64,000 nucleotides of DNA. Source: an uncultured Nitrospiraceae bacterium (GTDB lineage: Bacteria; Nitrospirota; Thermodesulfovibrionia; Thermodesulfovibrionales; UBA6898). The translations under genes and the position numbers were made by a program. The notes beneath the pieces were generated by a model, which saw only the letters and a list, made by a program, of their open reading frames with translations, ran no database searches and was not told where the DNA came from. Shown in pieces: positions 1 through 64,000 of the stretch. The stretch lies in NCBI GenBank assembly GCA_963811165.1, contig CAWEQH010000004.1, forward strand, positions 192,001 to 256,000. Reading direction: 5' to 3'. Each line of letters starts with the position of its first letter. Position 1 is the stretch's first letter.

Positions 1-1
1 C

Positions 2-766
2 GGTGATTTCCAGTTTGAGCTCGACGACCTGGACCTTGAAGGTAAAACCGACCTTACCGACCTCGGCTGGGAACTATCGAGGGGGTTGAGTCCTGAATAC
101 CTCTTGATGGAAGGCGCACGGGTGCAGGACGAGTCGACCCAGTTGTCCTTTGTAGAGACCGAAGAGATCTCGGGTGAGGAAGCGGGAGAGGGCGGATGGG
201 AAGAAGACTGGGAGACCGCCCCTGCTGAGCGGAAGGACATATCTCAACTTAAGGCCCTGACGCAGGAACTCAGGTTCCCCAACTCGGCGTCCGAGATCAC
301 CCTTCTTATCCTAAGGTTTGCCAGCGACATCTTCCACCGGGGGGTGCTCTTTATGGTCGGCAAGAACCAGATAGTGGGGCTTGGCCAGTTCGGACTCGAG
401 ATAGACAGGGCGGACGAAAAGGTCCGTGAGACGGTCCTAGAGACAGAAAAAAGCCCTTTTCTGAAACAGATCGTTACCGAACAGATGCCCTATAAGGGGC
501 CTCTTGAAAAAGATGAAGTGACCCGCAAACTGATGGCGGAACTCGGCGGGGTCTGGCCGTCTGAGGTCGCAGTATTTCCGATTGTGGCCGAAGGCCGGGC
601 GGTCGCATTTCTCTACTGCGACAACTTCTCCACCGGGACGGCGTCTACGGAAACCGAGGGGCTTGAAATCTTCATAAGCCATGCCGGTCTGGCCCTGGAG
701 AAATCCCTGCTTCAGAGGAGGATCCAGGAGATGGAGATGAAAAAAGGTCAGGAAGAAGCCGGGTGA
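2..766 (+). CDS. DUF4388-like plus C-terminal GAF-like domain protein (5' truncated by window edge)
   Basis: Frame is open from position 2 (GDFQFELDD...LSPEYLLMEGARVQDE), matching the G.F.F...LLMEGAR..DE end of DUF4388; C-terminal half has a GAF-like pattern (FPIVAEGRAVAFLYCDN...AGLALE). Confidence 0.7.
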   Translation, partial: GDFQFELDDLDLEGKTDLTDLGWELSRGLSPEYLLMEGARVQDESTQLSFVETEEISGEEAGEGGWEEDWETAPAERKDISQLKALTQELRFPNSASEITLLILRFASDIFHRGVLFMVGKNQIVGLGQFGLEIDRADEKVRETVLETEKSPFLKQIVTEQMPYKGPLEKDEVTRKLMAELGGVWPSEVAVFPIVAEGRAVAFLYCDNFSTGTASTETEGLEIFISHAGLALEKSLLQRRIQEMEMKKGQEEAG

Positions 767-908
767 GCTTTTTTTTGCGCTATCTGATAAAATCTTACAA
801 AATAATGCGCCCGAAACAGAAAGCGGAGAGGAAAGTGATGAGGGTCAAGGGAAAAGTTCCCGTAGTCCGGAACCGTAACTTTTATAACCTGCAAAGGGGA
901 GAGGTTTT

Positions 909-1277
909 GTGAAGACCATTCTCATCGTTGAAGACTCCGCCACCACGCGGGCGCTTATCAGGGCCGTGATAGACGAGATCGGCGAGTTCGAGACGGTCGA
1001 GGCATCGTCGGGATTCGAGGCCCTTAAGATGCTGCCGCAACAGCAATACGACCTTATCATCACCGACATCAATATGCCTGACATCAACGGCCTGGAACTC
1101 ATCAGTTTTGTCCGGAACAACCCGAGGTTCACCCATCTGCCCATCGTGATCGTCAGCACCGAAAGGAGTGAGGAGGACAAAAGAAGAGGGATGGCACTCG
1201 GCGCCACGGCTTATGTGACGAAACCGTTTAAGTCGTTTGAACTGCAGGAAATCATAAAGAAGACCATGGGCCTATGA
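909..1277 (+). CDS. cheY: CheY-like single-domain response regulator
   Basis: ILIVEDS, DLIITDINMPDING, YVTKPF receiver motifs; GGAGAGG RBS; overlaps cheA start. Confidence 0.88.
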   Translation: MKTILIVEDSATTRALIRAVIDEIGEFETVEASSGFEALKMLPQQQYDLIITDINMPDINGLELISFVRNNPRFTHLPIVIVSTERSEEDKRRGMALGATAYVTKPFKSFELQEIIKKTMGL

Positions 1278-3235
1278 AAGCCTCGAAAAAGGAATTCATC
1301 GCAGAAGCGGAAGATCTCATCGAGGAATCCCAACGCCTGATCCTTGAAATCCAGGACACGTTTGCCACGGGCATCAACCCCGATACGCTAAACGCCCTGT
1401 TTAGGTCCATGCATACCCTTAAGGGCGTCTCCGGCCTTTTCGGCCTCCAGGGGATCACTAATGTAAGCCATTCCCTTGAGGCGCTGATGGATGACGTGAG
1501 GCTCGGCAAGATCGAGGTGGGAGCGTCGGTCGTCAATTTCCTCTTCAAGAACCTCGATATCCTGAAAGATGTTGTCGATAAGCTCAGCCAGACCGATGAA
1601 GAGTCCGATACATCCGGCTTCATCAAAGATATAGAGGCCTTCAGGGAATCCCTGAAAGGAAAATCCGTCCCTGCATCAGTGGGGGGAGTGATGGACGAAT
1701 CGATCCTGAAGGTGCTCTCGGAGTACGAGGAGCACAGACTCAAGGCCAACATAAAAGAGGGCAAGACGGTCTACCTCGCAAAGGCGGTCTTCCCGCTTGA
1801 GGTATTTGACACGTCGCTGGCCGAACTGACGAAGATAATCAAGACAAAAGGCGAACTCATATCGACCCTCCCGACCTCGTCGAACGTCCCGGACGGTTTT
1901 ATAGGGTTCAACCTGATGTTCGGCAGTACCGGCTCCCACGACGAGGTAAAGAAAGACGTGGCCTTCGATGTCGATGTCCTGGTCGGCCCCAAGAACGCGG
2001 AGCCCGGGCCCCAGCCCGACAGCCATCTTCTGAAGAGCACTTCGACGACCGTCAGGGTAGATATAGAAAAACTCGACAGGATTCTTAATACGGTAGGTGA
2101 ACTCAGCCTCGCGAAAGAGGCGGTAAAACGGATAGGAGCGGAACTCGTGGAACTCTACGGGCATTCGTCCCTCGTCTACGACATCCACAAGATATCCCAG
2201 ACGTTCGAGCGGAGGCTCGCCGAACTTCAGGACCAGGTCCTTGAGATCAGGATGGTGCCTATAGGACAGATTTTTGCGAGGCTCGCCCAGGTGGTAAGGC
2301 GGTATTCAAGAGAGATAGGCAAGCAGATAGAACTCGTCATGTACGGTGAGGAGACCGAACTGGACAAGTACCTTGCCGAAGAGATCATCGACCCCCTGAT
2401 GCACCTTGTCAGGAATTCCCTGGACCACGGCATCGAAAGCCCCGAGGAAAGAAAAATGAAGGGAAAAAGCGAGTCGGGGACGATCGTACTGAAGGCATAC
2501 CAAAAGGGCAACCATGTCGTCATCGAACTCAAGGACGACGGAGCGGGCATAGATCTTGTGAAGGTGCGGAAAAAGGCCGTGGAAAAGGGACTCGTCCGGG
2601 AGGAGACCGAACTGAGCGAAAGCGAGATCGTCGATTTTATTTTTACCCCGGGTTTTAGCACAAAGGACGTAGTGAGCGAGGTGTCGGGCAGGGGGGTCGG
2701 GATGGATGTGGTCAAGGAGAAACTCTCCGCCCTGGGCGGGTTCGCCGACGTCGAAACGAAAAAGGATGAGGGCACCACTTTTATGCTCACCCTGCCGATC
2801 ACCCTGGCGATAATCAAGGCCCTCTTAGTCAGGGTCGGCGACGAAAAATTCGCGGTGCCCCTGACGTCCATGTCTGAGACGCTCATCGTCGAGCACAAGG
2901 ACATTCAGACGATAGAATGGAAAGAGGTCTATTACCTCAGAGGAGATATGCTCCCGATGGTAAGGGTGAGCAAGTTTCTCAACCTCGCAGGCGACGACAA
3001 CAGCCGTTCTTTCGCGGTTGTCGTGGGGTTCGGAGAAAGGAAGGTCGGTCTCCTCGTAGACGAGCTTTTCGGCCAGCACGAGATCGTCATCAAATCGTTG
3101 AGCGACTATCTTAAGAAGTTAAGGGGCTTTGCCGGGGCCGCCGAGATAGGCAAGCATGAGGTGATTCTTGTCCTCGATATCGAATCGCTTATAGACGAAT
3201 CAATGATCAGGCAAAGAGGTGCGACGCATGTATGA
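1274..3235 (+). CDS. cheA: Chemotaxis histidine kinase CheA
   Basis: HPt FRSMHTLKG, VRVDIEKLD dimerisation, HLVRNSLDHGIE, DDGAGID, PGFSTKD..SGRGVGMDVV, C-terminal CheW-like domain. Confidence 0.97.
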   Translation: MKASKKEFIAEAEDLIEESQRLILEIQDTFATGINPDTLNALFRSMHTLKGVSGLFGLQGITNVSHSLEALMDDVRLGKIEVGASVVNFLFKNLDILKDVVDKLSQTDEESDTSGFIKDIEAFRESLKGKSVPASVGGVMDESILKVLSEYEEHRLKANIKEGKTVYLAKAVFPLEVFDTSLAELTKIIKTKGELISTLPTSSNVPDGFIGFNLMFGSTGSHDEVKKDVAFDVDVLVGPKNAEPGPQPDSHLLKSTSTTVRVDIEKLDRILNTVGELSLAKEAVKRIGAELVELYGHSSLVYDIHKISQTFERRLAELQDQVLEIRMVPIGQIFARLAQVVRRYSREIGKQIELVMYGEETELDKYLAEEIIDPLMHLVRNSLDHGIESPEERKMKGKSESGTIVLKAYQKGNHVVIELKDDGAGIDLVKVRKKAVEKGLVREETELSESEIVDFIFTPGFSTKDVVSEVSGRGVGMDVVKEKLSALGGFADVETKKDEGTTFMLTLPITLAIIKALLVRVGDEKFAVPLTSMSETLIVEHKDIQTIEWKEVYYLRGDMLPMVRVSKFLNLAGDDNSRSFAVVVGFGERKVGLLVDELFGQHEIVIKSLSDYLKKLRGFAGAAEIGKHEVILVLDIESLIDESMIRQRGATHV

Positions 3236-4046
3236 GGAATTTTACGGACTGACGGCGAGACCCTTCAGCAAGACGCCGGACCCGAAATTCCTTTTCCTCA
3301 GCAGAAACCATGAGGAGGCGCTTGCGAGACTGCAGTACGCGGTCGAAGAGAAAGACATGATCTTGCTTACCGGCGAGGTGGGCTGCGGGAAGACGACCCT
3401 CACAAGGGCGTTGATGGACGTGCTCGGCGACGACTACCGGGTCATCACGATCATAAATCCGGTCCTGAGCCCGGCCCAGTTCTTAAGGACGATCGCCAAG
3501 AGGATGGAGATCGATATTCCCTCCATTTACAAGGCGGACCTCCTCGACGCCATCTGCGAAAGGGTCTACCACGACCACGAGGCAGGTGTGACGCATGTGA
3601 TCATCATAGACGAGGCACAGCTCATACCGAGCAAGGACACGTTTGAGGAGATACGTCTTTTGACCAACTTTCAGCTCGACGATACAAACCTCCTGAGTAT
3701 TGTACTCGTCGGCCAGACCGATCTAAGGCGGAGGCTGAACCATAAAACGTATCTTCCCCTGAGGCAGAGGATAGGGCTTTTCTTCCATCTCGGCCCGCTT
3801 ACCGAAAGCGAGATAAAGGGATATGTGATGCACCGGCTGAAGATGTCGGGGAGGGAAGATATGTTGTTCACCGATGAAGCGCTGGCCATACTGTACAGGC
3901 TTTCGGGGGGTATACCGAGGGTGATAAACAGCATTGCCACGTCAGCGCTCCTTGACGGATTCGCTAAGGAGATGACCGTCATCAACGAGACACTCGTGGA
4001 AGACGCTGCAAGGGAACTGGGGTTAAATGGATATCGCGAAAATTAG
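3228..4046 (+). CDS. ExeA/GspA-family AAA+ ATPase (stand-alone ATPase domain)
   Basis: MYEEFYGL..RPFSKTPDPKFLF N-terminus, Walker A GEVGCGKT, Walker B IIIDEAQ, LVGQ, SGGIPRVIN. Confidence 0.88.
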   Translation: MYEEFYGLTARPFSKTPDPKFLFLSRNHEEALARLQYAVEEKDMILLTGEVGCGKTTLTRALMDVLGDDYRVITIINPVLSPAQFLRTIAKRMEIDIPSIYKADLLDAICERVYHDHEAGVTHVIIIDEAQLIPSKDTFEEIRLLTNFQLDDTNLLSIVLVGQTDLRRRLNHKTYLPLRQRIGLFFHLGPLTESEIKGYVMHRLKMSGREDMLFTDEALAILYRLSGGIPRVINSIATSALLDGFAKEMTVINETLVEDAARELGLNGYREN

Positions 4047-4749
4047 GAAGAAGGCCAGGGAGAAGGAAGAAAGCGGGAAGAACGTTGAGGGCGGTACGCC
4101 TAAAGAGGTAAGGCCGGAGACAGGCGGGAAACACGTTGCCCACGAAGGGCCTCTCCCGGAAGTTCACGGAGGGCCGGATGATGAGGCATCCCTTCCACCC
4201 GGCTCCGGGGAGAAAAGAGACGAAGTCCCCCTTCCTTCCCGGGGCGGCGAAGGGACAGGAGGCCCTTCGGAAAAGAAAGAGGCGCCGGAGGTGGAAGAAG
4301 CTGCGCTTGAGCTTCTTACGTTTAGCCTCTCCGGCGAGGAATTTGCATTCCGGGTTTCCGAGGTTGAGGAGATCATCAGGTTCCAGAGGATCACGGGGGT
4401 CCCGACAATGCCGGATTATGTCCGGGGGATAACCTCGTTACGGGGGAAGGTTATCCCTGTCATAAACCTCAGGACCAGACTTGCGCTGAAAGGGCCGGTC
4501 GAGCCGCAGCAGGAAAGAGGAGAAAGGGAAGACAGGAGGATACTTATCCTCTCGGGCCCCAAGGGGATGATAGGGGCGACGATCGACAGGGTGCTGGGAG
4601 TGGTAAGGTTTCCGGCCGCCACCATACTCGATCCGCCGGCTCATCTTACGGAAAATGAACTTAAGTATATAGAAGGCGTGGTAATACTCGAAAAGCGCTT
4701 TATATCAATAATCAGGTCTGACGACGCTCTGGATATAGAGTTCGCCTAA
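4027..4749 (+). CDS. cheW: CheW adaptor with disordered N-terminal extension
   Basis: LLTFSLSGEEFA..VEEII...VPTMPDYVRGITSLRGKVIPVINL. Confidence 0.9.
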   Translation: MDIAKIRKKAREKEESGKNVEGGTPKEVRPETGGKHVAHEGPLPEVHGGPDDEASLPPGSGEKRDEVPLPSRGGEGTGGPSEKKEAPEVEEAALELLTFSLSGEEFAFRVSEVEEIIRFQRITGVPTMPDYVRGITSLRGKVIPVINLRTRLALKGPVEPQQERGEREDRRILILSGPKGMIGATIDRVLGVVRFPAATILDPPAHLTENELKYIEGVVILEKRFISIIRSDDALDIEFA

Positions 4750-4758
4750 GGAGGGCGA

Positions 4759-7611
4759 ATGAGGGAAAAACTTGAACTGAAAATACTGGCGCTCGTGGCA
4801 GGTATGCTGCTGCTGGGCATAATTATAGCCGGGGTCATGGTACTGACCATCGAAAAAAAGAGTCTCTACAACCTGACCGAAACGGCTTCCGAGGCCACGG
4901 CGAACGTCATCGCCAAGGACGTAGAGCGGACGATGCTCGAGGGGAGGGCCGACCTCACAAAGGCGCTTGTGGAGGAACTGAAGGGCGCCAGCGGCGCGGA
5001 AGATATTTCCCTGGTGAATTACCGCGGCGCTAGGGCGTTTGATAAAGCGGCGCCTGAACTCGAGGCTGCTTTGATGAAGAAAATGGCGCGGACAAAGGCG
5101 CCGGTGTTCGTCAGGGAAGTGAAGAGTCTGATCTATTATAAGCCGCTTGAAAACGGTGAAAAATGCAGGACGTGCCACGCAAACGACCCCTCCATACTCG
5201 GCGCCGTCAAGACCTCGATATCAATAGCCAAAGAATATGCCGACGCATCCAGGATGATCATCATAGTGATTCTCGCCACGGTCCTCGCCTGCTTCGTCTT
5301 CAGCATCGTGCTATGGGCGATGATACGAAGGATGGTTATCCTGCCCCTGAAGTCCCTCGGAGATGCGGCGGCAAAACTCTCCGAAGGGGACATGTCCTTT
5401 AAAGTCGAGGTGAAGAGCACCGACGAGATAGGCAGGTTCAGTAAGGCGATACGGGAATCGCTGGTTTCGATATCCGGCATCCTGCAGAGGATCCAGGATG
5501 TGTCCAAGAAGGTGAAGCGCGTGGCTGCAGACGTCGAAAGTGAATCGAGAAAAGTGGTCGACGGGACGATGCTTGAGACCGAGGCGGTCAACAACATTTC
5601 GGCCTCGATAGAAGAACTAAACGCGGTCATATCCGAAATAGCCGGCGGGACTGACGCGCTTGCTGTCTCGGCCGAGGAGACATCCGCATCAATGGTGCAG
5701 ATGGCGGCCAATATTGACGAGATTACCAGCAACACGCAGGACATGTCCATGGCCGTGGAAGCGACATCCGCGTCGATAGAACAGCTGTCGGCCACCATCA
5801 AGGAGGTCGCATCAAACACCGGTGAACTGGCCGGGGCGGCGGAAGAGACGCAGTCTGCGATAGTGGAGATCGCGACCTCGGTTAAAGAGGTCGAGCAGAG
5901 GGCGAAGGAGTCTGCGATGCTCTCCGATAAAGTCAGGAACGAGGCCGTCACGTTCGGGATGGTCTCTGTCGAAAAAACGATCAAGGGAATGCAGAACATA
6001 AAGGCGTCGGTCGAGAAGACGGCGGATTATATAAAGAAGCTCGGGGGTCGTTCCGAGGAAATAGGCAAGATACTGAACGTGATAGATGAGATCACCGACC
6101 AGACTACGATGCTTGCCCTGAACGCGGCGATCCTGGCGGCGCAGGCAGGGGAACAAGGGAAGGGCTTCTCGGTTGTCGCCGACGAGATCAAGGAGCTCGC
6201 CGAGAGGACGTCGATGTCTACCCAGGAAATCGCCGCCCTCATACAGGCTGTCCAGCAGGAGGTGGGCGATGCGGCAGCCGCGATGGAAGAAGGGCTTAAG
6301 TCAGTCGAAACGGGATTCAAGGTGACCAACGAGGCCGTCGACGCACTAAGGAAAATTGTGGAAAGTTCCAGGAAATCTTACGAAATGGCTGCGGCGATAG
6401 AGCAGTCGACTACTGAGCAGGCAAAGGCGGCGCTCCTTGTCTCTGGGGCGATGGAGAAGGTCCTGGATATGGTGGGACAGATCGCAAAGGCCACGACCGA
6501 GCAAAACAGAGGGATCCAGCTCATTATGAATGCGACTGAGAAGATCAGGGACGTTTCCAGCTATGTAAAGACGGCAACGAACGAGCAGTCCTCGACCAGC
6601 AAACAGATTTCCATGGCGGTCGAACAGGTCTCCGAAAAGAGCCAGCAGATATCCCGGGCCATAAACGAACAGAAGATAGGTTCAAACCAGATATGGAACT
6701 CGGTTGAAAAGATAAAGGACCTGCCCAGACAAAACAGGGACCGCGCCTTCCACCTCGACAGAATGGTGAAAGAACTCCTTAGGGACGCCGAACTGGCGGC
6801 CATCGAGATGGAGAGGTTCACCTTCGCCGAGGACACTTCGGCCGGCCTGCTTAAGATGGGCATCGTACCACTCGAATCACCGGCCGTAATGTACAAGAAA
6901 TTCGCCCCCCTGGCTGAATACCTCAGTAAGAGGCTGAAGAGGAAGGTCGAACTGAGAGTAGCGGTGGATTTCCAGGGCGCGGTCAACGACATAGGACAGG
7001 GCATTACCCAGTTTTGTTTTATGACGCCGTCGACCTATGTCGAGGCGCACGACAGATATGCTGTCCGGGTGTTGGTGAAGGCCCTGCGGGAGGGCAAACC
7101 TTTTCAGCATTCCGTGATCGTCACGAGAAACGACAGCCCGATCAATAGTCTGGAAGATATAAAGGGCCGCTCCTTCGCGTTCGGAGATCTTCATTCCACT
7201 TCGAGCCACATAGTTCCGAGGGCGATGCTGTTGTCGGCGGGTGTCGACGTGTCGGGGCTCCTGTACCATAATTATCTGGGACACCACGATGATGTTGCGA
7301 AGGCGGTGCTTGCCGGAGATTTCGATGCAGGCGGGATAATGGAGTCGACCGCGTATGCGTTTCAGGACAAGGGGCTGAAATTCGTCAAGATTTCCGACGA
7401 TATTCCGGAATTCAATATCTGCGCTTCCCGTGACCTCGACCCTCAGCTCTCCGATGAATTAAAAGATGCGCTTGTGAGTTTAAACGACGGTACCGCCGAA
7501 GGGAGCGAGATACTGAAGTCCATCAGCAAGAGTTACACGGGCTTCCTTGAGGCTTCCGACGAGGATTACCACGGCGTAAGGACTATGATGACGAAGATAG
7601 GATTGGTCTGA
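4759..7611 (+). CDS. Methyl-accepting chemotaxis protein with periplasmic CxxCH motif, HAMP, long signalling domain and C-terminal PhnD-like phosphate/phosphonate-binding domain
   Basis: Two TM helices; CRTCH at aa 136-140; tip [29 protein letters not shown]; from aa ~697 [10 protein letters not shown]...GDLHSTSSH...[18 protein letters not shown] typical of PhnD-family binding proteins. Confidence 0.88.
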
Positions 7612-7701
7612 GGTCCGGCTATGACGGGTGAAAAAGGCAAAACGGAAAAGGGGGGTTAAGATGAGAAGGACGATTTCGTCGCGGACGGCGGTGAAGGTGA
7701 C

Positions 7702-9723
7702 ATGATATTGAATAAATCCATAACGACAAAATTCCTGGCCGCACTATTTGTGATCCTCCTGGTGGGACAGTCGCTCGGGGCGCTCATTATGATTTTATAT
7801 TCACGCTCGGCGCTTATCGATTCTCTTGAGAACAGGATGAAGAGAGAGTCAGCTATCGCCGCGGGAGTCACGGCGGGGCCTCTTCTTAGTTACGACTACG
7901 TACTTATCGACTCTTGTCTGGAAGAAATTGCTAAAGACGAGGACATTACCGCCATACGCGTACTGGACGCCAGCGGGAAAGTCGCCCGGGAACGCATAAA
8001 AAAGCTCGACAACGATTCTTCTGCCGCCAGCTTCTTTTATAAAAAGGACTTCTCTTTCAGGGTCCCTGTTATGGCAGCGGGCGCCAAGATCGGAGAGGTG
8101 GTCATCGACTTTACCACGAAATCGATAAACAGGCACCTTTCCGAAAATGTGCTGACGATTTCTCTCTATCAGGTTATCATGCTGTTTGCCGTGGGCGTGA
8201 TCATGATGTCCCTTTTCAACAGGAACATCAAGAGACCTGTATCCGAGGTCAACAAGACGATCGAGAGGATCACGATGGGCGAGCTGTCCACCGAGGTCCC
8301 CGACCTTGGGGAAAACGAGATAGGCAGTATCGCCAAGGGCATCTCCTTTCTTGCCGAGAGACTTTCTCTCACCGTTTCGAGGCTCAATTCCACTGCGGTG
8401 AACGTAACGATGGCGATCAAACAGGTAGACCTGACTTATAAGAATGCGATAGCGGGGACAACAAGGCAGACGACGGCTGTAAAGGATGTCGTTAAGTCCA
8501 TCCATAACGCCAATAAAGTGGAGTCCGAAATCAGCGACAGCGCGGAAAAGCTTGCGAGTCTGTCCACGGAAAACGTGTCGTCGTTAATCGAACTGAAGGC
8601 CACCGCGGAGGAGATAGCCTCGAGCAACCAGCGACTTTTCAAGGCGACCGAGGATTCTTACTCCGTCGTAGCGGAGATGACCCATACCGCAAAGGCGATT
8701 TCGAAGAATTCCGGAGAGGCCCTCTCGGCCGTCGAGGATACCTCCGCCTCTATCGAAGAGATTGGGGCCTCCATCAGGGAGGTCGAGGACCACGCCAAGG
8801 AATCGTCCAAGATGGCGGAGCAGGTAAAGGAGATTACCTCGGACATCGGTATGCTTTCGATCGTAAATGCCGTTGAAGGAATGGAAAAGATCTCTGAAGA
8901 GGTGAAGAAATCCTCCGAGATCGTGCAAAGGCTGGGAACCAGGTCGTCCGATATCGAGAAGGTGCTCTCAGTGATAAAGGACGTAACGGAACAGACGAAC
9001 CTCCTCAGCTTAAACGCGGCGATCCTCGCGGCGCAGGCCGGCGAGTACGGGAAGGGTTTTTCAGTCGTGGCTGACGAGATAAGGGCTCTGTCGGAGAGGA
9101 CCGCGAGTTCGACGAGGGAGATAGGGGGCATCGTCAAGACGATCCAAGAGGACATAAGGGACGCGGTTTTTTCGATCGATTCGGCAAATGCGAAGGTGGA
9201 GGAGGGCAACGGACTTGTGCTCAAGGTAGGAGACGCCCTCAGGGAGATCCTGACCGCATCCGAACACTCCACCGAGATGACCAAGGCGATCGAAAGAGCG
9301 ACGGAGGAACAGTCGCTCGGCCTGCGGCAGGTCACCGCGGCAATCGAGGACATCAGGAAGATGATGCACAGTGTGGCGAAGGCCACGAGCGAGCAGGACA
9401 ACGCCCTCAGTTATCTTCTCGAAGGAGTGGGTGAGGTCAAGGAGGTCGCCGACCTAAGCAAACGCGGGACCGAGGAGCAGGCGATCGGCACGAGGGGCAT
9501 ATCCAAGAATCTCGAACTGGCCAACGAAAGGATCACCAGGATAAACGAGGCGGTCCTGAACCATAAGAAGTTTAATGACTCGATCATCCAGGCCATGGAC
9601 CAGATCGGCAACATCGGGGTATCCACGGTAAAAGACATGGAAGAGGTTTCACTTTCCCTGAGCGCGCTCTTTGAGGAGATCAATGTTTTGAAAAAGGAGA
9701 TGGAGGTTTTTAAGGTAAAGTAG
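7702..9723 (+). CDS. Methyl-accepting chemotaxis protein (2 TM, HAMP, long signalling domain)
   Basis: [31 protein letters not shown] hairpin tip; two TM segments. Confidence 0.93.
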   Translation: MILNKSITTKFLAALFVILLVGQSLGALIMILYSRSALIDSLENRMKRESAIAAGVTAGPLLSYDYVLIDSCLEEIAKDEDITAIRVLDASGKVARERIKKLDNDSSAASFFYKKDFSFRVPVMAAGAKIGEVVIDFTTKSINRHLSENVLTISLYQVIMLFAVGVIMMSLFNRNIKRPVSEVNKTIERITMGELSTEVPDLGENEIGSIAKGISFLAERLSLTVSRLNSTAVNVTMAIKQVDLTYKNAIAGTTRQTTAVKDVVKSIHNANKVESEISDSAEKLASLSTENVSSLIELKATAEEIASSNQRLFKATEDSYSVVAEMTHTAKAISKNSGEALSAVEDTSASIEEIGASIREVEDHAKESSKMAEQVKEITSDIGMLSIVNAVEGMEKISEEVKKSSEIVQRLGTRSSDIEKVLSVIKDVTEQTNLLSLNAAILAAQAGEYGKGFSVVADEIRALSERTASSTREIGGIVKTIQEDIRDAVFSIDSANAKVEEGNGLVLKVGDALREILTASEHSTEMTKAIERATEEQSLGLRQVTAAIEDIRKMMHSVAKATSEQDNALSYLLEGVGEVKEVADLSKRGTEEQAIGTRGISKNLELANERITRINEAVLNHKKFNDSIIQAMDQIGNIGVSTVKDMEEVSLSLSALFEEINVLKKEMEVFKVK

Positions 9724-10212
9724 ATGCGTAAATTTGCGGTATTTACGATAGCGGATGAAATGTTCGGCGTCGAGATCGAACGGGTGGTCGAGATCATCAG
9801 GGTGCAGAAGATATTTTCTATTCCCGGGCTGCCTGATTTCCTGTCGGGGGTCATGAGCGTAAGGGGGATGGTGGTCCCTCTTGTGGACCTCAGAAGGCGC
9901 TTTGGAAAGGAGCCTTCGGGAAAGAAGGAGCGGATAGTCATAGTCCGTTTCGGACAGGAAAAGATAGGGCTGCTCGTCGACGGGATAAAGGAAATCATGT
10001 CGCTGGCCGCCGAAGAAATGACAATGCCGCCCTCCCTCTTCAAGGGTTTCAGGACGGAGTATCTGACCGGCCTCGGAAAAAAGGACGGGGTGATCATCAT
10101 CTTGCTCAATATCGACAACCTCCTTACTTCGGAAGAGAAGATCATGCTGAAGGAATCGATGGGACTGATAGAGGAGAGCGGTGCAGGAATTAATAAAACG
10201 GATCAGCGATAG
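9724..10212 (+). CDS. cheW: CheW adaptor
   Basis: FAVFTIADEMFGVEIERVVEII...PGLPDFLSGVMSVRGMVVPLVDL. Confidence 0.92.
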   Translation: MRKFAVFTIADEMFGVEIERVVEIIRVQKIFSIPGLPDFLSGVMSVRGMVVPLVDLRRRFGKEPSGKKERIVIVRFGQEKIGLLVDGIKEIMSLAAEEMTMPPSLFKGFRTEYLTGLGKKDGVIIILLNIDNLLTSEEKIMLKESMGLIEESGAGINKTDQR

Positions 10213-12154
10213 CAACGTAGAGACAAGAAGAGAGGCCGTCGAGAGCATAAAGGGGAGGAAGGACAACACATATATCCCCCTATTGCTCAAGGCTATGGAA
10301 GACCCAAGCTGGCGCGTCAGGAAGACGGCGGTCGACATTCTCTTCGATGACTATCCGGTCGAAAAATACATTCCGGGACTGATTGGACTTCTTTCCATCG
10401 AAGACAATGCAGGGGCGAGAAACTCCGCGATTGAGGCGCTTATCAGACTCGGCAAAAAGGCCACGGTCTATCTTGTCGATGCCTTCAAGACTCCCAACAG
10501 GGACGTAAGAAAATTCATTATCGACGTCCTCGGCGAGCAAAGAGACGCCAGGTCGCTGCCCCTGATGCTTGAGGCGATCAGGGACGAGGATGAAAACGTC
10601 AGTGCGACGGCGGTGGAGCACCTGGGAAAGGTCGGAGAGGTCTCGGTGGTGGACGCGCTTATTGAGATACTCGACGGCGGAGACCTATGGGTGGCCTACC
10701 CCGCCGCAGACGCACTGGGGAGGATCGGCAATAAGAAGGCGGTCCCGCATCTGCTTGGTGCGCTCAAGAAAAAACCTCTGAGGGAACCGGTGATGAAGGC
10801 CCTTGGACGACTTTCAGAGGCCTCGACGATCAAGCATATCGTCCCGCTCCTCGATGACCCTTCGAGGAATATCCAGGAGCAGGCGCTGAAGACGATCGAA
10901 AGGTTTTATCATAACGGTGTCGATGCCGATTATATAATTGGAGAAATGAGGAGGATCCTTGGTCCCAGGGTGATGGAACTCCTGATAAGCCACGCCTGGT
11001 CGACGAAACGGGAGGTGAGAATCTCGGCGATTCTGTTGCTCGGCCTGATGAAGGACGAGGCGGCGTACGGTCCCCTTCTGGACATATCGCAGGAAGAGGA
11101 GTTTACTGAAGACGTGAAAAACGCCCTCGTCTACATAGGAAGAGACAAGCCGGAATCGCTGTTGAAGCTCTTTGATACGGACAACCCTCACCAGATGCGC
11201 TTTATCTGCGAGGTGACTGAAAGGGTCGTTTCACCTGTCTACTATGATATCCTCGAAGGGCTTCTTACGAATGCGGACGGCCATGTAAGGGCCACGGCGG
11301 CGATCAGCATTTCGAAGCTCGCTGACCGGCGGTCGGTCGAAAAGCTTAAAAGGCTGCTGGTCGATCCTTATGAGGACGTACAGGAGGCAGCGGTGGAGGC
11401 GCTTTCGAACCTTAAGGACGCGCTGGACGCGGGGCAGCTGGTGCCTTCATTAGGACATGCCGATGCCGTGTTAAGGAGGAATACGGCGCTACTTATGGGG
11501 AAGATAAAGGCGTCTGCTTCGGTGAAGAACCTCGGGTTTGCGCTGAAAGACGAAAACGTAAGGGTGAGAAAGGCGGTCGTGGGGGCGCTTTCTTCCATAG
11601 GCACTGAGGAGGCCGTGAGGTATCTCACTTACGCCCTTACCGACGAAAGCGCTGACATCAGGACCTCTGCTGCACTGAGTCTCGGCGCCATCGGAGGCAA
11701 AGACGTTCTTGAGTCTCTCACGATCCTGAGCAAGGACACCGACAATTCCGTCAGGGTCGCTGCAGCGAAGTCGCTTGGCATGCTGAAAGACAAAAGCGCG
11801 GTGGGGACTCTGATCGGCCTGTTGGCCGACAGGAACGGTTTCGTGGTGACGACCGCGATTGAGTCTTTGAGCGGGCTGAGAGGAGATGAGGCGAGGGACG
11901 CAATTATCGGGATGCTCTCGTCTGCCGACGACGAGGTCAGGAGGACGGCGATCACCGCGCTTGCACCTTTCGAAAATATGGAAAGCAGTCTTATCCCTTT
12001 TCTTAAAGACCCGGACTGGGCGACCAGGATCGCCGCGGTCAGGACCCTTGGCAGAAATGCGGGAGGGTATGTCAGGAAAGAACTCGAAAGGCTCCTTGAC
12101 ACTGAAGAAGATCCGACCGTAATTAAGGCTGTCGAGGAGATCCTTCTTGTTTGA
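10181..12154 (+). CDS. HEAT/PBS-lyase repeat protein
   Basis: Many ~31-aa repeats of L.D....VR..A..ALG.+G along the whole length. Confidence 0.9.
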   Translation: MQELIKRISDSNVETRREAVESIKGRKDNTYIPLLLKAMEDPSWRVRKTAVDILFDDYPVEKYIPGLIGLLSIEDNAGARNSAIEALIRLGKKATVYLVDAFKTPNRDVRKFIIDVLGEQRDARSLPLMLEAIRDEDENVSATAVEHLGKVGEVSVVDALIEILDGGDLWVAYPAADALGRIGNKKAVPHLLGALKKKPLREPVMKALGRLSEASTIKHIVPLLDDPSRNIQEQALKTIERFYHNGVDADYIIGEMRRILGPRVMELLISHAWSTKREVRISAILLLGLMKDEAAYGPLLDISQEEEFTEDVKNALVYIGRDKPESLLKLFDTDNPHQMRFICEVTERVVSPVYYDILEGLLTNADGHVRATAAISISKLADRRSVEKLKRLLVDPYEDVQEAAVEALSNLKDALDAGQLVPSLGHADAVLRRNTALLMGKIKASASVKNLGFALKDENVRVRKAVVGALSSIGTEEAVRYLTYALTDESADIRTSAALSLGAIGGKDVLESLTILSKDTDNSVRVAAAKSLGMLKDKSAVGTLIGLLADRNGFVVTTAIESLSGLRGDEARDAIIGMLSSADDEVRRTAITALAPFENMESSLIPFLKDPDWATRIAAVRTLGRNAGGYVRKELERLLDTEEDPTVIKAVEEILLV

Positions 12155-13016
12155 AAAAGAAGACGTTATCCCGCTTTCCGATGATGTATTCCGGCTCATA
12201 AGGGACATTATTAAGGACTACTGCGGATTATATTTCGACGACGGCTCCAAATACCTTCTTGAGAGGAGGCTTGCAAGAAGGATACGCAGCCTGCATCTTG
12301 ACGACTTCAGGGACTACTACCGCTTTCTCAGGTACGACAAGAACTCCGAAGAGGAGCTCGCGGCGATCATCGACCTGCTGACGGTGAATGAAACCTATTT
12401 TTTCAGGGAGCAAAACCAGCTGAAGGCCTTCAGCGAGGAGATCCTGGAAGAATTAAGAGAAAAGAACCGCGACAGAAGGTCTTTGAGGATATGGTCCGCA
12501 GGGTGTTCGACGGGCGAGGAGCCCTATACGATTGCGATGCTTATACAGGAAACGGGGAACTTCGCAGGCTGGGACATTGAAATATACGGAAGCGACATCA
12601 ACCAGAGGGTGCTGCAGGCGGCCAGGAAAGGGATATACAGAAGGAACTCATTCAGAACGGCTGAGACACGGTATATCGACAGGTATTTTGCCCAGGAGGA
12701 CGATTCCTACAGGATAGCAGACGGCGTCAAACGATATGTAAACTTCAGTTACCTGAACCTCCTTGATTCTTTCAGGACGAGGTTCCTCGGCAAAATGGAT
12801 GTGATTTTATGCAGAAATGTATTAATATATTTTGACGGTCCTTCACGGAAGAAGGTAATAGAAAATTTCTATGACAGACTGGTAGACGGCGGGTATCTCC
12901 TGCTTGGTCACGCCGAGTCGCTGATAAATATATCGACCGCCTTTACCTTGAAGCATTTCAAAAATGATATGGTGTATCAGAAGCCCCCGGGCAAGCACCC
13001 GGGCTTCAGACACTGA
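12147..13016 (+). CDS. cheR: Protein-glutamate O-methyltransferase CheR
   Basis: TVNETYFFRE, IWSAGCSTGEEPY, DVILCRNVLIYF, GGYLLLGHAES. Confidence 0.96.
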   Translation: MFEKEDVIPLSDDVFRLIRDIIKDYCGLYFDDGSKYLLERRLARRIRSLHLDDFRDYYRFLRYDKNSEEELAAIIDLLTVNETYFFREQNQLKAFSEEILEELREKNRDRRSLRIWSAGCSTGEEPYTIAMLIQETGNFAGWDIEIYGSDINQRVLQAARKGIYRRNSFRTAETRYIDRYFAQEDDSYRIADGVKRYVNFSYLNLLDSFRTRFLGKMDVILCRNVLIYFDGPSRKKVIENFYDRLVDGGYLLLGHAESLINISTAFTLKHFKNDMVYQKPPGKHPGFRH

Positions 13017-13041
13017 GATGCAAAACTACCCGACAGGAGTT

Positions 13042-14112
13042 ATGCAGGTGTCCACAAAAATACTTATCGTCGACGATTCTGCGTATACGAGGCAGATGAT
13101 TAAAAAGATCGTCGAGCAGGAGGCGGGGCTCGAGGTTGTGGGCATCGCTTCCGACGGCATCGACGCCATGGCCAAGACGCTCAGGTTGAAGCCCGACATC
13201 ATTACCCTCGATTTCGAGATGCCGGAGATGGACGGCTTCAGTTTTTTGCGCTGGCTGATGCGTGAAAGACCCACGCCAGTGATCATGGTGAGCTCCCACA
13301 ATGACTCGAAAACCGTGTTCAAGGCGCTCGAATTCGGGGCGGTCGATTTTATCGCAAAGCCGACAAAGCGCGCCTCGCTTGAGCTGCAGAGAATCGAGAA
13401 GGACCTCATAAGAAAGATCAGGGGGATAAAAGATATCAGGCTGGACATCCTCAGCAATAACCTGAAATTGCTCGACAAAGAAGAGCGTGTCGAGCCTGCC
13501 GGCGAAGTCGGCAAGCACTCCGTGCAGGTGGTCGCCGTGGGGTCTTCGACGGGCGGCCCCGCGGCGCTTCAGATCGTCCTGTCGAGACTGCCCGCGGATT
13601 TTCCCGCGGCGATCATCATAAGCCAGCACATGCCGCGGGGTTTTACCGGCCAGCTTTCCGAAAGGCTCAACAGGTTGTCTCAGTTGAGGATAAAGGAGGC
13701 CGAGGACCTTGATCCGATCACGCCCGGCCAGGCGTTGATCTGTCCCGGCGGGTACCATCTCGGGGTGAGGCGCCGTGGATCAAAGGAAGTGATCGTATTG
13801 AAAGAGGGGAAAATCAGCGACAAATATATACCGTCCGTGGACCATATGATGAAGTCGGCGGCCGATGTGTTCGGGGCAAACACTATGGGAGTTGTACTGA
13901 CCGGCATGGGCAATGACGGGAAGCAGGGCGTGGTGGAAATTAAAGCCAAAGGTGGGTATACTATAGCAGAGTCGGAAGCAAGTGCGGTGGTTTTCGGCAT
14001 GCCGGCAGAGGCGATAAAGACGGGAGCGGTCGAAAGTGTGCTCCCGATATCCGAGGTTGCGTTTGAAATATTGAGAGTTGTAAGTTACTCGGCCAAGAGG
14101 GAGAAGGATTAG
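13042..14112 (+). CDS. cheB: Chemotaxis methylesterase CheB (receiver + esterase)
   Basis: Receiver ILIVDDS/TLDFEMPEMDG; catalytic GSSTGG, QHMP, GMGNDG; start chosen at the ATG after CAGGAG (13018 also possible). Confidence 0.95.
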   Translation: MQVSTKILIVDDSAYTRQMIKKIVEQEAGLEVVGIASDGIDAMAKTLRLKPDIITLDFEMPEMDGFSFLRWLMRERPTPVIMVSSHNDSKTVFKALEFGAVDFIAKPTKRASLELQRIEKDLIRKIRGIKDIRLDILSNNLKLLDKEERVEPAGEVGKHSVQVVAVGSSTGGPAALQIVLSRLPADFPAAIIISQHMPRGFTGQLSERLNRLSQLRIKEAEDLDPITPGQALICPGGYHLGVRRRGSKEVIVLKEGKISDKYIPSVDHMMKSAADVFGANTMGVVLTGMGNDGKQGVVEIKAKGGYTIAESEASAVVFGMPAEAIKTGAVESVLPISEVAFEILRVVSYSAKREKD

Positions 14113-14933
14113 TGGAAAAAGAGACCGGTTTTGTCGGCAAGGCGGACGAATTCCTTCAGATGTTCAAGAAAGGGGAGGAATTCACGAAAGAACTCCTTAA
14201 GGAAAACGAGAAGCTGAGATACAAGATCGCCCAGCTCGAAGAGACCCTGCAGAGGTCAGGAGACGAGGCGAGGACCAGGCTATATGAAGACAGGATCGGC
14301 CTGCTGGAAGAGGAGCTGAAATCCCTCAAAGAAAGGTTCAGAAAGGTGGAGGAGGAGAACAAGGACTTCGCCTCCAAGTATCTCGAGGTGGAAGAGGAAA
14401 ACAACAACCTCGCCAATCTCTACGTGGCGAGCTACCAGTTGCATTCCACCCTCGATTTTTCCGAGGTCTTAAGGATTGTCCTTGAGATCATCATCAATCT
14501 CATCGGCGCCGAGAAATTCGCGGTACTGCTGATAGACGACAAGACGAACGAGCTTATACCGGTAAGCGCCGAGGGCATGGCCGTCTCAGAGGCCCCCAAG
14601 ATAAAGATCGGCCAGGGTACAATAGGGACCGTTGCCAAGGAAGGGGAAAGTTTCTTTTCAGATAACCTGATCGGCGCCGCGGAGTTTGATCCTCATGAGC
14701 CCATCGTATGCATCCCGCTTAAGATAAAGGAGCATGTCATAGGCGTACTGTCGATCTACAAGCTTCTTACGCAGAAAGCCGGTTTTACGAACGTAGACTA
14801 TGAGCTTTTCAACCTGTTGGCCGGTCATGCGGCGACTGCGATCTTTTCATCCCGGATGTATACGCAATCTGAGAGAAAACTTACTACTATACAGAGTTTC
14901 CTGGATCTCCTCAAAGAGAAGCCGAGGAAATAG
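14112..14933 (+). CDS. Coiled-coil plus GAF domain protein
   Basis: N-terminal heptad-rich region; GAF (STLDFSEVL...GTIGTVA...CIPLKIKEHVIGVL...LAGHAATAI); start overlaps cheB stop. Confidence 0.82.
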   Translation: MEKETGFVGKADEFLQMFKKGEEFTKELLKENEKLRYKIAQLEETLQRSGDEARTRLYEDRIGLLEEELKSLKERFRKVEEENKDFASKYLEVEEENNNLANLYVASYQLHSTLDFSEVLRIVLEIIINLIGAEKFAVLLIDDKTNELIPVSAEGMAVSEAPKIKIGQGTIGTVAKEGESFFSDNLIGAAEFDPHEPIVCIPLKIKEHVIGVLSIYKLLTQKAGFTNVDYELFNLLAGHAATAIFSSRMYTQSERKLTTIQSFLDLLKEKPRK

Positions 14934-14945
14934 GGGGATTGTGAT

Positions 14946-15314
14946 ATGCCGAATATTCTCGTTGTTGAAGATTCGCCGACGATGAGGCAGCTTATCAGTT
15001 TTGCGATAAAGCGGATCCCAAGTTGTCATGTTATTGAGGCCACCGATGGTGTGGATGCGCTCAAAAAACTTTCGTCGGAGAAGATCGATCTTATCCTTGC
15101 CGACATCAATATGCCGGTAATGGACGGTCTCAAACTTGTGAGCCTTGTTCGGGGGAACGCGGCGTATAAAGATATTCCTGTAATAATAGTCACGACCGAA
15201 GGCGCAGAAGAAGACAGAAAGAGGGCGCTCTCAATCGGTGCCAACGCCTACCTGCCAAAACCGATCCAGACGCAGGAACTGCTCAAGCTCGTAAATACCT
15301 ACCTGGCCAGATGA
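14946..15314 (+). CDS. cheY: CheY-like single-domain response regulator
   Basis: ILVVEDS, DLILADINMPVMDG, YLPKP. Confidence 0.88.
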   Translation: MPNILVVEDSPTMRQLISFAIKRIPSCHVIEATDGVDALKKLSSEKIDLILADINMPVMDGLKLVSLVRGNAAYKDIPVIIVTTEGAEEDRKRALSIGANAYLPKPIQTQELLKLVNTYLAR

Positions 15315-15383
15315 CCCACGAAGTCCATTTGCCGGATGTCGCCGCCGATTTGTCCTGACCATTTTATTGTTCCAAAAAAGAGG

Positions 15384-16784
15384 TTATTCCGTAGGCGGTT
15401 CTTTTTTCGCAGGGCTGCCCGGGTTCAATTTTTCCCACCGGTACCAGAAAGTCTTATAGCTCAGGCCGAGGAGCTTGGCCGCCTTGGCAACGACTCCGTT
15501 GGCCTTTGTCATCGCTTTTCTCAGGAGTCTTTCTTCGAGTTCCTCCAGATTGATCCCGTCTTCCGGAAGATCCGGATCGAAGGCCTCGGCCGGCTGGAGT
15601 GTCCTGAGTTCCCTCTTTATTTCTTTCAACCCGATGGTGTCGGTGTCGCACATGAGGACCGCCCTCTCGATGACCGATTCGAGCTGGCGAATATTTCCGG
15701 GCCAGTTGTATCCCTCAAGGGCGTTGAGCGTTGCTTCTTCGATGCCCTTTATTCTCTTGCCGAATTCGCGGTTGTATTTACCGATGAAAAAGTCCGCGAG
15801 TTCGGAGATGTCGCTCTTCCTTTGGCGCAGAGGGGGAAGCTCTATCGATACGACCCTAAGCCTGTAGTAAAGGTCTTCCCTGAAATTCCCCTTCGCCATT
15901 TCCTTTTCCAGGTCCTTGTTCGTGGCGGTGATGATCCTCACATCGATTTTTATCGCTTCTTTTCCGCCAAGCCTCCTGATCTCCTTGTCCTGAAGGACCC
16001 TGAGGAGTTTTGACTGCATCATCTGGGGCATATCCCCGATCTCGTCGAGAAAGAGGGTGCCGCCGTTTGTAGCCTCGAAGAGCCCTATCCTTCGCGCTAC
16101 CGCACCGGTAAAGGCGCCAGGCTCATAGCCGAAGAGTTCACTTTCGAAAAGGCTCTCGGGGATGGACGCGCAGTTGAGGGCGGTGAATGGTTTCGACCGT
16201 CTCGGACTGTTGTAATGGATGGCCTTCGCTACCAGCTCTTTTCCGGTACCGCTCTCGCCTCTTATCAGTACGGTGGCGGAACTGCCCGAAATCTTCTTCA
16301 TGATCTCCATCGCATCCTTCATCATGCCGGACTCGCCGACTATGCCCTCCATCCTGAACCTGTCATAAAGCTCTTTATGGAGCTGAAGATTCTCCTTCAG
16401 AAGTTCCGCGTGCCCCGCCGCCCTGGCTACGGTCATGACGCAGGGAGTCTTTGTTCAGAGGTTTTGTCAGGTAATCGAAGGCCCCTTTTTTCATTGCTTC
16501 GACCGCCGAGGAAATCGTGCCGTGGGCGGTCATGATAATCATCGTCGGTACGACCCGTCTCTCGTCGGCAGCTCCATTTTCGAGACCGTCTCTATCAGCT
16601 CTATCCCGTCCATGCCCTCCATCTTGAGGTCCGTAAGTATCACGTCGGGATAGTACTTTGCCATGACCTTAAGGGCCTCTTCTCCGGAAGAGGCGGTAAG
16701 GGCCTCATATCCTTCGTCCTCGAGAATCGTCTTCAGTATGTCTCTCTGAAGGGGTTCGTCATCTACAACGAGCACTACCGGCAT
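15384..16784 (-). CDS. Sigma54-dependent NtrC-type response regulator (receiver-AAA-HTH), interrupted by two compensating frameshifts (~16560 and ~16440)
   Basis: Receiver start [17 protein letters not shown]; missing segment [30 protein letters not shown] is present in another frame at 16441-16560; then [20 protein letters not shown] and C-terminal HTH. Confidence 0.85.
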
Positions 16785-16786
16785 AC

Positions 16787-18244
16787 TTAGCCCTCCTTTT
16801 CCATCGGCAGAATCATAGTTATGGTGCTTCCCTTCCCTACCACGCTCTTAAAATCCACCTTGCCCTTATGCTCCTCGATGATACGTTTCGTGAGTGCGAG
16901 CCCGAGTCCAAGCCCCTGTCCCTTGGTCGTGAAGAAGGGGTCGAAGATTCTCCCGGCCTTTTCTTCCGATATTCCGATACCGGTGTCTTCGACTATTATG
17001 CTAAACTTTTCCCCGTTCCTTCTTGTCCTTATGGTAAGCGTGCCGCCTTCCGGCATCGCCTGAAATGCGTTCAGGACGACGTTGTAGAGGCAGGTCTTTA
17101 TGAACTCACTGTCCACAGACAGCTCCGGAAGCGCCTCGCATTCCTTCCTGATCTCTATGCCTTCCTTCTGAGCCTTTGCCATCACAAGGCCTAACACTTC
17201 ATCGATGAGCAAGCCGATGTCGGTCTTCTGGAGATTGAGTTCGAGCGGCCTGCCGTATTGAAGGAAGCTCTCGGCAAACCCGCTGACACGCTGGATCTCT
17301 TTCTTGATATTAGAGATCAGGGATTCGAAGGCGTTTCTGTCGCCTTCTGCCGGCTTGTACCGCTCCTTGATATGGTCGATCGAGAGGCTGATGAAGTTCA
17401 GAGGGTTTTTTATCTCATGCGCGATGCTCGTCGAGAATTGGCCAATTCCTGCCAGGTGCTCCGCCTTTCTGAGCCTCTCTTCGAGTTCCCGCTCCTCTCT
17501 GAGTTTCCTTAGCATGAAGTTGAAGCTCTGGGTGAGTTCCCCTATCTCATCTTTCCGTTCGGTGATGAGTTCCTGATTGAGGTCCCCTCCCGCGACCCTG
17601 CGGGCAGCCTCGACGACTTCTTCGATCGGTCCGGTGTACCTCCTCGCAAGGTAGAAGATGAAGACTATGCCGACCCCGAAGACGAGGCTCGCAGCCAGTA
17701 TCCGCTGAAAGAGCCTTTTTCTCATAAAGATCGAAAAGTCCTCGGTGTTGATCGTAAGGTGGATGTACCCATAGTGTTTCTCGCCTGCGACGACCGGTAT
17801 GATAACATTGTAGGCATGGCCTTCGCCGGTAACGGGTTCGCCCAACTGCGCCTTGAAGATGAGCTCCTTTTTCTTTGTGGTAAGCCACTTCCCCACATTC
17901 TTGGGGTTCGTGCTGGAAATGATCTTGTCTGAATTGCTGATGATCGACAGCTCTTTTACTCCCTTAGTGTTTAGTTTCTGGAGGTAGTTCTGGAGTCTCT
18001 TTTCGTCTGTTGAGCCGCTGCTTGTTACCTCTTCGACCCCGACCTGTATCGCTTTAGAGAGTTCCGCAGTCTGGCTTTCCATCTCGTTGTACATCGCCTT
18101 TTCAGTCTGCGAATAGAGCAATATGAATACGGACATAAGACTCAAGCTCAGCAGCAGCATCATCGCCACAAGCTTTTGATTAAGGGAGAGTTTGAGAAAG
18201 TAGTCTTTCACACTCTGTTTTACGGTCCGTACGCTGATCTGCAT
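16787..18244 (-). CDS. Membrane sensor histidine kinase (2 TM, HAMP, HisKA, HATPase)
   Basis: AHEIKNPL H-box, NVVLNAFQA, DTGIG, PFFTTK, GLGLGL; start uncertain (18244 or 18283). Confidence 0.92.
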   Translation of the reverse strand: MQISVRTVKQSVKDYFLKLSLNQKLVAMMLLLSLSLMSVFILLYSQTEKAMYNEMESQTAELSKAIQVGVEEVTSSGSTDEKRLQNYLQKLNTKGVKELSIISNSDKIISSTNPKNVGKWLTTKKKELIFKAQLGEPVTGEGHAYNVIIPVVAGEKHYGYIHLTINTEDFSIFMRKRLFQRILAASLVFGVGIVFIFYLARRYTGPIEEVVEAARRVAGGDLNQELITERKDEIGELTQSFNFMLRKLREERELEERLRKAEHLAGIGQFSTSIAHEIKNPLNFISLSIDHIKERYKPAEGDRNAFESLISNIKKEIQRVSGFAESFLQYGRPLELNLQKTDIGLLIDEVLGLVMAKAQKEGIEIRKECEALPELSVDSEFIKTCLYNVVLNAFQAMPEGGTLTIRTRRNGEKFSIIVEDTGIGISEEKAGRIFDPFFTTKGQGLGLGLALTKRIIEEHKGKVDFKSVVGKGSTITMILPMEKEG

Positions 18245-18283
18245 AGTGATGTATTGTATATTAAACACTCGCGGTGAGGTCAA

Positions 18284-18312
18284 ATAAAACCCCCGCTTGA
18301 GGCGGGGTTATT
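18284..18312 (-). terminator. Intrinsic terminator-like hairpin
   Basis: Minus strand AACCCCGCC-TCAA-GCGGGGGTTTTATTT downstream of 18363..18974. Confidence 0.65.
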
Positions 18313-18362
18313 GTGTCGCTGTGACGGGCGTCTTTTATAAAACGCGAAGACTTTTATCGGGG

Positions 18363-18974
18363 CTATTTTCTTTTTTTCGCCGTCTTCCTTGGCGCATTAT
18401 TTGCGGCCTTCCCCTCCTCTTGAGCCATCTCCGTCGCCTTTTCTTTTAGGACGTCGGCCTTTTCTATCGCAGTGGTATAGTCTTCGGTATCGATCAACTT
18501 CCTTATCTCCGCAAGTGATTCGTCGAGCCCCCTGATGGTATTGCTCAGGACCTCGATATCAAGTTCAACCTGTGTCGACTTCATCGCCTTTGCCAGCGAC
18601 TCCTTTGCCTCGCTTACGGACGCCTCGGCGGACGCCTCGGCGGCGATCGCCTTTTTTTTCGCCTCTTCTTTTTTCGCAGCCAGGCCCGCCTTTAAATTGT
18701 CTGCATCCGTTTTTACGGTGGCAAGCATTTCCCTGGCCTTCTTATAGTCTTTCACAAACTTGCTGTCCTCCATCTTCACCTCGGCCATTGCCGAGGCCAG
18801 GGCATCATTCACTTTCTTTGCTTCGGCAGGAGAATATTTTTCGGCGCCCTCGGCCATCGCAGAATCCACGGCCGATTTTGCGACATTGATCTCCTGGACG
18901 GGCTGTTTGGAACAAGCGGCGAGCGCATACAGGACAAAAAATCCAAACAGGAAATACCCGGTTATGCCCTTCAT
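18363..18974 (-). CDS. Helical lipoprotein, DUF4398-like
   Basis: Lipobox LAAC; P.QEI..AK.A+..A...GAEKY.P pattern; Ala/Lys-rich helices; GGAGG RBS. Confidence 0.65.
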   Translation of the reverse strand: MKGITGYFLFGFFVLYALAACSKQPVQEINVAKSAVDSAMAEGAEKYSPAEAKKVNDALASAMAEVKMEDSKFVKDYKKAREMLATVKTDADNLKAGLAAKKEEAKKKAIAAEASAEASVSEAKESLAKAMKSTQVELDIEVLSNTIRGLDESLAEIRKLIDTEDYTTAIEKADVLKEKATEMAQEEGKAANNAPRKTAKKRK

Positions 18975-19027
18975 GTTAAAACCTCCCTTATTGAGTAGCG
19001 GCCACTTGTCCTTCGGACAGGGTCAGT

Positions 19028-19069
19028 AAAAGAATACCTCCCCAGGTCTCGGACCGGAGGAGGTATTCC
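19028..19069 (-). terminator. Terminator-like inverted repeat
   Basis: GAATACCTCC...GGAGGTATTC followed by TTTT on the minus strand, just after 19093..19503. Confidence 0.6.
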
Positions 19070-19092
19070 TGACAGAACAAAAAAACTCTTGA

Positions 19093-19503
19093 TTAGTAGC
19101 CGCCAGCTGCGGGCTTCTTGGCTGCAGGCTTCTTCTCCTCTTTTGCAGGAGCTGCCTCCTTCTTCTCTTCCTTCGCAGGAGCTGCTGCCTCGGCATAATG
19201 CACAGTAACCTTGTCTCCGACCTTGACGTCCGCAAGGGCCTTCTTTGCCTTGCCGACCATGATCTTGGTCTTGTCGTCGACTGTGATCGTTGTGTCTTTC
19301 TTCCCCTTCTTCACCGTGATGGTGTTAGCCTTGGCGTCAACAGCGGCGACCTCTCCGGTCACCTGCTTCATCTTGACCTTCTCAGCCTTTGGAGCTGCCT
19401 CCTTCTTATCGGCAGGAGCCATCTTCTTCTCGGCTGCGAACGTTACTGATGTAACGGCTAGGATAAACATGATGGAAAGTACGATTGCAATTGCTTTCTT
19501 CAT
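19093..19503 (-). CDS. Small exported Lys/Ala-rich protein with OB-fold-like core (DUF5666/CusF-like)
   Basis: Signal peptide ending TFA; VTGEVAAVDAKANTITV...DVKVGDKVTVHY; AAAGGAGGTG RBS before ATG 19503. Confidence 0.65.
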   Translation of the reverse strand: MKKAIAIVLSIMFILAVTSVTFAAEKKMAPADKKEAAPKAEKVKMKQVTGEVAAVDAKANTITVKKGKKDTTITVDDKTKIMVGKAKKALADVKVGDKVTVHYAEAAAPAKEEKKEAAPAKEEKKPAAKKPAAGGY

Positions 19504-19573
19504 TAGATTCACCTCCTTTCATTACTAAAGTAATACAGCAATATATTTTTTACATGGTCACATGTCATGACAT

Positions 19574-19589
19574 ATCAATATTTATGCCA
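19574..19589 (-). promoter_or_regulatory. Candidate sigma54 -24/-12 promoter
   Basis: TGGCATAAATATTGAT (GG-N10-GA, one mismatch to GC) upstream of exported-protein genes and a sigma54 two-component system. Confidence 0.45.
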
Positions 19590-19737
19590 GCAAAAAGGCA
19601 AGATAAATAGGCGGCAGGAACAACAATAATTTCTCTTTTGAGAAAATGAGTCCTTTTTTCAGGAGGAAAGCGGACGTGGAGCGTCCCTCTTGGACCCGGG
19701 ACACTACGCGCCGGGGATATTAATGTGCAGCGAGATT

Positions 19738-20541
19738 CTAAAGGATTCCAAGCTCTTCTGCGTAATTTCTGAAAAGGTCGAGCCCTTTCCTGTGATCATC
19801 CCCGAAGTCGTAGGAAATCCCCTTCCAGTATGAGACAAGCTGTTTCTCCGAGATGAAGTTTCTAAGGGGGGATGCCGCGGCGACCGAGTCCAGGTCCCTC
19901 AAGGCGGATTTCTTAGCGGCATCCAGCGCGCCCATGAAACTTTCGAGCAGCTCCCTCCTATTCCTGCAGCAGTCCCTTCTGACTATCCAGAGGGCGAATA
20001 CCGAGGGAAGTCCCGTATGCCTGTACCAAAGATCCCCTATGTCATAGATATGCAGTCCCGGCCATTTGAGGGACTCGGTGAGGGCATCATCGCCTATCAG
20101 CATGTAGGCTTCTCCGGTCCCGAGCACTTTTTCGATCGGCTCGGAGGTCGACAGAAAAGTGCATTCCGTATTGAAGAATTTTTTCAGAATAATATGCATG
20201 AGTACCACCGACGTTTCGGACTGCGAGGAAGTAAACACGGTGACATTGTCCAGCGCTTCGATCGGTCTTTTGCTGAACAGAAAGATACTCCCCACCGGCC
20301 CGCTCGAACTTATCGAGTGGCCCGGGATCAGGTCATACCTGTCCGGATTTCTCAGATATTCGATTGAAGATGACGGGCTTACGTCGATCCTGCCCTCGCG
20401 GATCTCCCTGTTCAGATAGGAAGGGACCCCTTCGATGAACTCGTATGCCGAGCAGTCCGCTTCTTTATCGAGCATATAAAATATCGGGAAGAGGTTTGAG
20501 TAGGAGAACCTGCCTATTCTCAGTTTTTGCATGGACTTCAT
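19738..20541 (-). CDS. mqnA: Chorismate dehydratase, futalosine menaquinone pathway
   Basis: RIGRFSYSNLFP, GVPSYLN, SSSIEY, GPVGSI, SETSV, LIGDDAL, W...TGLPSVFALW. Confidence 0.85.
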   Translation of the reverse strand: MKSMQKLRIGRFSYSNLFPIFYMLDKEADCSAYEFIEGVPSYLNREIREGRIDVSPSSSIEYLRNPDRYDLIPGHSISSSGPVGSIFLFSKRPIEALDNVTVFTSSQSETSVVLMHIILKKFFNTECTFLSTSEPIEKVLGTGEAYMLIGDDALTESLKWPGLHIYDIGDLWYRHTGLPSVFALWIVRRDCCRNRRELLESFMGALDAAKKSALRDLDSVAAASPLRNFISEKQLVSYWKGISYDFGDDHRKGLDLFRNYAEELGIL

Positions 20542-21983
20542 CCTTTCACCACACCCATTGGTCTCAGGCGTGCGACCTTCTTCGATATACCTGCCCTCTG
20601 GACCACGTCTACCACCGCAGTGATGTCTTTGTAAGCGTCGCTCATCTCCTCTGCAAGGGTCTCCCTTCCGGCAGACCTCACGAGGATGCCTTTTTCCTCA
20701 AGCTCCCGCCAGATCTTCCGGCCCCTGGCAAGCCTGATCGCCTGGTGCCGGGAGAGGACCCTCCCTGCTCCATGACAGGTAGAGCCGAAGGTTTCCTGCA
20801 TCGCCTTTTCAGTACCCAAAAGCACAAAGGACGCCCTGCCCATGTCCCCCGGGATGAGGACGGGCTGTCCAAGATGTCTGTAGATATCGGGCAGTTCGGG
20901 ATGTCCGGGCGGGAACGCGCGGGTCGCACCTTTCCTGTGGACGACCAGCTTTCTTTTTTCTCCATGAACGATATGGTCTTCAACCTTGGCGATGTTATGG
21001 GCGACGTCGTAAACCAGGCTCATCCCCAGACCACGGGGAGATGAGCCCAAGACGCTCATGAAGGCCTCCCTCGTCCAGTGCATGATGCATTGTCTGTTTG
21101 CCCAGGCGTAATTTGCCGCGGCCCTCATTGCGGCAAGGTAATCCTGGGCTTCCCGACTCTGAAACGGTGCGCAGGCGAGTTCCCTGTCGTAGAGTTCGAT
21201 CCCGTATTTGACGGCGGCACGCCCCATCACCTCTAAAAAATCAGTGCATACCTGGTGCCCGAATCCCCTTGAACCGGTATGGATCATCACCGTCACCTGG
21301 TCCCTGAAGAGTCCAAGGCCGTTTGCCGCCTGTTCATCGTATATCTCATCGACATACTGGACCTCCAGGAAGTGGTTGCCTGAGCCGAGCGTCCCCTGCT
21401 GGGACCTGCCCCGGTCGTATGCCTTGCTGCTGATGAGGGAAGGGTCGGCACCTTCGATCCTGCCCCCTGACTCCGTCCTCTCTATGTCGGCCGGATCGCC
21501 CATGCCTTTTTCGACTGCCCAGGCTGCGCCTTTTACCAGTATCTGCTTTTCGTCGTCCGGGCCGAGGCGTAACTTCCCTTTTGATCCTACCCCTGAGGGG
21601 ACCTCACGATAGAGGACATCCACAAGGTCTTTCATCCTCGGGAAGACCTCATCTTTTTTGAGATTGCTTCTGAGGAGCCTTACGCCGCAGTTTATGTCGT
21701 ACCCCACACCTCCGGGAGATATGATCCCTTCTTTGAGATCGAAGGCTGCCACCCCCCCGATGGGGAACCCGTATCCGTTATGAATATCAGGCATCGCCGT
21801 TGAGCATTTCACGATGCCGGGGAGCGTGGCGACGTTGGCGACCTGATCGATCGCCTGCGGTTCGAGTTCCTTTTCCAAAACGGTGTCGACATAGACTATT
21901 CCCGGTACCCTCATGCCTTTTTTGTAATCAACGGGCACCAGGAGCCTGGTTTCATCGATCCTTTTGAGCGTATTGAGCGTCAT
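20538..21983 (-). CDS. rtcB: RtcB-family RNA ligase
   Basis: MPDIHNGYGFPIGG, GVGYDINCG, GTLGSGNHFLE, HTGSRGFGH, DVAHN, HRKGATRA, HGAGR, VVKG end. Confidence 0.95.
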   Translation of the reverse strand: MTLNTLKRIDETRLLVPVDYKKGMRVPGIVYVDTVLEKELEPQAIDQVANVATLPGIVKCSTAMPDIHNGYGFPIGGVAAFDLKEGIISPGGVGYDINCGVRLLRSNLKKDEVFPRMKDLVDVLYREVPSGVGSKGKLRLGPDDEKQILVKGAAWAVEKGMGDPADIERTESGGRIEGADPSLISSKAYDRGRSQQGTLGSGNHFLEVQYVDEIYDEQAANGLGLFRDQVTVMIHTGSRGFGHQVCTDFLEVMGRAAVKYGIELYDRELACAPFQSREAQDYLAAMRAAANYAWANRQCIMHWTREAFMSVLGSSPRGLGMSLVYDVAHNIAKVEDHIVHGEKRKLVVHRKGATRAFPPGHPELPDIYRHLGQPVLIPGDMGRASFVLLGTEKAMQETFGSTCHGAGRVLSRHQAIRLARGRKIWRELEEKGILVRSAGRETLAEEMSDAYKDITAVVDVVQRAGISKKVARLRPMGVVKG

Positions 21984-22025
21984 CAATTCTCCTGTCCTTT
22001 ATTATACCCGACTCCGTGCGCCTTA

Positions 22026-22472
22026 TCAGATGTCGAAGATGATTTCAGCGCTCCAGCGGCCGCCCTCATTCTCAATCTTCAGCCTGTGATACGTTGCCGC
22101 TTTCAGCAGCAACTTGCCCTGATGTCTGGCCGGGTCGAAATGCTCCCCTGAAAGCGAGGCCCTCAGGGAATATGCGGGTCCTCTTTCCGTGAAATCATCC
22201 TCGGAAAGAAATTCAGTGATTACGATTTCTTTCCCTATGAAACCGTGGGCGTCAAACCGGAAGATAAGCTCGTTAAGCCAGGATACGAGAAGCCCTTCCG
22301 GTGAATCATGTGCCAAAGAGATATCGATCGTTTCGGTCTTTCCGACGTTCCCCGTGTCCGTCATCAGATCGTACATACCGCGGGCCGCATTGACGAAGAG
22401 CTCTTGGGCAGTATCACCGAAGGCCCTTATGCCGGCGTCGCCTGAGATATCGAGAAACTCATAGGGTCCCAT
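22026..22472 (-). CDS. Archease (RtcB activating cofactor)
   Basis: YEFLD..GD.GIRAFG, LLVSWLNELIF, KAATYH, C-terminal FDI. Confidence 0.9.
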   Translation of the reverse strand: MGPYEFLDISGDAGIRAFGDTAQELFVNAARGMYDLMTDTGNVGKTETIDISLAHDSPEGLLVSWLNELIFRFDAHGFIGKEIVITEFLSEDDFTERGPAYSLRASLSGEHFDPARHQGKLLLKAATYHRLKIENEGGRWSAEIIFDI

Positions 22473-22558
22473 CACTTTTTAGAGTAGCATCATCGGATAT
22501 CACGGTCAACCAGGCCGGCCGGAACCCATCAGCGAAAATATATGTATGAGGACGCGAT

Positions 22559-22597
22559 TGTGGCCGGTCCTCTGTGGCCGGTCTGTGGCCGGTCCTC
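22559..22597. repeat. Three short tandem copies of TGTGGCCGGTC(CTC)
   Basis: Units at 22559-22572, 22573-22583 and 22584-22597. Confidence 0.8.
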
Positions 22598-22625
22598 TTG
22601 ACATCACATTGTTATTTGATAGCAT
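22598..22625 (+). promoter_or_regulatory. Sigma70-type promoter candidate
   Basis: TTGACA, 16 bp spacer, TAGCAT with extended TG. Confidence 0.5.
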
Positions 22626-22660
22626 AGAATCAGACCTTTGTGCATGAAGGAGGTGAGAGA

Positions 22661-22675
22661 ATGGGTGTTACGTAA
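22661..22675 (+). other. Four-codon upstream ORF (MGVT*) with ideal Shine-Dalgarno
   Basis: AAGGAGGTGA at 22647-22656 followed by ATG GGT GTT ACG TAA. Confidence 0.4.
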
Positions 22676-22744
22676 ACTAGAGGCAGACTCGCGGGAGTTT
22701 TTATAAAGGGAAAGAAAATAAAATGATTACAAGGAGGTCTCACC

Positions 22745-23221
22745 ATGGCAGAAAGAGCGCCGGCTAAGAAAAAAAAGATCGCTACATCCAGAAGAAAACC
22801 AGCGGAACTCTCCAGGGAGTTTTTGGCGACCATCAAGGAATGGCAGCGTCTGGAGGACGAGACGATCAGGTTCTCGGAAGAGCTGCTGAAAAAGACCAGT
22901 AACCGTCTCATAAAAATGACGATGGAAATGATCAAGAGCGACTCTCAGAAACACAAGGTTATGCAACAGATGCTCATAGACAGTGTCACGAAGGAGCCCT
23001 TTGTCCTTAGCCCGGACGACCTCAACGCCCTCGGGTCCGGACTGAACAAGCATATCACGGCGGAGGCCACGTCTTTACAGCTGGCGGAAGAGGCCCTCGA
23101 AAAAAGCGAACTCTTCGTGACCCGCTATGTGCTTTCCTATCTTATCGCAGATGAGCATAAGCATCATACCCTGCTCTCGAGGCTCGAGGACCTCAAGAGG
23201 GCGACGGTTTTCGTTACGTAG
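22745..23221 (+). CDS. Ferritin/rubrerythrin-like four-helix protein
   Basis: Duplicated helix pairs with E..E/DSQKH and H...E/DEHKH motifs; AAGGAGGT RBS. Confidence 0.6.
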   Translation: MAERAPAKKKKIATSRRKPAELSREFLATIKEWQRLEDETIRFSEELLKKTSNRLIKMTMEMIKSDSQKHKVMQQMLIDSVTKEPFVLSPDDLNALGSGLNKHITAEATSLQLAEEALEKSELFVTRYVLSYLIADEHKHHTLLSRLEDLKRATVFVT

Positions 23222-23237
23222 AATCCGTCATCCGTTT

Positions 23238-23285
23238 CCGGCAGGTGCGGCACGACTTCGTTTCGCCTCCTGCCGGGTTTTTTTT
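23238..23285 (+). terminator. Intrinsic terminator
   Basis: CCGGCAGG...CCTGCCGG stem followed by T8. Confidence 0.75.
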
Positions 23286-23329
23286 GTATGCCGGCAGAGA
23301 GGATTTGAGGGTACCGGGATGTCAGTCAT

Positions 23330-25477
23330 CTACACAGCTGACTTGAGTTCCCTGATCACTGATTTAAGGGCCTCACCGTAAAACCGTTCAGCGTATTCCT
23401 TCGTCATCCGCCTGGCGCTGAAAGCAGGGGCGGTGCTCTTGATCGCTTCTTTCATTACCCTCGCCCATTCATGCGGTACGCCGTCATCGTCGACGCGATA
23501 ATACATGGGGACCACCTGTGTTTCGAGTATATCGTAAAGGGTCCGTGCGTCCTGCGCGTCCCTGTCTTCTCCTTCATGTCCTTCGAATGCCCAGCCGTTT
23601 TTGCCGTTAAACCCTTCGGTCCACCATCCATCGAGAATGCTCAGATGGGGCACGCCGTTTAAAGAAGCCTTCATCCCGCTTGTGCCGCATGCCTCAAGCG
23701 GCGGCAGCGGGTTGTTGAGCCATACGTCGACGCCGTGCACGAGGTACTGCGCCAACTGTTCATCGTAATCCTCGACAAAGGCTATGCGGCCCCCGAAGGA
23801 AGGGTCTTTGGAGGCGTTGAAGACCTTCTGGAGCACCTGTTTGCCCGGCTCGTCTGCGGGGTGGGCCTTTCCGGCGAAGATGATCTGCACGGGTTTCCAC
23901 CTGTCGGTAAGGATTTTCCTCAGCCTTTCGACGTCTTCGAATATGAGCGTTGCCCTTTTATAGGTGGCGAACCTGCGCGCAAAGCCGATCGTAAGCACGT
24001 TGGGGTCCAGCAACACTCCCGACGCAAGGATCAGTCTCGGCTCGGGAGCTTCGAGCCACCGCTGTCTTGCCCTTTCCATGATCCGGAGGATGAGCTTCAT
24101 CTTGTGCCAGTAATGGCTGTTCCAGAGTTCCCGGTCGGGTATGTCGTCGATGAGTTCCCAGATGTCGGGGTTGTCGTGGTCGGTGAGCCAGTGCGGCCCG
24201 AGGTATTTGTTGTAGAGGAGTTCCACTCTCGGCTCCGCCCACGTGGGTATATGGACCCCGTTTGTGATATGGACGATAGAGACTTTCTCCTCGGGCAGGT
24301 CGGGCCATAGAGACTGCCACATCTTCCGTGCGACCTCCGCATGTTTTTTGCTTACCGCATTGTGATAGGCCGATGCCCTCAGTGCAAAGGCGGTCATATT
24401 GAAGCCCGCGTTGGGGAATTTCGGGTCGACCCCCAGCTGAAAGAATGCGTCACAACAAAGCCCCAGTGAAGGCCAGTAAGAGGTGAAGTATTTCTCGACG
24501 AGCTCGAAGGTGAATACGTCATGGCCCGCAGGCACCGGCGTGTGGGTCGTGAAAATAGTGGTGGAGCGGACTTTTTCGAAGGCCCCTTCGAAGCTAAGAC
24601 CTGCCCCGACTTTCTCCCTTATCCTCTCCAGTATGGCAAAAGCCGGATGTCCTTCATTTAGATGCAGTACGGAATGCTTTATGCCGAGCGTGGTGAGGAC
24701 CTCGGCCCCGCCTATGCCCAGGACTATCTCCTGTCTCAGCCTCTGTTCATGCCCGCCGGCGTACAGATGCGAGGTGATGCTCCTGTTCCAGGGATCGTTG
24801 GCGTCGATGTCGGTGTCCATGAGATAGAGAGTGACCTTCCCGATCCTGACCTTCCAGACCTCGACGTAGATGGGCGGCTCGATGAAAGGGACCCTTACTG
24901 TCAGGCGGTTGCCCTGAGGATCGAGGATGCGGGTGATCGGGGCGTTTTCCCTGTCGATTCTCTCACTCTCGGCGGACTGCCAGCCGTCGGGTGACATCTT
25001 TTGCCTTAAATAGCCCTCGGGGTACATGAACCCCATGGCGATGATGGGCACGCCAAGGTCGCTGCATTCCTTAAGGAAATCCCCTGCAAGAAAACCGAGT
25101 CCTCCAGCGTAAAAGGGCAGAGAATGATGGAGACCGTATTCGGCCGAAAAGTATGCGATCGGCAGAAGCTTTGCGTCGGCTACCTTGGAGGAGAACCAGT
25201 CGCCGGAAGGACTCATGTCGGACCTGAATCTCGCCATGACCGCGTCGTGATGTCTGAGAAATTTCGGGTCTCTTGCAGCCGCCTCGAAGGTCTCACGGCT
25301 GACGTCGTGGAGCATCTTTACCGGGTTATGGACACTCAGCTTCCATGCGGCACGGCTGAGCATCTTAAACAGCATACGCGCTTCGGGGTGCCAGCTCCAC
25401 CAGAGGTTGTATGCGAGTTCCCTCAGACCGGCTATCCTGTCGGGAATATCAGGAAACGCCTCTTTCCCGTCGTCCAT
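23330..25477 (-). CDS. glgP: Alpha-glucan (glycogen) phosphorylase
   Basis: AYNLWWSW, AYFSAEYGL, HLNEGH, GFARRFATYKR, EACGTSGMKA PLP motif. Confidence 0.95.
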   Translation of the reverse strand: MDDGKEAFPDIPDRIAGLRELAYNLWWSWHPEARMLFKMLSRAAWKLSVHNPVKMLHDVSRETFEAAARDPKFLRHHDAVMARFRSDMSPSGDWFSSKVADAKLLPIAYFSAEYGLHHSLPFYAGGLGFLAGDFLKECSDLGVPIIAMGFMYPEGYLRQKMSPDGWQSAESERIDRENAPITRILDPQGNRLTVRVPFIEPPIYVEVWKVRIGKVTLYLMDTDIDANDPWNRSITSHLYAGGHEQRLRQEIVLGIGGAEVLTTLGIKHSVLHLNEGHPAFAILERIREKVGAGLSFEGAFEKVRSTTIFTTHTPVPAGHDVFTFELVEKYFTSYWPSLGLCCDAFFQLGVDPKFPNAGFNMTAFALRASAYHNAVSKKHAEVARKMWQSLWPDLPEEKVSIVHITNGVHIPTWAEPRVELLYNKYLGPHWLTDHDNPDIWELIDDIPDRELWNSHYWHKMKLILRIMERARQRWLEAPEPRLILASGVLLDPNVLTIGFARRFATYKRATLIFEDVERLRKILTDRWKPVQIIFAGKAHPADEPGKQVLQKVFNASKDPSFGGRIAFVEDYDEQLAQYLVHGVDVWLNNPLPPLEACGTSGMKASLNGVPHLSILDGWWTEGFNGKNGWAFEGHEGEDRDAQDARTLYDILETQVVPMYYRVDDDGVPHEWARVMKEAIKSTAPAFSARRMTKEYAERFYGEALKSVIRELKSAV

Positions 25478-25633
25478 AAATAGTTGTCTCCTCTGCGGAA
25501 GATAATCTCATCGGGCGTGATCACTTCGGGACCACACCTATTAAATAGCACAAAAAAAGATGCGGCGCAATTCAGGGGAGGGGGTAGCAAAACGCAGAGG
25601 AAAAAGGCTAACGGGTGCTTGCCGGCTTAGAAG

Positions 25634-27181
25634 CTAATTAGTCTCAAACAGTGCATATCGTCCGTCGCTGTCCACCAAAGTATAACCCGAGCCCTGCAGA
25701 AGGCCTGCATCATCGGCTTTAGAGATAGCGACGGCATGAGTGCCTTTTTTGGCAAGGGAGCCGAGTTCCTCTTTGTTGTTGGCGCTAAGAATTTTTCTTT
25801 CGGAATAGAATGCAATGCTTGGGTTGTTAATACCAAATACTATGACCCCTTCATCAGGCCTTAGCTTATCCTTGGCGTAAAGGCTGTATTTATGCAGAGT
25901 GCCCTGGAGATAGTCGCTTGCAAGAGGAAGCGCTCCGGTCAATAACACCGCAAAAAATACGGTCATGATACCGGCGATGAGGCCATGAAGGTCACGCCTT
26001 GAGAAAACAGAGTACAGACAAAGCACCCCGCTTACAAAGGCGGCGAGCGCCGTCATGAAAGGCCATCCGGCATTTGCTATGCCGATTTTGGGGAGTAATC
26101 TCTCCGCAATATAGAGAAATGAGACAGCCATCAAGACCGACAACACCCCCATCGAAAGTAAAGAATATCGTCTCCAGTTATCGTCCCTCCCTGATAACCC
26201 TGCCCCTATCAGCACTGCGGCTGCGGGTAGGGCGGGGAGGATATAGTTTGGAAGCTTCGTAGTGGATAAGGAAAAAAACAGAAATACAAAGGCGAGCCAG
26301 ACCAATGCGAAACGATGAAACGGGTCCTTCTCCTTTAGCGCTCTTCTTATGCCTGAAGGGAGGAAGGATATCCAGGGGAACATCCCCACTATTATCACAA
26401 TGAGGTAATAATAAACCGGTCCGCTGTGCCCTGATATGACGTCCGTAAATCTCCTGAAGTGATGTTTTATGAAGAACTGGTCTATAAACTCACGCCCGTT
26501 TATTACGATCTCTGCAAGATACCAGGGTGCGGACACGGCGGTAAAGATCAGGATACCTTTCAGGGAAAAGACCTTCTTCATACCGCGCAATCCTTCGGAA
26601 ATCGACGCGTAGATAAGTGCTATCCCAAAGGGGAAAATGATCCCTATGAGTCCCTTCGTAAGAAAGGCAAGCGCCGAAAACAGATAGAAACCATAAAGGT
26701 ATATACGGCCGTCGGGGGGGGCTTCAGAAAACCAGCGGTAGAAGGAAAAAAGTGACAGGGCGATGAAGAGGGTAAGAGTCATGTCGGTCACCGCCGCCCT
26801 CGAATAGACAACATAATAGACCGACAGCACGGCCGATAAAGCGGCATAACGCGCCGGCTTTTGGCCGCTTGCCTGCCTCACGGAGAGAAAAAGAAGAGCA
26901 ATCAGCAGGACCGCCGCCACGGCCGAGGGGAACCTTGCCCCGAACTCATTGATGCCGAAGACCTTGTAGGAAGCTGCCATCAGCCAGTAAAAAAGGATCG
27001 GCTTGTCATAACGGTTTTCTCCGTTATAAGTCGGGGTGATCCAGTTCTGGCTCACAACCATCTCCCTCGTCGCTTCCGAAAAAACGGCCTCATCGACATC
27101 GAAGAGTTTCGGCGCCCCGAGCCTGAAAAGCGACAGGAACATGGCCGCGGCAATTATCATGGGAAATATAGACCTGTTCAT
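25634..27181 (-). CDS. GT39/ArnT-like glycosyltransferase
   Basis: LFDVDEAVF..ATREM, DKPILFYWL, FGARFPSA, LTKG, TKLPNYILP; many TM helices. Confidence 0.85.
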   Translation of the reverse strand: MNRSIFPMIIAAAMFLSLFRLGAPKLFDVDEAVFSEATREMVVSQNWITPTYNGENRYDKPILFYWLMAASYKVFGINEFGARFPSAVAAVLLIALLFLSVRQASGQKPARYAALSAVLSVYYVVYSRAAVTDMTLTLFIALSLFSFYRWFSEAPPDGRIYLYGFYLFSALAFLTKGLIGIIFPFGIALIYASISEGLRGMKKVFSLKGILIFTAVSAPWYLAEIVINGREFIDQFFIKHHFRRFTDVISGHSGPVYYYLIVIIVGMFPWISFLPSGIRRALKEKDPFHRFALVWLAFVFLFFSLSTTKLPNYILPALPAAAVLIGAGLSGRDDNWRRYSLLSMGVLSVLMAVSFLYIAERLLPKIGIANAGWPFMTALAAFVSGVLCLYSVFSRRDLHGLIAGIMTVFFAVLLTGALPLASDYLQGTLHKYSLYAKDKLRPDEGVIVFGINNPSIAFYSERKILSANNKEELGSLAKKGTHAVAISKADDAGLLQGSGYTLVDSDGRYALFETN

Positions 27182-27263
27182 ATTAATGTTTTAGCGAAAC
27201 ACAATTATTATACGCGAACCGGATTTTTATGGGTATCTGCTGTGATCCGGATTTTCCTATTTT

Positions 27264-29798
27264 TTAAAATTGGATCTTTTTGTAAAATATCTTTTTTGCC
27301 GCCTCAGCTGCAGCGATGTAGATCGCTACAATCACTCCCATGAGGACAAGAAAAGAGATTGGTAACGGGGTAAATCCAAAGAGCCTTTCTCCAATTGGAA
27401 TGAAAGGGACACTCAGCGTAGCGCTGACGATCAGCAGTGTCGCTATGAACAGAGATTTCCCGGGTCTGCTTTTGAAAAAGGGGCCCCTTGTGCGAACGAC
27501 GAGCACAACCAGCGATGCTGAGATGACGGACTCAGCAAACCAGCCGGTCCTGAATTCCTCCGGAGAGGCACGGAGAATAAATAACAATACACCGAAGGTG
27601 AGATAGTCAAAGATAGAACTTAAAAGCCCGAAGGTCATCATAAAGTTCCGTATAAACCTCATGTTCCACCGTCGCGGGCTATCAACCAGCTCCTTGTCCA
27701 CATTGTCTGCTGCAATAGCCATCTCCGGAAAATCCGTCAGTAAATTGGTAAGCAGGATTTGCTTGGGCAGGAGAGGAAGAAAAGGGAGAAAAAGAGATGC
27801 CCCCGCCATGCTGAACATATTGCCGAAATTGGCGCTTGTCGCCATGAATACATACTTGAGGGTGTTGGCAAAAGTCGTCCTCCCTTCCCTCACCCCCTGC
27901 GCAAGAACCCCAAGGTCTTTTTCGAGCAGCACAATATCGGCCGCATCCTTGGCAACATCAACGGCGCTGTCCACAGATATGCCTACATCGGCAGTATGGA
28001 GGGCAGATGCGTCGTTTATGCCGTCTCCCATATAACCGACGACGTTTTTTGCCTTTTTCAGGGCAAGGATGATGCGCTCTTTCTGATTGGGTTCGACCTC
28101 TGCGAAAACATTCACTTCATTTACTCTTTTAAGCAGCGCTTCATCGCTCATAAGCCGGAGATCCGGACCTGTGAGGATTCCCGAGTCCAATAGCCCGACC
28201 TGTTGTCCGACATGGGCGGCAACCAGACGATTGTCCCCGGTGATTATTTTTAATGAAACGCCGAGACGCTTGAGATCTGTTATAGTCTCAGCGATGCCTG
28301 ATTTTACCGGATCGAAAAGCACAAGAAATCCTAAAAACGTCATGCCAGCTTCGTGGTCTTTAGTGATGCCGGAGGCAGGGCCAACATTTCGGTATGCAAT
28401 CCCCATTGTGCGAAAGCCCTGGCTGCTGAATTCCTCAAAATGGGCTTGCACCTTATCCTGTATTTCAGCTATATCCACAACGGCCCCACTCGAAGTTTCA
28501 GCTTTTGAGCAGGCGGCAAGTACATTCTTTAACGCCCCTTTCGTAATCATAAGATGTGTATCACCGTGAGAGACCAGGACACTTAAGCGTTTGCGAATAA
28601 AATCATACGGCTCTTCGTCAAGCTTTTGCCAGGCCGAAACATCGAACTTCCGATAGGCTCGTATTGCTTCATCAATCGGGTTTGTAAATCCAGTTTCGTA
28701 AAAAGAATTGAGATATGCATAGAGCAGGACTTTTTCGCTTTCATTGCCCTCGATGTCAAGAGCGGAGCGGACATGCACCACCCCTTCGGTCAGAGTGCCG
28801 GTCTTATCGGAGCAGAGGACGTTCATACTGCCGAAGTTCTCGATAGAGGCGAGGCGTTTCACGATTACCTTTTTGAGCGCCATCCCTTTTGCGCCGTGGG
28901 CAAGGTTGACCATAATAATGGCCGGCAGAAGCTGTGGGGTCAATCCGACGGCGAGCGCCAACGCAAAGAGAAATGAGTCCAGAACAGGGCGGGCCAGGTA
29001 TACGTTAATAGCAAAAATGGCGATTACCAGCAGTAGCGTCACTTCCATAAGAAGGTAGCCGAAATGCCTCACCCCGCGCTCAAATTCCGTCTCCGGAGGT
29101 CTGAGCGCAAGGCGTTCAGAGACCTTGCCGAATTCGGTCTCCCGTCCTGTGCGCACAACCACTGCGTTCGCACTGCCGCTGACTACGTGAGTCCCCATAA
29201 AAAGAGTATTGGTCCTTTTGGCAAGTGGAGTTTCCCCTGGCAATATACCGGATATTTTATCTTCAGGGTAGGTCTCGCCTGTCAGAGATGCCTCATCCAC
29301 AAAGAGATTTTTTGATTCGAGGACCAGGCAGTCTCCTGGAATGACATCACCGGCGTTGAATGAGACGATATCTCCGGGCACTATCTCCTCAACGGGAATA
29401 TCCTTCAGAGTGCCATCGCGCATGACCGCAGCTTTGATCTGAACGATCGACAGCAACTTGTCGATTGCATTCGTCGCCCCCCTTTCCTGCCAGAAACCGA
29501 GGAGCCCGCTAACGAGGACAATTGCGGAGATGATGACAGCATCCACAGGGTTGTGCAGGAAAAATGAGAGCACTGAGGCAAAGATCAGGATCAGGATAAT
29601 CGGGCTCTTGAATTGAGATAGGAGGAGAGAGAATGCAGTCGCCCTTTTTTTGGGCTTGAGGAGATTGGCCCCATACTGTGTGAAGCGGCGGCGGGCCTCT
29701 TCATTCGTTAAGCCCTGTGAAGTTGTTTTCAGTTGCCGAAGAAGTTCCTCGGCCGGAATGCTCCAAAAAGACGGTTGCTTATCCAAGTTATTATTCAT
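27264..29798 (-). CDS. mgtA: Mg2+-translocating P-type ATPase
   Basis: LTGE, AVGLTPQLLP, CSDKTGTLT, TGDN, GDGINDA, ANFGNMFS. Confidence 0.9.
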   Translation of the reverse strand: MNNNLDKQPSFWSIPAEELLRQLKTTSQGLTNEEARRRFTQYGANLLKPKKRATAFSLLLSQFKSPIILILIFASVLSFFLHNPVDAVIISAIVLVSGLLGFWQERGATNAIDKLLSIVQIKAAVMRDGTLKDIPVEEIVPGDIVSFNAGDVIPGDCLVLESKNLFVDEASLTGETYPEDKISGILPGETPLAKRTNTLFMGTHVVSGSANAVVVRTGRETEFGKVSERLALRPPETEFERGVRHFGYLLMEVTLLLVIAIFAINVYLARPVLDSFLFALALAVGLTPQLLPAIIMVNLAHGAKGMALKKVIVKRLASIENFGSMNVLCSDKTGTLTEGVVHVRSALDIEGNESEKVLLYAYLNSFYETGFTNPIDEAIRAYRKFDVSAWQKLDEEPYDFIRKRLSVLVSHGDTHLMITKGALKNVLAACSKAETSSGAVVDIAEIQDKVQAHFEEFSSQGFRTMGIAYRNVGPASGITKDHEAGMTFLGFLVLFDPVKSGIAETITDLKRLGVSLKIITGDNRLVAAHVGQQVGLLDSGILTGPDLRLMSDEALLKRVNEVNVFAEVEPNQKERIILALKKAKNVVGYMGDGINDASALHTADVGISVDSAVDVAKDAADIVLLEKDLGVLAQGVREGRTTFANTLKYVFMATSANFGNMFSMAGASLFLPFLPLLPKQILLTNLLTDFPEMAIAADNVDKELVDSPRRWNMRFIRNFMMTFGLLSSIFDYLTFGVLLFILRASPEEFRTGWFAESVISASLVVLVVRTRGPFFKSRPGKSLFIATLLIVSATLSVPFIPIGERLFGFTPLPISFLVLMGVIVAIYIAAAEAAKKIFYKKIQF

Positions 29799-29821
29799 CC
29801 TGAGCAGCGTCCTTCCGCCCG

Positions 29822-31516
29822 CTAGAGCGCTCGCGTGAGTTCTCCAAGCTTATCAGTCAGCACCTTATTTTGTGCATAGTCCACAGGGCAAGCGATAACC
29901 GAGACTGTATTATCCTCCAGGGCGCGCTGCAGCGTGGGAAGGAGGTCCTCCGTTCGTTTTATGGCGTAGCCTTTGGCGCCATAGCTTTCAGCTAATTTGA
30001 CGAAGTCCGGGTTCCCGAAGTCGACGTGCGAGTGGTGCCCTAACTCAATATCCATTTTCCACTTGATCAGGCCGTAGCTCCCATCCACCCATACCAGCAC
30101 GACAACAGGTATTTTTTCGCGTACCGCTGTCTCTAATTCCTGCGAGTTCATGAGAAACCCGGCGTCGCCTGCGACCGCGAGAACTTTTCGTTCAGGGAAG
30201 GCAAGCTTTGCACCAATTGCCCCCGGAAATGCAAAGGCCATGGTTGAGAGCCCATTGGAAATAAGGCACGTGTTTGGGCGGTACGTGGGGTAAAGACGGG
30301 CCATCCACATCTTGACCGCACCCGTGTCAACGAGTACGATATCTTCCTCGCCCATTGCAGTTCTGACATCTGCGACGATTCGCTGAGGCTTGACCGGATA
30401 TAAGTCGTCCTTCCTTCCCCTCTCCAGCTCTTCCCCTATGAGGCGACGGATCTTGATATCTGTTGGGCTCAATCCCGGTGTCGCCTTAATTCCCTGAGAC
30501 AAGGCGTCGAGGGATTCCGAAATACTTCCTATGATACCGACCGCGACGTGATAGTGAGCGTCGACTCCGGCTGGATAGCGATGAATATGAAGAATCTGCT
30601 TATCCCCTCTTGGATTGATTCTCACGGGATCAAATTCCTGCAGATCGTAGCCGACGCATAGAACTACGTCAGCCTGGTCGAAGCCAAAGTTGACGTAGTC
30701 ATGGACCATAAATCCTGCGGTGCCAAGAGAATTGGGATGATTGTCCGGAAAGACGCCCTTGCCCATAAAGGTCGTCGCCACCGGTATCCCGAGGCGCTCC
30801 GAGAAACGGATGAGCGCTTCACTGGCACGATCACGCACGGCGCCGTGCCCTGCCAGCACAATTGTTTTTTTTGCAGTCTCCAGGACTTTGACAGCTCTCC
30901 CGATCTGAGTGGCGGATGGAGAGGAATCGCGAACGATATTAATATCGAGCGGATGGTATCCTTCCGGGACGGGCAAGATTTCGACATCCTGGGGGAAGGC
31001 TAAGTACACGGCTCCCGGCCGCTCAGTCTGGGCCTGCTTGAAGGCACTGCGTACCATTTCCGGTATCGCCTCTGCGGATTGGATCAGGGCTGCCCACTTT
31101 GTGAGCGGTTTGAACATGCCGACCAGATCAATGCTTTGGTGAGATTCTTTGTAGATGCGATTCAGGCCCACCTGTGCGCTGATCGCGACTAGTGGAACGC
31201 TGTCGGTATTGGCATCAGCCGTGCCGAGCGCAAGATTGATCGCTCCCGGTCCGAGCGTCGCGAGGCACACTCCTGGCTGACCAGTGAGACGACCATAGAT
31301 ATCGGCCATGAAAGAGGCGGCCTGCTCGTGACGGACAAGGATGAAGCGAATGGAAGATCCATTAAATGCATCGACCATGAGGATATTTTCCTCTCCGGGT
31401 ATCCCAAAGACATATTTGACACCCTCGTTTTCCAAGCACCGTACAAATAATTGTGCGGCATTCATGGAGGGCTTGATACCATTCTTCCCCTCAAAAGTCT
31501 CATCACTATACTGCAT
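29822..31516 (-). CDS. Acetolactate synthase large-subunit family ThDP enzyme
   Basis: FGIPGEEN, RHEQAASFMA, TLGPGAIN, GDAGFLMNSQE; no adjacent small subunit. Confidence 0.85.
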   Translation of the reverse strand: MQYSDETFEGKNGIKPSMNAAQLFVRCLENEGVKYVFGIPGEENILMVDAFNGSSIRFILVRHEQAASFMADIYGRLTGQPGVCLATLGPGAINLALGTADANTDSVPLVAISAQVGLNRIYKESHQSIDLVGMFKPLTKWAALIQSAEAIPEMVRSAFKQAQTERPGAVYLAFPQDVEILPVPEGYHPLDINIVRDSSPSATQIGRAVKVLETAKKTIVLAGHGAVRDRASEALIRFSERLGIPVATTFMGKGVFPDNHPNSLGTAGFMVHDYVNFGFDQADVVLCVGYDLQEFDPVRINPRGDKQILHIHRYPAGVDAHYHVAVGIIGSISESLDALSQGIKATPGLSPTDIKIRRLIGEELERGRKDDLYPVKPQRIVADVRTAMGEEDIVLVDTGAVKMWMARLYPTYRPNTCLISNGLSTMAFAFPGAIGAKLAFPERKVLAVAGDAGFLMNSQELETAVREKIPVVVLVWVDGSYGLIKWKMDIELGHHSHVDFGNPDFVKLAESYGAKGYAIKRTEDLLPTLQRALEDNTVSVIACPVDYAQNKVLTDKLGELTRAL

Positions 31517-31676
31517 GAGATTCAAACCTCCTATTTATACATCGTTTGGTGCATCGTTACGGGCGAAAATACTTCAGGATCAATCCGCACATTGATCATC
31601 ATGATATCCTGATCATTGAGAATTCAGTGGTAGTAGTTCCGTTTTCCTTGTCCCGGCGAAGTTTCATTTGGGGGAC

Positions 31677-31898
31677 ACGGAACTCGATGTGAAATGCGGC
31701 TTCAAACAACAAGCCAGGCAGGAAGACCGAAAAGAGCAATTCCTTCGTCAGATGCGACGGCGTGAACAGTTTCAGGATACCGAGCGCCAACCCAGTCAGC
31801 ACCAAGGCCACCGTGTACGGCACATGCAGTTGCCGCACCGCAATCGCCACCGCGACCGCGACCGAAAACAACAAAATCAAAATCGTCTCAGTCTGCAC
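31677..31898 (-). pseudogene. N-terminal fragment of a CPA1 Na+/H+ antiporter
   Basis: RQLHVPYTVALVLTG...FSVFLPGLLFEAAFHI; homology stops after ~74 aa. Confidence 0.7.
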
Positions 31899-31943
31899 AG
31901 TCTCTCACCCCGACAATCTTGCCCGCCAACTTTGGTGCGAGAA

Positions 31944-31982
31944 GAAGGACAGATTCAATGTCTTACTGAAATAATAGCTCAT
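31944..31982 (-). pseudogene. N-terminal remnant resembling DUF302 proteins
   Basis: GGAGGAGG RBS then MSYYFSKTLNLSF, followed by unrelated sequence and an early stop. Confidence 0.5.
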
Positions 31983-31997
31983 AATAACCTCCTCCTG

Positions 31998-33110
31998 TTA
32001 CCTGCTGTTTATGCGGATCGAAGGGAGATCACACACCGGCCAAACTGAGAAATGCGCGCCCCTTTTCTGTCCGACGCCGATTGCACCTTTGGTGAGGTAG
32101 AGAGCCCACGCCCAGTCAGGTTCGAACATGCTCGTCGTTGAAGACCAGTATCCTTCCCTGACATCACTGAAGGGATGTTCATGAGGAAGCGCCGGGCTGT
32201 GCGCGCTGCAATCCACGAGCGATTCCAGTTCATTGATGTTCGGCAGCCGCCATAAATAAGTCCCTTCCTGCCGCCGGTTGAGGGCTGTAGCTGCTTTGAG
32301 CGCTTCCTGCCATGTCGACGGTCTTCCTAAGAGGTCGGCTGATGGGCGCCAGCAGAGGTTCGTGAGCCGGTCGACGACCATATTTCCCGCCTCCTCAAAG
32401 CGGGGTTCAGGCCAACGCACCCCTGATCGGAACTCTCCGTCCTGTCCCGAACCTGTGCAGGAGATGGGTTGCCCTTTTGCGTCATAACACCCGGTTTGGC
32501 CGGTAGCAGGGAGAATTGTGTCTCCCTTTCCCCGAACAGGCCATAACAGGAAAAACTGCTCCTTTCGGCCGTAAAACATTCGTGCGCCCTCCATATGGAT
32601 ATACCACGCATAGGCAGTGTTGATCGCCGCAGTCGTAGACGTCCAGTACCATCCGCTGAATACTTTGACAAAGGGATGCCCCTCCGGTAAAGCTGGTTTC
32701 CTGGTCTGGTGGCTCATAAGGCTTCGGAGTTCACGGCGGTTGGGAAGACGCCAGTCGGAAGAACCGAATACATTGTCACGATTCATCGTTGCGATGTAAT
32801 CGAGGGCTTCCTTCCATGTCAGAGGCAATTCAGCTATATTAGCATTCATAGTCCAGATGAGCCCCGTCAGCCGATCGAGAACCGCATCGTCAAGGACCTC
32901 GAATCGCGGTTCAGGCCAGGACACGCCGCTTCTGAAGTCCGCGTCCTGGCCGCTCCCGTCGCAATCGATCATGCGGCCGCTCGTATCGTGGCAGGTACTC
33001 TGCCCTGTCTGGAGAATATAATGCTTGTGCGGATCGCTTTTCCCGGGCATCTCTTTTGTCTTTCCCTCTTTTTCGGAACTCGCCGATGATGGCCCTATCA
33101 TATCTTTCAT
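31998..33110 (-). CDS. DUF1566 (Lcl C-terminal-like) tandem-domain protein
   Basis: Two repeats of TGQ..C.D..G..I.C.GSGQD..FRSGV.WPEPRF...DRLT.L.W...WRLPN..EL.SL...YW.ST. Confidence 0.85.
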   Translation of the reverse strand: MKDMIGPSSASSEKEGKTKEMPGKSDPHKHYILQTGQSTCHDTSGRMIDCDGSGQDADFRSGVSWPEPRFEVLDDAVLDRLTGLIWTMNANIAELPLTWKEALDYIATMNRDNVFGSSDWRLPNRRELRSLMSHQTRKPALPEGHPFVKVFSGWYWTSTTAAINTAYAWYIHMEGARMFYGRKEQFFLLWPVRGKGDTILPATGQTGCYDAKGQPISCTGSGQDGEFRSGVRWPEPRFEEAGNMVVDRLTNLCWRPSADLLGRPSTWQEALKAATALNRRQEGTYLWRLPNINELESLVDCSAHSPALPHEHPFSDVREGYWSSTTSMFEPDWAWALYLTKGAIGVGQKRGAHFSVWPVCDLPSIRINSR

Positions 33111-33132
33111 CAACACCGTGTGCGCTGCCTTT

Positions 33133-33330
33133 TTACTTCCGTTTCATCATCATATAAACGACACCAAAAATCACGAGAATCGCGATAATGATCGTAAGTA
33201 CCCATCCGGAGTTCATTCCCCACCCCCAACTACCACCCATCATGCCATCACCTTGACCGGTGCCCATCTGGGCAAATGCTGCGGTACTAAAAACAAACAA
33301 AACCGTTAAAACAACCATTAATCTTTTCAT
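33133..33330 (-). CDS. Small membrane protein (signal peptide, GMMGG linker, one TM)
   Basis: AGGAGG RBS, AFA cleavage site, hydrophobic C-terminal helix. Confidence 0.65.
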   Translation of the reverse strand: MKRLMVVLTVLFVFSTAAFAQMGTGQGDGMMGGSWGWGMNSGWVLTIIIAILVIFGVVYMMMKRK

Positions 33331-33607
33331 CTTCTTCCTCCTGTCAAAGTTTAGTGTGACACGAGTCTTTGCTGTGCCGCAGGTTTCGTGAGTTGCGAAA
33401 TACTTGTTCTCATGCTAATGTCCCTTCTATCGCAGCATTGTATTCTCCACGCTGCGCGGCCCACCGCGCCGGACAATTGGATATGATATTCACAGTTTTT
33501 TCTCCGACCATATTCAGCCCTTTCTCAGCAGCAGGATCATACCGCCCAATGCCGCCAACAGTGTCACCCACAGCCCGATGGCGACGCGGGTGGCTTTCGA
33601 AGCGGCG

Positions 33608-36064
33608 TCACCCCTTCCATTTCCAGTTGCGGATTTCCGGCATGTCTTCGCCGTATTTGTCGATGTAGGCCTTGTGGTCCAGCAACTTGTCGCGCAGAAA
33701 CTGTTTGACGTACGCGGCCCTTGAACCCAAGCCAGGCACACGGTCGATCACGTCACCGACCAGGTGAAAGCGGTCGAGATCATTCAACACCACCATGTCG
33801 AAGGGCGTGGTGGTCGTTCCGTTTTCTTTGTACCCGCGTACGTGGAGATTCGTGTGATTGGTCCGACGATATGTCAGGCGATGAATCAACCAGGGATAGC
33901 CGTGGAAGGCGAAGATGATGGGCTTGTCCTTGGTAAAGAGGACATCAAAGTCTTTATCGCTCAACCCGTGGGGGTGTTCGATCTGCGGCTGAAGCGTCAT
34001 CAAGTCCACCACGTTGATGACACGGATCTTTAGTTCCGGAAAGCGCTGTCGCAGGATCTCGACAGCGGCCAGTGTCTCCAAGGTTGGCACATCTCCGCAG
34101 CAGGCCATCACCACATCGGGGTCGCCGCCCTCGTCATTGCTGGCCCATTCCCAGATGCCAAGCCCGGCCGTGCAGTGTTTGATAGCTGCATCCATCTCGA
34201 GCCATTGCAGTTCCGGCTGTTTGCCCGCGACAATAACATTTACGTAATTGCGACTGCGCAGACAATGGTCAGTGACGGACAGCAGGGTGTTGGCGTCCGG
34301 CGGCAGATAGACGCGGATGATTTCCGCCTTCTTGTTCACCACGTGGTCGATAAAACCTGGGTCCTGGTGGCTGAATCCATTGTGGTCCTGCCGCCACACG
34401 TGAGACGAGAGCAGGTAGTTCAGGGAAGCGATTGGACGGCGCCACGGGATGTGGTTCGCCACCTTGAGCCACTTTGCGTGCTGGTTGAACATCGAATCGA
34501 CGATGTGGATGAAGGCTTCGTAGCATGAGAAAAAACCATGTCTTCCTGTAAGCAGGTAACCTTCGAGCCATCCTTCGCATTGGTGCTCGCTCAGCATCTC
34601 CATCACCCGGCCATCAGGTGCAACATGGTCGTCGATGTTAATGATTTCCGCGGTCGAGCAACGGTTAGTAACCTCGAATAGGCTGGTCCAGCGGTTTGAC
34701 GCGGTTTCATCCGGGCTGAAGACGCGGAAGTTGCGTGCCTCGGCGTTAAGCGAGAGCACGTCTCGAATGAACTCACCCTGAAGGCGCGTGCTTTCTGCTT
34801 CCACGACGCCTGGCTTTGGCACCTTGACCGCGTAGTCGCAGAAATCCGGCAACTTCAATTCTTTAAGGAGGAGACCTCCGTTGGCATGAGGGTTCGCTCC
34901 CATACGCCGCTCTCCTTTGGGCGCTAGTTCAGTAAGTTCAGAAAGTAGCCCGCCGTTTTGGTCAAATAACTCCTCAGGCTTATAACTTTTCAGCCATTGC
35001 TCCAGGATCTTCAGGTGTTTCGGCTTCGCCACAAAATCTGTAATGGGCACCTGGTGCGCGCGAAACGTGCCTTCGATTGGCAGTCCATCAACCACTTTCG
35101 GACAAGTCCAGCCTTTTGGCGTACGTAAGATTATCATAGGCCATTGCGGACGCTTCCGGAATCCTTTAGCACGTGCCGAAATCTGAATGTCTTTAATCTC
35201 TGCAACGATCGTATCGAGCACAACCGCCAGAAGTCGATGGACCTTCATGGGATCGTCTCCCTCGACAAAATAAGGTTTGTAGCCGTAACCCTGGAAGAGC
35301 TGATCCAACTCTTCGTGACTTATGCGGCCCAGCACGGTGGGCCCGGCAATCTTGTAGCCATTCAGGTGCAGAATCGGCAGCACCGCCCCATCGGTGACGG
35401 GATTCAGGAATTTATTTGAGTGCCAGCTAGTGGCCAGTGGACCGGTTTCCGCTTCGCCGTCGCCGACCACGCAGGCAACTATTAAGTTGGGGTTATCTAA
35501 TGTGGCGCCATACGCATGCGACAGAGAATAGCCAAGCTCACCGCCTTCATGAATGGAACCAGGTGTTTCCGGCGCCGCGTGACTAGGGATGCCGCCGGGA
35601 AAAGAGAATTGGGTGAAGAGCTTTTTCATACCCCGTTCGTCCCGGGATATGTTCGGGTACAACTCGCTGTAGGTGCCTTCCAGATAAGTGTTGGCCACCA
35701 GTCCCGGCCCGCCATGTCCGGGTCCTGCGATATAAATCATGTTCAGGTCATACTGTTTGATGATCCGGTTGAGATGGACATAGATAAGGTTCAGCCCCGG
35801 CGTCGTACCGAAGTGGCCTAACAGTCGCGGTTTCACATGTTCCAGTTTTAACGGTTTTTTCAGTATCGGATTGTCATAGAGGTAGATCTGGCCGACCGAC
35901 AGGTAGTTGGCGGCGCGCCAATAGGCGTTCATCTTTCGCAGTTGCTCGGGCGACAATGGGTTGGCCGTTACATTCATCTTTTTCTTTTTCACGGCGAAGT
36001 TCTCCTCAAACCCTTTTTTTACGTTCACGACAAGGTTCTTTTTAGACACTTCTTTTACTTTCAT
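33608..36064 (-). CDS. xfp: Xylulose-5P/fructose-6P phosphoketolase
   Basis: [53 protein letters not shown]. Confidence 0.96.
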
Positions 36065-36067
36065 AAT

Positions 36068-37291
36068 CTATTCCTTTCCACGTGTAAGACCTAAAACTTG
36101 GCAGACTGTTTTAGCTATCATCAACTCCTCGTCCGTATGAATTACGCGCACCGAGACCCTGCTGCTTCCCGCAGATATTACATCCGCATTGGCCACGTTT
36201 TGTTTTTCTGCGAGTTCGATTCCAAGAAATCCAAGCCCTTCGCAAATCCGGGCGCGGACTTCCGGAGCATTCTCACCAATTCCGCCACTGAATACTAATG
36301 TTTCCACTCCTCCCAGTGCCGCTGCGAACGAGCCTATCCATTTCTTGGCCTGATAGCAGAACAGCGCGACCGCTTCAGCCGCCCGCACGTCCTGCGTTTC
36401 ACGGTCGAGCAAGTCACGCATGTCGGAACTGGTCTCCGACACGCCGAGCAGCCCGGACTGGAAATTGACCATCTCATTGAATCGTTTTGCATCGAGGCCC
36501 TCGGTGCGCGCAAGATACCAAACCAGTCCGGGATCGAGATCACCGGAGCGGGTGCTCATCGGTACGCCGGCTGTCGGGGTGAAACCCATGCTTGTGTCCA
36601 CGGATTTGCCGTCGCGCACGGCCGCCAGGCTCGCGCCATTGCCGAGGTGGGCGAGGATGACCCGGCCTTGTGCCGCTTTCGCTCCGGCCAGGCGGGCCAG
36701 CTCTCCCATAAGAAACGCATACGACAATCCGTGAAACCCATATCGTCGCACCCCCTGCGCTTCGTAACGGCGCGGGATCGGCAACAGTCGCGCCACGCAC
36801 GGCAGGTCATGGTGAAAAGCCGTGTCGAAACACGCCACTTGGGGCAGGGCAGGAAATCGGCGATGAAACGCCTCGGTCAACAGTATCTCCTCCGGCAGAT
36901 GCTCAGGATCGAATGGACTGAGCCGGTGCAGTTCCTCAACCATTTCTGCGGTGATTCGCTGCGGTTTGCTGTACTTCGGCCCGCCATGCACCACACGATG
37001 CCCCACCGCGGTCAATGCATCACGCCCGCTACGGTCCTCGATCCAATCCATCAGAGCGCCCACCGCCACCGTGTGGTCAGTCGCCGCCACCGGCCGCGAA
37101 AAGTTGTCCGCAGGCTCCAGGCCTTTCACCCGCAAGGCGGCCTCCGGCAGTCCAATACGCTCAATCCCGCCCTCCAGAATCCGTCGGAGCGGGTCACCGC
37201 TCTTAAACAGCGCGAACTTGATGCTCGATGAGCCGCCGTTGATCGTCAAAATGCTTGTGTTAGCTGACTTCATGGATGGCTGGTCCGTCAT
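36068..37291 (-). CDS. ackA: Acetate kinase
   Basis: INGGSSSIKF, GHRVVHGG, FDTAFH, YGFHG, HLGNGAS, FSGGIGEN. Confidence 0.93.
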   Translation of the reverse strand: MTDQPSMKSANTSILTINGGSSSIKFALFKSGDPLRRILEGGIERIGLPEAALRVKGLEPADNFSRPVAATDHTVAVGALMDWIEDRSGRDALTAVGHRVVHGGPKYSKPQRITAEMVEELHRLSPFDPEHLPEEILLTEAFHRRFPALPQVACFDTAFHHDLPCVARLLPIPRRYEAQGVRRYGFHGLSYAFLMGELARLAGAKAAQGRVILAHLGNGASLAAVRDGKSVDTSMGFTPTAGVPMSTRSGDLDPGLVWYLARTEGLDAKRFNEMVNFQSGLLGVSETSSDMRDLLDRETQDVRAAEAVALFCYQAKKWIGSFAAALGGVETLVFSGGIGENAPEVRARICEGLGFLGIELAEKQNVANADVISAGSSRVSVRVIHTDEELMIAKTVCQVLGLTRGKE

Positions 37292-37932
37292 TCTGCTATC
37301 TCCAATCCGCGTGCGGCCAGTTGCCTGCACGTGGACTTGTAATCCGTATGAAGAATGCCGCTAATTCCGAGACCTTCTGCGACCTCGACGAACATCGGAG
37401 TGTTTTCGATATAGACTATTTGCCCGATCGGCACCTGGGCCATGTCCAGCGCAACCCGGAATATGTCCACGTCGGGCTTTCGGAGATGGACGAAGCAGGA
37501 GGAAATGAAAAAATCTACAAACCCATCCAGCTTGAACTTTCGAATTCGGTGGGCATTCAGTTCCCGCCCTTCGTTGCTGACCACGGCGATCTTAAGCCCA
37601 TACTTTACCTTGAGCTTGCGGACCAACTCGATCATCGGGGGATACGGCTTCGATTGCGCGAACATGAATTTTTGAAACTCAGCAGGAGTAAAAGGCCGCT
37701 CCTCGTAGAACACCACCCGACTCAAGTATTCCTCAATGGTGAGCTTGCCCAACTCGTAAGTGCCGAAGGCCTGGCTATGCCGGTTTTCCATTTCTTCCGG
37801 ATCCAGGTCGAACGCCTTGGCCGCCAGTTCGCGGGACGCGTGACCCCACCCGTCGGTGAGCAGGACACCGCCGACATCCACAAACAGTGCCGTAATGGGC
37901 AGCACTCCTTTTATTTGTTTCTTTTGTTTCAT
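37288..37932 (-). CDS. HAD-family phosphatase (YihX-like)
   Basis: FVDVGGVLL motif I, VSNE, RKPD; overlaps ackA start. Confidence 0.85.
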   Translation of the reverse strand: MKQKKQIKGVLPITALFVDVGGVLLTDGWGHASRELAAKAFDLDPEEMENRHSQAFGTYELGKLTIEEYLSRVVFYEERPFTPAEFQKFMFAQSKPYPPMIELVRKLKVKYGLKIAVVSNEGRELNAHRIRKFKLDGFVDFFISSCFVHLRKPDVDIFRVALDMAQVPIGQIVYIENTPMFVEVAEGLGISGILHTDYKSTCRQLAARGLEIAE

Positions 37933-37954
37933 TCCTCTGCCATCCGAAATGGAA

Positions 37955-40501
37955 TCATCGCTGCCACAGGATGTGAGCTTCTTCCAGGGGAACCGAAACG
38001 CCGTCATAATACGGGATTATCCGCGCTGTATAATCCTTCGCCGGGCGGCTCGCAGGCACCTGAGTATGATACACGTGACCGCTGTCTGCAGTCGCTTGTT
38101 GACGGGCGAGCGTCATCTCCTGTCGCACCGGGCCGCTGCCGTTAATGCCGTCGGCATAAAGCTCTACACGTACCGCCTTCGGTTCGAGCTCGTTGAGATA
38201 GACCTGGACCTCAAATACGTGCTGCTCGTCACGCGTCTCAACCTTCATTTCGCCAAAGTGGACTGCAGCCCATTTATGCTCAACCTTATGCCGCCAGTCG
38301 ATCACCTGTCGGCCCACGGCCCCTTTATTTTCAGCCCGTTTGCGATAGATCATAGCAGCCGGGAGGTAGAGTTGCTCGGTGTAGTCGCACACCGCGCGGT
38401 TGGCGGAGAAGCGCGGTGTCAATCGTGCCATGCTTTCCCGCATCCGCGCTACCCAGGCGGTGGGGATGCCCTCCCCGTCGCGCGTGTAAAACTCTGGGAT
38501 CACCTCTCGTTCGAGGAGGTCATAGAGCGCCGCGGCTTCGACAGCGTCCCAGGCGGGATCGTTATCATGTTCCCGCCCGTCCCCCAAAGCCCATCCCACT
38601 TCAGGGGTGTAGGCTTCCGCCCACCAGCCGTCCAATTCCGAAAGATTGATGCCGCCATTGACGAGCACTTTCATGCCGCTCGTTCCGCAGGCCTCCCAGG
38701 GCCGTCGCGGCGTGTTGATCCAGACATCCACCCCCTGCACCAGGTGCTCCGTCAGAAGCATGTCGTAGTCACTGAGGAAGATCACATGGGGCCGCGCCTC
38801 GGGCCGCCGGATAAAATGGGTCCATTCCTGAATCAGGGCCTGCCCTGCCTGGTCCGCCGGATGGGCCTTGCCGGCAAGAATGAGTTGCACCGGCCGCTCC
38901 GGATTGGTTAACAGGCGAAGCAGTCGCTCCTGATCGTGCAATAATAGATTTGGTCTCTTATAGGTTGCGAAGCGGCGCGCAAAGCCCAGGGTCAACGCAT
39001 TGGGATCAAGAAGATGCTCCGCCCCCTTGACCGCCTCGGTTGACGCGCCGGAGGCGGCCAGTTGCCGGGCCAATCGTTCGCGGGCGTATTCAATGAGAGA
39101 CCGGCCGGCGTCCGTACGAAATTTCCAGAGCCTGGCGTCAGAGATGCGGCGAATGTCATGCTCCAGGGTTTCCGTTGTCCCCATCCAGCGGTCTTTTCCA
39201 CAGGCCTCTGTCCAAAGATCGTCGGCCGGCGCCGAGTCCCAGCTCGGCATGAAAACTCCGTTGGTCACGTGTCCGACAGGCACTTCGTCTTGCGGCCAGC
39301 TCGGAAAGAGAGGCTCAAAAAGCTGACGGCTCACCTTCCCGTGCAAACGACTTACGCCATTCACTGCCCCGCTCCCACGAACCGCCAGATAGGCCATGTT
39401 GAAGCTTTCCGAGGAGTCATCCGGGTCCCGTCGGCCCAGGGCCAGCAAATCATGGAGTGTGACACCGAGCTTCTGCTCAGCATAACCGCCGAGGTAGTGT
39501 TCGATGAGGGCCGGAGCAAAACGGTCAAAGCCTGCGGCCACCGCAGTGTGGGTAGTAAAGAGGTTACCCGCCCGCGTTACAGACAGTGCGACTTCGAACG
39601 GCTGCCCTGTCTCTTTCATGAAACTCCGGGCCCGTTCCAAAATGGCAAAGGCCGCATGTCCTTCATTGAGGTGACAGACTTCCGGCCGGATGCCGAGCGT
39701 GCTGAGCAACCGCCACCCGCCGATCCCAAGCATGATCTCCTGTTTCAGCCGCAACTCCGGCCCGCCCCCGTAAAGCTCGCTCGCAATGCCCCGGTGGGCC
39801 GGGAGGTTCGCAAGGTCATTGCTGTCGAGCAGGTAAAGGTGCGCCCGGCCGACCTGGACCTGCCAGGCGCGCAGCCAGACCGGATAACCGGGCAGGTCGA
39901 GCTTCAGCCGCAACCACTCTCCGTTGGCCTGGCGCAATGGCGTTATGGGCAATTGGCCGGGATCGTTGTAAGGGAAAAGGGCCTGTTGCGCTCCGTCCTT
40001 GTCGAGCACCTGACGAAAATAGCCTTGCTGGTAGAGCAGCCCCACGCCGATTACCGGAACGCCGAGGTCGCTGGCAGCTTTGAGCTGATCTCCGGCCACA
40101 TTGCCGAGGCCGCCCGAGTAGATGGGCAGGGCTTCACTTAACATGAATTCCATGCTGAAATACGCGACACTGGTAAGAGGAGTCTGCGGATGTTCTCGCT
40201 GAAACCACGCGGGGGCTTTCGCCGCCTGACGCCTGGCCTGCACGAGGTCATCGACCTTCCTGCGGAATGCCGGATCGGACGTCACGCGCTGGAGCCGGTC
40301 CCGGGAGACCGTCTGCAGGACGGCCCAGGGGTTATACGTGAGGTCCCATAGCGCGGGATCGAGCTGTCGCCATACTTCGTCAGCAGCGTGGTTCCACGAC
40401 CAGCGCATATCCAGTGCAAGCTCGGCCAGGGAATCGAAACCCTCGATGTCCGTAGGTAAAAGGCTGTAGATCGGCTTGCTGACAAGTGTTTGTTTGCTCA
40501 T
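37955..40501 (-). CDS. glgP: Second alpha-glucan phosphorylase (long form)
   Basis: LALDMRWSW, AYFSMEF, HLNEGH, FARRFATYKR, EACGTSGMK; C-terminal beta extension. Confidence 0.93.
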   Translation of the reverse strand: MSKQTLVSKPIYSLLPTDIEGFDSLAELALDMRWSWNHAADEVWRQLDPALWDLTYNPWAVLQTVSRDRLQRVTSDPAFRRKVDDLVQARRQAAKAPAWFQREHPQTPLTSVAYFSMEFMLSEALPIYSGGLGNVAGDQLKAASDLGVPVIGVGLLYQQGYFRQVLDKDGAQQALFPYNDPGQLPITPLRQANGEWLRLKLDLPGYPVWLRAWQVQVGRAHLYLLDSNDLANLPAHRGIASELYGGGPELRLKQEIMLGIGGWRLLSTLGIRPEVCHLNEGHAAFAILERARSFMKETGQPFEVALSVTRAGNLFTTHTAVAAGFDRFAPALIEHYLGGYAEQKLGVTLHDLLALGRRDPDDSSESFNMAYLAVRGSGAVNGVSRLHGKVSRQLFEPLFPSWPQDEVPVGHVTNGVFMPSWDSAPADDLWTEACGKDRWMGTTETLEHDIRRISDARLWKFRTDAGRSLIEYARERLARQLAASGASTEAVKGAEHLLDPNALTLGFARRFATYKRPNLLLHDQERLLRLLTNPERPVQLILAGKAHPADQAGQALIQEWTHFIRRPEARPHVIFLSDYDMLLTEHLVQGVDVWINTPRRPWEACGTSGMKVLVNGGINLSELDGWWAEAYTPEVGWALGDGREHDNDPAWDAVEAAALYDLLEREVIPEFYTRDGEGIPTAWVARMRESMARLTPRFSANRAVCDYTEQLYLPAAMIYRKRAENKGAVGRQVIDWRHKVEHKWAAVHFGEMKVETRDEQHVFEVQVYLNELEPKAVRVELYADGINGSGPVRQEMTLARQQATADSGHVYHTQVPASRPAKDYTARIIPYYDGVSVPLEEAHILWQR

Positions 40502-40528
40502 AGTTTCTCCTTAGCAGTTTGGCGAGTT

Positions 40529-40996
40529 TCACCGCCCCTCTTTTGCAGGCCCCGGTTCCTTTTTCACCAGGAGCACCGAACAGGGCATTTTCCTGATAAT
40601 CTCTTCGTTGCTTCTGCCGAAAAGGAAGTGCTCAAGATGCCCCTCCTCATGGGCGAGCATGATGATGAGGTCTATATTTTCAGTCTTGACCGTTTTGAAG
40701 ATTTCCTTTTCAGGATCTCCTTCTGTCACCAACTGCTTCACCTTTATCCCTTTTTTTCTCTCCGAATTTATCAATGCAGCGAGCTCTTTTCTTGTATCTC
40801 GGACAAGTTTCTTATACTCTTTCACCAAAGAGGGTATCGGCAGATTCCAACCCTGAAGGTTGAAGGGATTATGCACTGCATGCATTACGTAGAGCTTTGC
40901 TCCATATTGTCTTGCAAGAGAGAACCCATAATGAACAGTTTTTCTGTCGTATTGAGTATCCCTGCTCACAACCAGAATCCGTTTAACGTCTTCCAT
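40529..40996 (-). CDS. Universal stress protein
   Basis: KRILVV...GDPEKEI...DLIIM...FGRSNEEIIRKMPCSVLLVK; start after AAGGAGG. Confidence 0.85.
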   Translation of the reverse strand: MEDVKRILVVSRDTQYDRKTVHYGFSLARQYGAKLYVMHAVHNPFNLQGWNLPIPSLVKEYKKLVRDTRKELAALINSERKKGIKVKQLVTEGDPEKEIFKTVKTENIDLIIMLAHEEGHLEHFLFGRSNEEIIRKMPCSVLLVKKEPGPAKEGR

Positions 40997-41049
40997 GACT
41001 ACCCTCCTTATAGTTGGATTGATTGCTTTTTCGGTTTTATTTTCCAACT

Positions 41050-42540
41050 TCAACCAAGGCGTTTCTCGAAAACCTTCCGGAAATGAAACCCGTAGATTGA
41101 GAGGGTTACGGCCTGTGAAATCAGGCGGGGGCGGGTAAATATGGTCCAGAGCAAAAGTCTCCAATAATGGAACCGTTCTTTTCCAACGACCCCGAGGACT
41201 ACAATCGACCTGAAGAACGCGCCGATATAGTTAGGCCGAAATCGCAGGGCCTTTCTTTTTTTCTTGGGAGGAATGTATTCCCTCAGGAATGTCCTGACCC
41301 TTTCATAGTAGTGCCCGGGTGAATACAGGGTGCCGAGTACCTTTTTGTAGCCGCTGATCAACAGGTCATAGTCCATCCTGGGGATAAAATTTGTCGCGAA
41401 ATCCGTATTGTTCCCTGAGGTCTCCTTCAGCAGCCGCTGCTCCTTCTTGAGCCTTTCATAGAGCTGCGTGCGCGGAAGGGCAATGAGTACGCCTACCATG
41501 GCAGTGACGACCCCGCTTTTCTGGATGAACCTGATCTGGGTGTCGAAGATCGTAACAGGGTCGTTGTCAAAACCGACAATAAATCCTCCCTGCACCTCGA
41601 GGCCGGCCCTCTGGATATTCCTGACACTGGCGAGAAGATCGCGGTTTCTGTTCTGGAATTTGCTGCACTCCGCAAGGCTCTGCTCATGAGGGGTTTCGAG
41701 GCCGATGAAGACGACATCGAATCCTGCCGCGACCATCATCTCCATCAGGTCTTTATGGTCGGACAGTTCTATGGATGCCTGAGTATTGAAGGTAAAGGGA
41801 TGCCTTCTCATCTCCATCCATTCGATGATGGCCGGGAGGATCTCCTCCTTCAGTTTTTTCTTGTTCCCGATAAAATTGTCGTCAACAAAGAAAACCTGGC
41901 CTTTGAACCCTGTCGCATAAACACTCTCCAGTTCCCTGATGATCTGGTCTCTGTCTTTTGTGCGCGGCGTGCGACCGCAGAGCAGGGTAATGTCGCAAAA
42001 TTCGCAGTTGAAGGGGCAGCCCCGGGAATACTGGATATTGATCGAAGCATAGTGCTTCACCTTGATGAGCCCCCAAAGCGGAATGGGCGTCTCCCGCATG
42101 TCTGCCCACTGATCAGCGGTATAGAAATGACGGGCATCGCCTTTCCGAAAATCTTCCAGGAAAAGGGGCAGGGTGATTTCGGCCTCATTCAGCACCAGAT
42201 GGTCTACATCCCGGAACGCCTCATATTCGGTCGTGAAAAGAGGACCGCCGGCGACAATCCTGACACCAGCTGACTTGCATCTTGCAATCACTTCTTTTAC
42301 CGACTCTTTCTGGACGGACATTGCGCTGACAAAGACGAGATCAGCCCACTTCAGATCATCGTCATCCAGGCTTTCCACGTTCATGTCGACCAGTCTTTTC
42401 TCCCAGAATTCAGGGAGCATCGCTGCTATAGTCAACAATCCGAGAGGTGGACTGCTTGCCTTTCGGTGAATGAATTTCAAGGCATACCTAAAACTCCAGA
42501 AGGTATCCGGGAATTCAGGGTAAATGAGTAGCGCTTTCAT
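41050..42540 (-). CDS. B12-binding radical SAM protein (DUF4070-type C-terminus)
   Basis: PPLGLLTIAAML, GGP, RGCPFNCEFC CxxxCxxC, FVDDNF, GFIVGFD. Confidence 0.9.
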   Translation of the reverse strand: MKALLIYPEFPDTFWSFRYALKFIHRKASSPPLGLLTIAAMLPEFWEKRLVDMNVESLDDDDLKWADLVFVSAMSVQKESVKEVIARCKSAGVRIVAGGPLFTTEYEAFRDVDHLVLNEAEITLPLFLEDFRKGDARHFYTADQWADMRETPIPLWGLIKVKHYASINIQYSRGCPFNCEFCDITLLCGRTPRTKDRDQIIRELESVYATGFKGQVFFVDDNFIGNKKKLKEEILPAIIEWMEMRRHPFTFNTQASIELSDHKDLMEMMVAAGFDVVFIGLETPHEQSLAECSKFQNRNRDLLASVRNIQRAGLEVQGGFIVGFDNDPVTIFDTQIRFIQKSGVVTAMVGVLIALPRTQLYERLKKEQRLLKETSGNNTDFATNFIPRMDYDLLISGYKKVLGTLYSPGHYYERVRTFLREYIPPKKKRKALRFRPNYIGAFFRSIVVLGVVGKERFHYWRLLLWTIFTRPRLISQAVTLSIYGFHFRKVFEKRLG

Positions 42541-42603
42541 GGAATATCCCTCGTCATTTTAGTTTTTCACATCAGCGGCTGTCAGGATCACTGCGCCGCC
42601 TTG

Positions 42604-43008
42604 CTATTTTTGAAAGTGCTTCCGAATTTTTGCCGCAATCTGACGACCCGTCATCCTGTCGACAGTCTCAATACCGGCGATTCGTCCACCGAGATTTTTC
42701 CCTTTAAGACGTTTTTTGAGTTCGTCCTTTGCGTCACCAGGCCCGAATATCAGAATAGATTCTGCATCGCCGATATTCGCAATTACCGCATTGTAGTAAA
42801 TGTTGAGATGTCCGGTTAACGTTCTCTGACGGCTGTCACTTGCTGGTACTTGCATTGAATCATAAGGGCCCTTAAGAGGGGAATCACCGGAACGGCGAAG
42901 CTGTTTTTCAACCTTCGATATGATAAGCGCTGTCTCTTCCCCTTTTTCCGTAATGGCCACGATAATAGCCTTCCTGTGGTCAATCCATAAACCCACTTTT
43001 GTTTTCAT
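42604..43008 (-). CDS. Small eRF1/host-attachment-like single-domain protein
   Basis: VGLWIDHRKAII...ILIFGPGDAKDELKKRL...IETVDRMT pattern; no GGQ. Confidence 0.55.
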   Translation of the reverse strand: MKTKVGLWIDHRKAIIVAITEKGEETALIISKVEKQLRRSGDSPLKGPYDSMQVPASDSRQRTLTGHLNIYYNAVIANIGDAESILIFGPGDAKDELKKRLKGKNLGGRIAGIETVDRMTGRQIAAKIRKHFQK

Positions 43009-43142
43009 AGTTTTCTCCTTTGGAGATCAGATATACCCCACTTTTTCAATATACCACCCATCAGAGCTCTTGAAAACTGCATTGCTGTTATTCTTCTTTT
43101 GCCCCTGCGATTTGTCCTCATTTTCACCAGGTGATGACTCTT

Positions 43143-45023
43143 CTATTCTTTCAAACTCTGTATTATTCGCTCCACATCAGCCCTCTCAAGCATCTCTTCC
43201 TTCATCAGTCCCTCGGCAAGGGCATCAAGCGTATGTCTTTTCCCTGCCAATATTTCAGTCGCCCTTGACTCTGCATCGATGATAATTTTCTGGATCTCCT
43301 GGTCCATGAGCCAGGCCATCTCCTCGCTGTAACGCTTCGGGAGAGATAACTCCCTGCCCAGAAACGGATGTTCTTCTCCGCGTCCGAGATTTATAGGGCC
43401 GACCCTGTCACTCATCCCCCACTGAGCCACCATCTTCTCGGCCAATGAAGTCGCCTCTTTCAGGTCGTTCTGCGCGCCGCTGCTGCTGTCGTTAAAAACG
43501 ATCTTTTCTGCAACCCTTCCGGCGAGGGCCACACTCAATTTGTTCATGAGGTAGGAGCGCGGATAATAATGCCTGTCTTCTTCGGGCAGCAGCTGAGTGA
43601 CACCCATCGCCATTCCGCGCGGGATGATGCTCACCTTGTATATCGGGTCGGCGCCGGGAAGTTCCCACGCGACAAGGGTATGTCCTGCTTCGTGATATGC
43701 CGTTATTCGCTTTTCCGTATCGCTTATGGTCTCTTCTCTCACCGCCCCCATAAGGATAATGTCCTCTGCCTCCTCAAAGTCGTGCATGTCTATTTTCGTT
43801 TTGCTCTTTCTCAAGGCAACGAGTGCTGCCTCGTTTGTTAGATTCTCAAGGTCGGCGCCTGTCATGCCCGGGGTGCCCCTCGCCAGAGTCTCGAAATCGA
43901 CATTGTCCGCCAGCAACTTGCCTCTCACATGGATTTCAAGGATCGCCTTGCGTTCCTTCCAGCCCGGCCTGTCGATAACAACATGCCTGTCGAACCTCCC
44001 CGGCCTCAAAAGCGCGGGGTCCAGCACATCCGGCCTGTTGGTCGCAGCCATTACTATCACCTCTTCATGAGGGTCGAACCCGTCCATTTCACTCAAAAGC
44101 TGGTTCAGTGTCTGTTCCCTTTCATCATGTCCGCCTCCAAGCCCTGTGCCGCGTGTACGGCCTACCGCATCGATCTCGTCGATAAAAATAATGCTCGGAT
44201 GGGAATCCTTTGCCTTTTTGAACATGTCCCTGACGCGCGAGGCGCCTACTCCTACAAACATCTCTATGAACTCAGACGCGCTGATGCTGTAAAAAGGCAC
44301 CGCGGCCTCCCCTGCGGTTGCACGCGCAAGGAGGGTCTTGCCTGTTCCCGGAGGCCCGATCAGAAGCACCCCCTTTGGGACTTTGGCGCCTATTTTTTCG
44401 AACCTGGAAGGGTCTTTCAGGAACTCTATCGTCTCCCTCAGCTCCATCTTTACATTGTCCATCCCCGCAACGTCTTTAAAGGTCACACCCGTATTCTTTG
44501 CAACAAACAGTTTGGCCTTGCTCGCCCCGAATGTAAAGAGCCCTCCGGGGCCGCCCTGGATCTGCTGATTCCTCTTCGTCATCATGACCCAGAACCCGAT
44601 GATCAGCACCCACGGCAGGATTCCGATCACCATCTGCCAGAAATATCCCTGTTCAGCGGACTCCACGGTGATAACCACTTTTTTTGCCCTTAGTTGGGGC
44701 AGGAGTCCTTCACCCTGAAAGGCAGGCAGAACAGTCTCAAAGTATTTCACCTGGGCGGGTTTCTTCTCTCCCGGCAACTGCATGCTTACTTCTTTAGACA
44801 GCTCCCCGCTTACAAGCAGCTTTTTTATTGAAACGGATTTGATATTGCCTGCGTCTAATTGCTCCATGAACTGACTGTAATTTATCGTATAATGAGGAGG
44901 AGGACCGACGTTGAAAAAGCTATTCCATACTAATATAACAACTGAAGCTAAAAAAACCGCTGCAATGTACTTCCAATAGATACTAGGTATACCGCCAATG
45001 TTGTCTTTCTTATCTTCAGCCAC
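43143..45023 (-). CDS. ftsH: ATP-dependent zinc metalloprotease FtsH
   Basis: 2 [15 protein letters not shown] pore loop, IFIDE, SRH RPGRFD, HEAGH. Confidence 0.95.
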
Positions 45024-45088
45024 GCTTCATACCTGTTTCCACCCTTTCTGAGGAGCTCTTTTCGACTGTTTCCCTTTTATCAGTGCCT

Positions 45089-46564
45089 TCATGGACCAAT
45101 TTTCCTGAAATCGATAAATCCCCGTTCAACGTCTACAGATGTCAGCTGCACCCGAATCCTGTTGCCGACATCGAGGTCCTCGAAACCATGGACGACTCTC
45201 CCTTCGACAGGGACCGTGAGAAGCCGGGCCCATGTACCCTTAGCGGATGCGCCGGTCACGATAGCGTCAAACTGTTCCCCAATTCTGTGTTCCAGCAGCA
45301 TTGCCGCCGCGGATTTGCCTACCTGCCGTTCCACTTTGTTGGCGGCGTCTTCTTCTTCCGTGCAATGTTTCGCCAGGGCCTCAAGCCCGTCATTGTTATA
45401 CGGCAAAGGACTTCCTTCTATAGCGGCCTTCAACAGGCGTTGTGTGATAAGGTCGGTATACCGGCGATTAGGGGCAGTTGAATGGGTATAGTCCCTGACC
45501 GCAAGACCAAAGTGTCCCGGGGCGGTATCTCCCGGAAGTTCTGCAATGTATTCGCCGGCCCCCATAAGTTTGATAACAGCGAGGGAGAGATCGGGGAATC
45601 TTACCGGATCGGCTGCCTTTGCCTTTGTCAAGAAATCCTCCAGCGCCTTTGAATCCGGCGTATAGGGGAGCTTGAATCCATGTTCAGCAGCAAGCTCGAC
45701 AATCCGCTCCCATCGTTTTGGAGTTCGGACTACACGGCGGATGGAAGGGAATTTTTTTGACGAGAGATACCGTGCGGTCACGCCGTTTGCCCCTATCATG
45801 AAATCCTCGATAATGTCTTTTGCCTGGTTCCTTTTTTCGACTTCGAGATCGCGGATTTCATCGCCGTCAAATACCGGTCTCGCCTCAACCGTTTCAAAAC
45901 TAAGTGCACCATGCACATGCCGGAGGTTCTTCATGCTTTGCGCTGCCTTGTTCTGCAGGCGCAGATTCTCCTCAAGTCCTTTTACCGCAGCAGCAGCCTC
46001 AGGCAGACTTCCAGTGCCTTCAAGCCATGCGGCAACGCTGTTATAGGCGAGCTTCGCACGGTTTCGGACACGCGCCCTGTAGATATCGGAATCCCCTAAA
46101 GACCCGTCCGCTTCGATCACCATTTCGACAACGATTGCCATTCGGTCCTCGTTGAAATTCAGGGACGTGAGGTCAGTCGAAAGCTTCTCAGGAATCATCG
46201 GAAACATACTGCCGGCGGTATACACAGAGGTAGTATTATGGCGGGCGTGCTCGTCGATGGCCGAGCCGTTATTAACAAGCGCGTCCACGTCAGCCACGGC
46301 AACAAGTATCTTTATTTTGTTTCCCGGCAATGCCTCTGCAACGGTAAGCTGGTCCAGGTCGCGGGAATCATCATTATCGATGGAGGCCCATAGCAGGTCT
46401 CTTAGGTCACGGACCTGTTCACCCTCCACTGATGCAGGCGCCTGAATCCGTCCAAGTTCCGCGATTGCTTCGCTTGAAAAGTCAGGGAGCAGTCCCCTCT
46501 GAAGCATGGCCCTGTGCGCGATTCTCTGTAAAATAGCACGGTGTTGCTTATCATCGCTTTGCAT
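45089..46564 (-). CDS. RNB-domain (RNase II/R family) ribonuclease, short form
   Basis: SIDNDDSRDLDQ, VAVADV, IEDFM, HSTAPNRRYTDL, C-terminal S1-like domain. Confidence 0.88.
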   Translation of the reverse strand: MQSDDKQHRAILQRIAHRAMLQRGLLPDFSSEAIAELGRIQAPASVEGEQVRDLRDLLWASIDNDDSRDLDQLTVAEALPGNKIKILVAVADVDALVNNGSAIDEHARHNTTSVYTAGSMFPMIPEKLSTDLTSLNFNEDRMAIVVEMVIEADGSLGDSDIYRARVRNRAKLAYNSVAAWLEGTGSLPEAAAAVKGLEENLRLQNKAAQSMKNLRHVHGALSFETVEARPVFDGDEIRDLEVEKRNQAKDIIEDFMIGANGVTARYLSSKKFPSIRRVVRTPKRWERIVELAAEHGFKLPYTPDSKALEDFLTKAKAADPVRFPDLSLAVIKLMGAGEYIAELPGDTAPGHFGLAVRDYTHSTAPNRRYTDLITQRLLKAAIEGSPLPYNNDGLEALAKHCTEEEDAANKVERQVGKSAAAMLLEHRIGEQFDAIVTGASAKGTWARLLTVPVEGRVVHGFEDLDVGNRIRVQLTSVDVERGFIDFRKIGP

Positions 46565-46652
46565 AAATTGCTTACCTCGTTCCTATTTTAACAGTCACTC
46601 ATATTACATATCAGCAAACTATACTCATCAAAAGCCTGAAGGCTCCCTTTCA

Positions 46653-47102
46653 TCACCTCCTCACAATAAGTATCGGGATTTTTGTTTCTTTGTGCATTAC
46701 GCCATAGGTGACACTGCCGAGGACCGCAACCGCCAGAGCGCTCTTCCCGTGAGAACCCATAATAATCAGACTTACCTTTGCCTTAGCAGCCTCTTTCACA
46801 ATACCCTCGACAGGGTGCCCAGCCGTTATAACAGTCTTTGATGAGACTCCATTTTTATCGCAGAGCTTCTTTATTTCTCCGGCATACCCTTCGGCAGCCT
46901 CTCTCAGATAATCCTCGATAGGCTCTATTACATGCCTTGCAGCCGTCCTCGCGGGGACTGTCTGGCCCATAAATGAGCGCTTATCAATAACGCTCAGGAC
47001 AATTACCGAGGCCTTTAACTGTTTTGCGAGGTCAACCGCATACTTGGCTGCCTTTTGAGCCGTCTTTGACCCGTCCGTCGGAACAAGAATCTTTGAAATC
47101 AT
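46653..47102 (-). CDS. Universal stress protein UspA family
   Basis: KILVPTDGS...GHP..I...LIIMGSHG...LGSVT. Confidence 0.92.
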   Translation of the reverse strand: MISKILVPTDGSKTAQKAAKYAVDLAKQLKASVIVLSVIDKRSFMGQTVPARTAARHVIEPIEDYLREAAEGYAGEIKKLCDKNGVSSKTVITAGHPVEGIVKEAAKAKVSLIIMGSHGKSALAVAVLGSVTYGVMHKETKIPILIVRR

Positions 47103-47221
47103 ATGTCCTCCTTTACTACAGTGAATTCCTCAAGGATTGGTTCATAAAAAATATTTTTTGCCTTTTCAGCTTCTTACTATAGAAGTTTGTTTATTCTTAG
47201 ACAACCTCATTCTAAGGAGAG

Positions 47222-47255
47222 AGGTTGCTGCCCCGCCGTGGCGGGGCAGCAACCT
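47222..47255. other. Perfect 16-bp inverted repeat (stable hairpin, no clear U-tract)
   Basis: AGGTTGCTGCCCCGCC-GT-GGCGGGGCAGCAACCT. Confidence 0.75.
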
Positions 47256-47297
47256 AGAGCCTATTTGAACTCCTTGATAGTCAGCTGGCTACATACT

Positions 47298-48146
47298 CTA
47301 CTTTCTATCCTGTTTTTCTTCCTCTCCTCTTCCGGGCTTTCCCCCTTGAGGTTTGGATTGTCTCGGTTGCTGGCCCTGAGTTTTTTGCTCACGTTTTTGA
47401 ACTTTCTCCTGAGGCTGTCTTTGTTGCCGCTGGACTTTCTCCTGAGGTCGTATCTGTTTCTGTTGAACCTGAGGTCTTTGCTGTAGTCTCTCTTGCTGCT
47501 TTTGCTGCACCCGAGGTTGTTTTTGCTGCCGCTGAACTTTCTCCTGAGTTTGTATCTGTTTTTGTTGAACCTGAGGTTTTCGCTGTAGTTTCTGTTGCCG
47601 CTGTTGCTGAACCTGGGGTTGCTTCTGTTGATATTGCTGTTGCCTTTGTTGTCTTAGTTCCTGTCTCTGTTGTTGCGGGCGAGGTTGATAGCTCTGTACG
47701 CCCCAGGTTCCCTGCCTTTCCCAATGCCGGTCATTTTTCCAGCTCTTCCAGTTCCGTTGAAGTCCTCGGTAAGGAATCCGTTCATAGTTCCACCGGTGCC
47801 CGTGCCAATCATGGTCCCTGTAGTATCCTCTCCAACCCGGGTCTATATCAAAATAAAAGCTTGGGACATTGTTATAATAACCCCAGCCCCGGTCATAATA
47901 ATGTGAACGATACCAGCGACCTTCCCATAGACGCCACCACCAGCCATTCCAGAAAAACAGGTCTACATCAATGTCAGGATCAACGTACACATCGCTCGTA
48001 TCAGGCATCACTATCACATCTGGTGGTGCAGCAAATTCGATGGGCGGCAGAGAAATACCAACGTTTATATTTACTGCTGCCGTCGTTGGAATAGGAACTA
48101 CAATTAGCAATGCCAAAAGCAATATTCCCAAAAATAACTTTTTCAT
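47298..48146 (-). CDS. Exported protein with Trp/Tyr-rich core and Gln-rich repetitive tail
   Basis: Signal peptide, VNINVGI.LPP, FFWNGWWWR..GRWYRS..Y; Q/K/P repeats with ~102 bp period (47461 vs 47563). Confidence 0.75.
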   Translation of the reverse strand: MKKLFLGILLLALLIVVPIPTTAAVNINVGISLPPIEFAAPPDVIVMPDTSDVYVDPDIDVDLFFWNGWWWRLWEGRWYRSHYYDRGWGYYNNVPSFYFDIDPGWRGYYRDHDWHGHRWNYERIPYRGLQRNWKSWKNDRHWERQGTWGVQSYQPRPQQQRQELRQQRQQQYQQKQPQVQQQRQQKLQRKPQVQQKQIQTQEKVQRQQKQPRVQQKQQERLQQRPQVQQKQIRPQEKVQRQQRQPQEKVQKREQKTQGQQPRQSKPQGGKPGRGEEEKQDRK

Positions 48147-48184
48147 TTTGTTGCCTCCTTTACAGATCACTGTTTTGTCTCCCA

Positions 48185-48406
48185 TCAGCCCTTCTTGTTC
48201 CCCATGACCAGCAATAGAATGCCACCTACGAGCGCGGCCCCTCCTACGATTGGCGGCAGGGGAAGCGTTTTCGTCTTATCAGCAGTCACCTGGATCGGAC
48301 CGAGATCGACGACCTTCTCCCTGGTCGTGTAGGTGATGCCCTGATACGCGAAAGCGACGATTCCTATCACGATAAGGATGATGCCTGCCACCGTGTACGT
48401 TTTCAT
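48185..48406 (-). CDS. DUF3185-like small membrane protein
   Basis: GIILIVIG...YQGITYTTREKVVDLGP..T....LPP+.G. Confidence 0.75.
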   Translation of the reverse strand: MKTYTVAGIILIVIGIVAFAYQGITYTTREKVVDLGPIQVTADKTKTLPLPPIVGGAALVGGILLLVMGNKKG

Positions 48407-48458
48407 TTTAGCTCCCCTTTCCAGTTTGTCTTAAGTCCACTTGATCCAAAGTCCATGC

Positions 48459-49229
48459 CTATTTGGACTCCTCGATAGTCATCTGGTTCTCCACGTTCTT
48501 CACGCCCTTTATGTCTTTGACGAGTTTGGCGGCCAGGTCCCTTTCGGCTGCATTCCTCGCCTTCCCACTCAACGTGACCACGCCATGCATTGTCCTGACC
48601 TTGGTGTACAGTGCACTGGTCGAGCGATGGAACAGCAACGCCATTTTGACCTGGGCGGTAATGGAGGCGTCATCGATCTGTTCAATAAATGTTCGGGATG
48701 TGCTTCCCGAGGTATCTGACACTGTCATCTCATTTTGTACGTCTTTGACCCCTTCGACATCCTTGGCGTATTCGGTCGTCAGGTCCTTCTCTGCCTGGCT
48801 CGTTGCCTCGCCCTGCAGGGTCACGATTCCGTCTTTGGTGCTGACCTCCGTCTTGGCACTCACATTCTGATGAAGCAGGAGCGCGGCCTTAACTTTCGTA
48901 CTGAGCCACGCATCCGACTTCTCGGCGGGGTGATCACCTTTGACTTCCAGCTTGTTGTCCACGCTTTTCACGCCGGGCAGCTCCGCCACGGTCTCCTGGG
49001 CCAATGATTTATGGGATTCTTCCGAGACAGTGCCCGTCAAGGTGACGACGCCATCCTTAGAATGGATTTTAATGTCATCACCCTTGAGGTAGGTCTTGAA
49101 TACATACGATTTCTCGGCGGATGCCTGGATGCGATCATCCATCGTGGCCGCCCGCACAGGCACGCCGGTCACCAACAGAACGACCGCAGCCACCATAAGC
49201 GCGGCAGAATATATTGCTTCCATTTTCAT
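48459..49229 (-). CDS. BON-domain (OsmY-like) periplasmic protein, 3 BON domains
   Basis: Signal peptide; three D..I...VK.AL...V.T.DG.VTL.G...GVK.V.N repeats. Confidence 0.9.
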   Translation of the reverse strand: MKMEAIYSAALMVAAVVLLVTGVPVRAATMDDRIQASAEKSYVFKTYLKGDDIKIHSKDGVVTLTGTVSEESHKSLAQETVAELPGVKSVDNKLEVKGDHPAEKSDAWLSTKVKAALLLHQNVSAKTEVSTKDGIVTLQGEATSQAEKDLTTEYAKDVEGVKDVQNEMTVSDTSGSTSRTFIEQIDDASITAQVKMALLFHRSTSALYTKVRTMHGVVTLSGKARNAAERDLAAKLVKDIKGVKNVENQMTIEESK

Positions 49230-49271
49230 TGTACTTTCTCCCTTAATGTTGTTGCGTTTTGTGCCGGCTTA

Positions 49272-49784
49272 TCATTTTTTCATCTTCATGCCGCGCTCAT
49301 TGTCGTACTTCATTCCCATCCCTTCCATCATCGGCTCGCCCTCCATCATCTCTCTTAACTTCTGCCGCTGCTCAGGTGTCAGTTTGGCTTTGCATTCTTC
49401 CATGGCCTTTATGTGGGAAAGCTGCATTTCGGTCTTCATCGCCTCCAACTGTTTCACTTTTGCCTCAACTGCCTTCATATCCACGGTGTCCTGCATGAGA
49501 AGGTCCTTGAGCTCAATCTGGGCAATATGCATGTCTGCCTTTCTTCTGATTGTCTCTTTCATCATCCTGCTCTTGATCTCACGCATGAAAGCCTTCTGCT
49601 GATCATCAAGGTTCAGGTCCTTAATAATTTTCGACATGTGATGTTCGGCGTCCATCATCATCCCATCCATGCCGCAGCCACACATCATTCCTGCTCCCAT
49701 CCCACGACCGCCCATGTCTCCATAAGCAAGAGCTGCAAACGCAAGGATCGAAACTGCTGCAAATATTGCTGCAAACTTTTTCAT
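49272..49784 (-). CDS. Spy/CpxP-family periplasmic chaperone
   Basis: Signal peptide, Met/Gly-rich region, LNLDDQQ and LTPEQ motifs. Confidence 0.8.
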   Translation of the reverse strand: MKKFAAIFAAVSILAFAALAYGDMGGRGMGAGMMCGCGMDGMMMDAEHHMSKIIKDLNLDDQQKAFMREIKSRMMKETIRRKADMHIAQIELKDLLMQDTVDMKAVEAKVKQLEAMKTEMQLSHIKAMEECKAKLTPEQRQKLREMMEGEPMMEGMGMKYDNERGMKMKK

Positions 49785-49910
49785 ATCAAATCTCCTTTTA
49801 ATTTTTCCGAGTGTCCGTTGGTAAATACGACGGAAGATCGAATGTATGTTATTCCCATTGAGTGCCTGTTCAGTCTCTTCACCTCTCCATATAAATCCAT
49901 GAAAGAGTTC

Positions 49911-50090
49911 CTACGACTTCGATTGTGATGAAATGGATTCCAAAAACCAGCACTCCTGCCAATTAAACCAATACTCTTTGTCCCCAGATGATATTTTAAT
50001 GATTGAACTATCTCCGCCTTTGTAGACCGCATTCCTGATTTCCATGTTTGGAATGTCCTTATCTTTCCAGTGGATAACCATGGTTGCCAT
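49911..50090 (-). CDS. Hypothetical 59-aa protein (absent from ORF track)
   Basis: AAAGGAG RBS; MATMVIHWKDKDIPNMEIRNAVYKGGDSSIIKISSGDKEYWFNWQECWFLESISSQSKS*. Confidence 0.6.
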   Translation of the reverse strand: MATMVIHWKDKDIPNMEIRNAVYKGGDSSIIKISSGDKEYWFNWQECWFLESISSQSKS

Positions 50091-50108
50091 CCCTTTCTCC
50101 TTTCGAAG

Positions 50109-50300
50109 CTACCTCCCAATACGAATCGTTGAGAGGTTTGATATGAGTCCGAAGACACTCAATAACCATATAATCACAACAATAATCACTACCACATTCA
50201 ATATTTTCTTTATGGTAGACTGCATCGGTATGTAGCTGTTAATCACCCATAGAATCACTCCAACGACAACCAACACAATGACTAATTGAATCAACGGCAT
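50109..50300 (-). CDS. Thivi_2564-like small membrane protein
   Basis: MPLIQLVIVLVVVGVILWVINSYIPM...KKILNVVV; AAAGGAG RBS. Confidence 0.75.
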   Translation of the reverse strand: MPLIQLVIVLVVVGVILWVINSYIPMQSTIKKILNVVVIIVVIIWLLSVFGLISNLSTIRIGR

Positions 50301-50368
50301 GGTATTTCTCCTTTCATGCTGCGCATTGTAGGAAAAGAGATACTGTCCCTTCTCCACAGATGCAGTCT

Positions 50369-50434
50369 CATGTCACAAAACTCGCAGTTGAAGGGGCACC
50401 CCGGGAAGTCGGGATAAATGAGGAGTGCTTTCAC
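50369..50434 (-). pseudogene. Collapsed remnant of a B12 radical SAM gene paralogous to 41050..42540
   Basis: GTG KALLIYPDFP joined out of frame to GCPFNCEFCD at a shared TTCCCGG. Confidence 0.8.
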
Positions 50435-50452
50435 GGAATGCCCCTTATCCAC

Positions 50453-50995
50453 CTACTTTTTCTCTTCGATCTTCAAGAGGCTCTTCACGGATTTCACACC
50501 CTTGATTTCCCTGATCTTTGCCACAAGCCGTGACTCGGTCTCTCTGCTGTTCACAAAACCCTGAAGAACAACATCTCCCTGTGTTGTCGTCACATCGATC
50601 TTGAAATAATGAGCATCCGGGTCTTTGATTATATCCGCATTAACCTTTGTGGTTATCATCGAGTCATCTATATATTCACCCGCTGTATCGCCCTTAAGCT
50701 TCAGTAGGCTTTTAACAGATTTCACGCCCTCGATTTGCCTGATCTTTGCTACAATCCGGTCCTCAGCCGTTCTGTCGTGTATGGAACCCTGGAGAACAAC
50801 GTTCCCATCTGTAGAGGTTACATCGATCTTTAGATACTTGGCGTCCTGGTCTTTGACGATTATGTCATTCACTTTCGTGGTAATGGTCGCGTCATCGACA
50901 TGTTCGCCTGCCGTCCTGCCCGTCATCGTGGCGCAGCCCGAAAACAAGGCCGATCCAATAACCATTAACATTGCCATAAAAATAACCTTCTTCAT
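50453..50995 (-). CDS. BON-domain lipoprotein (2 BON domains)
   Basis: Lipobox FSGC; two DD..IT+KV...IDVT+..G.VVLQG...GVKSVKS repeats. Confidence 0.88.
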   Translation of the reverse strand: MKKVIFMAMLMVIGSALFSGCATMTGRTAGEHVDDATITTKVNDIIVKDQDAKYLKIDVTSTDGNVVLQGSIHDRTAEDRIVAKIRQIEGVKSVKSLLKLKGDTAGEYIDDSMITTKVNADIIKDPDAHYFKIDVTTTQGDVVLQGFVNSRETESRLVAKIREIKGVKSVKSLLKIEEKK

Positions 50996-51685
50996 TTCTC
51001 TCCTCCTGTTTTTAGATGTGCAATCATCAGATTGCAATGTTATTAAATATAGCCAGGGCGAATTACTACCTTCACATCATTTACACAGGCCTGCGTCCCC
51101 GGCCGCAAATCTACCTATACCGATCCAGATCCCTTTCCAATGAATCGAGCCTGCGGGAAGTGTCTGCGCTCTCCTCGTACGTTGGGTATCTGCCTCCTTC
51201 CGTCATCCGCAAATAATCACGCCGAATGGAGTCCAGTCTGGATTGAAATTCCCGCTCATCTGTCAGAGGCAAACGCCTGCTGATTCTTCCATCATCAATT
51301 CTCCTTTGGAGTGCGACAATCCTGTCCCCATTAGCTGGTTCTTCAATTCTTGTGGTCCGGGACATCGCCCTGTTGATCTCATCTCCAAGCGCATCAAGTC
51401 TTCCAAGAAGGCTTTCCCACTCGTTCCGGTAGACCCTTTTTTCTCTCAGCGCCTCATAGTCTGTTCGAATACCCTTCAGTCTCGTCAGGAATATCTGGGA
51501 CTGATCGGGGGTAAGCGCGCCGCTTTTCAGCCCGTCCCCAATCTTCTCCTGGATTACAACCATCTTGTTCTCCGCATTTCTTTCATAATCCGGCCATGTC
51601 TGGGTAGTAGCGCAGCCCGAAAACAGGGCCAATCCCAAAACCATTAACACTGCCATAAAAATGACCTTCTTCATTTCTCTCCTCC
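50931..51685 (-). repeat. 76-bp direct repeat (RBS + lipoprotein signal peptide) at 50931-51006 and 51610-51685
   Basis: 70/76 identical by manual alignment; downstream mature regions unrelated. Confidence 0.85.
51111..51674 (-). CDS. Hypothetical helical lipoprotein with internal repeat
   Basis: Lipobox FSGC; repeated I.DG..S..L...F..RL..IR units. Confidence 0.7.
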   Translation of the reverse strand: MKKVIFMAVLMVLGLALFSGCATTQTWPDYERNAENKMVVIQEKIGDGLKSGALTPDQSQIFLTRLKGIRTDYEALREKRVYRNEWESLLGRLDALGDEINRAMSRTTRIEEPANGDRIVALQRRIDDGRISRRLPLTDEREFQSRLDSIRRDYLRMTEGGRYPTYEESADTSRRLDSLERDLDRYR

Positions 51686-51693
51686 CTTCTTTA

Positions 51694-51721
51694 GCAGGGG
51701 CGCATTGCAATACGCCCCTGC
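51694..51721. repeat. REP-like palindrome
   Basis: GCAGGGGCGCATTGCAATACGCCCCTGC, resembling GTAG-type REP hairpins; single copy in window. Confidence 0.45.
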
Positions 51722-51737
51722 GGGTCTGTCTGCGTTT

Positions 51738-52520
51738 CTATTCCACAATTACTTCAAAGTGAACTCTCCGGTTATTCTTCATACACGTACTGTTCTTATT
51801 AGAGGGAGTAGGCTCCTCAACACAGAGCGGCCTTGTCTTACCATAGCTGATTGTCGTCATCTTCTCGGCAGCGATACCCTGATTTGCAAGGTACTCCTTC
51901 ACTGAATTAGCCCTTCGTTCGCCGAGTGCCATATTGTAGTCTTCGGACCCATGCGCACAGGTATGTCCTTCGATCTGGACCTTTATGCCCGGGTTTTCTT
52001 TCATTGTCTTTATGTCGCTGTCGAGAATACCCGTTGCGACTTTCGTAAGGGTCGCCTTATTAAAATCGAAATGTATGTCCTCAAGGGTTATCTTCACGGC
52101 CTCGACAACCGGAGCAGGCGGAGGCGGTGTAGGCTCTGGTGCCGGTGGCGGGGTTACAGGCTCAGGCTTGGGTTCGGGCTTTACCTCAGCGACCGGTTTG
52201 GCCGGGCAAAGTGCCTTAATTTTCGCAATTGCATCATTGGCCATATCGATCGCTTCCAGCGTATGGCACGACCTGTAGACATCATAGGCCTCGTCTACCT
52301 TGGCCTTAAGCGCATTAAATTCTGTCGGACATTCCTTATCTTTGCCCGCCGCGCGAGCTTCATCCAGGGCCCGGTCTGCTTTGACTAATGCCGTGGGATA
52401 ATACAAATAGCCATCTCTGTATTCCGGTCTTTTCTCCATACCGGAACACCCAACAATTAAACTCATGGAAAAAATTGCAATTACGAACATAAACACTCTC
52501 TTTACAGTTATTGCCTGCAT
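51738..52520 (-). CDS. OmpA/Pal-family lipoprotein
   Basis: IVGC lipobox, Pro-rich linker, IHFDFNK...IEGHT...YNMALGERRA...ISYG...NRRV. Confidence 0.88.
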   Translation of the reverse strand: MQAITVKRVFMFVIAIFSMSLIVGCSGMEKRPEYRDGYLYYPTALVKADRALDEARAAGKDKECPTEFNALKAKVDEAYDVYRSCHTLEAIDMANDAIAKIKALCPAKPVAEVKPEPKPEPVTPPPAPEPTPPPPAPVVEAVKITLEDIHFDFNKATLTKVATGILDSDIKTMKENPGIKVQIEGHTCAHGSEDYNMALGERRANSVKEYLANQGIAAEKMTTISYGKTRPLCVEEPTPSNKNSTCMKNNRRVHFEVIVE

Positions 52521-52641
52521 CCTTAGACCTCCTTCACAAAGTTTGTTGTTTTCACAGCCTCAATATGCCCCTAAATAATGCTTCTTCATTCACACCCCCT
52601 AGCACCAGCTTTTCCTCCTCTGCCCCAGCGGGAAAATAATG

Positions 52642-52782
52642 TTATCCTCTCCGAAAGAGTCCTACCACCAGCACAATGACTGCTACGACTAGCAAAATAT
52701 GGATGAATCCGCCCATCGTGTAACTGCTTACCAGCCCCAACAGCCAAAGTATCACGAGTATCACAAAGATCGTCCAAATCAT
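52642..52782 (-). CDS. lmo0937-family small membrane protein (absent from ORF track)
   Basis: MIWTIFVILVILWLLGLVSSYTMGGFIHILLVVAVIVLVVGLFRRG*; AAGGAGG RBS. Confidence 0.85.
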   Translation of the reverse strand: MIWTIFVILVILWLLGLVSSYTMGGFIHILLVVAVIVLVVGLFRRG

Positions 52783-52865
52783 AACAACCTCCTTTTGTTA
52801 TATGACATCATGCCTCACGCGTTTGCATCGAACCCGGTAGCATATCCTTCCCGCTCTCATAGCGA

Positions 52866-53207
52866 TCACCGTACCCTGCTGTCCAGGACGTCTTCTATGG
52901 CCTCCATCCCTGCCGTGTGTGACACAGTGTTGAACTGCAGTTCGGGTCGCTCGCTCAGGAGATCCATGAGCGCGAGCAACTGCCGCTGATTGTCCGTACG
53001 GAGGTGGCCCTCAAGATCTTTCTGTGTCTTCCATTCCTCCACCAGGACAAAGGTGTTTGCGTCTTCTACGTCTTCATAGAGACGATAACTCATGCAGCCC
53101 CTTTCGACCCGCACGGGTTCGATTATCCCCCGCATCGTTTCCAAAAGATCATTCCGCCTTTCAGGCCGGACAATCATTCTTAATGTTACAAGTATCTTCG
53201 TGTCCAT
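52866..53207 (-). CDS. ABM-domain (putative quinol monooxygenase-like) protein
   Basis: ERGCMSYRLYED...FVLVEEWKTQKDLEGH. Confidence 0.8.
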   Translation of the reverse strand: MDTKILVTLRMIVRPERRNDLLETMRGIIEPVRVERGCMSYRLYEDVEDANTFVLVEEWKTQKDLEGHLRTDNQRQLLALMDLLSERPELQFNTVSHTAGMEAIEDVLDSRVR

Positions 53208-53251
53208 CTGGCCTACTTTATACAGAGACCAGATCCAGATCTATTACCGGC

Positions 53252-53434
53252 TTAATGACGTTCTTCGTGCTCATTGTGTCCTCCGCGCTCTTGCTCGCCA
53301 TGCCCTCCGCGTTCCTGCTCACCTTGCCTCCCACGGTCATGCTCATCGTACCCGCCGCGACGGTCCCAAAAACAGCCTGACAGGGTCGACATACACATAA
53401 GAAGCACAAGAGATGCTGCGATCTTCCTTATCAT
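53252..53434 (-). CDS. Small charged lipoprotein
   Basis: Lipobox LSGC, E/R/G/H-rich tail, AAAGGAG RBS; first gene after promoter copy A. Confidence 0.65.
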   Translation of the reverse strand: MIRKIAASLVLLMCMSTLSGCFWDRRGGYDEHDRGRQGEQERGGHGEQERGGHNEHEERH

Positions 53435-53486
53435 TTTTCTCTCCTTTCGATAAGAACATGCGTTGGTGTTTGCTATCGTATTGAAT

Positions 53487-53502
53487 AGCAGAATGTGTGC
53501 CG
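53487..53502 (-). promoter_or_regulatory. Sigma54 -24/-12 promoter (copy A)
   Basis: CGGCACACATTCTGCT, GG-N10-GC. Confidence 0.75.
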
Positions 53503-53601
53503 AGCCGTTGTTGACAGGGCAGGAGTCTCTATGATGTTGAAAATATTGAACTTTCAGCGAAAGCTACGACATGGGAATGATACTGCGAGGAGTCCCGACT
53601 T

Positions 53602-53632
53602 CTGATATATCAGGAGACTCCTGATATATCAG
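53602..53632. promoter_or_regulatory. Double palindromic putative upstream activator sequence (copy A)
   Basis: CTGATATATCAG-GAGACTC-CTGATATATCAG. Confidence 0.75.
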
Positions 53633-53735
53633 GTATTCTTCTTGCTATTTCGATGCCCAGTCTTTGCATCCTCGATTCAAGCGTTATGGGATTGATGTCT
53701 AAAAACATCTGCAGCACCGTTCTTTCCGCCTATTC

Positions 53736-55007
53736 CTACTTTTCCGTTAGTTGCATATAAACTAAAATCACGGCAGCAAAGGTCATAAGAACTAATGTCG
53801 CAAATCCAAGAATATTAGAAGTTTTTCCGTTTGTATTTTTGCCCATTATTTTTTTGTTGTTGGAAATGTGAAGAATGATTGCAATTAAGACAGGTGCAGT
53901 CAATCCATAAAGAATGGCTGAATAAATCAGCGCCTTAATTGGTGAAATACCAATGTAATTCAACGATAGCCCCAAGATTAGTGAAATGACGATGATGATA
54001 TAAAATGCTTTTGCGTTGTGAAATTTTTTATCCAGTCCTTCTTTCCAGCCAAATGTTTCGGTGATAATATAAGAAAGTGAACCACTCAGAACGGGAATGG
54101 CCAAAAGTCCGGTTCCGATGACACCGACGGCAAAAAGTATATATGCTGAATTTCCCGCTAATGGTTTCAATGCCTTGGCCGCTTGTTCAACGGTGTCAAT
54201 CTGATGAATACCCCCTTTAAATAATACCGACCCTGTCGTAAGAATGATAAAGAACATGACAAGATTTGAAAATAACATTCCGAAATCGACATCTTCTTGC
54301 ATGTCTTGCATTATTCTTTTGTTTACTATTAAATGTCTTTTCTTCTTTTTCATATCTTCTACTTCCATCGTTGCCTGCCAAAAGAAAAGATAGGGTGAGA
54401 TGGTAGTCCCAAGGATGGCAACAAGAATGCTGATAAAGTCCTTGTCAAACTTTATTGTCGGGATAAACGCGGCTTTCAAAACTGCTACCCAATCTTGTTT
54501 ATATAAAAAAGGAACAATCAGATAGACTAAAAGAACGATGCAGAGATATTTCAGAACAGCAGCAATTTTTTGATAAGGCAGATAAATAATTAACACTAAA
54601 AGGATGATGGTGAAAACAATGCTGAAATACGTTGCCTGAATGGAAGGGAACAATAGATTGCCTACTGCTCCCATTCCTGCAATGTCGGCGCCGATGTTCA
54701 TTACAATGGCAGGAAAACTAAACAACAGCATTAAATACAAAACAGGTTTTGAATAATAAGTTTTAAGCGTTCCTGCCAAACCGTGAGAAGTAACCAGGCC
54801 AATTCTCGCACACATTTCCTGAATGGAAGCCATGAGTGGAAATGTAATAAGTGCAGTCCAGAGAGTTGAAAGTCCGTATGCAGCACCTGCCTGTGAGTAG
54901 GTTGCAATGCCCGAAGGGTCATCATCGCTTGCGCCTGTAACAAGCCCGGGTCCAAGTATTTTCCAAAAACGAAATAGTCTATTGGAAGTATTTTTCTTAT
55001 TGTTCAT
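53736..55007 (-). CDS. NRAMP-family divalent metal transporter (AT-rich)
   Basis: LGPGLVTGASDDDPSGIATYSQAGA, GTTISPYLFFWQ, ~11 TM helices. Confidence 0.88.
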   Translation of the reverse strand: MNNKKNTSNRLFRFWKILGPGLVTGASDDDPSGIATYSQAGAAYGLSTLWTALITFPLMASIQEMCARIGLVTSHGLAGTLKTYYSKPVLYLMLLFSFPAIVMNIGADIAGMGAVGNLLFPSIQATYFSIVFTIILLVLIIYLPYQKIAAVLKYLCIVLLVYLIVPFLYKQDWVAVLKAAFIPTIKFDKDFISILVAILGTTISPYLFFWQATMEVEDMKKKKRHLIVNKRIMQDMQEDVDFGMLFSNLVMFFIILTTGSVLFKGGIHQIDTVEQAAKALKPLAGNSAYILFAVGVIGTGLLAIPVLSGSLSYIITETFGWKEGLDKKFHNAKAFYIIIVISLILGLSLNYIGISPIKALIYSAILYGLTAPVLIAIILHISNNKKIMGKNTNGKTSNILGFATLVLMTFAAVILVYMQLTEK

Positions 55008-56278
55008 TATTCCCTCGAAGAGTCAGACATGTCCGCAGCCTCGGACGGACTGCTCTCCTCCTTCCGCCGATCGTCCGACATCTCGACGGCGATCGCAGCG
55101 GCCTGTTCCACAGGCACGCCCTCTGTACGGCGCTCGTACTCATTCTCAGCGCGCTCGTCACCGACGCGCTGCTCCACATCTGCAACCTGCTCCTGCTGAC
55201 CAGGAAGTTCGACGCGAAGCTCCTCTATGAGCATCATGATCGCTGCTGCGACAGGAAGCGCCAGAAGTGCGCCGAGGATCCCCATCAGCGTCCCTCCCGC
55301 AAGGAGCGCGATGAGAACGACGGACGACGGAAGGCGAAGAGACCGTCCATAAATGCGGGGAACGAGAACGCGGCTCTCGAACTCCTCGTACGCGAGCATG
55401 GTCAGCAGGACGACGGCCACGACGACCGGGCCACGCGGCAGCGCCGCAAGGACCATGGGTCCTATCGAGAGGAAGGCACCGATGTACGGCAGGACATCTG
55501 CAATGCCAGCAAACACCGCAAGCGCCATCGCGTATGGCACACCGCACGCCACCAGGAGGACGAACGAAAAGGCCGCAATGAGAAAGCACGTGATCAGCTG
55601 ACCGCGCATGTAAGCGCCGACGATCGTCTCCAGATTCATCATGACGCGGGCGAGGCGGATATGGTGCGAGCGGGGGACGACCGAGAAAAGCGCGCCACGA
55701 AGCCGGTCGCGGTCGATCATGATGTAGAGGGCGAGAAAGATGGCGCTCGCCCCGTATGCGGTGATCTCGAAGATGCGCATCGAGAAGTTGAAGGCCGTTG
55801 AGCTGATTGCTCTCAAAAGAGCGTCGTACTTGACGTTCCGCAGCCATTCCGCGAGCGGCGCTGTCAGGTTGGAGAGGGCGAGATAATCCGCAAGGCGTGC
55901 GCGAAACTCGGGTTCCTGCTCGACCAGCGCAGAGGCCTGCGTCACCAGCGACGGGATTGTCAGCGTCAAGGCCAGAGTCGCGGCGACGAAGAGGAGTGTG
56001 AAGACGACGGCGATCGCAAGGCTGCGTCTGACACGCCGCGCCTCCATCCAGCTGACGGCCGGACTCATCGTCCCGACGATGAGAAGAGCGATGACGAGCA
56101 CCAGAAAGACCGGCCAAAGCCGGACCAGCAGCCACAGACAGGCCACGACGAGGATGAGCTGGATCATCGTCGCAAACGATATCTCGAAACGCACCACACG
56201 CGTTTTCTTGCCCGCCGAAGGCTGGCGCTCAGAGAGCGGCGGAACACCGGCCGCACCGGGCTTGATTTCTTTTTTCAC
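55007..56278 (-). CDS. AI-2E-family transporter (GC-rich)
   Basis: GAYMRGQL, LPYIGA, E...LVPRIYG..LRL, GILGALLALP. Confidence 0.88.
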   Translation of the reverse strand: MKKEIKPGAAGVPPLSERQPSAGKKTRVVRFEISFATMIQLILVVACLWLLVRLWPVFLVLVIALLIVGTMSPAVSWMEARRVRRSLAIAVVFTLLFVAATLALTLTIPSLVTQASALVEQEPEFRARLADYLALSNLTAPLAEWLRNVKYDALLRAISSTAFNFSMRIFEITAYGASAIFLALYIMIDRDRLRGALFSVVPRSHHIRLARVMMNLETIVGAYMRGQLITCFLIAAFSFVLLVACGVPYAMALAVFAGIADVLPYIGAFLSIGPMVLAALPRGPVVVAVVLLTMLAYEEFESRVLVPRIYGRSLRLPSSVVLIALLAGGTLMGILGALLALPVAAAIMMLIEELRVELPGQQEQVADVEQRVGDERAENEYERRTEGVPVEQAAAIAVEMSDDRRKEESSPSEAADMSDSSRE

Positions 56279-56318
56279 GTTCTCTTCCTCCGCGTCACGG
56301 TTGCCCAGCGAGCCCGGA

Positions 56319-56370
56319 TCACTCGTCCCTCAGGGCCTAGATCGGATTCAGCGCTGCTGGCTTCCGGGCC
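56319..56370 (-). pseudogene. 3' remnant of a MacB/FtsX-type ABC permease
   Basis: Translates ARKPAALNPI*ALRDE*, the typical PA.KAA.L.P+EALR.E C-terminus with an internal stop. Confidence 0.55.
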
Positions 56371-56775
56371 TCAGGCTCCAGTAACCCAGCGATGTGCTGC
56401 AACCTCTGCGGCATCAGCGTCGGCTTTTGTCTTATGGACCGTTCCGTCAGGATGATTCGGAGGAGTGTAAATCGTGTATAGTTTGAGAGGTTTGTCTGAA
56501 GATGCATTGATTACATTATGGTATGTGCCGGCAGGCACCACAACCGCATCACCATCACCTATAACATGTTCCTCCTTGCCGTCAAAGACAAACTTAGCCT
56601 TGCCTTCTTCTACCCGGAAGAACTGATCAACGTTCTGGTGTACTTCGTTTCCGATTTCTTCCTTGGGCTGCAAACACATCACCACAAGCTGGCTATGCTT
56701 GCCCGTAAATAACACCTGCCGAAAATAACCGTTCTGGAGGGTTGTTTGCTCAATTGGTCCAACATAGGGTTTCAT
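56371..56775 (-). CDS. Cupin-domain protein
   Basis: QLVVM.L...EIG.EVH..VDQFFRVEEG...VPAGT.HNVIN...LYTIY.PP.H. Confidence 0.88.
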   Translation of the reverse strand: MKPYVGPIEQTTLQNGYFRQVLFTGKHSQLVVMCLQPKEEIGNEVHQNVDQFFRVEEGKAKFVFDGKEEHVIGDGDAVVVPAGTYHNVINASSDKPLKLYTIYTPPNHPDGTVHKTKADADAAEVAAHRWVTGA

Positions 56776-56858
56776 TGTCCATGCCTCCTTTTTTTAAAAA
56801 AAGAATGGTTTCCATTCTCATGGCTTTTCTTTTCGAAGATTTATTCCATACTATTTAC

Positions 56859-56874
56859 AGCATGAGTTGTGCCA
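56859..56874 (-). promoter_or_regulatory. Sigma54 -24/-12 promoter (copy B)
   Basis: TGGCACAACTCATGCT, GG-N10-GC. Confidence 0.8.
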
Positions 56875-56973
56875 ATACCGGTAATGAAATAAAGGGTTCT
56901 CTAAGACCGTGAAAACATTGAACCTTCAGAGAAGACTACGATGGGGAAACGATACGGTGAAAGGTGCTGCCTT

Positions 56974-57004
56974 CTGATATATCAGGAGACTCCTGATATA
57001 TCAG
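56974..57004. promoter_or_regulatory. Double palindromic putative upstream activator sequence (copy B)
   Basis: CTGATATATCAG-GAGACTC-CTGATATATCAG. Confidence 0.75.
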
Positions 57005-57163
57005 GCATTCTTACTTATTCGGATGCCCAGTCTTTGCATCCTCTATTCAAGCGTTATCGCGGCGCCCTTTTGTTTTCTCGTATACCACGGTCAATCAGCC
57101 GTAACCGGGGGAGAGTCAAAATAGACTCTTGATAAAATGAGTAATTTATTGTCCCCTGTAATA

Positions 57164-57319
57164 TTACCTGCCAATTAGGATAAAGGCGCCGGCAGCAATA
57201 GCGAGAATATCCAGCAAAGTACGTATCGTGAGAATTCCGCCTCCCAGCAGACCCGTCAGGCCGATCAAGATGAGCCAGATTCCCAGCAAAAGCATTCCAA
57301 TATTCTTTGTCACTGTCAT
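57164..57319 (-). CDS. Small two-TM membrane protein, 51 aa (absent from ORF track)
   Basis: AGGAGGTG RBS; MTVTKNIGMLLLGIWLILIGLTGLLGGGILTIRTLLDILAIAAGAFILIGR*. Confidence 0.75.
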   Translation of the reverse strand: MTVTKNIGMLLLGIWLILIGLTGLLGGGILTIRTLLDILAIAAGAFILIGR

Positions 57320-57660
57320 GTTATTCACCTCCTAAAATAAATATATTTCGACCATGTCATCTTATGTGACTGGCTTACCTAACCTTTAATTAATTTATAC
57401 ACCAAAGAGCACGATTCGCCAACAGTTCGAGAAAAATTGTGACAAATGGTTTTTTCTTGCTACACTGAAAATATATTTGCTAACCCTCTTTTACAGGGAT
57501 AGGCAAAGCGCCTTTGCCTGTCCCTGGTAGAAGAGTTTCCCGAGTGAAAGAGGCGCGTAACTGCATGATAAGAGTCGGGCCCGACATGGCGCTGAGCATG
57601 GCACCGCCAGAAATTCCCGCATGGCTTGCTCCAGGCGGCGAGCGAGCCCATCTATCCTGA

Positions 57661-59418
57661 TCAGTGACGGTCAGCACCGCGCCACTCAACAGCTCCGAAC
57701 CCAGGCTTGCCAAGCAAAGTGTAAACGAGGCTGACGGTCCCCGTCGTCTGGTGACTGGCAGCCCGGTCGGGATATCGCGCATCTCGTGAGGACGCGATGT
57801 ATTGGATCCCGAGGGCGTGACGTCCGTAAATGCGAACGGCAAACCCCGTGTTCAAGCGCTCGATGGTCTCCCTTCCCCCCGGGTCCGCGCCACCCACGCC
57901 AGTCACATAATATGCGCGTCCCGTTAAGTCGAACATGGCCCTGTCGCCAAGGATGAGGCGGAGCCCAAGGAGCCCCTGCGGGGCGACGCCGTAGTGGTAG
58001 TCGCGTTCACCCACTTGGGTGACATTACCTGCCGCACCGTACCCGACACCCCCGAGGACCGAGCCCTGGAGCGCTACCGCTCGCGCGAGCCACCATTGAA
58101 AGGTCGTACCGAGAGAGACGGAGGTGCTTGACACGCGGAAGATGTGCGGCGATATATAGTCATAGCCGCCATAGAGGCCCCATATCCCGCGATAGGAATT
58201 GCCGGCCTCGTAGTCCTTTCCGAGGAGGAGGCCCCGGATCATGACGTCATCAAAAGGGTTACGTGCGTTGCCGAGGCTGATGAACTCAAAATGGAAGTAG
58301 TCGAAAGGACGCGTGTAGTTATAGCCGGGCTTCCCGGGAAGCCCGTAGGCCATGGAGAAGTCCGCTGTCGCCTCGGTCTTTTCACCGGTGCCGGAGCCGC
58401 CCAGGTTATTCAGATGCGAATTCAGGCTTGCGCCGAGCTGCAGGCGCCAGAAGGTGGCCGGATTGTGGCTGGGAAAGACGGGCTTGAACCGGTCTCCAAA
58501 GACAAGGCGATTGAAACCCGTTGGTGGTGAGAGCACCGCCGCGCCCAGCTCGCGCCAGAGCCCGGGTTTGTCGCCATCGCCCTCGAGCACCAGGCTGGCC
58601 ATCCGGAAGAGCACCTCCCCGAAGAAGCTCCCGCCAATGCCGCTGGCGATCTGGTCATTGATGGATGGGTGCGTGGTCTCTCCTCCCGTTTCCCATAGAA
58701 AGCTGCCTGCGTTGCTGTAGAGGAGCGACTCCCAGTAGTTAAGACCCGCCGATCGCGCGAATCCATGATAAATGGATCCCTGATATGGATGCGCGAACTG
58801 GTTCATGGCGAAGGAGTCCTGATCAACTCCCCAAGAGCCGTGAAGGATGTGGTCCCGGAAGGTTGACAGGTTCGTGTCGTAGACTTTTTTCCCTCCCTCT
58901 ACAGAGTTAGAGTAGGCGAGCCGGTCGTACCCGTTGAGGAGAAGGATGAAGCCCGGGATTTCGAGGGCTGGGATGAGGTAGCTCCTGCGTGTCCCCCTCT
59001 CCCAAGACAGGGCCGATGTCGGCGCCTCAGGCTTTTCCTTCACCCACGCTTCCCCGCCCATAGAGATATTTACGGTCCGGTTCGGGTTCATATCGGAAAG
59101 CTCGATCGCATCCGGTGCCGACATATCCCTATATCCAGGGTTTGACGCTTCAAGGGTATAATTCCCAGGGGCTGGAATACCCACTGAATAGTTACCCAAC
59201 GCATCAGTAGTCCCTGTTCCTGCCAACTTACCGGTGCTTACATCTTTTACCGTGAAGATTACCCCTTGAATGTCCTGATTGTTTAACCTTACCGAACCTG
59301 AGATACCGCCTCCTTGGGCAAAGGCCGGGCTACTAACAGTGATTACTATACCCACGTGAAACGCCACAAGAATCGCCTTAAATATTTTTCTCGCACGGTA
59401 TAAGATTTCCTCAAACAT
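57661..59418 (-). CDS. Exported protein: carboxypeptidase-regulatory-like domain + DUF3943 + probable beta-barrel
   Basis: AFA signal site; ISGSV...TTDALGNY.....PGNYTLEAS.PGY; D.DSFAMNQFAHPYQG...LWE...E...PSIND. Confidence 0.72.
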   Translation of the reverse strand: MFEEILYRARKIFKAILVAFHVGIVITVSSPAFAQGGGISGSVRLNNQDIQGVIFTVKDVSTGKLAGTGTTDALGNYSVGIPAPGNYTLEASNPGYRDMSAPDAIELSDMNPNRTVNISMGGEAWVKEKPEAPTSALSWERGTRRSYLIPALEIPGFILLLNGYDRLAYSNSVEGGKKVYDTNLSTFRDHILHGSWGVDQDSFAMNQFAHPYQGSIYHGFARSAGLNYWESLLYSNAGSFLWETGGETTHPSINDQIASGIGGSFFGEVLFRMASLVLEGDGDKPGLWRELGAAVLSPPTGFNRLVFGDRFKPVFPSHNPATFWRLQLGASLNSHLNNLGGSGTGEKTEATADFSMAYGLPGKPGYNYTRPFDYFHFEFISLGNARNPFDDVMIRGLLLGKDYEAGNSYRGIWGLYGGYDYISPHIFRVSSTSVSLGTTFQWWLARAVALQGSVLGGVGYGAAGNVTQVGERDYHYGVAPQGLLGLRLILGDRAMFDLTGRAYYVTGVGGADPGGRETIERLNTGFAVRIYGRHALGIQYIASSRDARYPDRAASHQTTGTVSLVYTLLGKPGFGAVEWRGADRH

Positions 59419-59520
59419 ATTCCTACGCTTTCTCCTTCCGCCATTACCGTCAATCCCATATATGCGACATGGTAATTATTGCGTTATGGTATTGTTATTT
59501 CCTTACAGTCCCTAACCATA

Positions 59521-59558
59521 ATTCAGGAGGGGGCGACAAGTATTCACCCCCTCCGAAT
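59521..59558 (-). terminator. Terminator-like hairpin after CHRD gene
   Basis: GGAGGGGG...CCCCCTCC stem flanked by ATTC/GAAT; weak U-tract. Confidence 0.45.
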
Positions 59559-59582
59559 ATCATCAAGGACCGGTAATCGGTC

Positions 59583-60044
59583 TTATTTGATCTGCCCGCG
59601 TATCTCTCCGTTGGGATACTTATCCGTGTGAACATTAAGGTAGGCATTCCCCTTCTTTATTTGCTTAAAGAGATCTTCTACGGATTTGCCCATCATTGGC
59701 CCCATCAGTTCCTTTTTGGTAATAGTGCCCTCGGCGAGTGTGCCGCTGAATTTACCGGCTTTTTTATCGTTGGTAATAACAGCCACAGGCGGACCGTTTT
59801 CGCCCTTTTTCCCCAGATGGATATGTGCAGCGGTCACATTTTCGATATCGGAAACCGTTACATAGTAACTCAGTGCTTTTTCGTCTTTGATGAGTGTAAA
59901 AGAGGCATCGCCCTTCGCCATTGTCTCTACCGCGGGAACACTTTCGCTCCCTGATAGAATTGCCTTGAAGCTCTTGTCCTTTGCAAAGCTGGATGTTGCG
60001 AGGCCAACGACTAACAAGAATATGATCAAATACAGTTTTTTCAT
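59583..60044 (-). CDS. CHRD-domain exported protein
   Basis: Signal peptide; LSGSESVPAV, TAAHIHLG..GENGPPV, YLNVHT..YPNGEIRGQ. Confidence 0.88.
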   Translation of the reverse strand: MKKLYLIIFLLVVGLATSSFAKDKSFKAILSGSESVPAVETMAKGDASFTLIKDEKALSYYVTVSDIENVTAAHIHLGKKGENGPPVAVITNDKKAGKFSGTLAEGTITKKELMGPMMGKSVEDLFKQIKKGNAYLNVHTDKYPNGEIRGQIK

Positions 60045-60100
60045 AATTATCCTCCGTTTTATTTTCAAGGTGTGTTTAGATGCATACGTCCGCAAGCGGT

Positions 60101-60271
60101 CTACTGAACTTCGCCTGCGGGCATGGACTCTAATCTGCTTATCAGACCCGTGAGTGTCTTTTTCTCAATTTTGACGCCTTTTTCTTCGCCCATCTTCTCT
60201 ACTTCTTTCTGATAATGCTGCAGGGCGGTCATTATCGCAACAGCCTCGGAATTATTCAATTTCAGATTCAT
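60101..60271 (-). CDS. Hypothetical 56-aa helical protein (absent from ORF track)
   Basis: AAAGGAG RBS; MNLKLNNSEAVAIMTALQHYQKEVEKMGEEKGVKIEKKTLTGLISRLESMPAGEVQ*; first gene after promoter copy C. Confidence 0.6.
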   Translation of the reverse strand: MNLKLNNSEAVAIMTALQHYQKEVEKMGEEKGVKIEKKTLTGLISRLESMPAGEVQ

Positions 60272-60324
60272 CGTATTACTCTCCTTTCTCTTCGAACGTT
60301 TTATTTATTACACACTAGTTTAAA

Positions 60325-60340
60325 AGCATACGTTGTGCCA
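60325..60340 (-). promoter_or_regulatory. Sigma54 -24/-12 promoter (copy C)
   Basis: TGGCACAACGTATGCT, GG-N10-GC. Confidence 0.8.
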
Positions 60341-60440
60341 AGACCTGTGTTGAGAGAAAGGGTTCTCTAGGACTTTGAAATCATTGGAACTTCAGCGACG
60401 GCTACGATAAGGGGAATGATACTTTGAAAGGTGCTGCCTT

Positions 60441-60471
60441 CTGGTATATCAGGAGACTCCTGATATATCAG
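60441..60471. promoter_or_regulatory. Double palindromic putative upstream activator sequence (copy C), overlapping the activator stop codon
   Basis: CTGGTATATCAG-GAGACTC-CTGATATATCAG (one mismatch). Confidence 0.72.
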
Positions 60472-62099
60472 GTATTCTTCTTTTCTCTTTGGATGCCCAG
60501 TTTTTGCATTCTCGATCCAAGCGTCTTTGGATTGATGCCTAAAACCTCTGCTGCACCGCCCTTGCCGCTTACCCGCCAGCCCGTGGTGTTCAGCGTTTCG
60601 ATAATCTGCTGTTTCTCTGCCTCCTCGAGGGTTCTCAACTGGCCTGTCTTTGATTCCTCAATCTTAGGTACATCCACATGAAGCACCGGTCCGGTGGCTA
60701 TGATCATCGCACGCTCAATAATGTTCCTCAGTTCCCTTATGTTGCCCGGCCAGGGATAGGTTTGCAGGGTTTCAACGCCCTTCTGCGGTATCGATTCGAT
60801 CCGCTTGCCCATCCTCTTGCCGAAGTCCTGAACAAAAGACCATACAAGCGGCAATATGTCCTCCCGACGCTCACGAAGAGGCGGCACGATAATCTGAAAA
60901 ACGTTCAAACGGTAGTAAAGGTCTTCCCGGAATCCGCCCTTGCTGACCAACCCGGCAAGATCGCGGTTCGTCGCTGAAATGATTCTGACGTCGACCTTCA
61001 CGGTCCGGGGGCTGCCCAGGCGCTCAAACTCACCGCTCTCCAGTACCCGAAGCAGCTTGGCCTGGAGCTCAAGCGGCAGGGCGTCTATCTCATCCAGGAA
61101 AATCGTTGAAGCATCCGCAAGCTCAAAACGGCCTATTTGCTTCGATAGCGCACCGGTATAAGCGCCTTTCTCGCGGCCGAAGAGTTCACTTTCGATGAGG
61201 GTCGGAGGCAGGGCGGCACAGTTGACTTTAATCATAAGCCGCCCCTTGCGGGCACTCAGGCCATGGATCGCATGAGCGAGCAGTTCCTTTCCTGTTCCCG
61301 TCTCCCCCTGGATCAAAACCGTCGAGTCTGTCGGCGCCACTTGTTCTATCTGCTTCAAAACGGTCCTGATCGCTTCACTGTTGCCAACAATATCCTTATG
61401 TGAGTGTATCAGATTAATTTCTTCCCGAAGGTAGAGATTCTCCTCACGCAATTTGCTTTTTAGCTCCCTGATTTCGATAAGCGTTCCCCGGAGTGACTCC
61501 TCTGCCTTCTTGCGTTCCTCAATTTCCCTCAGGAGCTGCTGGTTTGCTTCGACTAAATCTTCAGTCCGTTCCTTCACGCGCAGGTCCATCTCATCATATG
61601 CCTTCCGGAGCGCCTCCTCTGCCTGTTTGCGCAGAGTGATGTCGCGGATGTTGCACTGGATAATTTTCTCCTTATCGACGAGGTAGACATTACTGACAAA
61701 TTCGACATCGATGAGATGACCATCTTTTGTTTCAAGCGGCAAATGTTCGTACCGCACATAACCTTTCGTCTGCAATTCTGTAAATCGGAGTTTGGATGCT
61801 GCGATGTCGCTGAAAGGCCCGATTTCCCAAAGTTTCTTCCCCAGAAAATCCTTATGCGAGTAGCCCAGCATCTCTAACAGGAATGGGTTAATGTCGAGGA
61901 TCTGTCCCGTGTCTGCATCGAGAAGAACTATCCCGTCTTGAGCGGTTTCAAAGAGCCTCCGGTAACGGGTTTCCGATCTCTTCAGCGCCTCATCTGCCTT
62001 CCTGCATTTGGCTGCTTCTGCTCCCAAATCCTCAATAGACTGATGCGGTTCTGCCGATTCATTTATCCGTTGCTCTTTTGTTTTGTCTTTATAATTCAT
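60468..62099 (-). CDS. PAS-domain sigma54-dependent transcriptional activator (PAS-coiled coil-AAA-HTH)
   Basis: PAS (YRRLFETAQDGI...RDIT), GETGTGKE, GAYTGA, FLDEI, WPGNIREL, AAEVLGINPKTL.SRM HTH. Confidence 0.93.
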   Translation of the reverse strand: MNYKDKTKEQRINESAEPHQSIEDLGAEAAKCRKADEALKRSETRYRRLFETAQDGIVLLDADTGQILDINPFLLEMLGYSHKDFLGKKLWEIGPFSDIAASKLRFTELQTKGYVRYEHLPLETKDGHLIDVEFVSNVYLVDKEKIIQCNIRDITLRKQAEEALRKAYDEMDLRVKERTEDLVEANQQLLREIEERKKAEESLRGTLIEIRELKSKLREENLYLREEINLIHSHKDIVGNSEAIRTVLKQIEQVAPTDSTVLIQGETGTGKELLAHAIHGLSARKGRLMIKVNCAALPPTLIESELFGREKGAYTGALSKQIGRFELADASTIFLDEIDALPLELQAKLLRVLESGEFERLGSPRTVKVDVRIISATNRDLAGLVSKGGFREDLYYRLNVFQIIVPPLRERREDILPLVWSFVQDFGKRMGKRIESIPQKGVETLQTYPWPGNIRELRNIIERAMIIATGPVLHVDVPKIEESKTGQLRTLEEAEKQQIIETLNTTGWRVSGKGGAAEVLGINPKTLGSRMQKLGIQREKKNT

Positions 62100-62331
62100 A
62101 TATATATTTTGTCAAGAGACTTATCGCCTGTCAATTCTCAGCGGAATGGCTCAATCTAAAACGGGAAGTGCCGCGCTCTTTTCCTATCTCAAATGAAATG
62201 GTACTTCTATATTAGAGGTGATGTCAAATATATATATATATCAAAACCTTCTTGTTAATCTGACCATTTTTGAAAGGTCATGAAGGATGAACATTGTGGA
62301 ACCAATAAAGAAATGGTAAGCTTGTTTAGAG

Positions 62332-63142
62332 ATGGAGTCGACGATAAAAGATAGTACCTTCCTGTCCTTCTTTCATTTTCTCGGCAAAAGGACAATGAAC
62401 ATAATCAACAATCTCGGTGGCATTGCCATCTTCTTGACCCTTGCCTTTCTGAAGATATTCCGGCCTAAACAGCTTCGGGAGATTATTCAGCAGGTCTATT
62501 ACATCGGCGCCAGGTCATCGACTATCGTGCTGCTCGTCGGCCTCTTCACCGGGATGGTCCTTGGCCTGCAACTCTACTATACCCTGGTAAAATTCGGATC
62601 TCAGGGGGTCTTGGGCTCTGTCGTGGCCTTCACGCTCATCAGGGAACTGGGGCCTGTCCTGACCGCTATCATGATAACCGCACGGGCGGGTTCTGCAATG
62701 ACAGCCGAAATCGGCATCCTTCGTATCTCCGAGCAGATCGACGCCCTTTATACAATGCGGATCGACCCTCAGCGGTATCTTATCAGTCCTCGTATCGCAG
62801 CCTCGATCATCAGCTTTCCCACTGCTGACAGCCTTCTTCGATCTGATCGGGATACTCGGAGGATATCTCACCGGCGTGGTCCTCCTCGGGGTAGATAAAG
62901 GCGCCTACTTTTATCGCATCCATTCCTATGTGGAGCTGGTCGACATCAGGGGCGGGTTTATCAAGTCACTCGTCTTTGCCGTGCTCGTCTCGACGATCTG
63001 CTGCTATGAGGGATATTTTACCCACCTCCGTACCGACAGCTACGGCTCAAAGAGCGTCAGCCTCTCGACCACCTCGGCAGTCGTATTATCCTGTGTCATG
63101 ATCCTGATCTCGGACTACGTCGTTACCTCTTTTCTTATGTAA
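62332..63142 (+). CDS. mlaE: MlaE-family ABC permease with +1 frameshift at ~62820
   Basis: IRELGPVLTAIMITARAGSAMTAEIG..RISEQIDAL; removing one C from TTTCCCA restores PLLTAFFDLIGILGG and joins 62876..63142. Confidence 0.82.
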
Positions 63143-63149
63143 GGCCACT

Positions 63150-64000
63150 ATGGAAACGCCATTGATAGAATTCAGAGATGTCACCAAGCGCTTTGACGAA
63201 AAGACCATTCTCGACAAGGCGAATCTCTTGATTTATGAAAACCAGATTACTACGATCATCGGAAAAAGCGGCAGCGGCAAAAGCGTGCTTCTCAAACATA
63301 TCATCGGCCTCCTCTCTCCTGATGAAGGCAGCATACTCTTCAGGGGGAAGCCCGTCCATGACATGAAGAAAAAGGAATGGGAAGGATACAGAAGCAAGAT
63401 CAGCTACATGTTCCAGAATAATGCCCTCTTTGATTCCATGTCGGTTTTTGAAAACATAGCCCTCCCGCTCAGGCAGACAACGCACCTCAGTAAAAAAGGA
63501 GATCGAACAGAAGGTGATGTCACGACTCGAACAGATGGAACTCACCGATGTTGTCAAACAGTACCCGTCAGAACTCTCAGGGGGGATGCAGAAGCGGGTG
63601 GCCCTGGCCCGGTCCCTCGTAACAGACCCGGCCATCGTGCTCTTTGACGAGCCGACGACCGGCCAGGACCCTATCAGGAAAAACATCATCCTGAGCATGA
63701 TCGCCCATTACAGGAAACAGTTCGGATTTACCGCCATTCTTATCAGCCATGATATCCCCGATGTCTTTTTCATCTCTGACCGGATACTTCTCCTTTGGGA
63801 AGGGAAAATAGCTTTTAACGGGACCTATGAGGAGTTGACGAGATTTAAGCATCCCATGATCGACGAATTTCTCAGGAGCATTGAGGGCCTCCGTGACGAG
63901 CTCACCGGGCTTCTCTCAAAGGAGATATTTAGATCCAGGTATGACATGACACTGGGCGGAGGGCATGTCGACACTACAATCACGGCAGTGCTCTTCGGCG
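63150..64000 (+). CDS. mlaF: MlaF-type ABC ATPase with +1 frameshift at ~63495 and a C-terminal extension running off the window
   Basis: GKSGSGKS, FQNNALFDSM; removing one A from an A6 run restores LSGGMQKRVALAR, FDEPTTG, SHD. Confidence 0.8.

Follow-up and report, generated by a model that had tools for sequence, protein, structure and literature searches.

A sigma-54 promoter cassette behind a PAS-type activator gene, likely placed before four gene blocks by duplication and trimming of the activator's 3' junction

The window (the whole 64,000-nucleotide stretch that was analysed) carries a sigma-54 activator gene on its minus strand, and directly behind this gene lies a block of about 150 bases in which a paired palindrome is combined with a sigma-54 promoter box, often accompanied by a decayed scrap of the activator gene. 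Three colinear copies of this cassette (A, B and C) were confirmed at the positions given by the first-pass annotation, with 79-84% pairwise identity in blastn (E 1e-38 to 1e-54). That annotation counted three promoters, which holds for the window; a fourth copy, D, was found 3.5 kb outside, so that four promoters are present. The genes and cassette parts are as follows.

43143..50357, minus strand: further co-oriented genes (Thivi_2564, LTXXQ/Spy-like, three-BON, Usp, RNB, FtsH)
50453..51037, minus strand: two-BON-domain lipoprotein, block A
51738..52520, minus strand: OmpA-domain lipoprotein, block A
52642..52782, minus strand: lmo0937/DUF5670 membrane protein, block A
52866..53207, minus strand: ABM monooxygenase-domain protein, block A
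53252..53434, minus strand: 60-aa lipoprotein-like protein, no family, first gene behind A
53487..53503, minus strand: copy A -24/-12 box TCGGCAC-N6-TGC, predicted start near 53476
53530..53550, minus strand: copy A conserved A/T-rich block, IHF-like
53602..53632: copy A paired palindrome, exact
53633..53732, minus strand: copy A activator 3'-end remnant, 100 bp, +1 and -1 indels, 83/99 identical to the resident gene
53736..55007, minus strand: NRAMP-like transporter, block B, stop adjoins remnant A
55007..56278, minus strand: AI-2E family transporter, block B
56371..56775, minus strand: cupin, block B
56801..56815, minus strand: a further fossil in copy B, the initial codons of a gene for a 26-28-aa peptide located behind copy D (by eye)
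56859..56875, minus strand: copy B -24/-12 box, predicted start near 56848
56902..56922, minus strand: copy B conserved A/T-rich block, IHF-like
56974..57004: copy B paired palindrome, exact
57005..57054, minus strand: copy B activator 3'-end remnant, 50 bp, in-frame TAG and 3-bp deletion, 41/50 identical to the resident gene
57661..59418, minus strand: DUF3943 exported protein, co-oriented, putative block member
59583..60044, minus strand: CHRD-domain protein, block C
60101..60271, minus strand: 56-aa protein, no family, first gene behind C
60325..60341, minus strand: copy C -24/-12 box TTGGCAC-N6-TGC, predicted start near 60314
60368..60389, minus strand: copy C conserved A/T-rich block, IHF-like by the IHF consensus
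60441..60471: copy C paired palindrome (12-7-12), predicted enhancer
60468..62099, minus strand: activator, PAS + sigma-54 AAA+ + Fis-type HTH, 543 aa, FhlA-like C-terminal half
G000:C4:259490-259520, outside the window: copy D palindrome, without activator remnant, predicted start near G000:C4:259363 on the minus strand

All copies share one layout, in which CTGATATATCAG-N7-CTGATATATCAG, with a symmetric 7-bp centre (GA-N3-TC), is followed by the A/T-rich, IHF-like block and then by GG-N10-GC 116-117 bp from the palindrome centre. The first G lies at 53501 (A), 56873 (B) and 60339 (C), 116, 116 and 117 bp from the central base; the earlier figures of 117/117/118 differ by counting convention alone, and recomputing the predicted starts returned the same positions. 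The 31-bp double palindrome does overlap the activator stop codon, which occupies bases 2-4 of palindrome C on the minus strand, and the indels (A) and the stop (B) reported in the coding remnants were likewise seen. It had further been stated that the palindrome is kept in all copies: A and B are exact, but C has one mismatch, at 60444, that went unmentioned. The -24/-12 box scored 11-12 of 13 in all four copies, and the palindrome centre lies about 141 bp from the predicted start, within the 80-150 bp enhancer range. In copy B, 14 of the 15 bases of the peptide-gene fossil match D, and the fossil is truncated ahead of the cupin gene (by eye). Sites of the 12-N7-12 type within 5 mismatches occur only at these four places in the 3.66-Mb genome, and a model of the spacer alone matched the same four copies and none else. 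The reversed pattern matched in 0/317 genomes, which excludes chance as the source of the site. The genome encodes rpoN (TIGR02395, 442 bits, above the cut-off) as well as IHF/HU genes. An IHF-like match with at most 1 mismatch to the consensus was present in 58/131 spacers, compared with 23.5 in shuffles, and in 64/131 the best match lay 40-42 bp before the first G; in the own genome the match is modest, with 1-2 mismatches at the 9 fixed positions of that consensus.

The activator carries a sigma-54 interaction AAA+ domain (PF00158, E 6.5e-70), whose Walker A, Walker B and arginine finger were read in the translation, and a C-terminal Fis-type HTH (PF02954, E 2.9e-09). Its loop reads GAYTGA, not GAFTGA; among 25 orthologs we counted 16 GAFTGA, 6 GAFTGS, 2 GAYTGA and 1 GAYTGS, and the available excerpt of PMC6615313 reports the GAYTGA variant as permissive and still active. 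FhlA was the best NCBIfam match, over the AAA+ and HTH half, at 400.5 bits against a cut-off of 830. Unlike FhlA, the resident protein has a PAS domain in place of the N-terminal formate-sensing region and no hydrogenase targets, and its palindrome differs from the FhlA site in the part of PMC4987338 consulted; on score and site, identity with true FhlA was rejected. The genome holds 24 activator-like loci, but this HTH occurs in one only, and no other HTH of the genome matched it at E<=1e-5. A search of solved structures returned generic NtrC-family HTHs only. In relatives, the same AAA+/HTH half is joined to a PAS domain, a receiver or no recognisable sensor, the sensor being exchanged between genomes. 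KaiB was found in 5/50 relatives and adjoins the activator only in G233; a Kai input in the own genome was dropped as a candidate because no KaiB was found there.

The site was present in 39/317 genomes of the order, with four cassettes in the own genome and up to eight in relatives. Although the box had been left out of the genome search patterns, GG-N10-GC stood at a fixed spacing of 114-119 bp in 128 of 137 distinct sites; 4 of the other 9 lacked DNA on one side. At two loci (L023 and L077), a box lies at 115-116 bp on both sides of a single palindrome. The proposed co-occurrence with the activator clade was borne out: the site was found in 28/30 genomes with a close HTH and 11/287 others, counts that are overstated because the genomes are related. 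Among metagenome loci picked by protein, it was found in 21/30 close relatives and 0/41 distant ones. The pair was not next to the gene in 7/35 protein-selected places, in 4 of which it lay 0.6-3.5 kb further on, and in 9/30 close metagenome loci. Eleven genomes, all drafts, had sites but no close activator that we could find, and 8 of them not even a broken one. Behind more distant HTHs, the same position is in several cases occupied by other tandem palindromes, such as the CCGAWAT-TCGG pairs with a -24/-12 box in G001, G003, G030, G305 and G006. Taken together, the site tracks one FhlA-like helix-turn-helix clade. Named carriers belong mostly to Thermodesulfovibrionia and some to Desulfobacterota, and include one cultured species; Hydrosulfovibrio ferrireducens is named as a carrier in culture. 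In the openly accessible portions of PubMed Central and bioRxiv we found no published description of the motif or system; the accessible supplements of PMC3333781 gave no match to the motif, and those of PMC4641369 gave DVU2359 only.

Conservation was concentrated in the palindrome. Across 26 protein-selected loci, the palindrome arms were conserved at 0.94 and the spacer at 0.66, compared with 0.665 at fourfold-degenerate sites, and the spacer value was 0.68 in the 22 loci with full coding; the motif is thus conserved above the co-duplicated spacer (0.94 vs 0.66-0.68 in protein-selected loci), which had been named as a check, and the spacer drifts like synonymous sites (66.5%). The drift noted earlier within the own genome was also seen, with palindromes 97-100% identical and spacers 60-86%. 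A search with the spacer alone gave 129 matches, whose palindromes were within 3 mismatches in 121 cases, within 4 in 2 and damaged in 6; one of the damaged ones belongs to G091, a genome without a close activator.

The sequence upstream of the cassettes records where they came from. Among 131 cassettes, 33 are preceded by activator homology of gene length (or to the end of the available DNA), 1 by a long part of the gene, 52 by a remnant of 9-231 bp and 43 by none, and 2 had too little DNA. The claim that the copies derive from the activator 3' end is likely; A, B and C have such ends, and D has no remnant. A recent triplication of junction C was rejected, because for remnants A and B the activators of other genomes give matches equal to or better than that of the resident gene, the cassettes closest to copy A lie in other genomes, and mean cassette identity was no higher within genomes (0.653) than between them (0.646). 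The copies are old paralogs. We used pairwise identities alone because tree building left most branchings among 98 cassettes unresolved (3/95 inner branches starred); the tree's automatic labels for activator-adjacent cassettes were unreliable and were left out of the counts. A fixed breakpoint or site-specific insertion was likewise rejected, given the continuous remnant lengths and an integrase-family match no nearer than about 100 kb. Traits of a MITE, an insertion sequence or a recombination cassette were looked for, and neither fixed ends nor an integrase-family match within about 100 kb was found. The 'portable cassette' of the first-pass annotation was likely copied in front of gene blocks; since the unit has no fixed left end, it is best read as a product of duplication followed by trimming and not as a mobile element. 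Judging from these junctions, duplication of the activator 3' junction and subsequent trimming likely placed the repeat before the four gene blocks.

The first genes behind the cassettes are unrelated to one another, and all four targets are co-oriented and protein-coding; the gene for the 56-aa protein is also the first gene behind two cassettes in other genomes. At the score applied, no separate -24/-12 box was seen for the genes at 43143..50357, which might be reached by read-through from promoter A. Rfam gave one match over 42000-64000, far below the gathering score, and none above chance. Usp and BON genes are typical of general stress regulons, of which SigB and RpoS are alternative sigma-70 factors. 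Marker families of this kind (CsbD, BON, Usp) are present, and by their gene families the targets (CsbD, DUF3309, BON, lmo0937, Usp, CHRD, cupin and small membrane peptides) would serve a general stress response. None of the 8 sigma-70 proteins passed the RpoS or SigB cut-off. A sigma-70 promoter scan, too weak to use, gave 28 sites vs 19.2 +/- 4.3 in shuffles, including one ahead of the activator (62134-62106). CsbD and entericidin-like genes are direct EcfG targets according to the accessible part of PMC7083833, and an entericidin-like gene lies behind a cassette in a relative (by eye). Unlike SigB, RpoS and EcfG regulons, the cassette promoters are of sigma-54 type, so that the likeness would be one of working only.

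The cassette resembles NtrC/FhlA/PspF-type sigma-54 promoters, which in the sections available of PMC4987338 and PMC7175178 combine a -24/-12 box, paired palindromes 80-150 bp upstream, an IHF-like site between them and an AAA+ activator with a C-terminal HTH, all of which have counterparts here in sequence, the IHF-like site as a candidate. It differs in that its site sequence is absent from the sites tabulated in those sections, its enhancer overlaps the stop codon of its own activator, and homology among its target promoters extends through all 150 bp. The most similar HTH of the 36 listed for Desulfovibrio vulgaris Hildenborough in the available material is that of DVU2359, a one-component regulator with an FhlA-like HTH, in which 19/26 residues are identical to the resident activator (by eye). 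Its predicted sites share the core GA-W-AT-W-TC with the cassette site (by eye), but the flanks are AC...GT in that predicted motif and CT...AG here; the consulted part of PMC4641369 gives three sites and one divergent ncRNA target and reports no duplicated cassettes, unlike the four co-oriented protein-coding targets here. DVU3305, the regulator of a three-component system termed 'general stress' in the accessible part of PMC3333781, has a different HTH from that of the resident activator. Putative mobile promoters, described in the available text of PMC3575422 as highly similar upstream regions before unrelated genes within and between genomes, are defined by at least 80% identity over 50 nt before non-paralogous genes; C and D share 84% over 193 bp, and A and B 81% over 162 bp. 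Their function and mobilisation stay open in that text, whereas here the fossil activator ends identify the donor, the cognate regulator can be predicted, and we measured selection on the motif.

Altogether, the repeat likely serves the activator at 60468-62099 as enhancer, DNA-bending site and sigma-54 promoter, and was likely spread by duplication and trimming. This reading starts from what the DNA itself presents, namely the geometry, the selective conservation of palindrome and box, the linkage to the HTH clade, homology over the whole spacer and activator ends of every length; from these we infer binding, looping, start sites and operon extent. About 141 bp upstream of the start, two activator dimers would bind the two 12-bp palindromes, which have a centre-to-centre distance of 19 bp. 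The A/T-rich block, about 55-75 bp upstream, is where IHF would bend the DNA, and the N-terminal PAS domain would relieve inhibition, so that the AAA+ ring could open the sigma-54 complex at -24/-12. The earlier proposal of a regulon built by promoter duplication gains support from the selective motif conservation, the clade co-occurrence, rpoN and the fixed spacing; each of its predictions that could be computed held.

We weighed four other explanations. The repeat might be a real sigma-54 enhancer-promoter that is read by another protein, its position at the activator stop codon being historical. The genome has 24 activator-like loci to supply such a reader, and 8 draft genomes carry sites with no trace of a close activator found; but the site varies with the HTH lineage of the preceding gene, no second HTH in the genome matches at E<=1e-5, and the palindrome has been lost from the cassette in G091, which lacks a close activator, so that we consider another reader improbable. 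That the 31-bp palindrome is mainly an RNA hairpin, a terminator or a protector of the upstream transcript's 3' end carried along with the promoter, seems highly improbable. Every cassette does stand at the end of an upstream co-oriented block, the palindrome can form 14 pairs around a 3-base loop (-18.9 kcal/mol) with the three central bases most variable, and across distinct sites 25 of the 72 deviating pairs show compensation. However, 29 of the 72 break the stem, sister-clade pairs are direct repeats unable to form it, and the transcribed strand has no U-tract (0-2 T in the next 10 bases in 122/131). All three copies are flagged as terminator-like on the plus (antisense) strand, but the T-tail there is the reverse of activator lysine codons and is absent from D. 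The 114-119-bp spacing and the two-sided promoters would also be left unexplained, although the palindrome may have a secondary hairpin role.

Tyrosine-recombinase sites have a geometry resembling 12-7-12, and the palindrome might accordingly be a site-specific recombination site or the end of a mobile element that rearranges gene blocks and carries the promoter along. The patchy spread (39/317 genomes), the reshuffled neighbour genes among relatives and several junctions at or within the left arm of the palindrome are in line with this. Remnant lengths, on the other hand, run continuously from 9 to 231 bp and up to whole genes, the symmetry extends to the 7-bp centre, the closest among 20 integrase-family matches is broken and about 100 kb off, no tRNA lies in the window or the next 18 kb, and no transposase was seen among the ORFs read by eye; we give this explanation slightly less credence again than the hairpin. 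Least credible of all, and barely so, is that A, B and D are neutral, non-working leftovers of local duplications. Decayed coding remnants and the 6 damaged cassettes among 129 elsewhere would suit it, yet the palindromes are 97-100% identical beside spacers at 60-86% (exact in A and B), the spacing is held to 1 bp, and each copy has a ribosome-binding-like sequence and an intact gene behind it.

In the usual view, a regulon grows as binding sites arise singly, or by capture of promoters whose donor is unknown. Here the donor of the copied promoter is legible in the DNA, since 52/131 cassettes keep 9-231 bp of the activator gene end, and regulon growth by promoter duplication therefore becomes traceable and datable. 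The mechanism is a known one; the motif and clade are new, and the fossil record is unusually clear. To judge from the sequence record, one activator likely acquired a set of stress-type target genes as the promoter behind its own gene was copied. The system offers a predicted cognate activator-site pair and a naturally occurring range of HTH and site variants with which specificity can be studied, and the cassette parts are short enough to be tested in a standard rpoN+ laboratory host. A wider proposal, which we put forward tentatively as possible rather than probable, is that sigma-54, and not an alternative sigma-70 factor, runs the general stress response of these anaerobes. With the enhancer lying on the activator stop codon, each duplication of the gene end would yield a ready-made, tagged target promoter, and N-terminal swaps (PAS, receiver, none, or a position behind kaiB as in G233) would rewire the regulon around a 31-bp site that stays fixed over several families and two or more phyla. 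In these little-studied anaerobes, the cassettes would mark a candidate general stress response based on sigma-54.

Scanning the genome with up to 5 mismatches recovered the three cassette copies claimed in the first-pass annotation, A (53486-53735), B (56858-57057) and C (60324-60565), all in their claimed positions, together with a fourth copy, D. No site besides A to D was found at ≤5 mismatches, and a model built on the spacers alone returned exactly the same four copies. Two features recur below (G000:C4 is the contig in the genome under study, L001 an extracted locus):

60468-62099, minus strand: resident activator gene with PAS, sigma-54 AAA+ and HTH domains
G000:C4:259334-259521 (L001:5334-5521): cassette D, 3.5 kb outside the window

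Each copy carries, on the minus strand, a 12-7-12 paired palindrome, a spacer of ~100 bp and a GG-N10-GC (-24/-12) box. The claimed near-constant spacing was borne out, with 116 (A), 116 (B) and 117 bp (C) between the central base of the palindrome and the first G of the box. Palindromes A and B are exact, and C has one mismatch, at 60444. Equally, the activator stop codon does overlap palindrome C, as its bases 2-4, and decayed activator ends (remnants) were found in A (100 bp) and B (50 bp). Copy D, with its palindrome at G000:C4:259490-259520, is without a remnant; the frame upstream of it, which ends at the palindrome's TGA, resembles an IPTL-CTERM tail. A single half-site with one mismatch was also seen ~150 bp downstream of rpoN (G000:C4:325158-325169), possibly by chance.

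At ≤3 mismatches the pattern occurred in 39 of 317 genomes of the order, with up to eight sites per genome, and the reversed control pattern in 0 of 317. The genome collection contained at least 127 stretches with the pattern. Carriers among the matches listed were mostly named Thermodesulfovibrionia or Nitrospirae, the group from which the window probably comes; the others were Desulfurivibrionaceae and further Deltaproteobacteria, a single Nitrospinota record and a few weak matches outside these groups. A -24/-12 box, which was absent from both search patterns, lay 114-119 bp away in 128 of 137 distinct sites (≤5 mismatches; 143 rows minus six shifted duplicates), and four of the other nine had no DNA on one side. 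Two cassettes are two-way (L023:1195-1225 and L077:2501-2531), with one palindrome and a box at 115-116 bp on each side.

Because pattern-selected sites bias conservation, we measured it on protein-selected and spacer-selected sets. Matches of at least 67% to the activator's last 60 residues gave 35 places in 30 genomes, and 28 of these had, within 300 bp downstream, a paired palindrome (≤4 mismatches), followed by a box in 26; the exceptions were one contig end and one rearranged locus. As the first-pass annotation had anticipated, the motif was better conserved than the spacer in these 26 loci, with mean pairwise identities of 0.94 for the palindrome arms and 0.66 for the spacer. In the 22 loci with full coding sequence, identity was 0.68 for the spacer and 0.665 for fourfold-degenerate sites of the activator gene, indicating that the spacer drifts about as fast as synonymous sites do, unlike the palindrome. 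Of the seven places where no pair adjoins the gene, four carry one 0.6-3.5 kb downstream. In L187, L190, L195 and L205 (relatives G002, G006, G034 and G067), 40-155 bp of inserted DNA, a short G+C-rich inverted repeat, lies between the activator stop and the position of the palindrome. The spacer-only model, run on 80 chosen genomes (39 motif-positive and 41 others; E < 1e-5), gave 129 matches with the palindrome kept within 3 mismatches in 121, within 4 in two and damaged in six, although old decayed cassettes may be missed by a model trained on palindrome-bearing ones. The copies in this genome share 97-100% identity in their palindromes, versus 60-86% in their spacers. A block of the spacer 40-60 bp ahead of the -24 G is conserved at 0.8-0.9 and resembles the IHF consensus; IHF-like matches (≤1 mismatch) occurred in 58 of 131 spacers versus 23.5 in shuffles.

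The site (≤3 mismatches) co-occurs with this activator clade, as had been proposed: it was present in 28 of 30 genomes with an HTH close to the resident one and in 11 of 287 others. The remaining two of the 30 carry 4-mismatch or degenerate versions, and three of the 11 have broken activator ends. Among 79 protein-chosen metagenome loci, eight of which had no downstream DNA, the pair followed 21 of 30 close relatives versus 0 of 41 distant ones. Several distant HTHs have tandem palindromes of other sequence at the same position, including a CCGA-type pair with a -24/-12 box in G001, G003, G030, G305 and G006; further variants occur in metagenome loci. Of the loci inspected by eye (12 and 20), some have no such pair. 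A different tandem pair just after the stop of distant FhlA-like activators was seen in L343, L345, L348, L362, L365, L367 and L368 (20 of the 79 loci were inspected by eye), and suggests that the layout may be family-wide, with an HTH-site code that can be read. Since the genomes are kin, the change of site with HTH is a clade-level switch and not a statistical test. Only one of the 24 activator-like loci in the genome, the resident gene, carries this HTH; the genome has rpoN and IHF/HU genes, and the predicted transcription mechanism is textbook. PMC4987338 and PMC7175178 give enhancers 80-150 bp upstream and IHF-aided looping as the standard sigma-54 arrangement, and the activator's loop, GAYTGA, is a variant described as permissive in PMC6615313. 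The closest published case that came to light is DVU2359 of Desulfovibrio vulgaris. Its HTH matches the resident one at 19/26 residues (counted by eye), and its predicted sites, given in the supplements of PMC4641369, have the same core as the cassette palindrome.

We weighed these data against other readings of the palindrome. It folds as a hairpin, and its antisense strand was flagged as terminator-like, but the stem is broken by 29 of the 72 pairs that deviate, and there is no U-tract on the strand that is transcribed; a side role as an RNA hairpin is possible. Beside the co-occurrence with one HTH, we argue against a different protein reading the site, and beside the slow change of the arms, against the copies as neutral leftovers. 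A recombination site is likewise argued against, and a fixed-end element was ruled against by continuous remnant lengths; the nearest integrase-family match is ~100 kb away.

The spacers are homologous throughout in all cassettes, indicating that all came from one junction and that the motif did not arise repeatedly. Upstream of 131 cassettes, activator homology was gene-length (or to the DNA end) in 33, a long part in one, a remnant of 9-231 bp in 52 (threshold, the shuffled maximum) and absent in 43, with too little DNA in two. Remnant lengths have no single end, and their continuity fits duplication that would have been followed by deletion up to a protected site. Copy B is trimmed at its other side too, keeping the first codons of D's small peptide gene ahead of the cupin gene. 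Judged by identity, the copies of this genome are old: remnant A matches the resident gene at 83/99 positions and two foreign activators at 86/99 and 84/99, and remnant B matches the resident gene at 41/50, with 13 of 21 foreign activators scoring higher. Mean cassette identity was 0.653 within genomes versus 0.646 between them, and copy A has its nearest neighbours in other genomes. Same-genome nearest neighbours for 13 of 80 cassettes (3 expected) indicate that some duplications are recent. Horizontal exchange of blocks would be as compatible with the identity pattern as ancient duplication.

The first genes behind 110 cassettes formed 48 clusters, with simple start-codon calling and some wrong calls; small lipoproteins, a 26-28-aa membrane peptide (19), ABM (9), CsbD (8) and DUF3309 (4) lead. 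Blocks in this genome hold CsbD, DUF3309, CHRD, cupin, AI-2E, NRAMP, ABM, lmo0937, OmpA and BON genes; those behind D encode a 27-aa membrane peptide, CsbD, DUF3309 and a CsbD-like protein, and Usp, RNB and FtsH lie farther along. According to PMC7083833, the EcfG general stress response directly targets csbD and ecnAB. None of eight sigma-70 proteins passed the RpoS/SigB cut-off in this 95% complete genome; five RpoD-like sigma-70 paralogs (L218-L222) occur in it, none above the RpoS cut-off. The remaining target families are tied to the general stress response, and we infer a stress role for the targets. Inside block A, an 88-bp repeat (50928-51015 and 51607-51694, 89% identical) covers the ribosome-binding region together with the lipoprotein signal peptide in two genes that otherwise differ, a case of leader reuse. 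Left of block A, a long co-oriented run includes two glycogen-phosphorylase-like paralogs 15 kb apart (23940-24766 and 38940-39775; annotation by eye).

The N-terminal domain of 25 full-length orthologs was PAS in 11, a receiver domain in eight and none in six (E 1e-8), and we infer that the activator senses a signal. In G233, a relative, a close activator is immediately preceded, on its own strand, by two kaiB genes (L178, G233:C46:1844-2443). Another gene of the genome under study (G000:C10:967169-967573) contains a PAS domain with 63% identity to the sensor of the activator, consistent with possible sensor shuffling. Divergent from the activator, MlaE- and MlaF-like genes (62332-63142 and 63150 onward) look frameshift-split, apparently through assembly error or decay.

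Promoter reuse is already known, as PMC3575422 describes, and searches of the open-access literature yielded no paper that describes this motif, this clade or this origin. The value of the cassettes lies in a fossil record of regulon growth and a testable activator-site pair.
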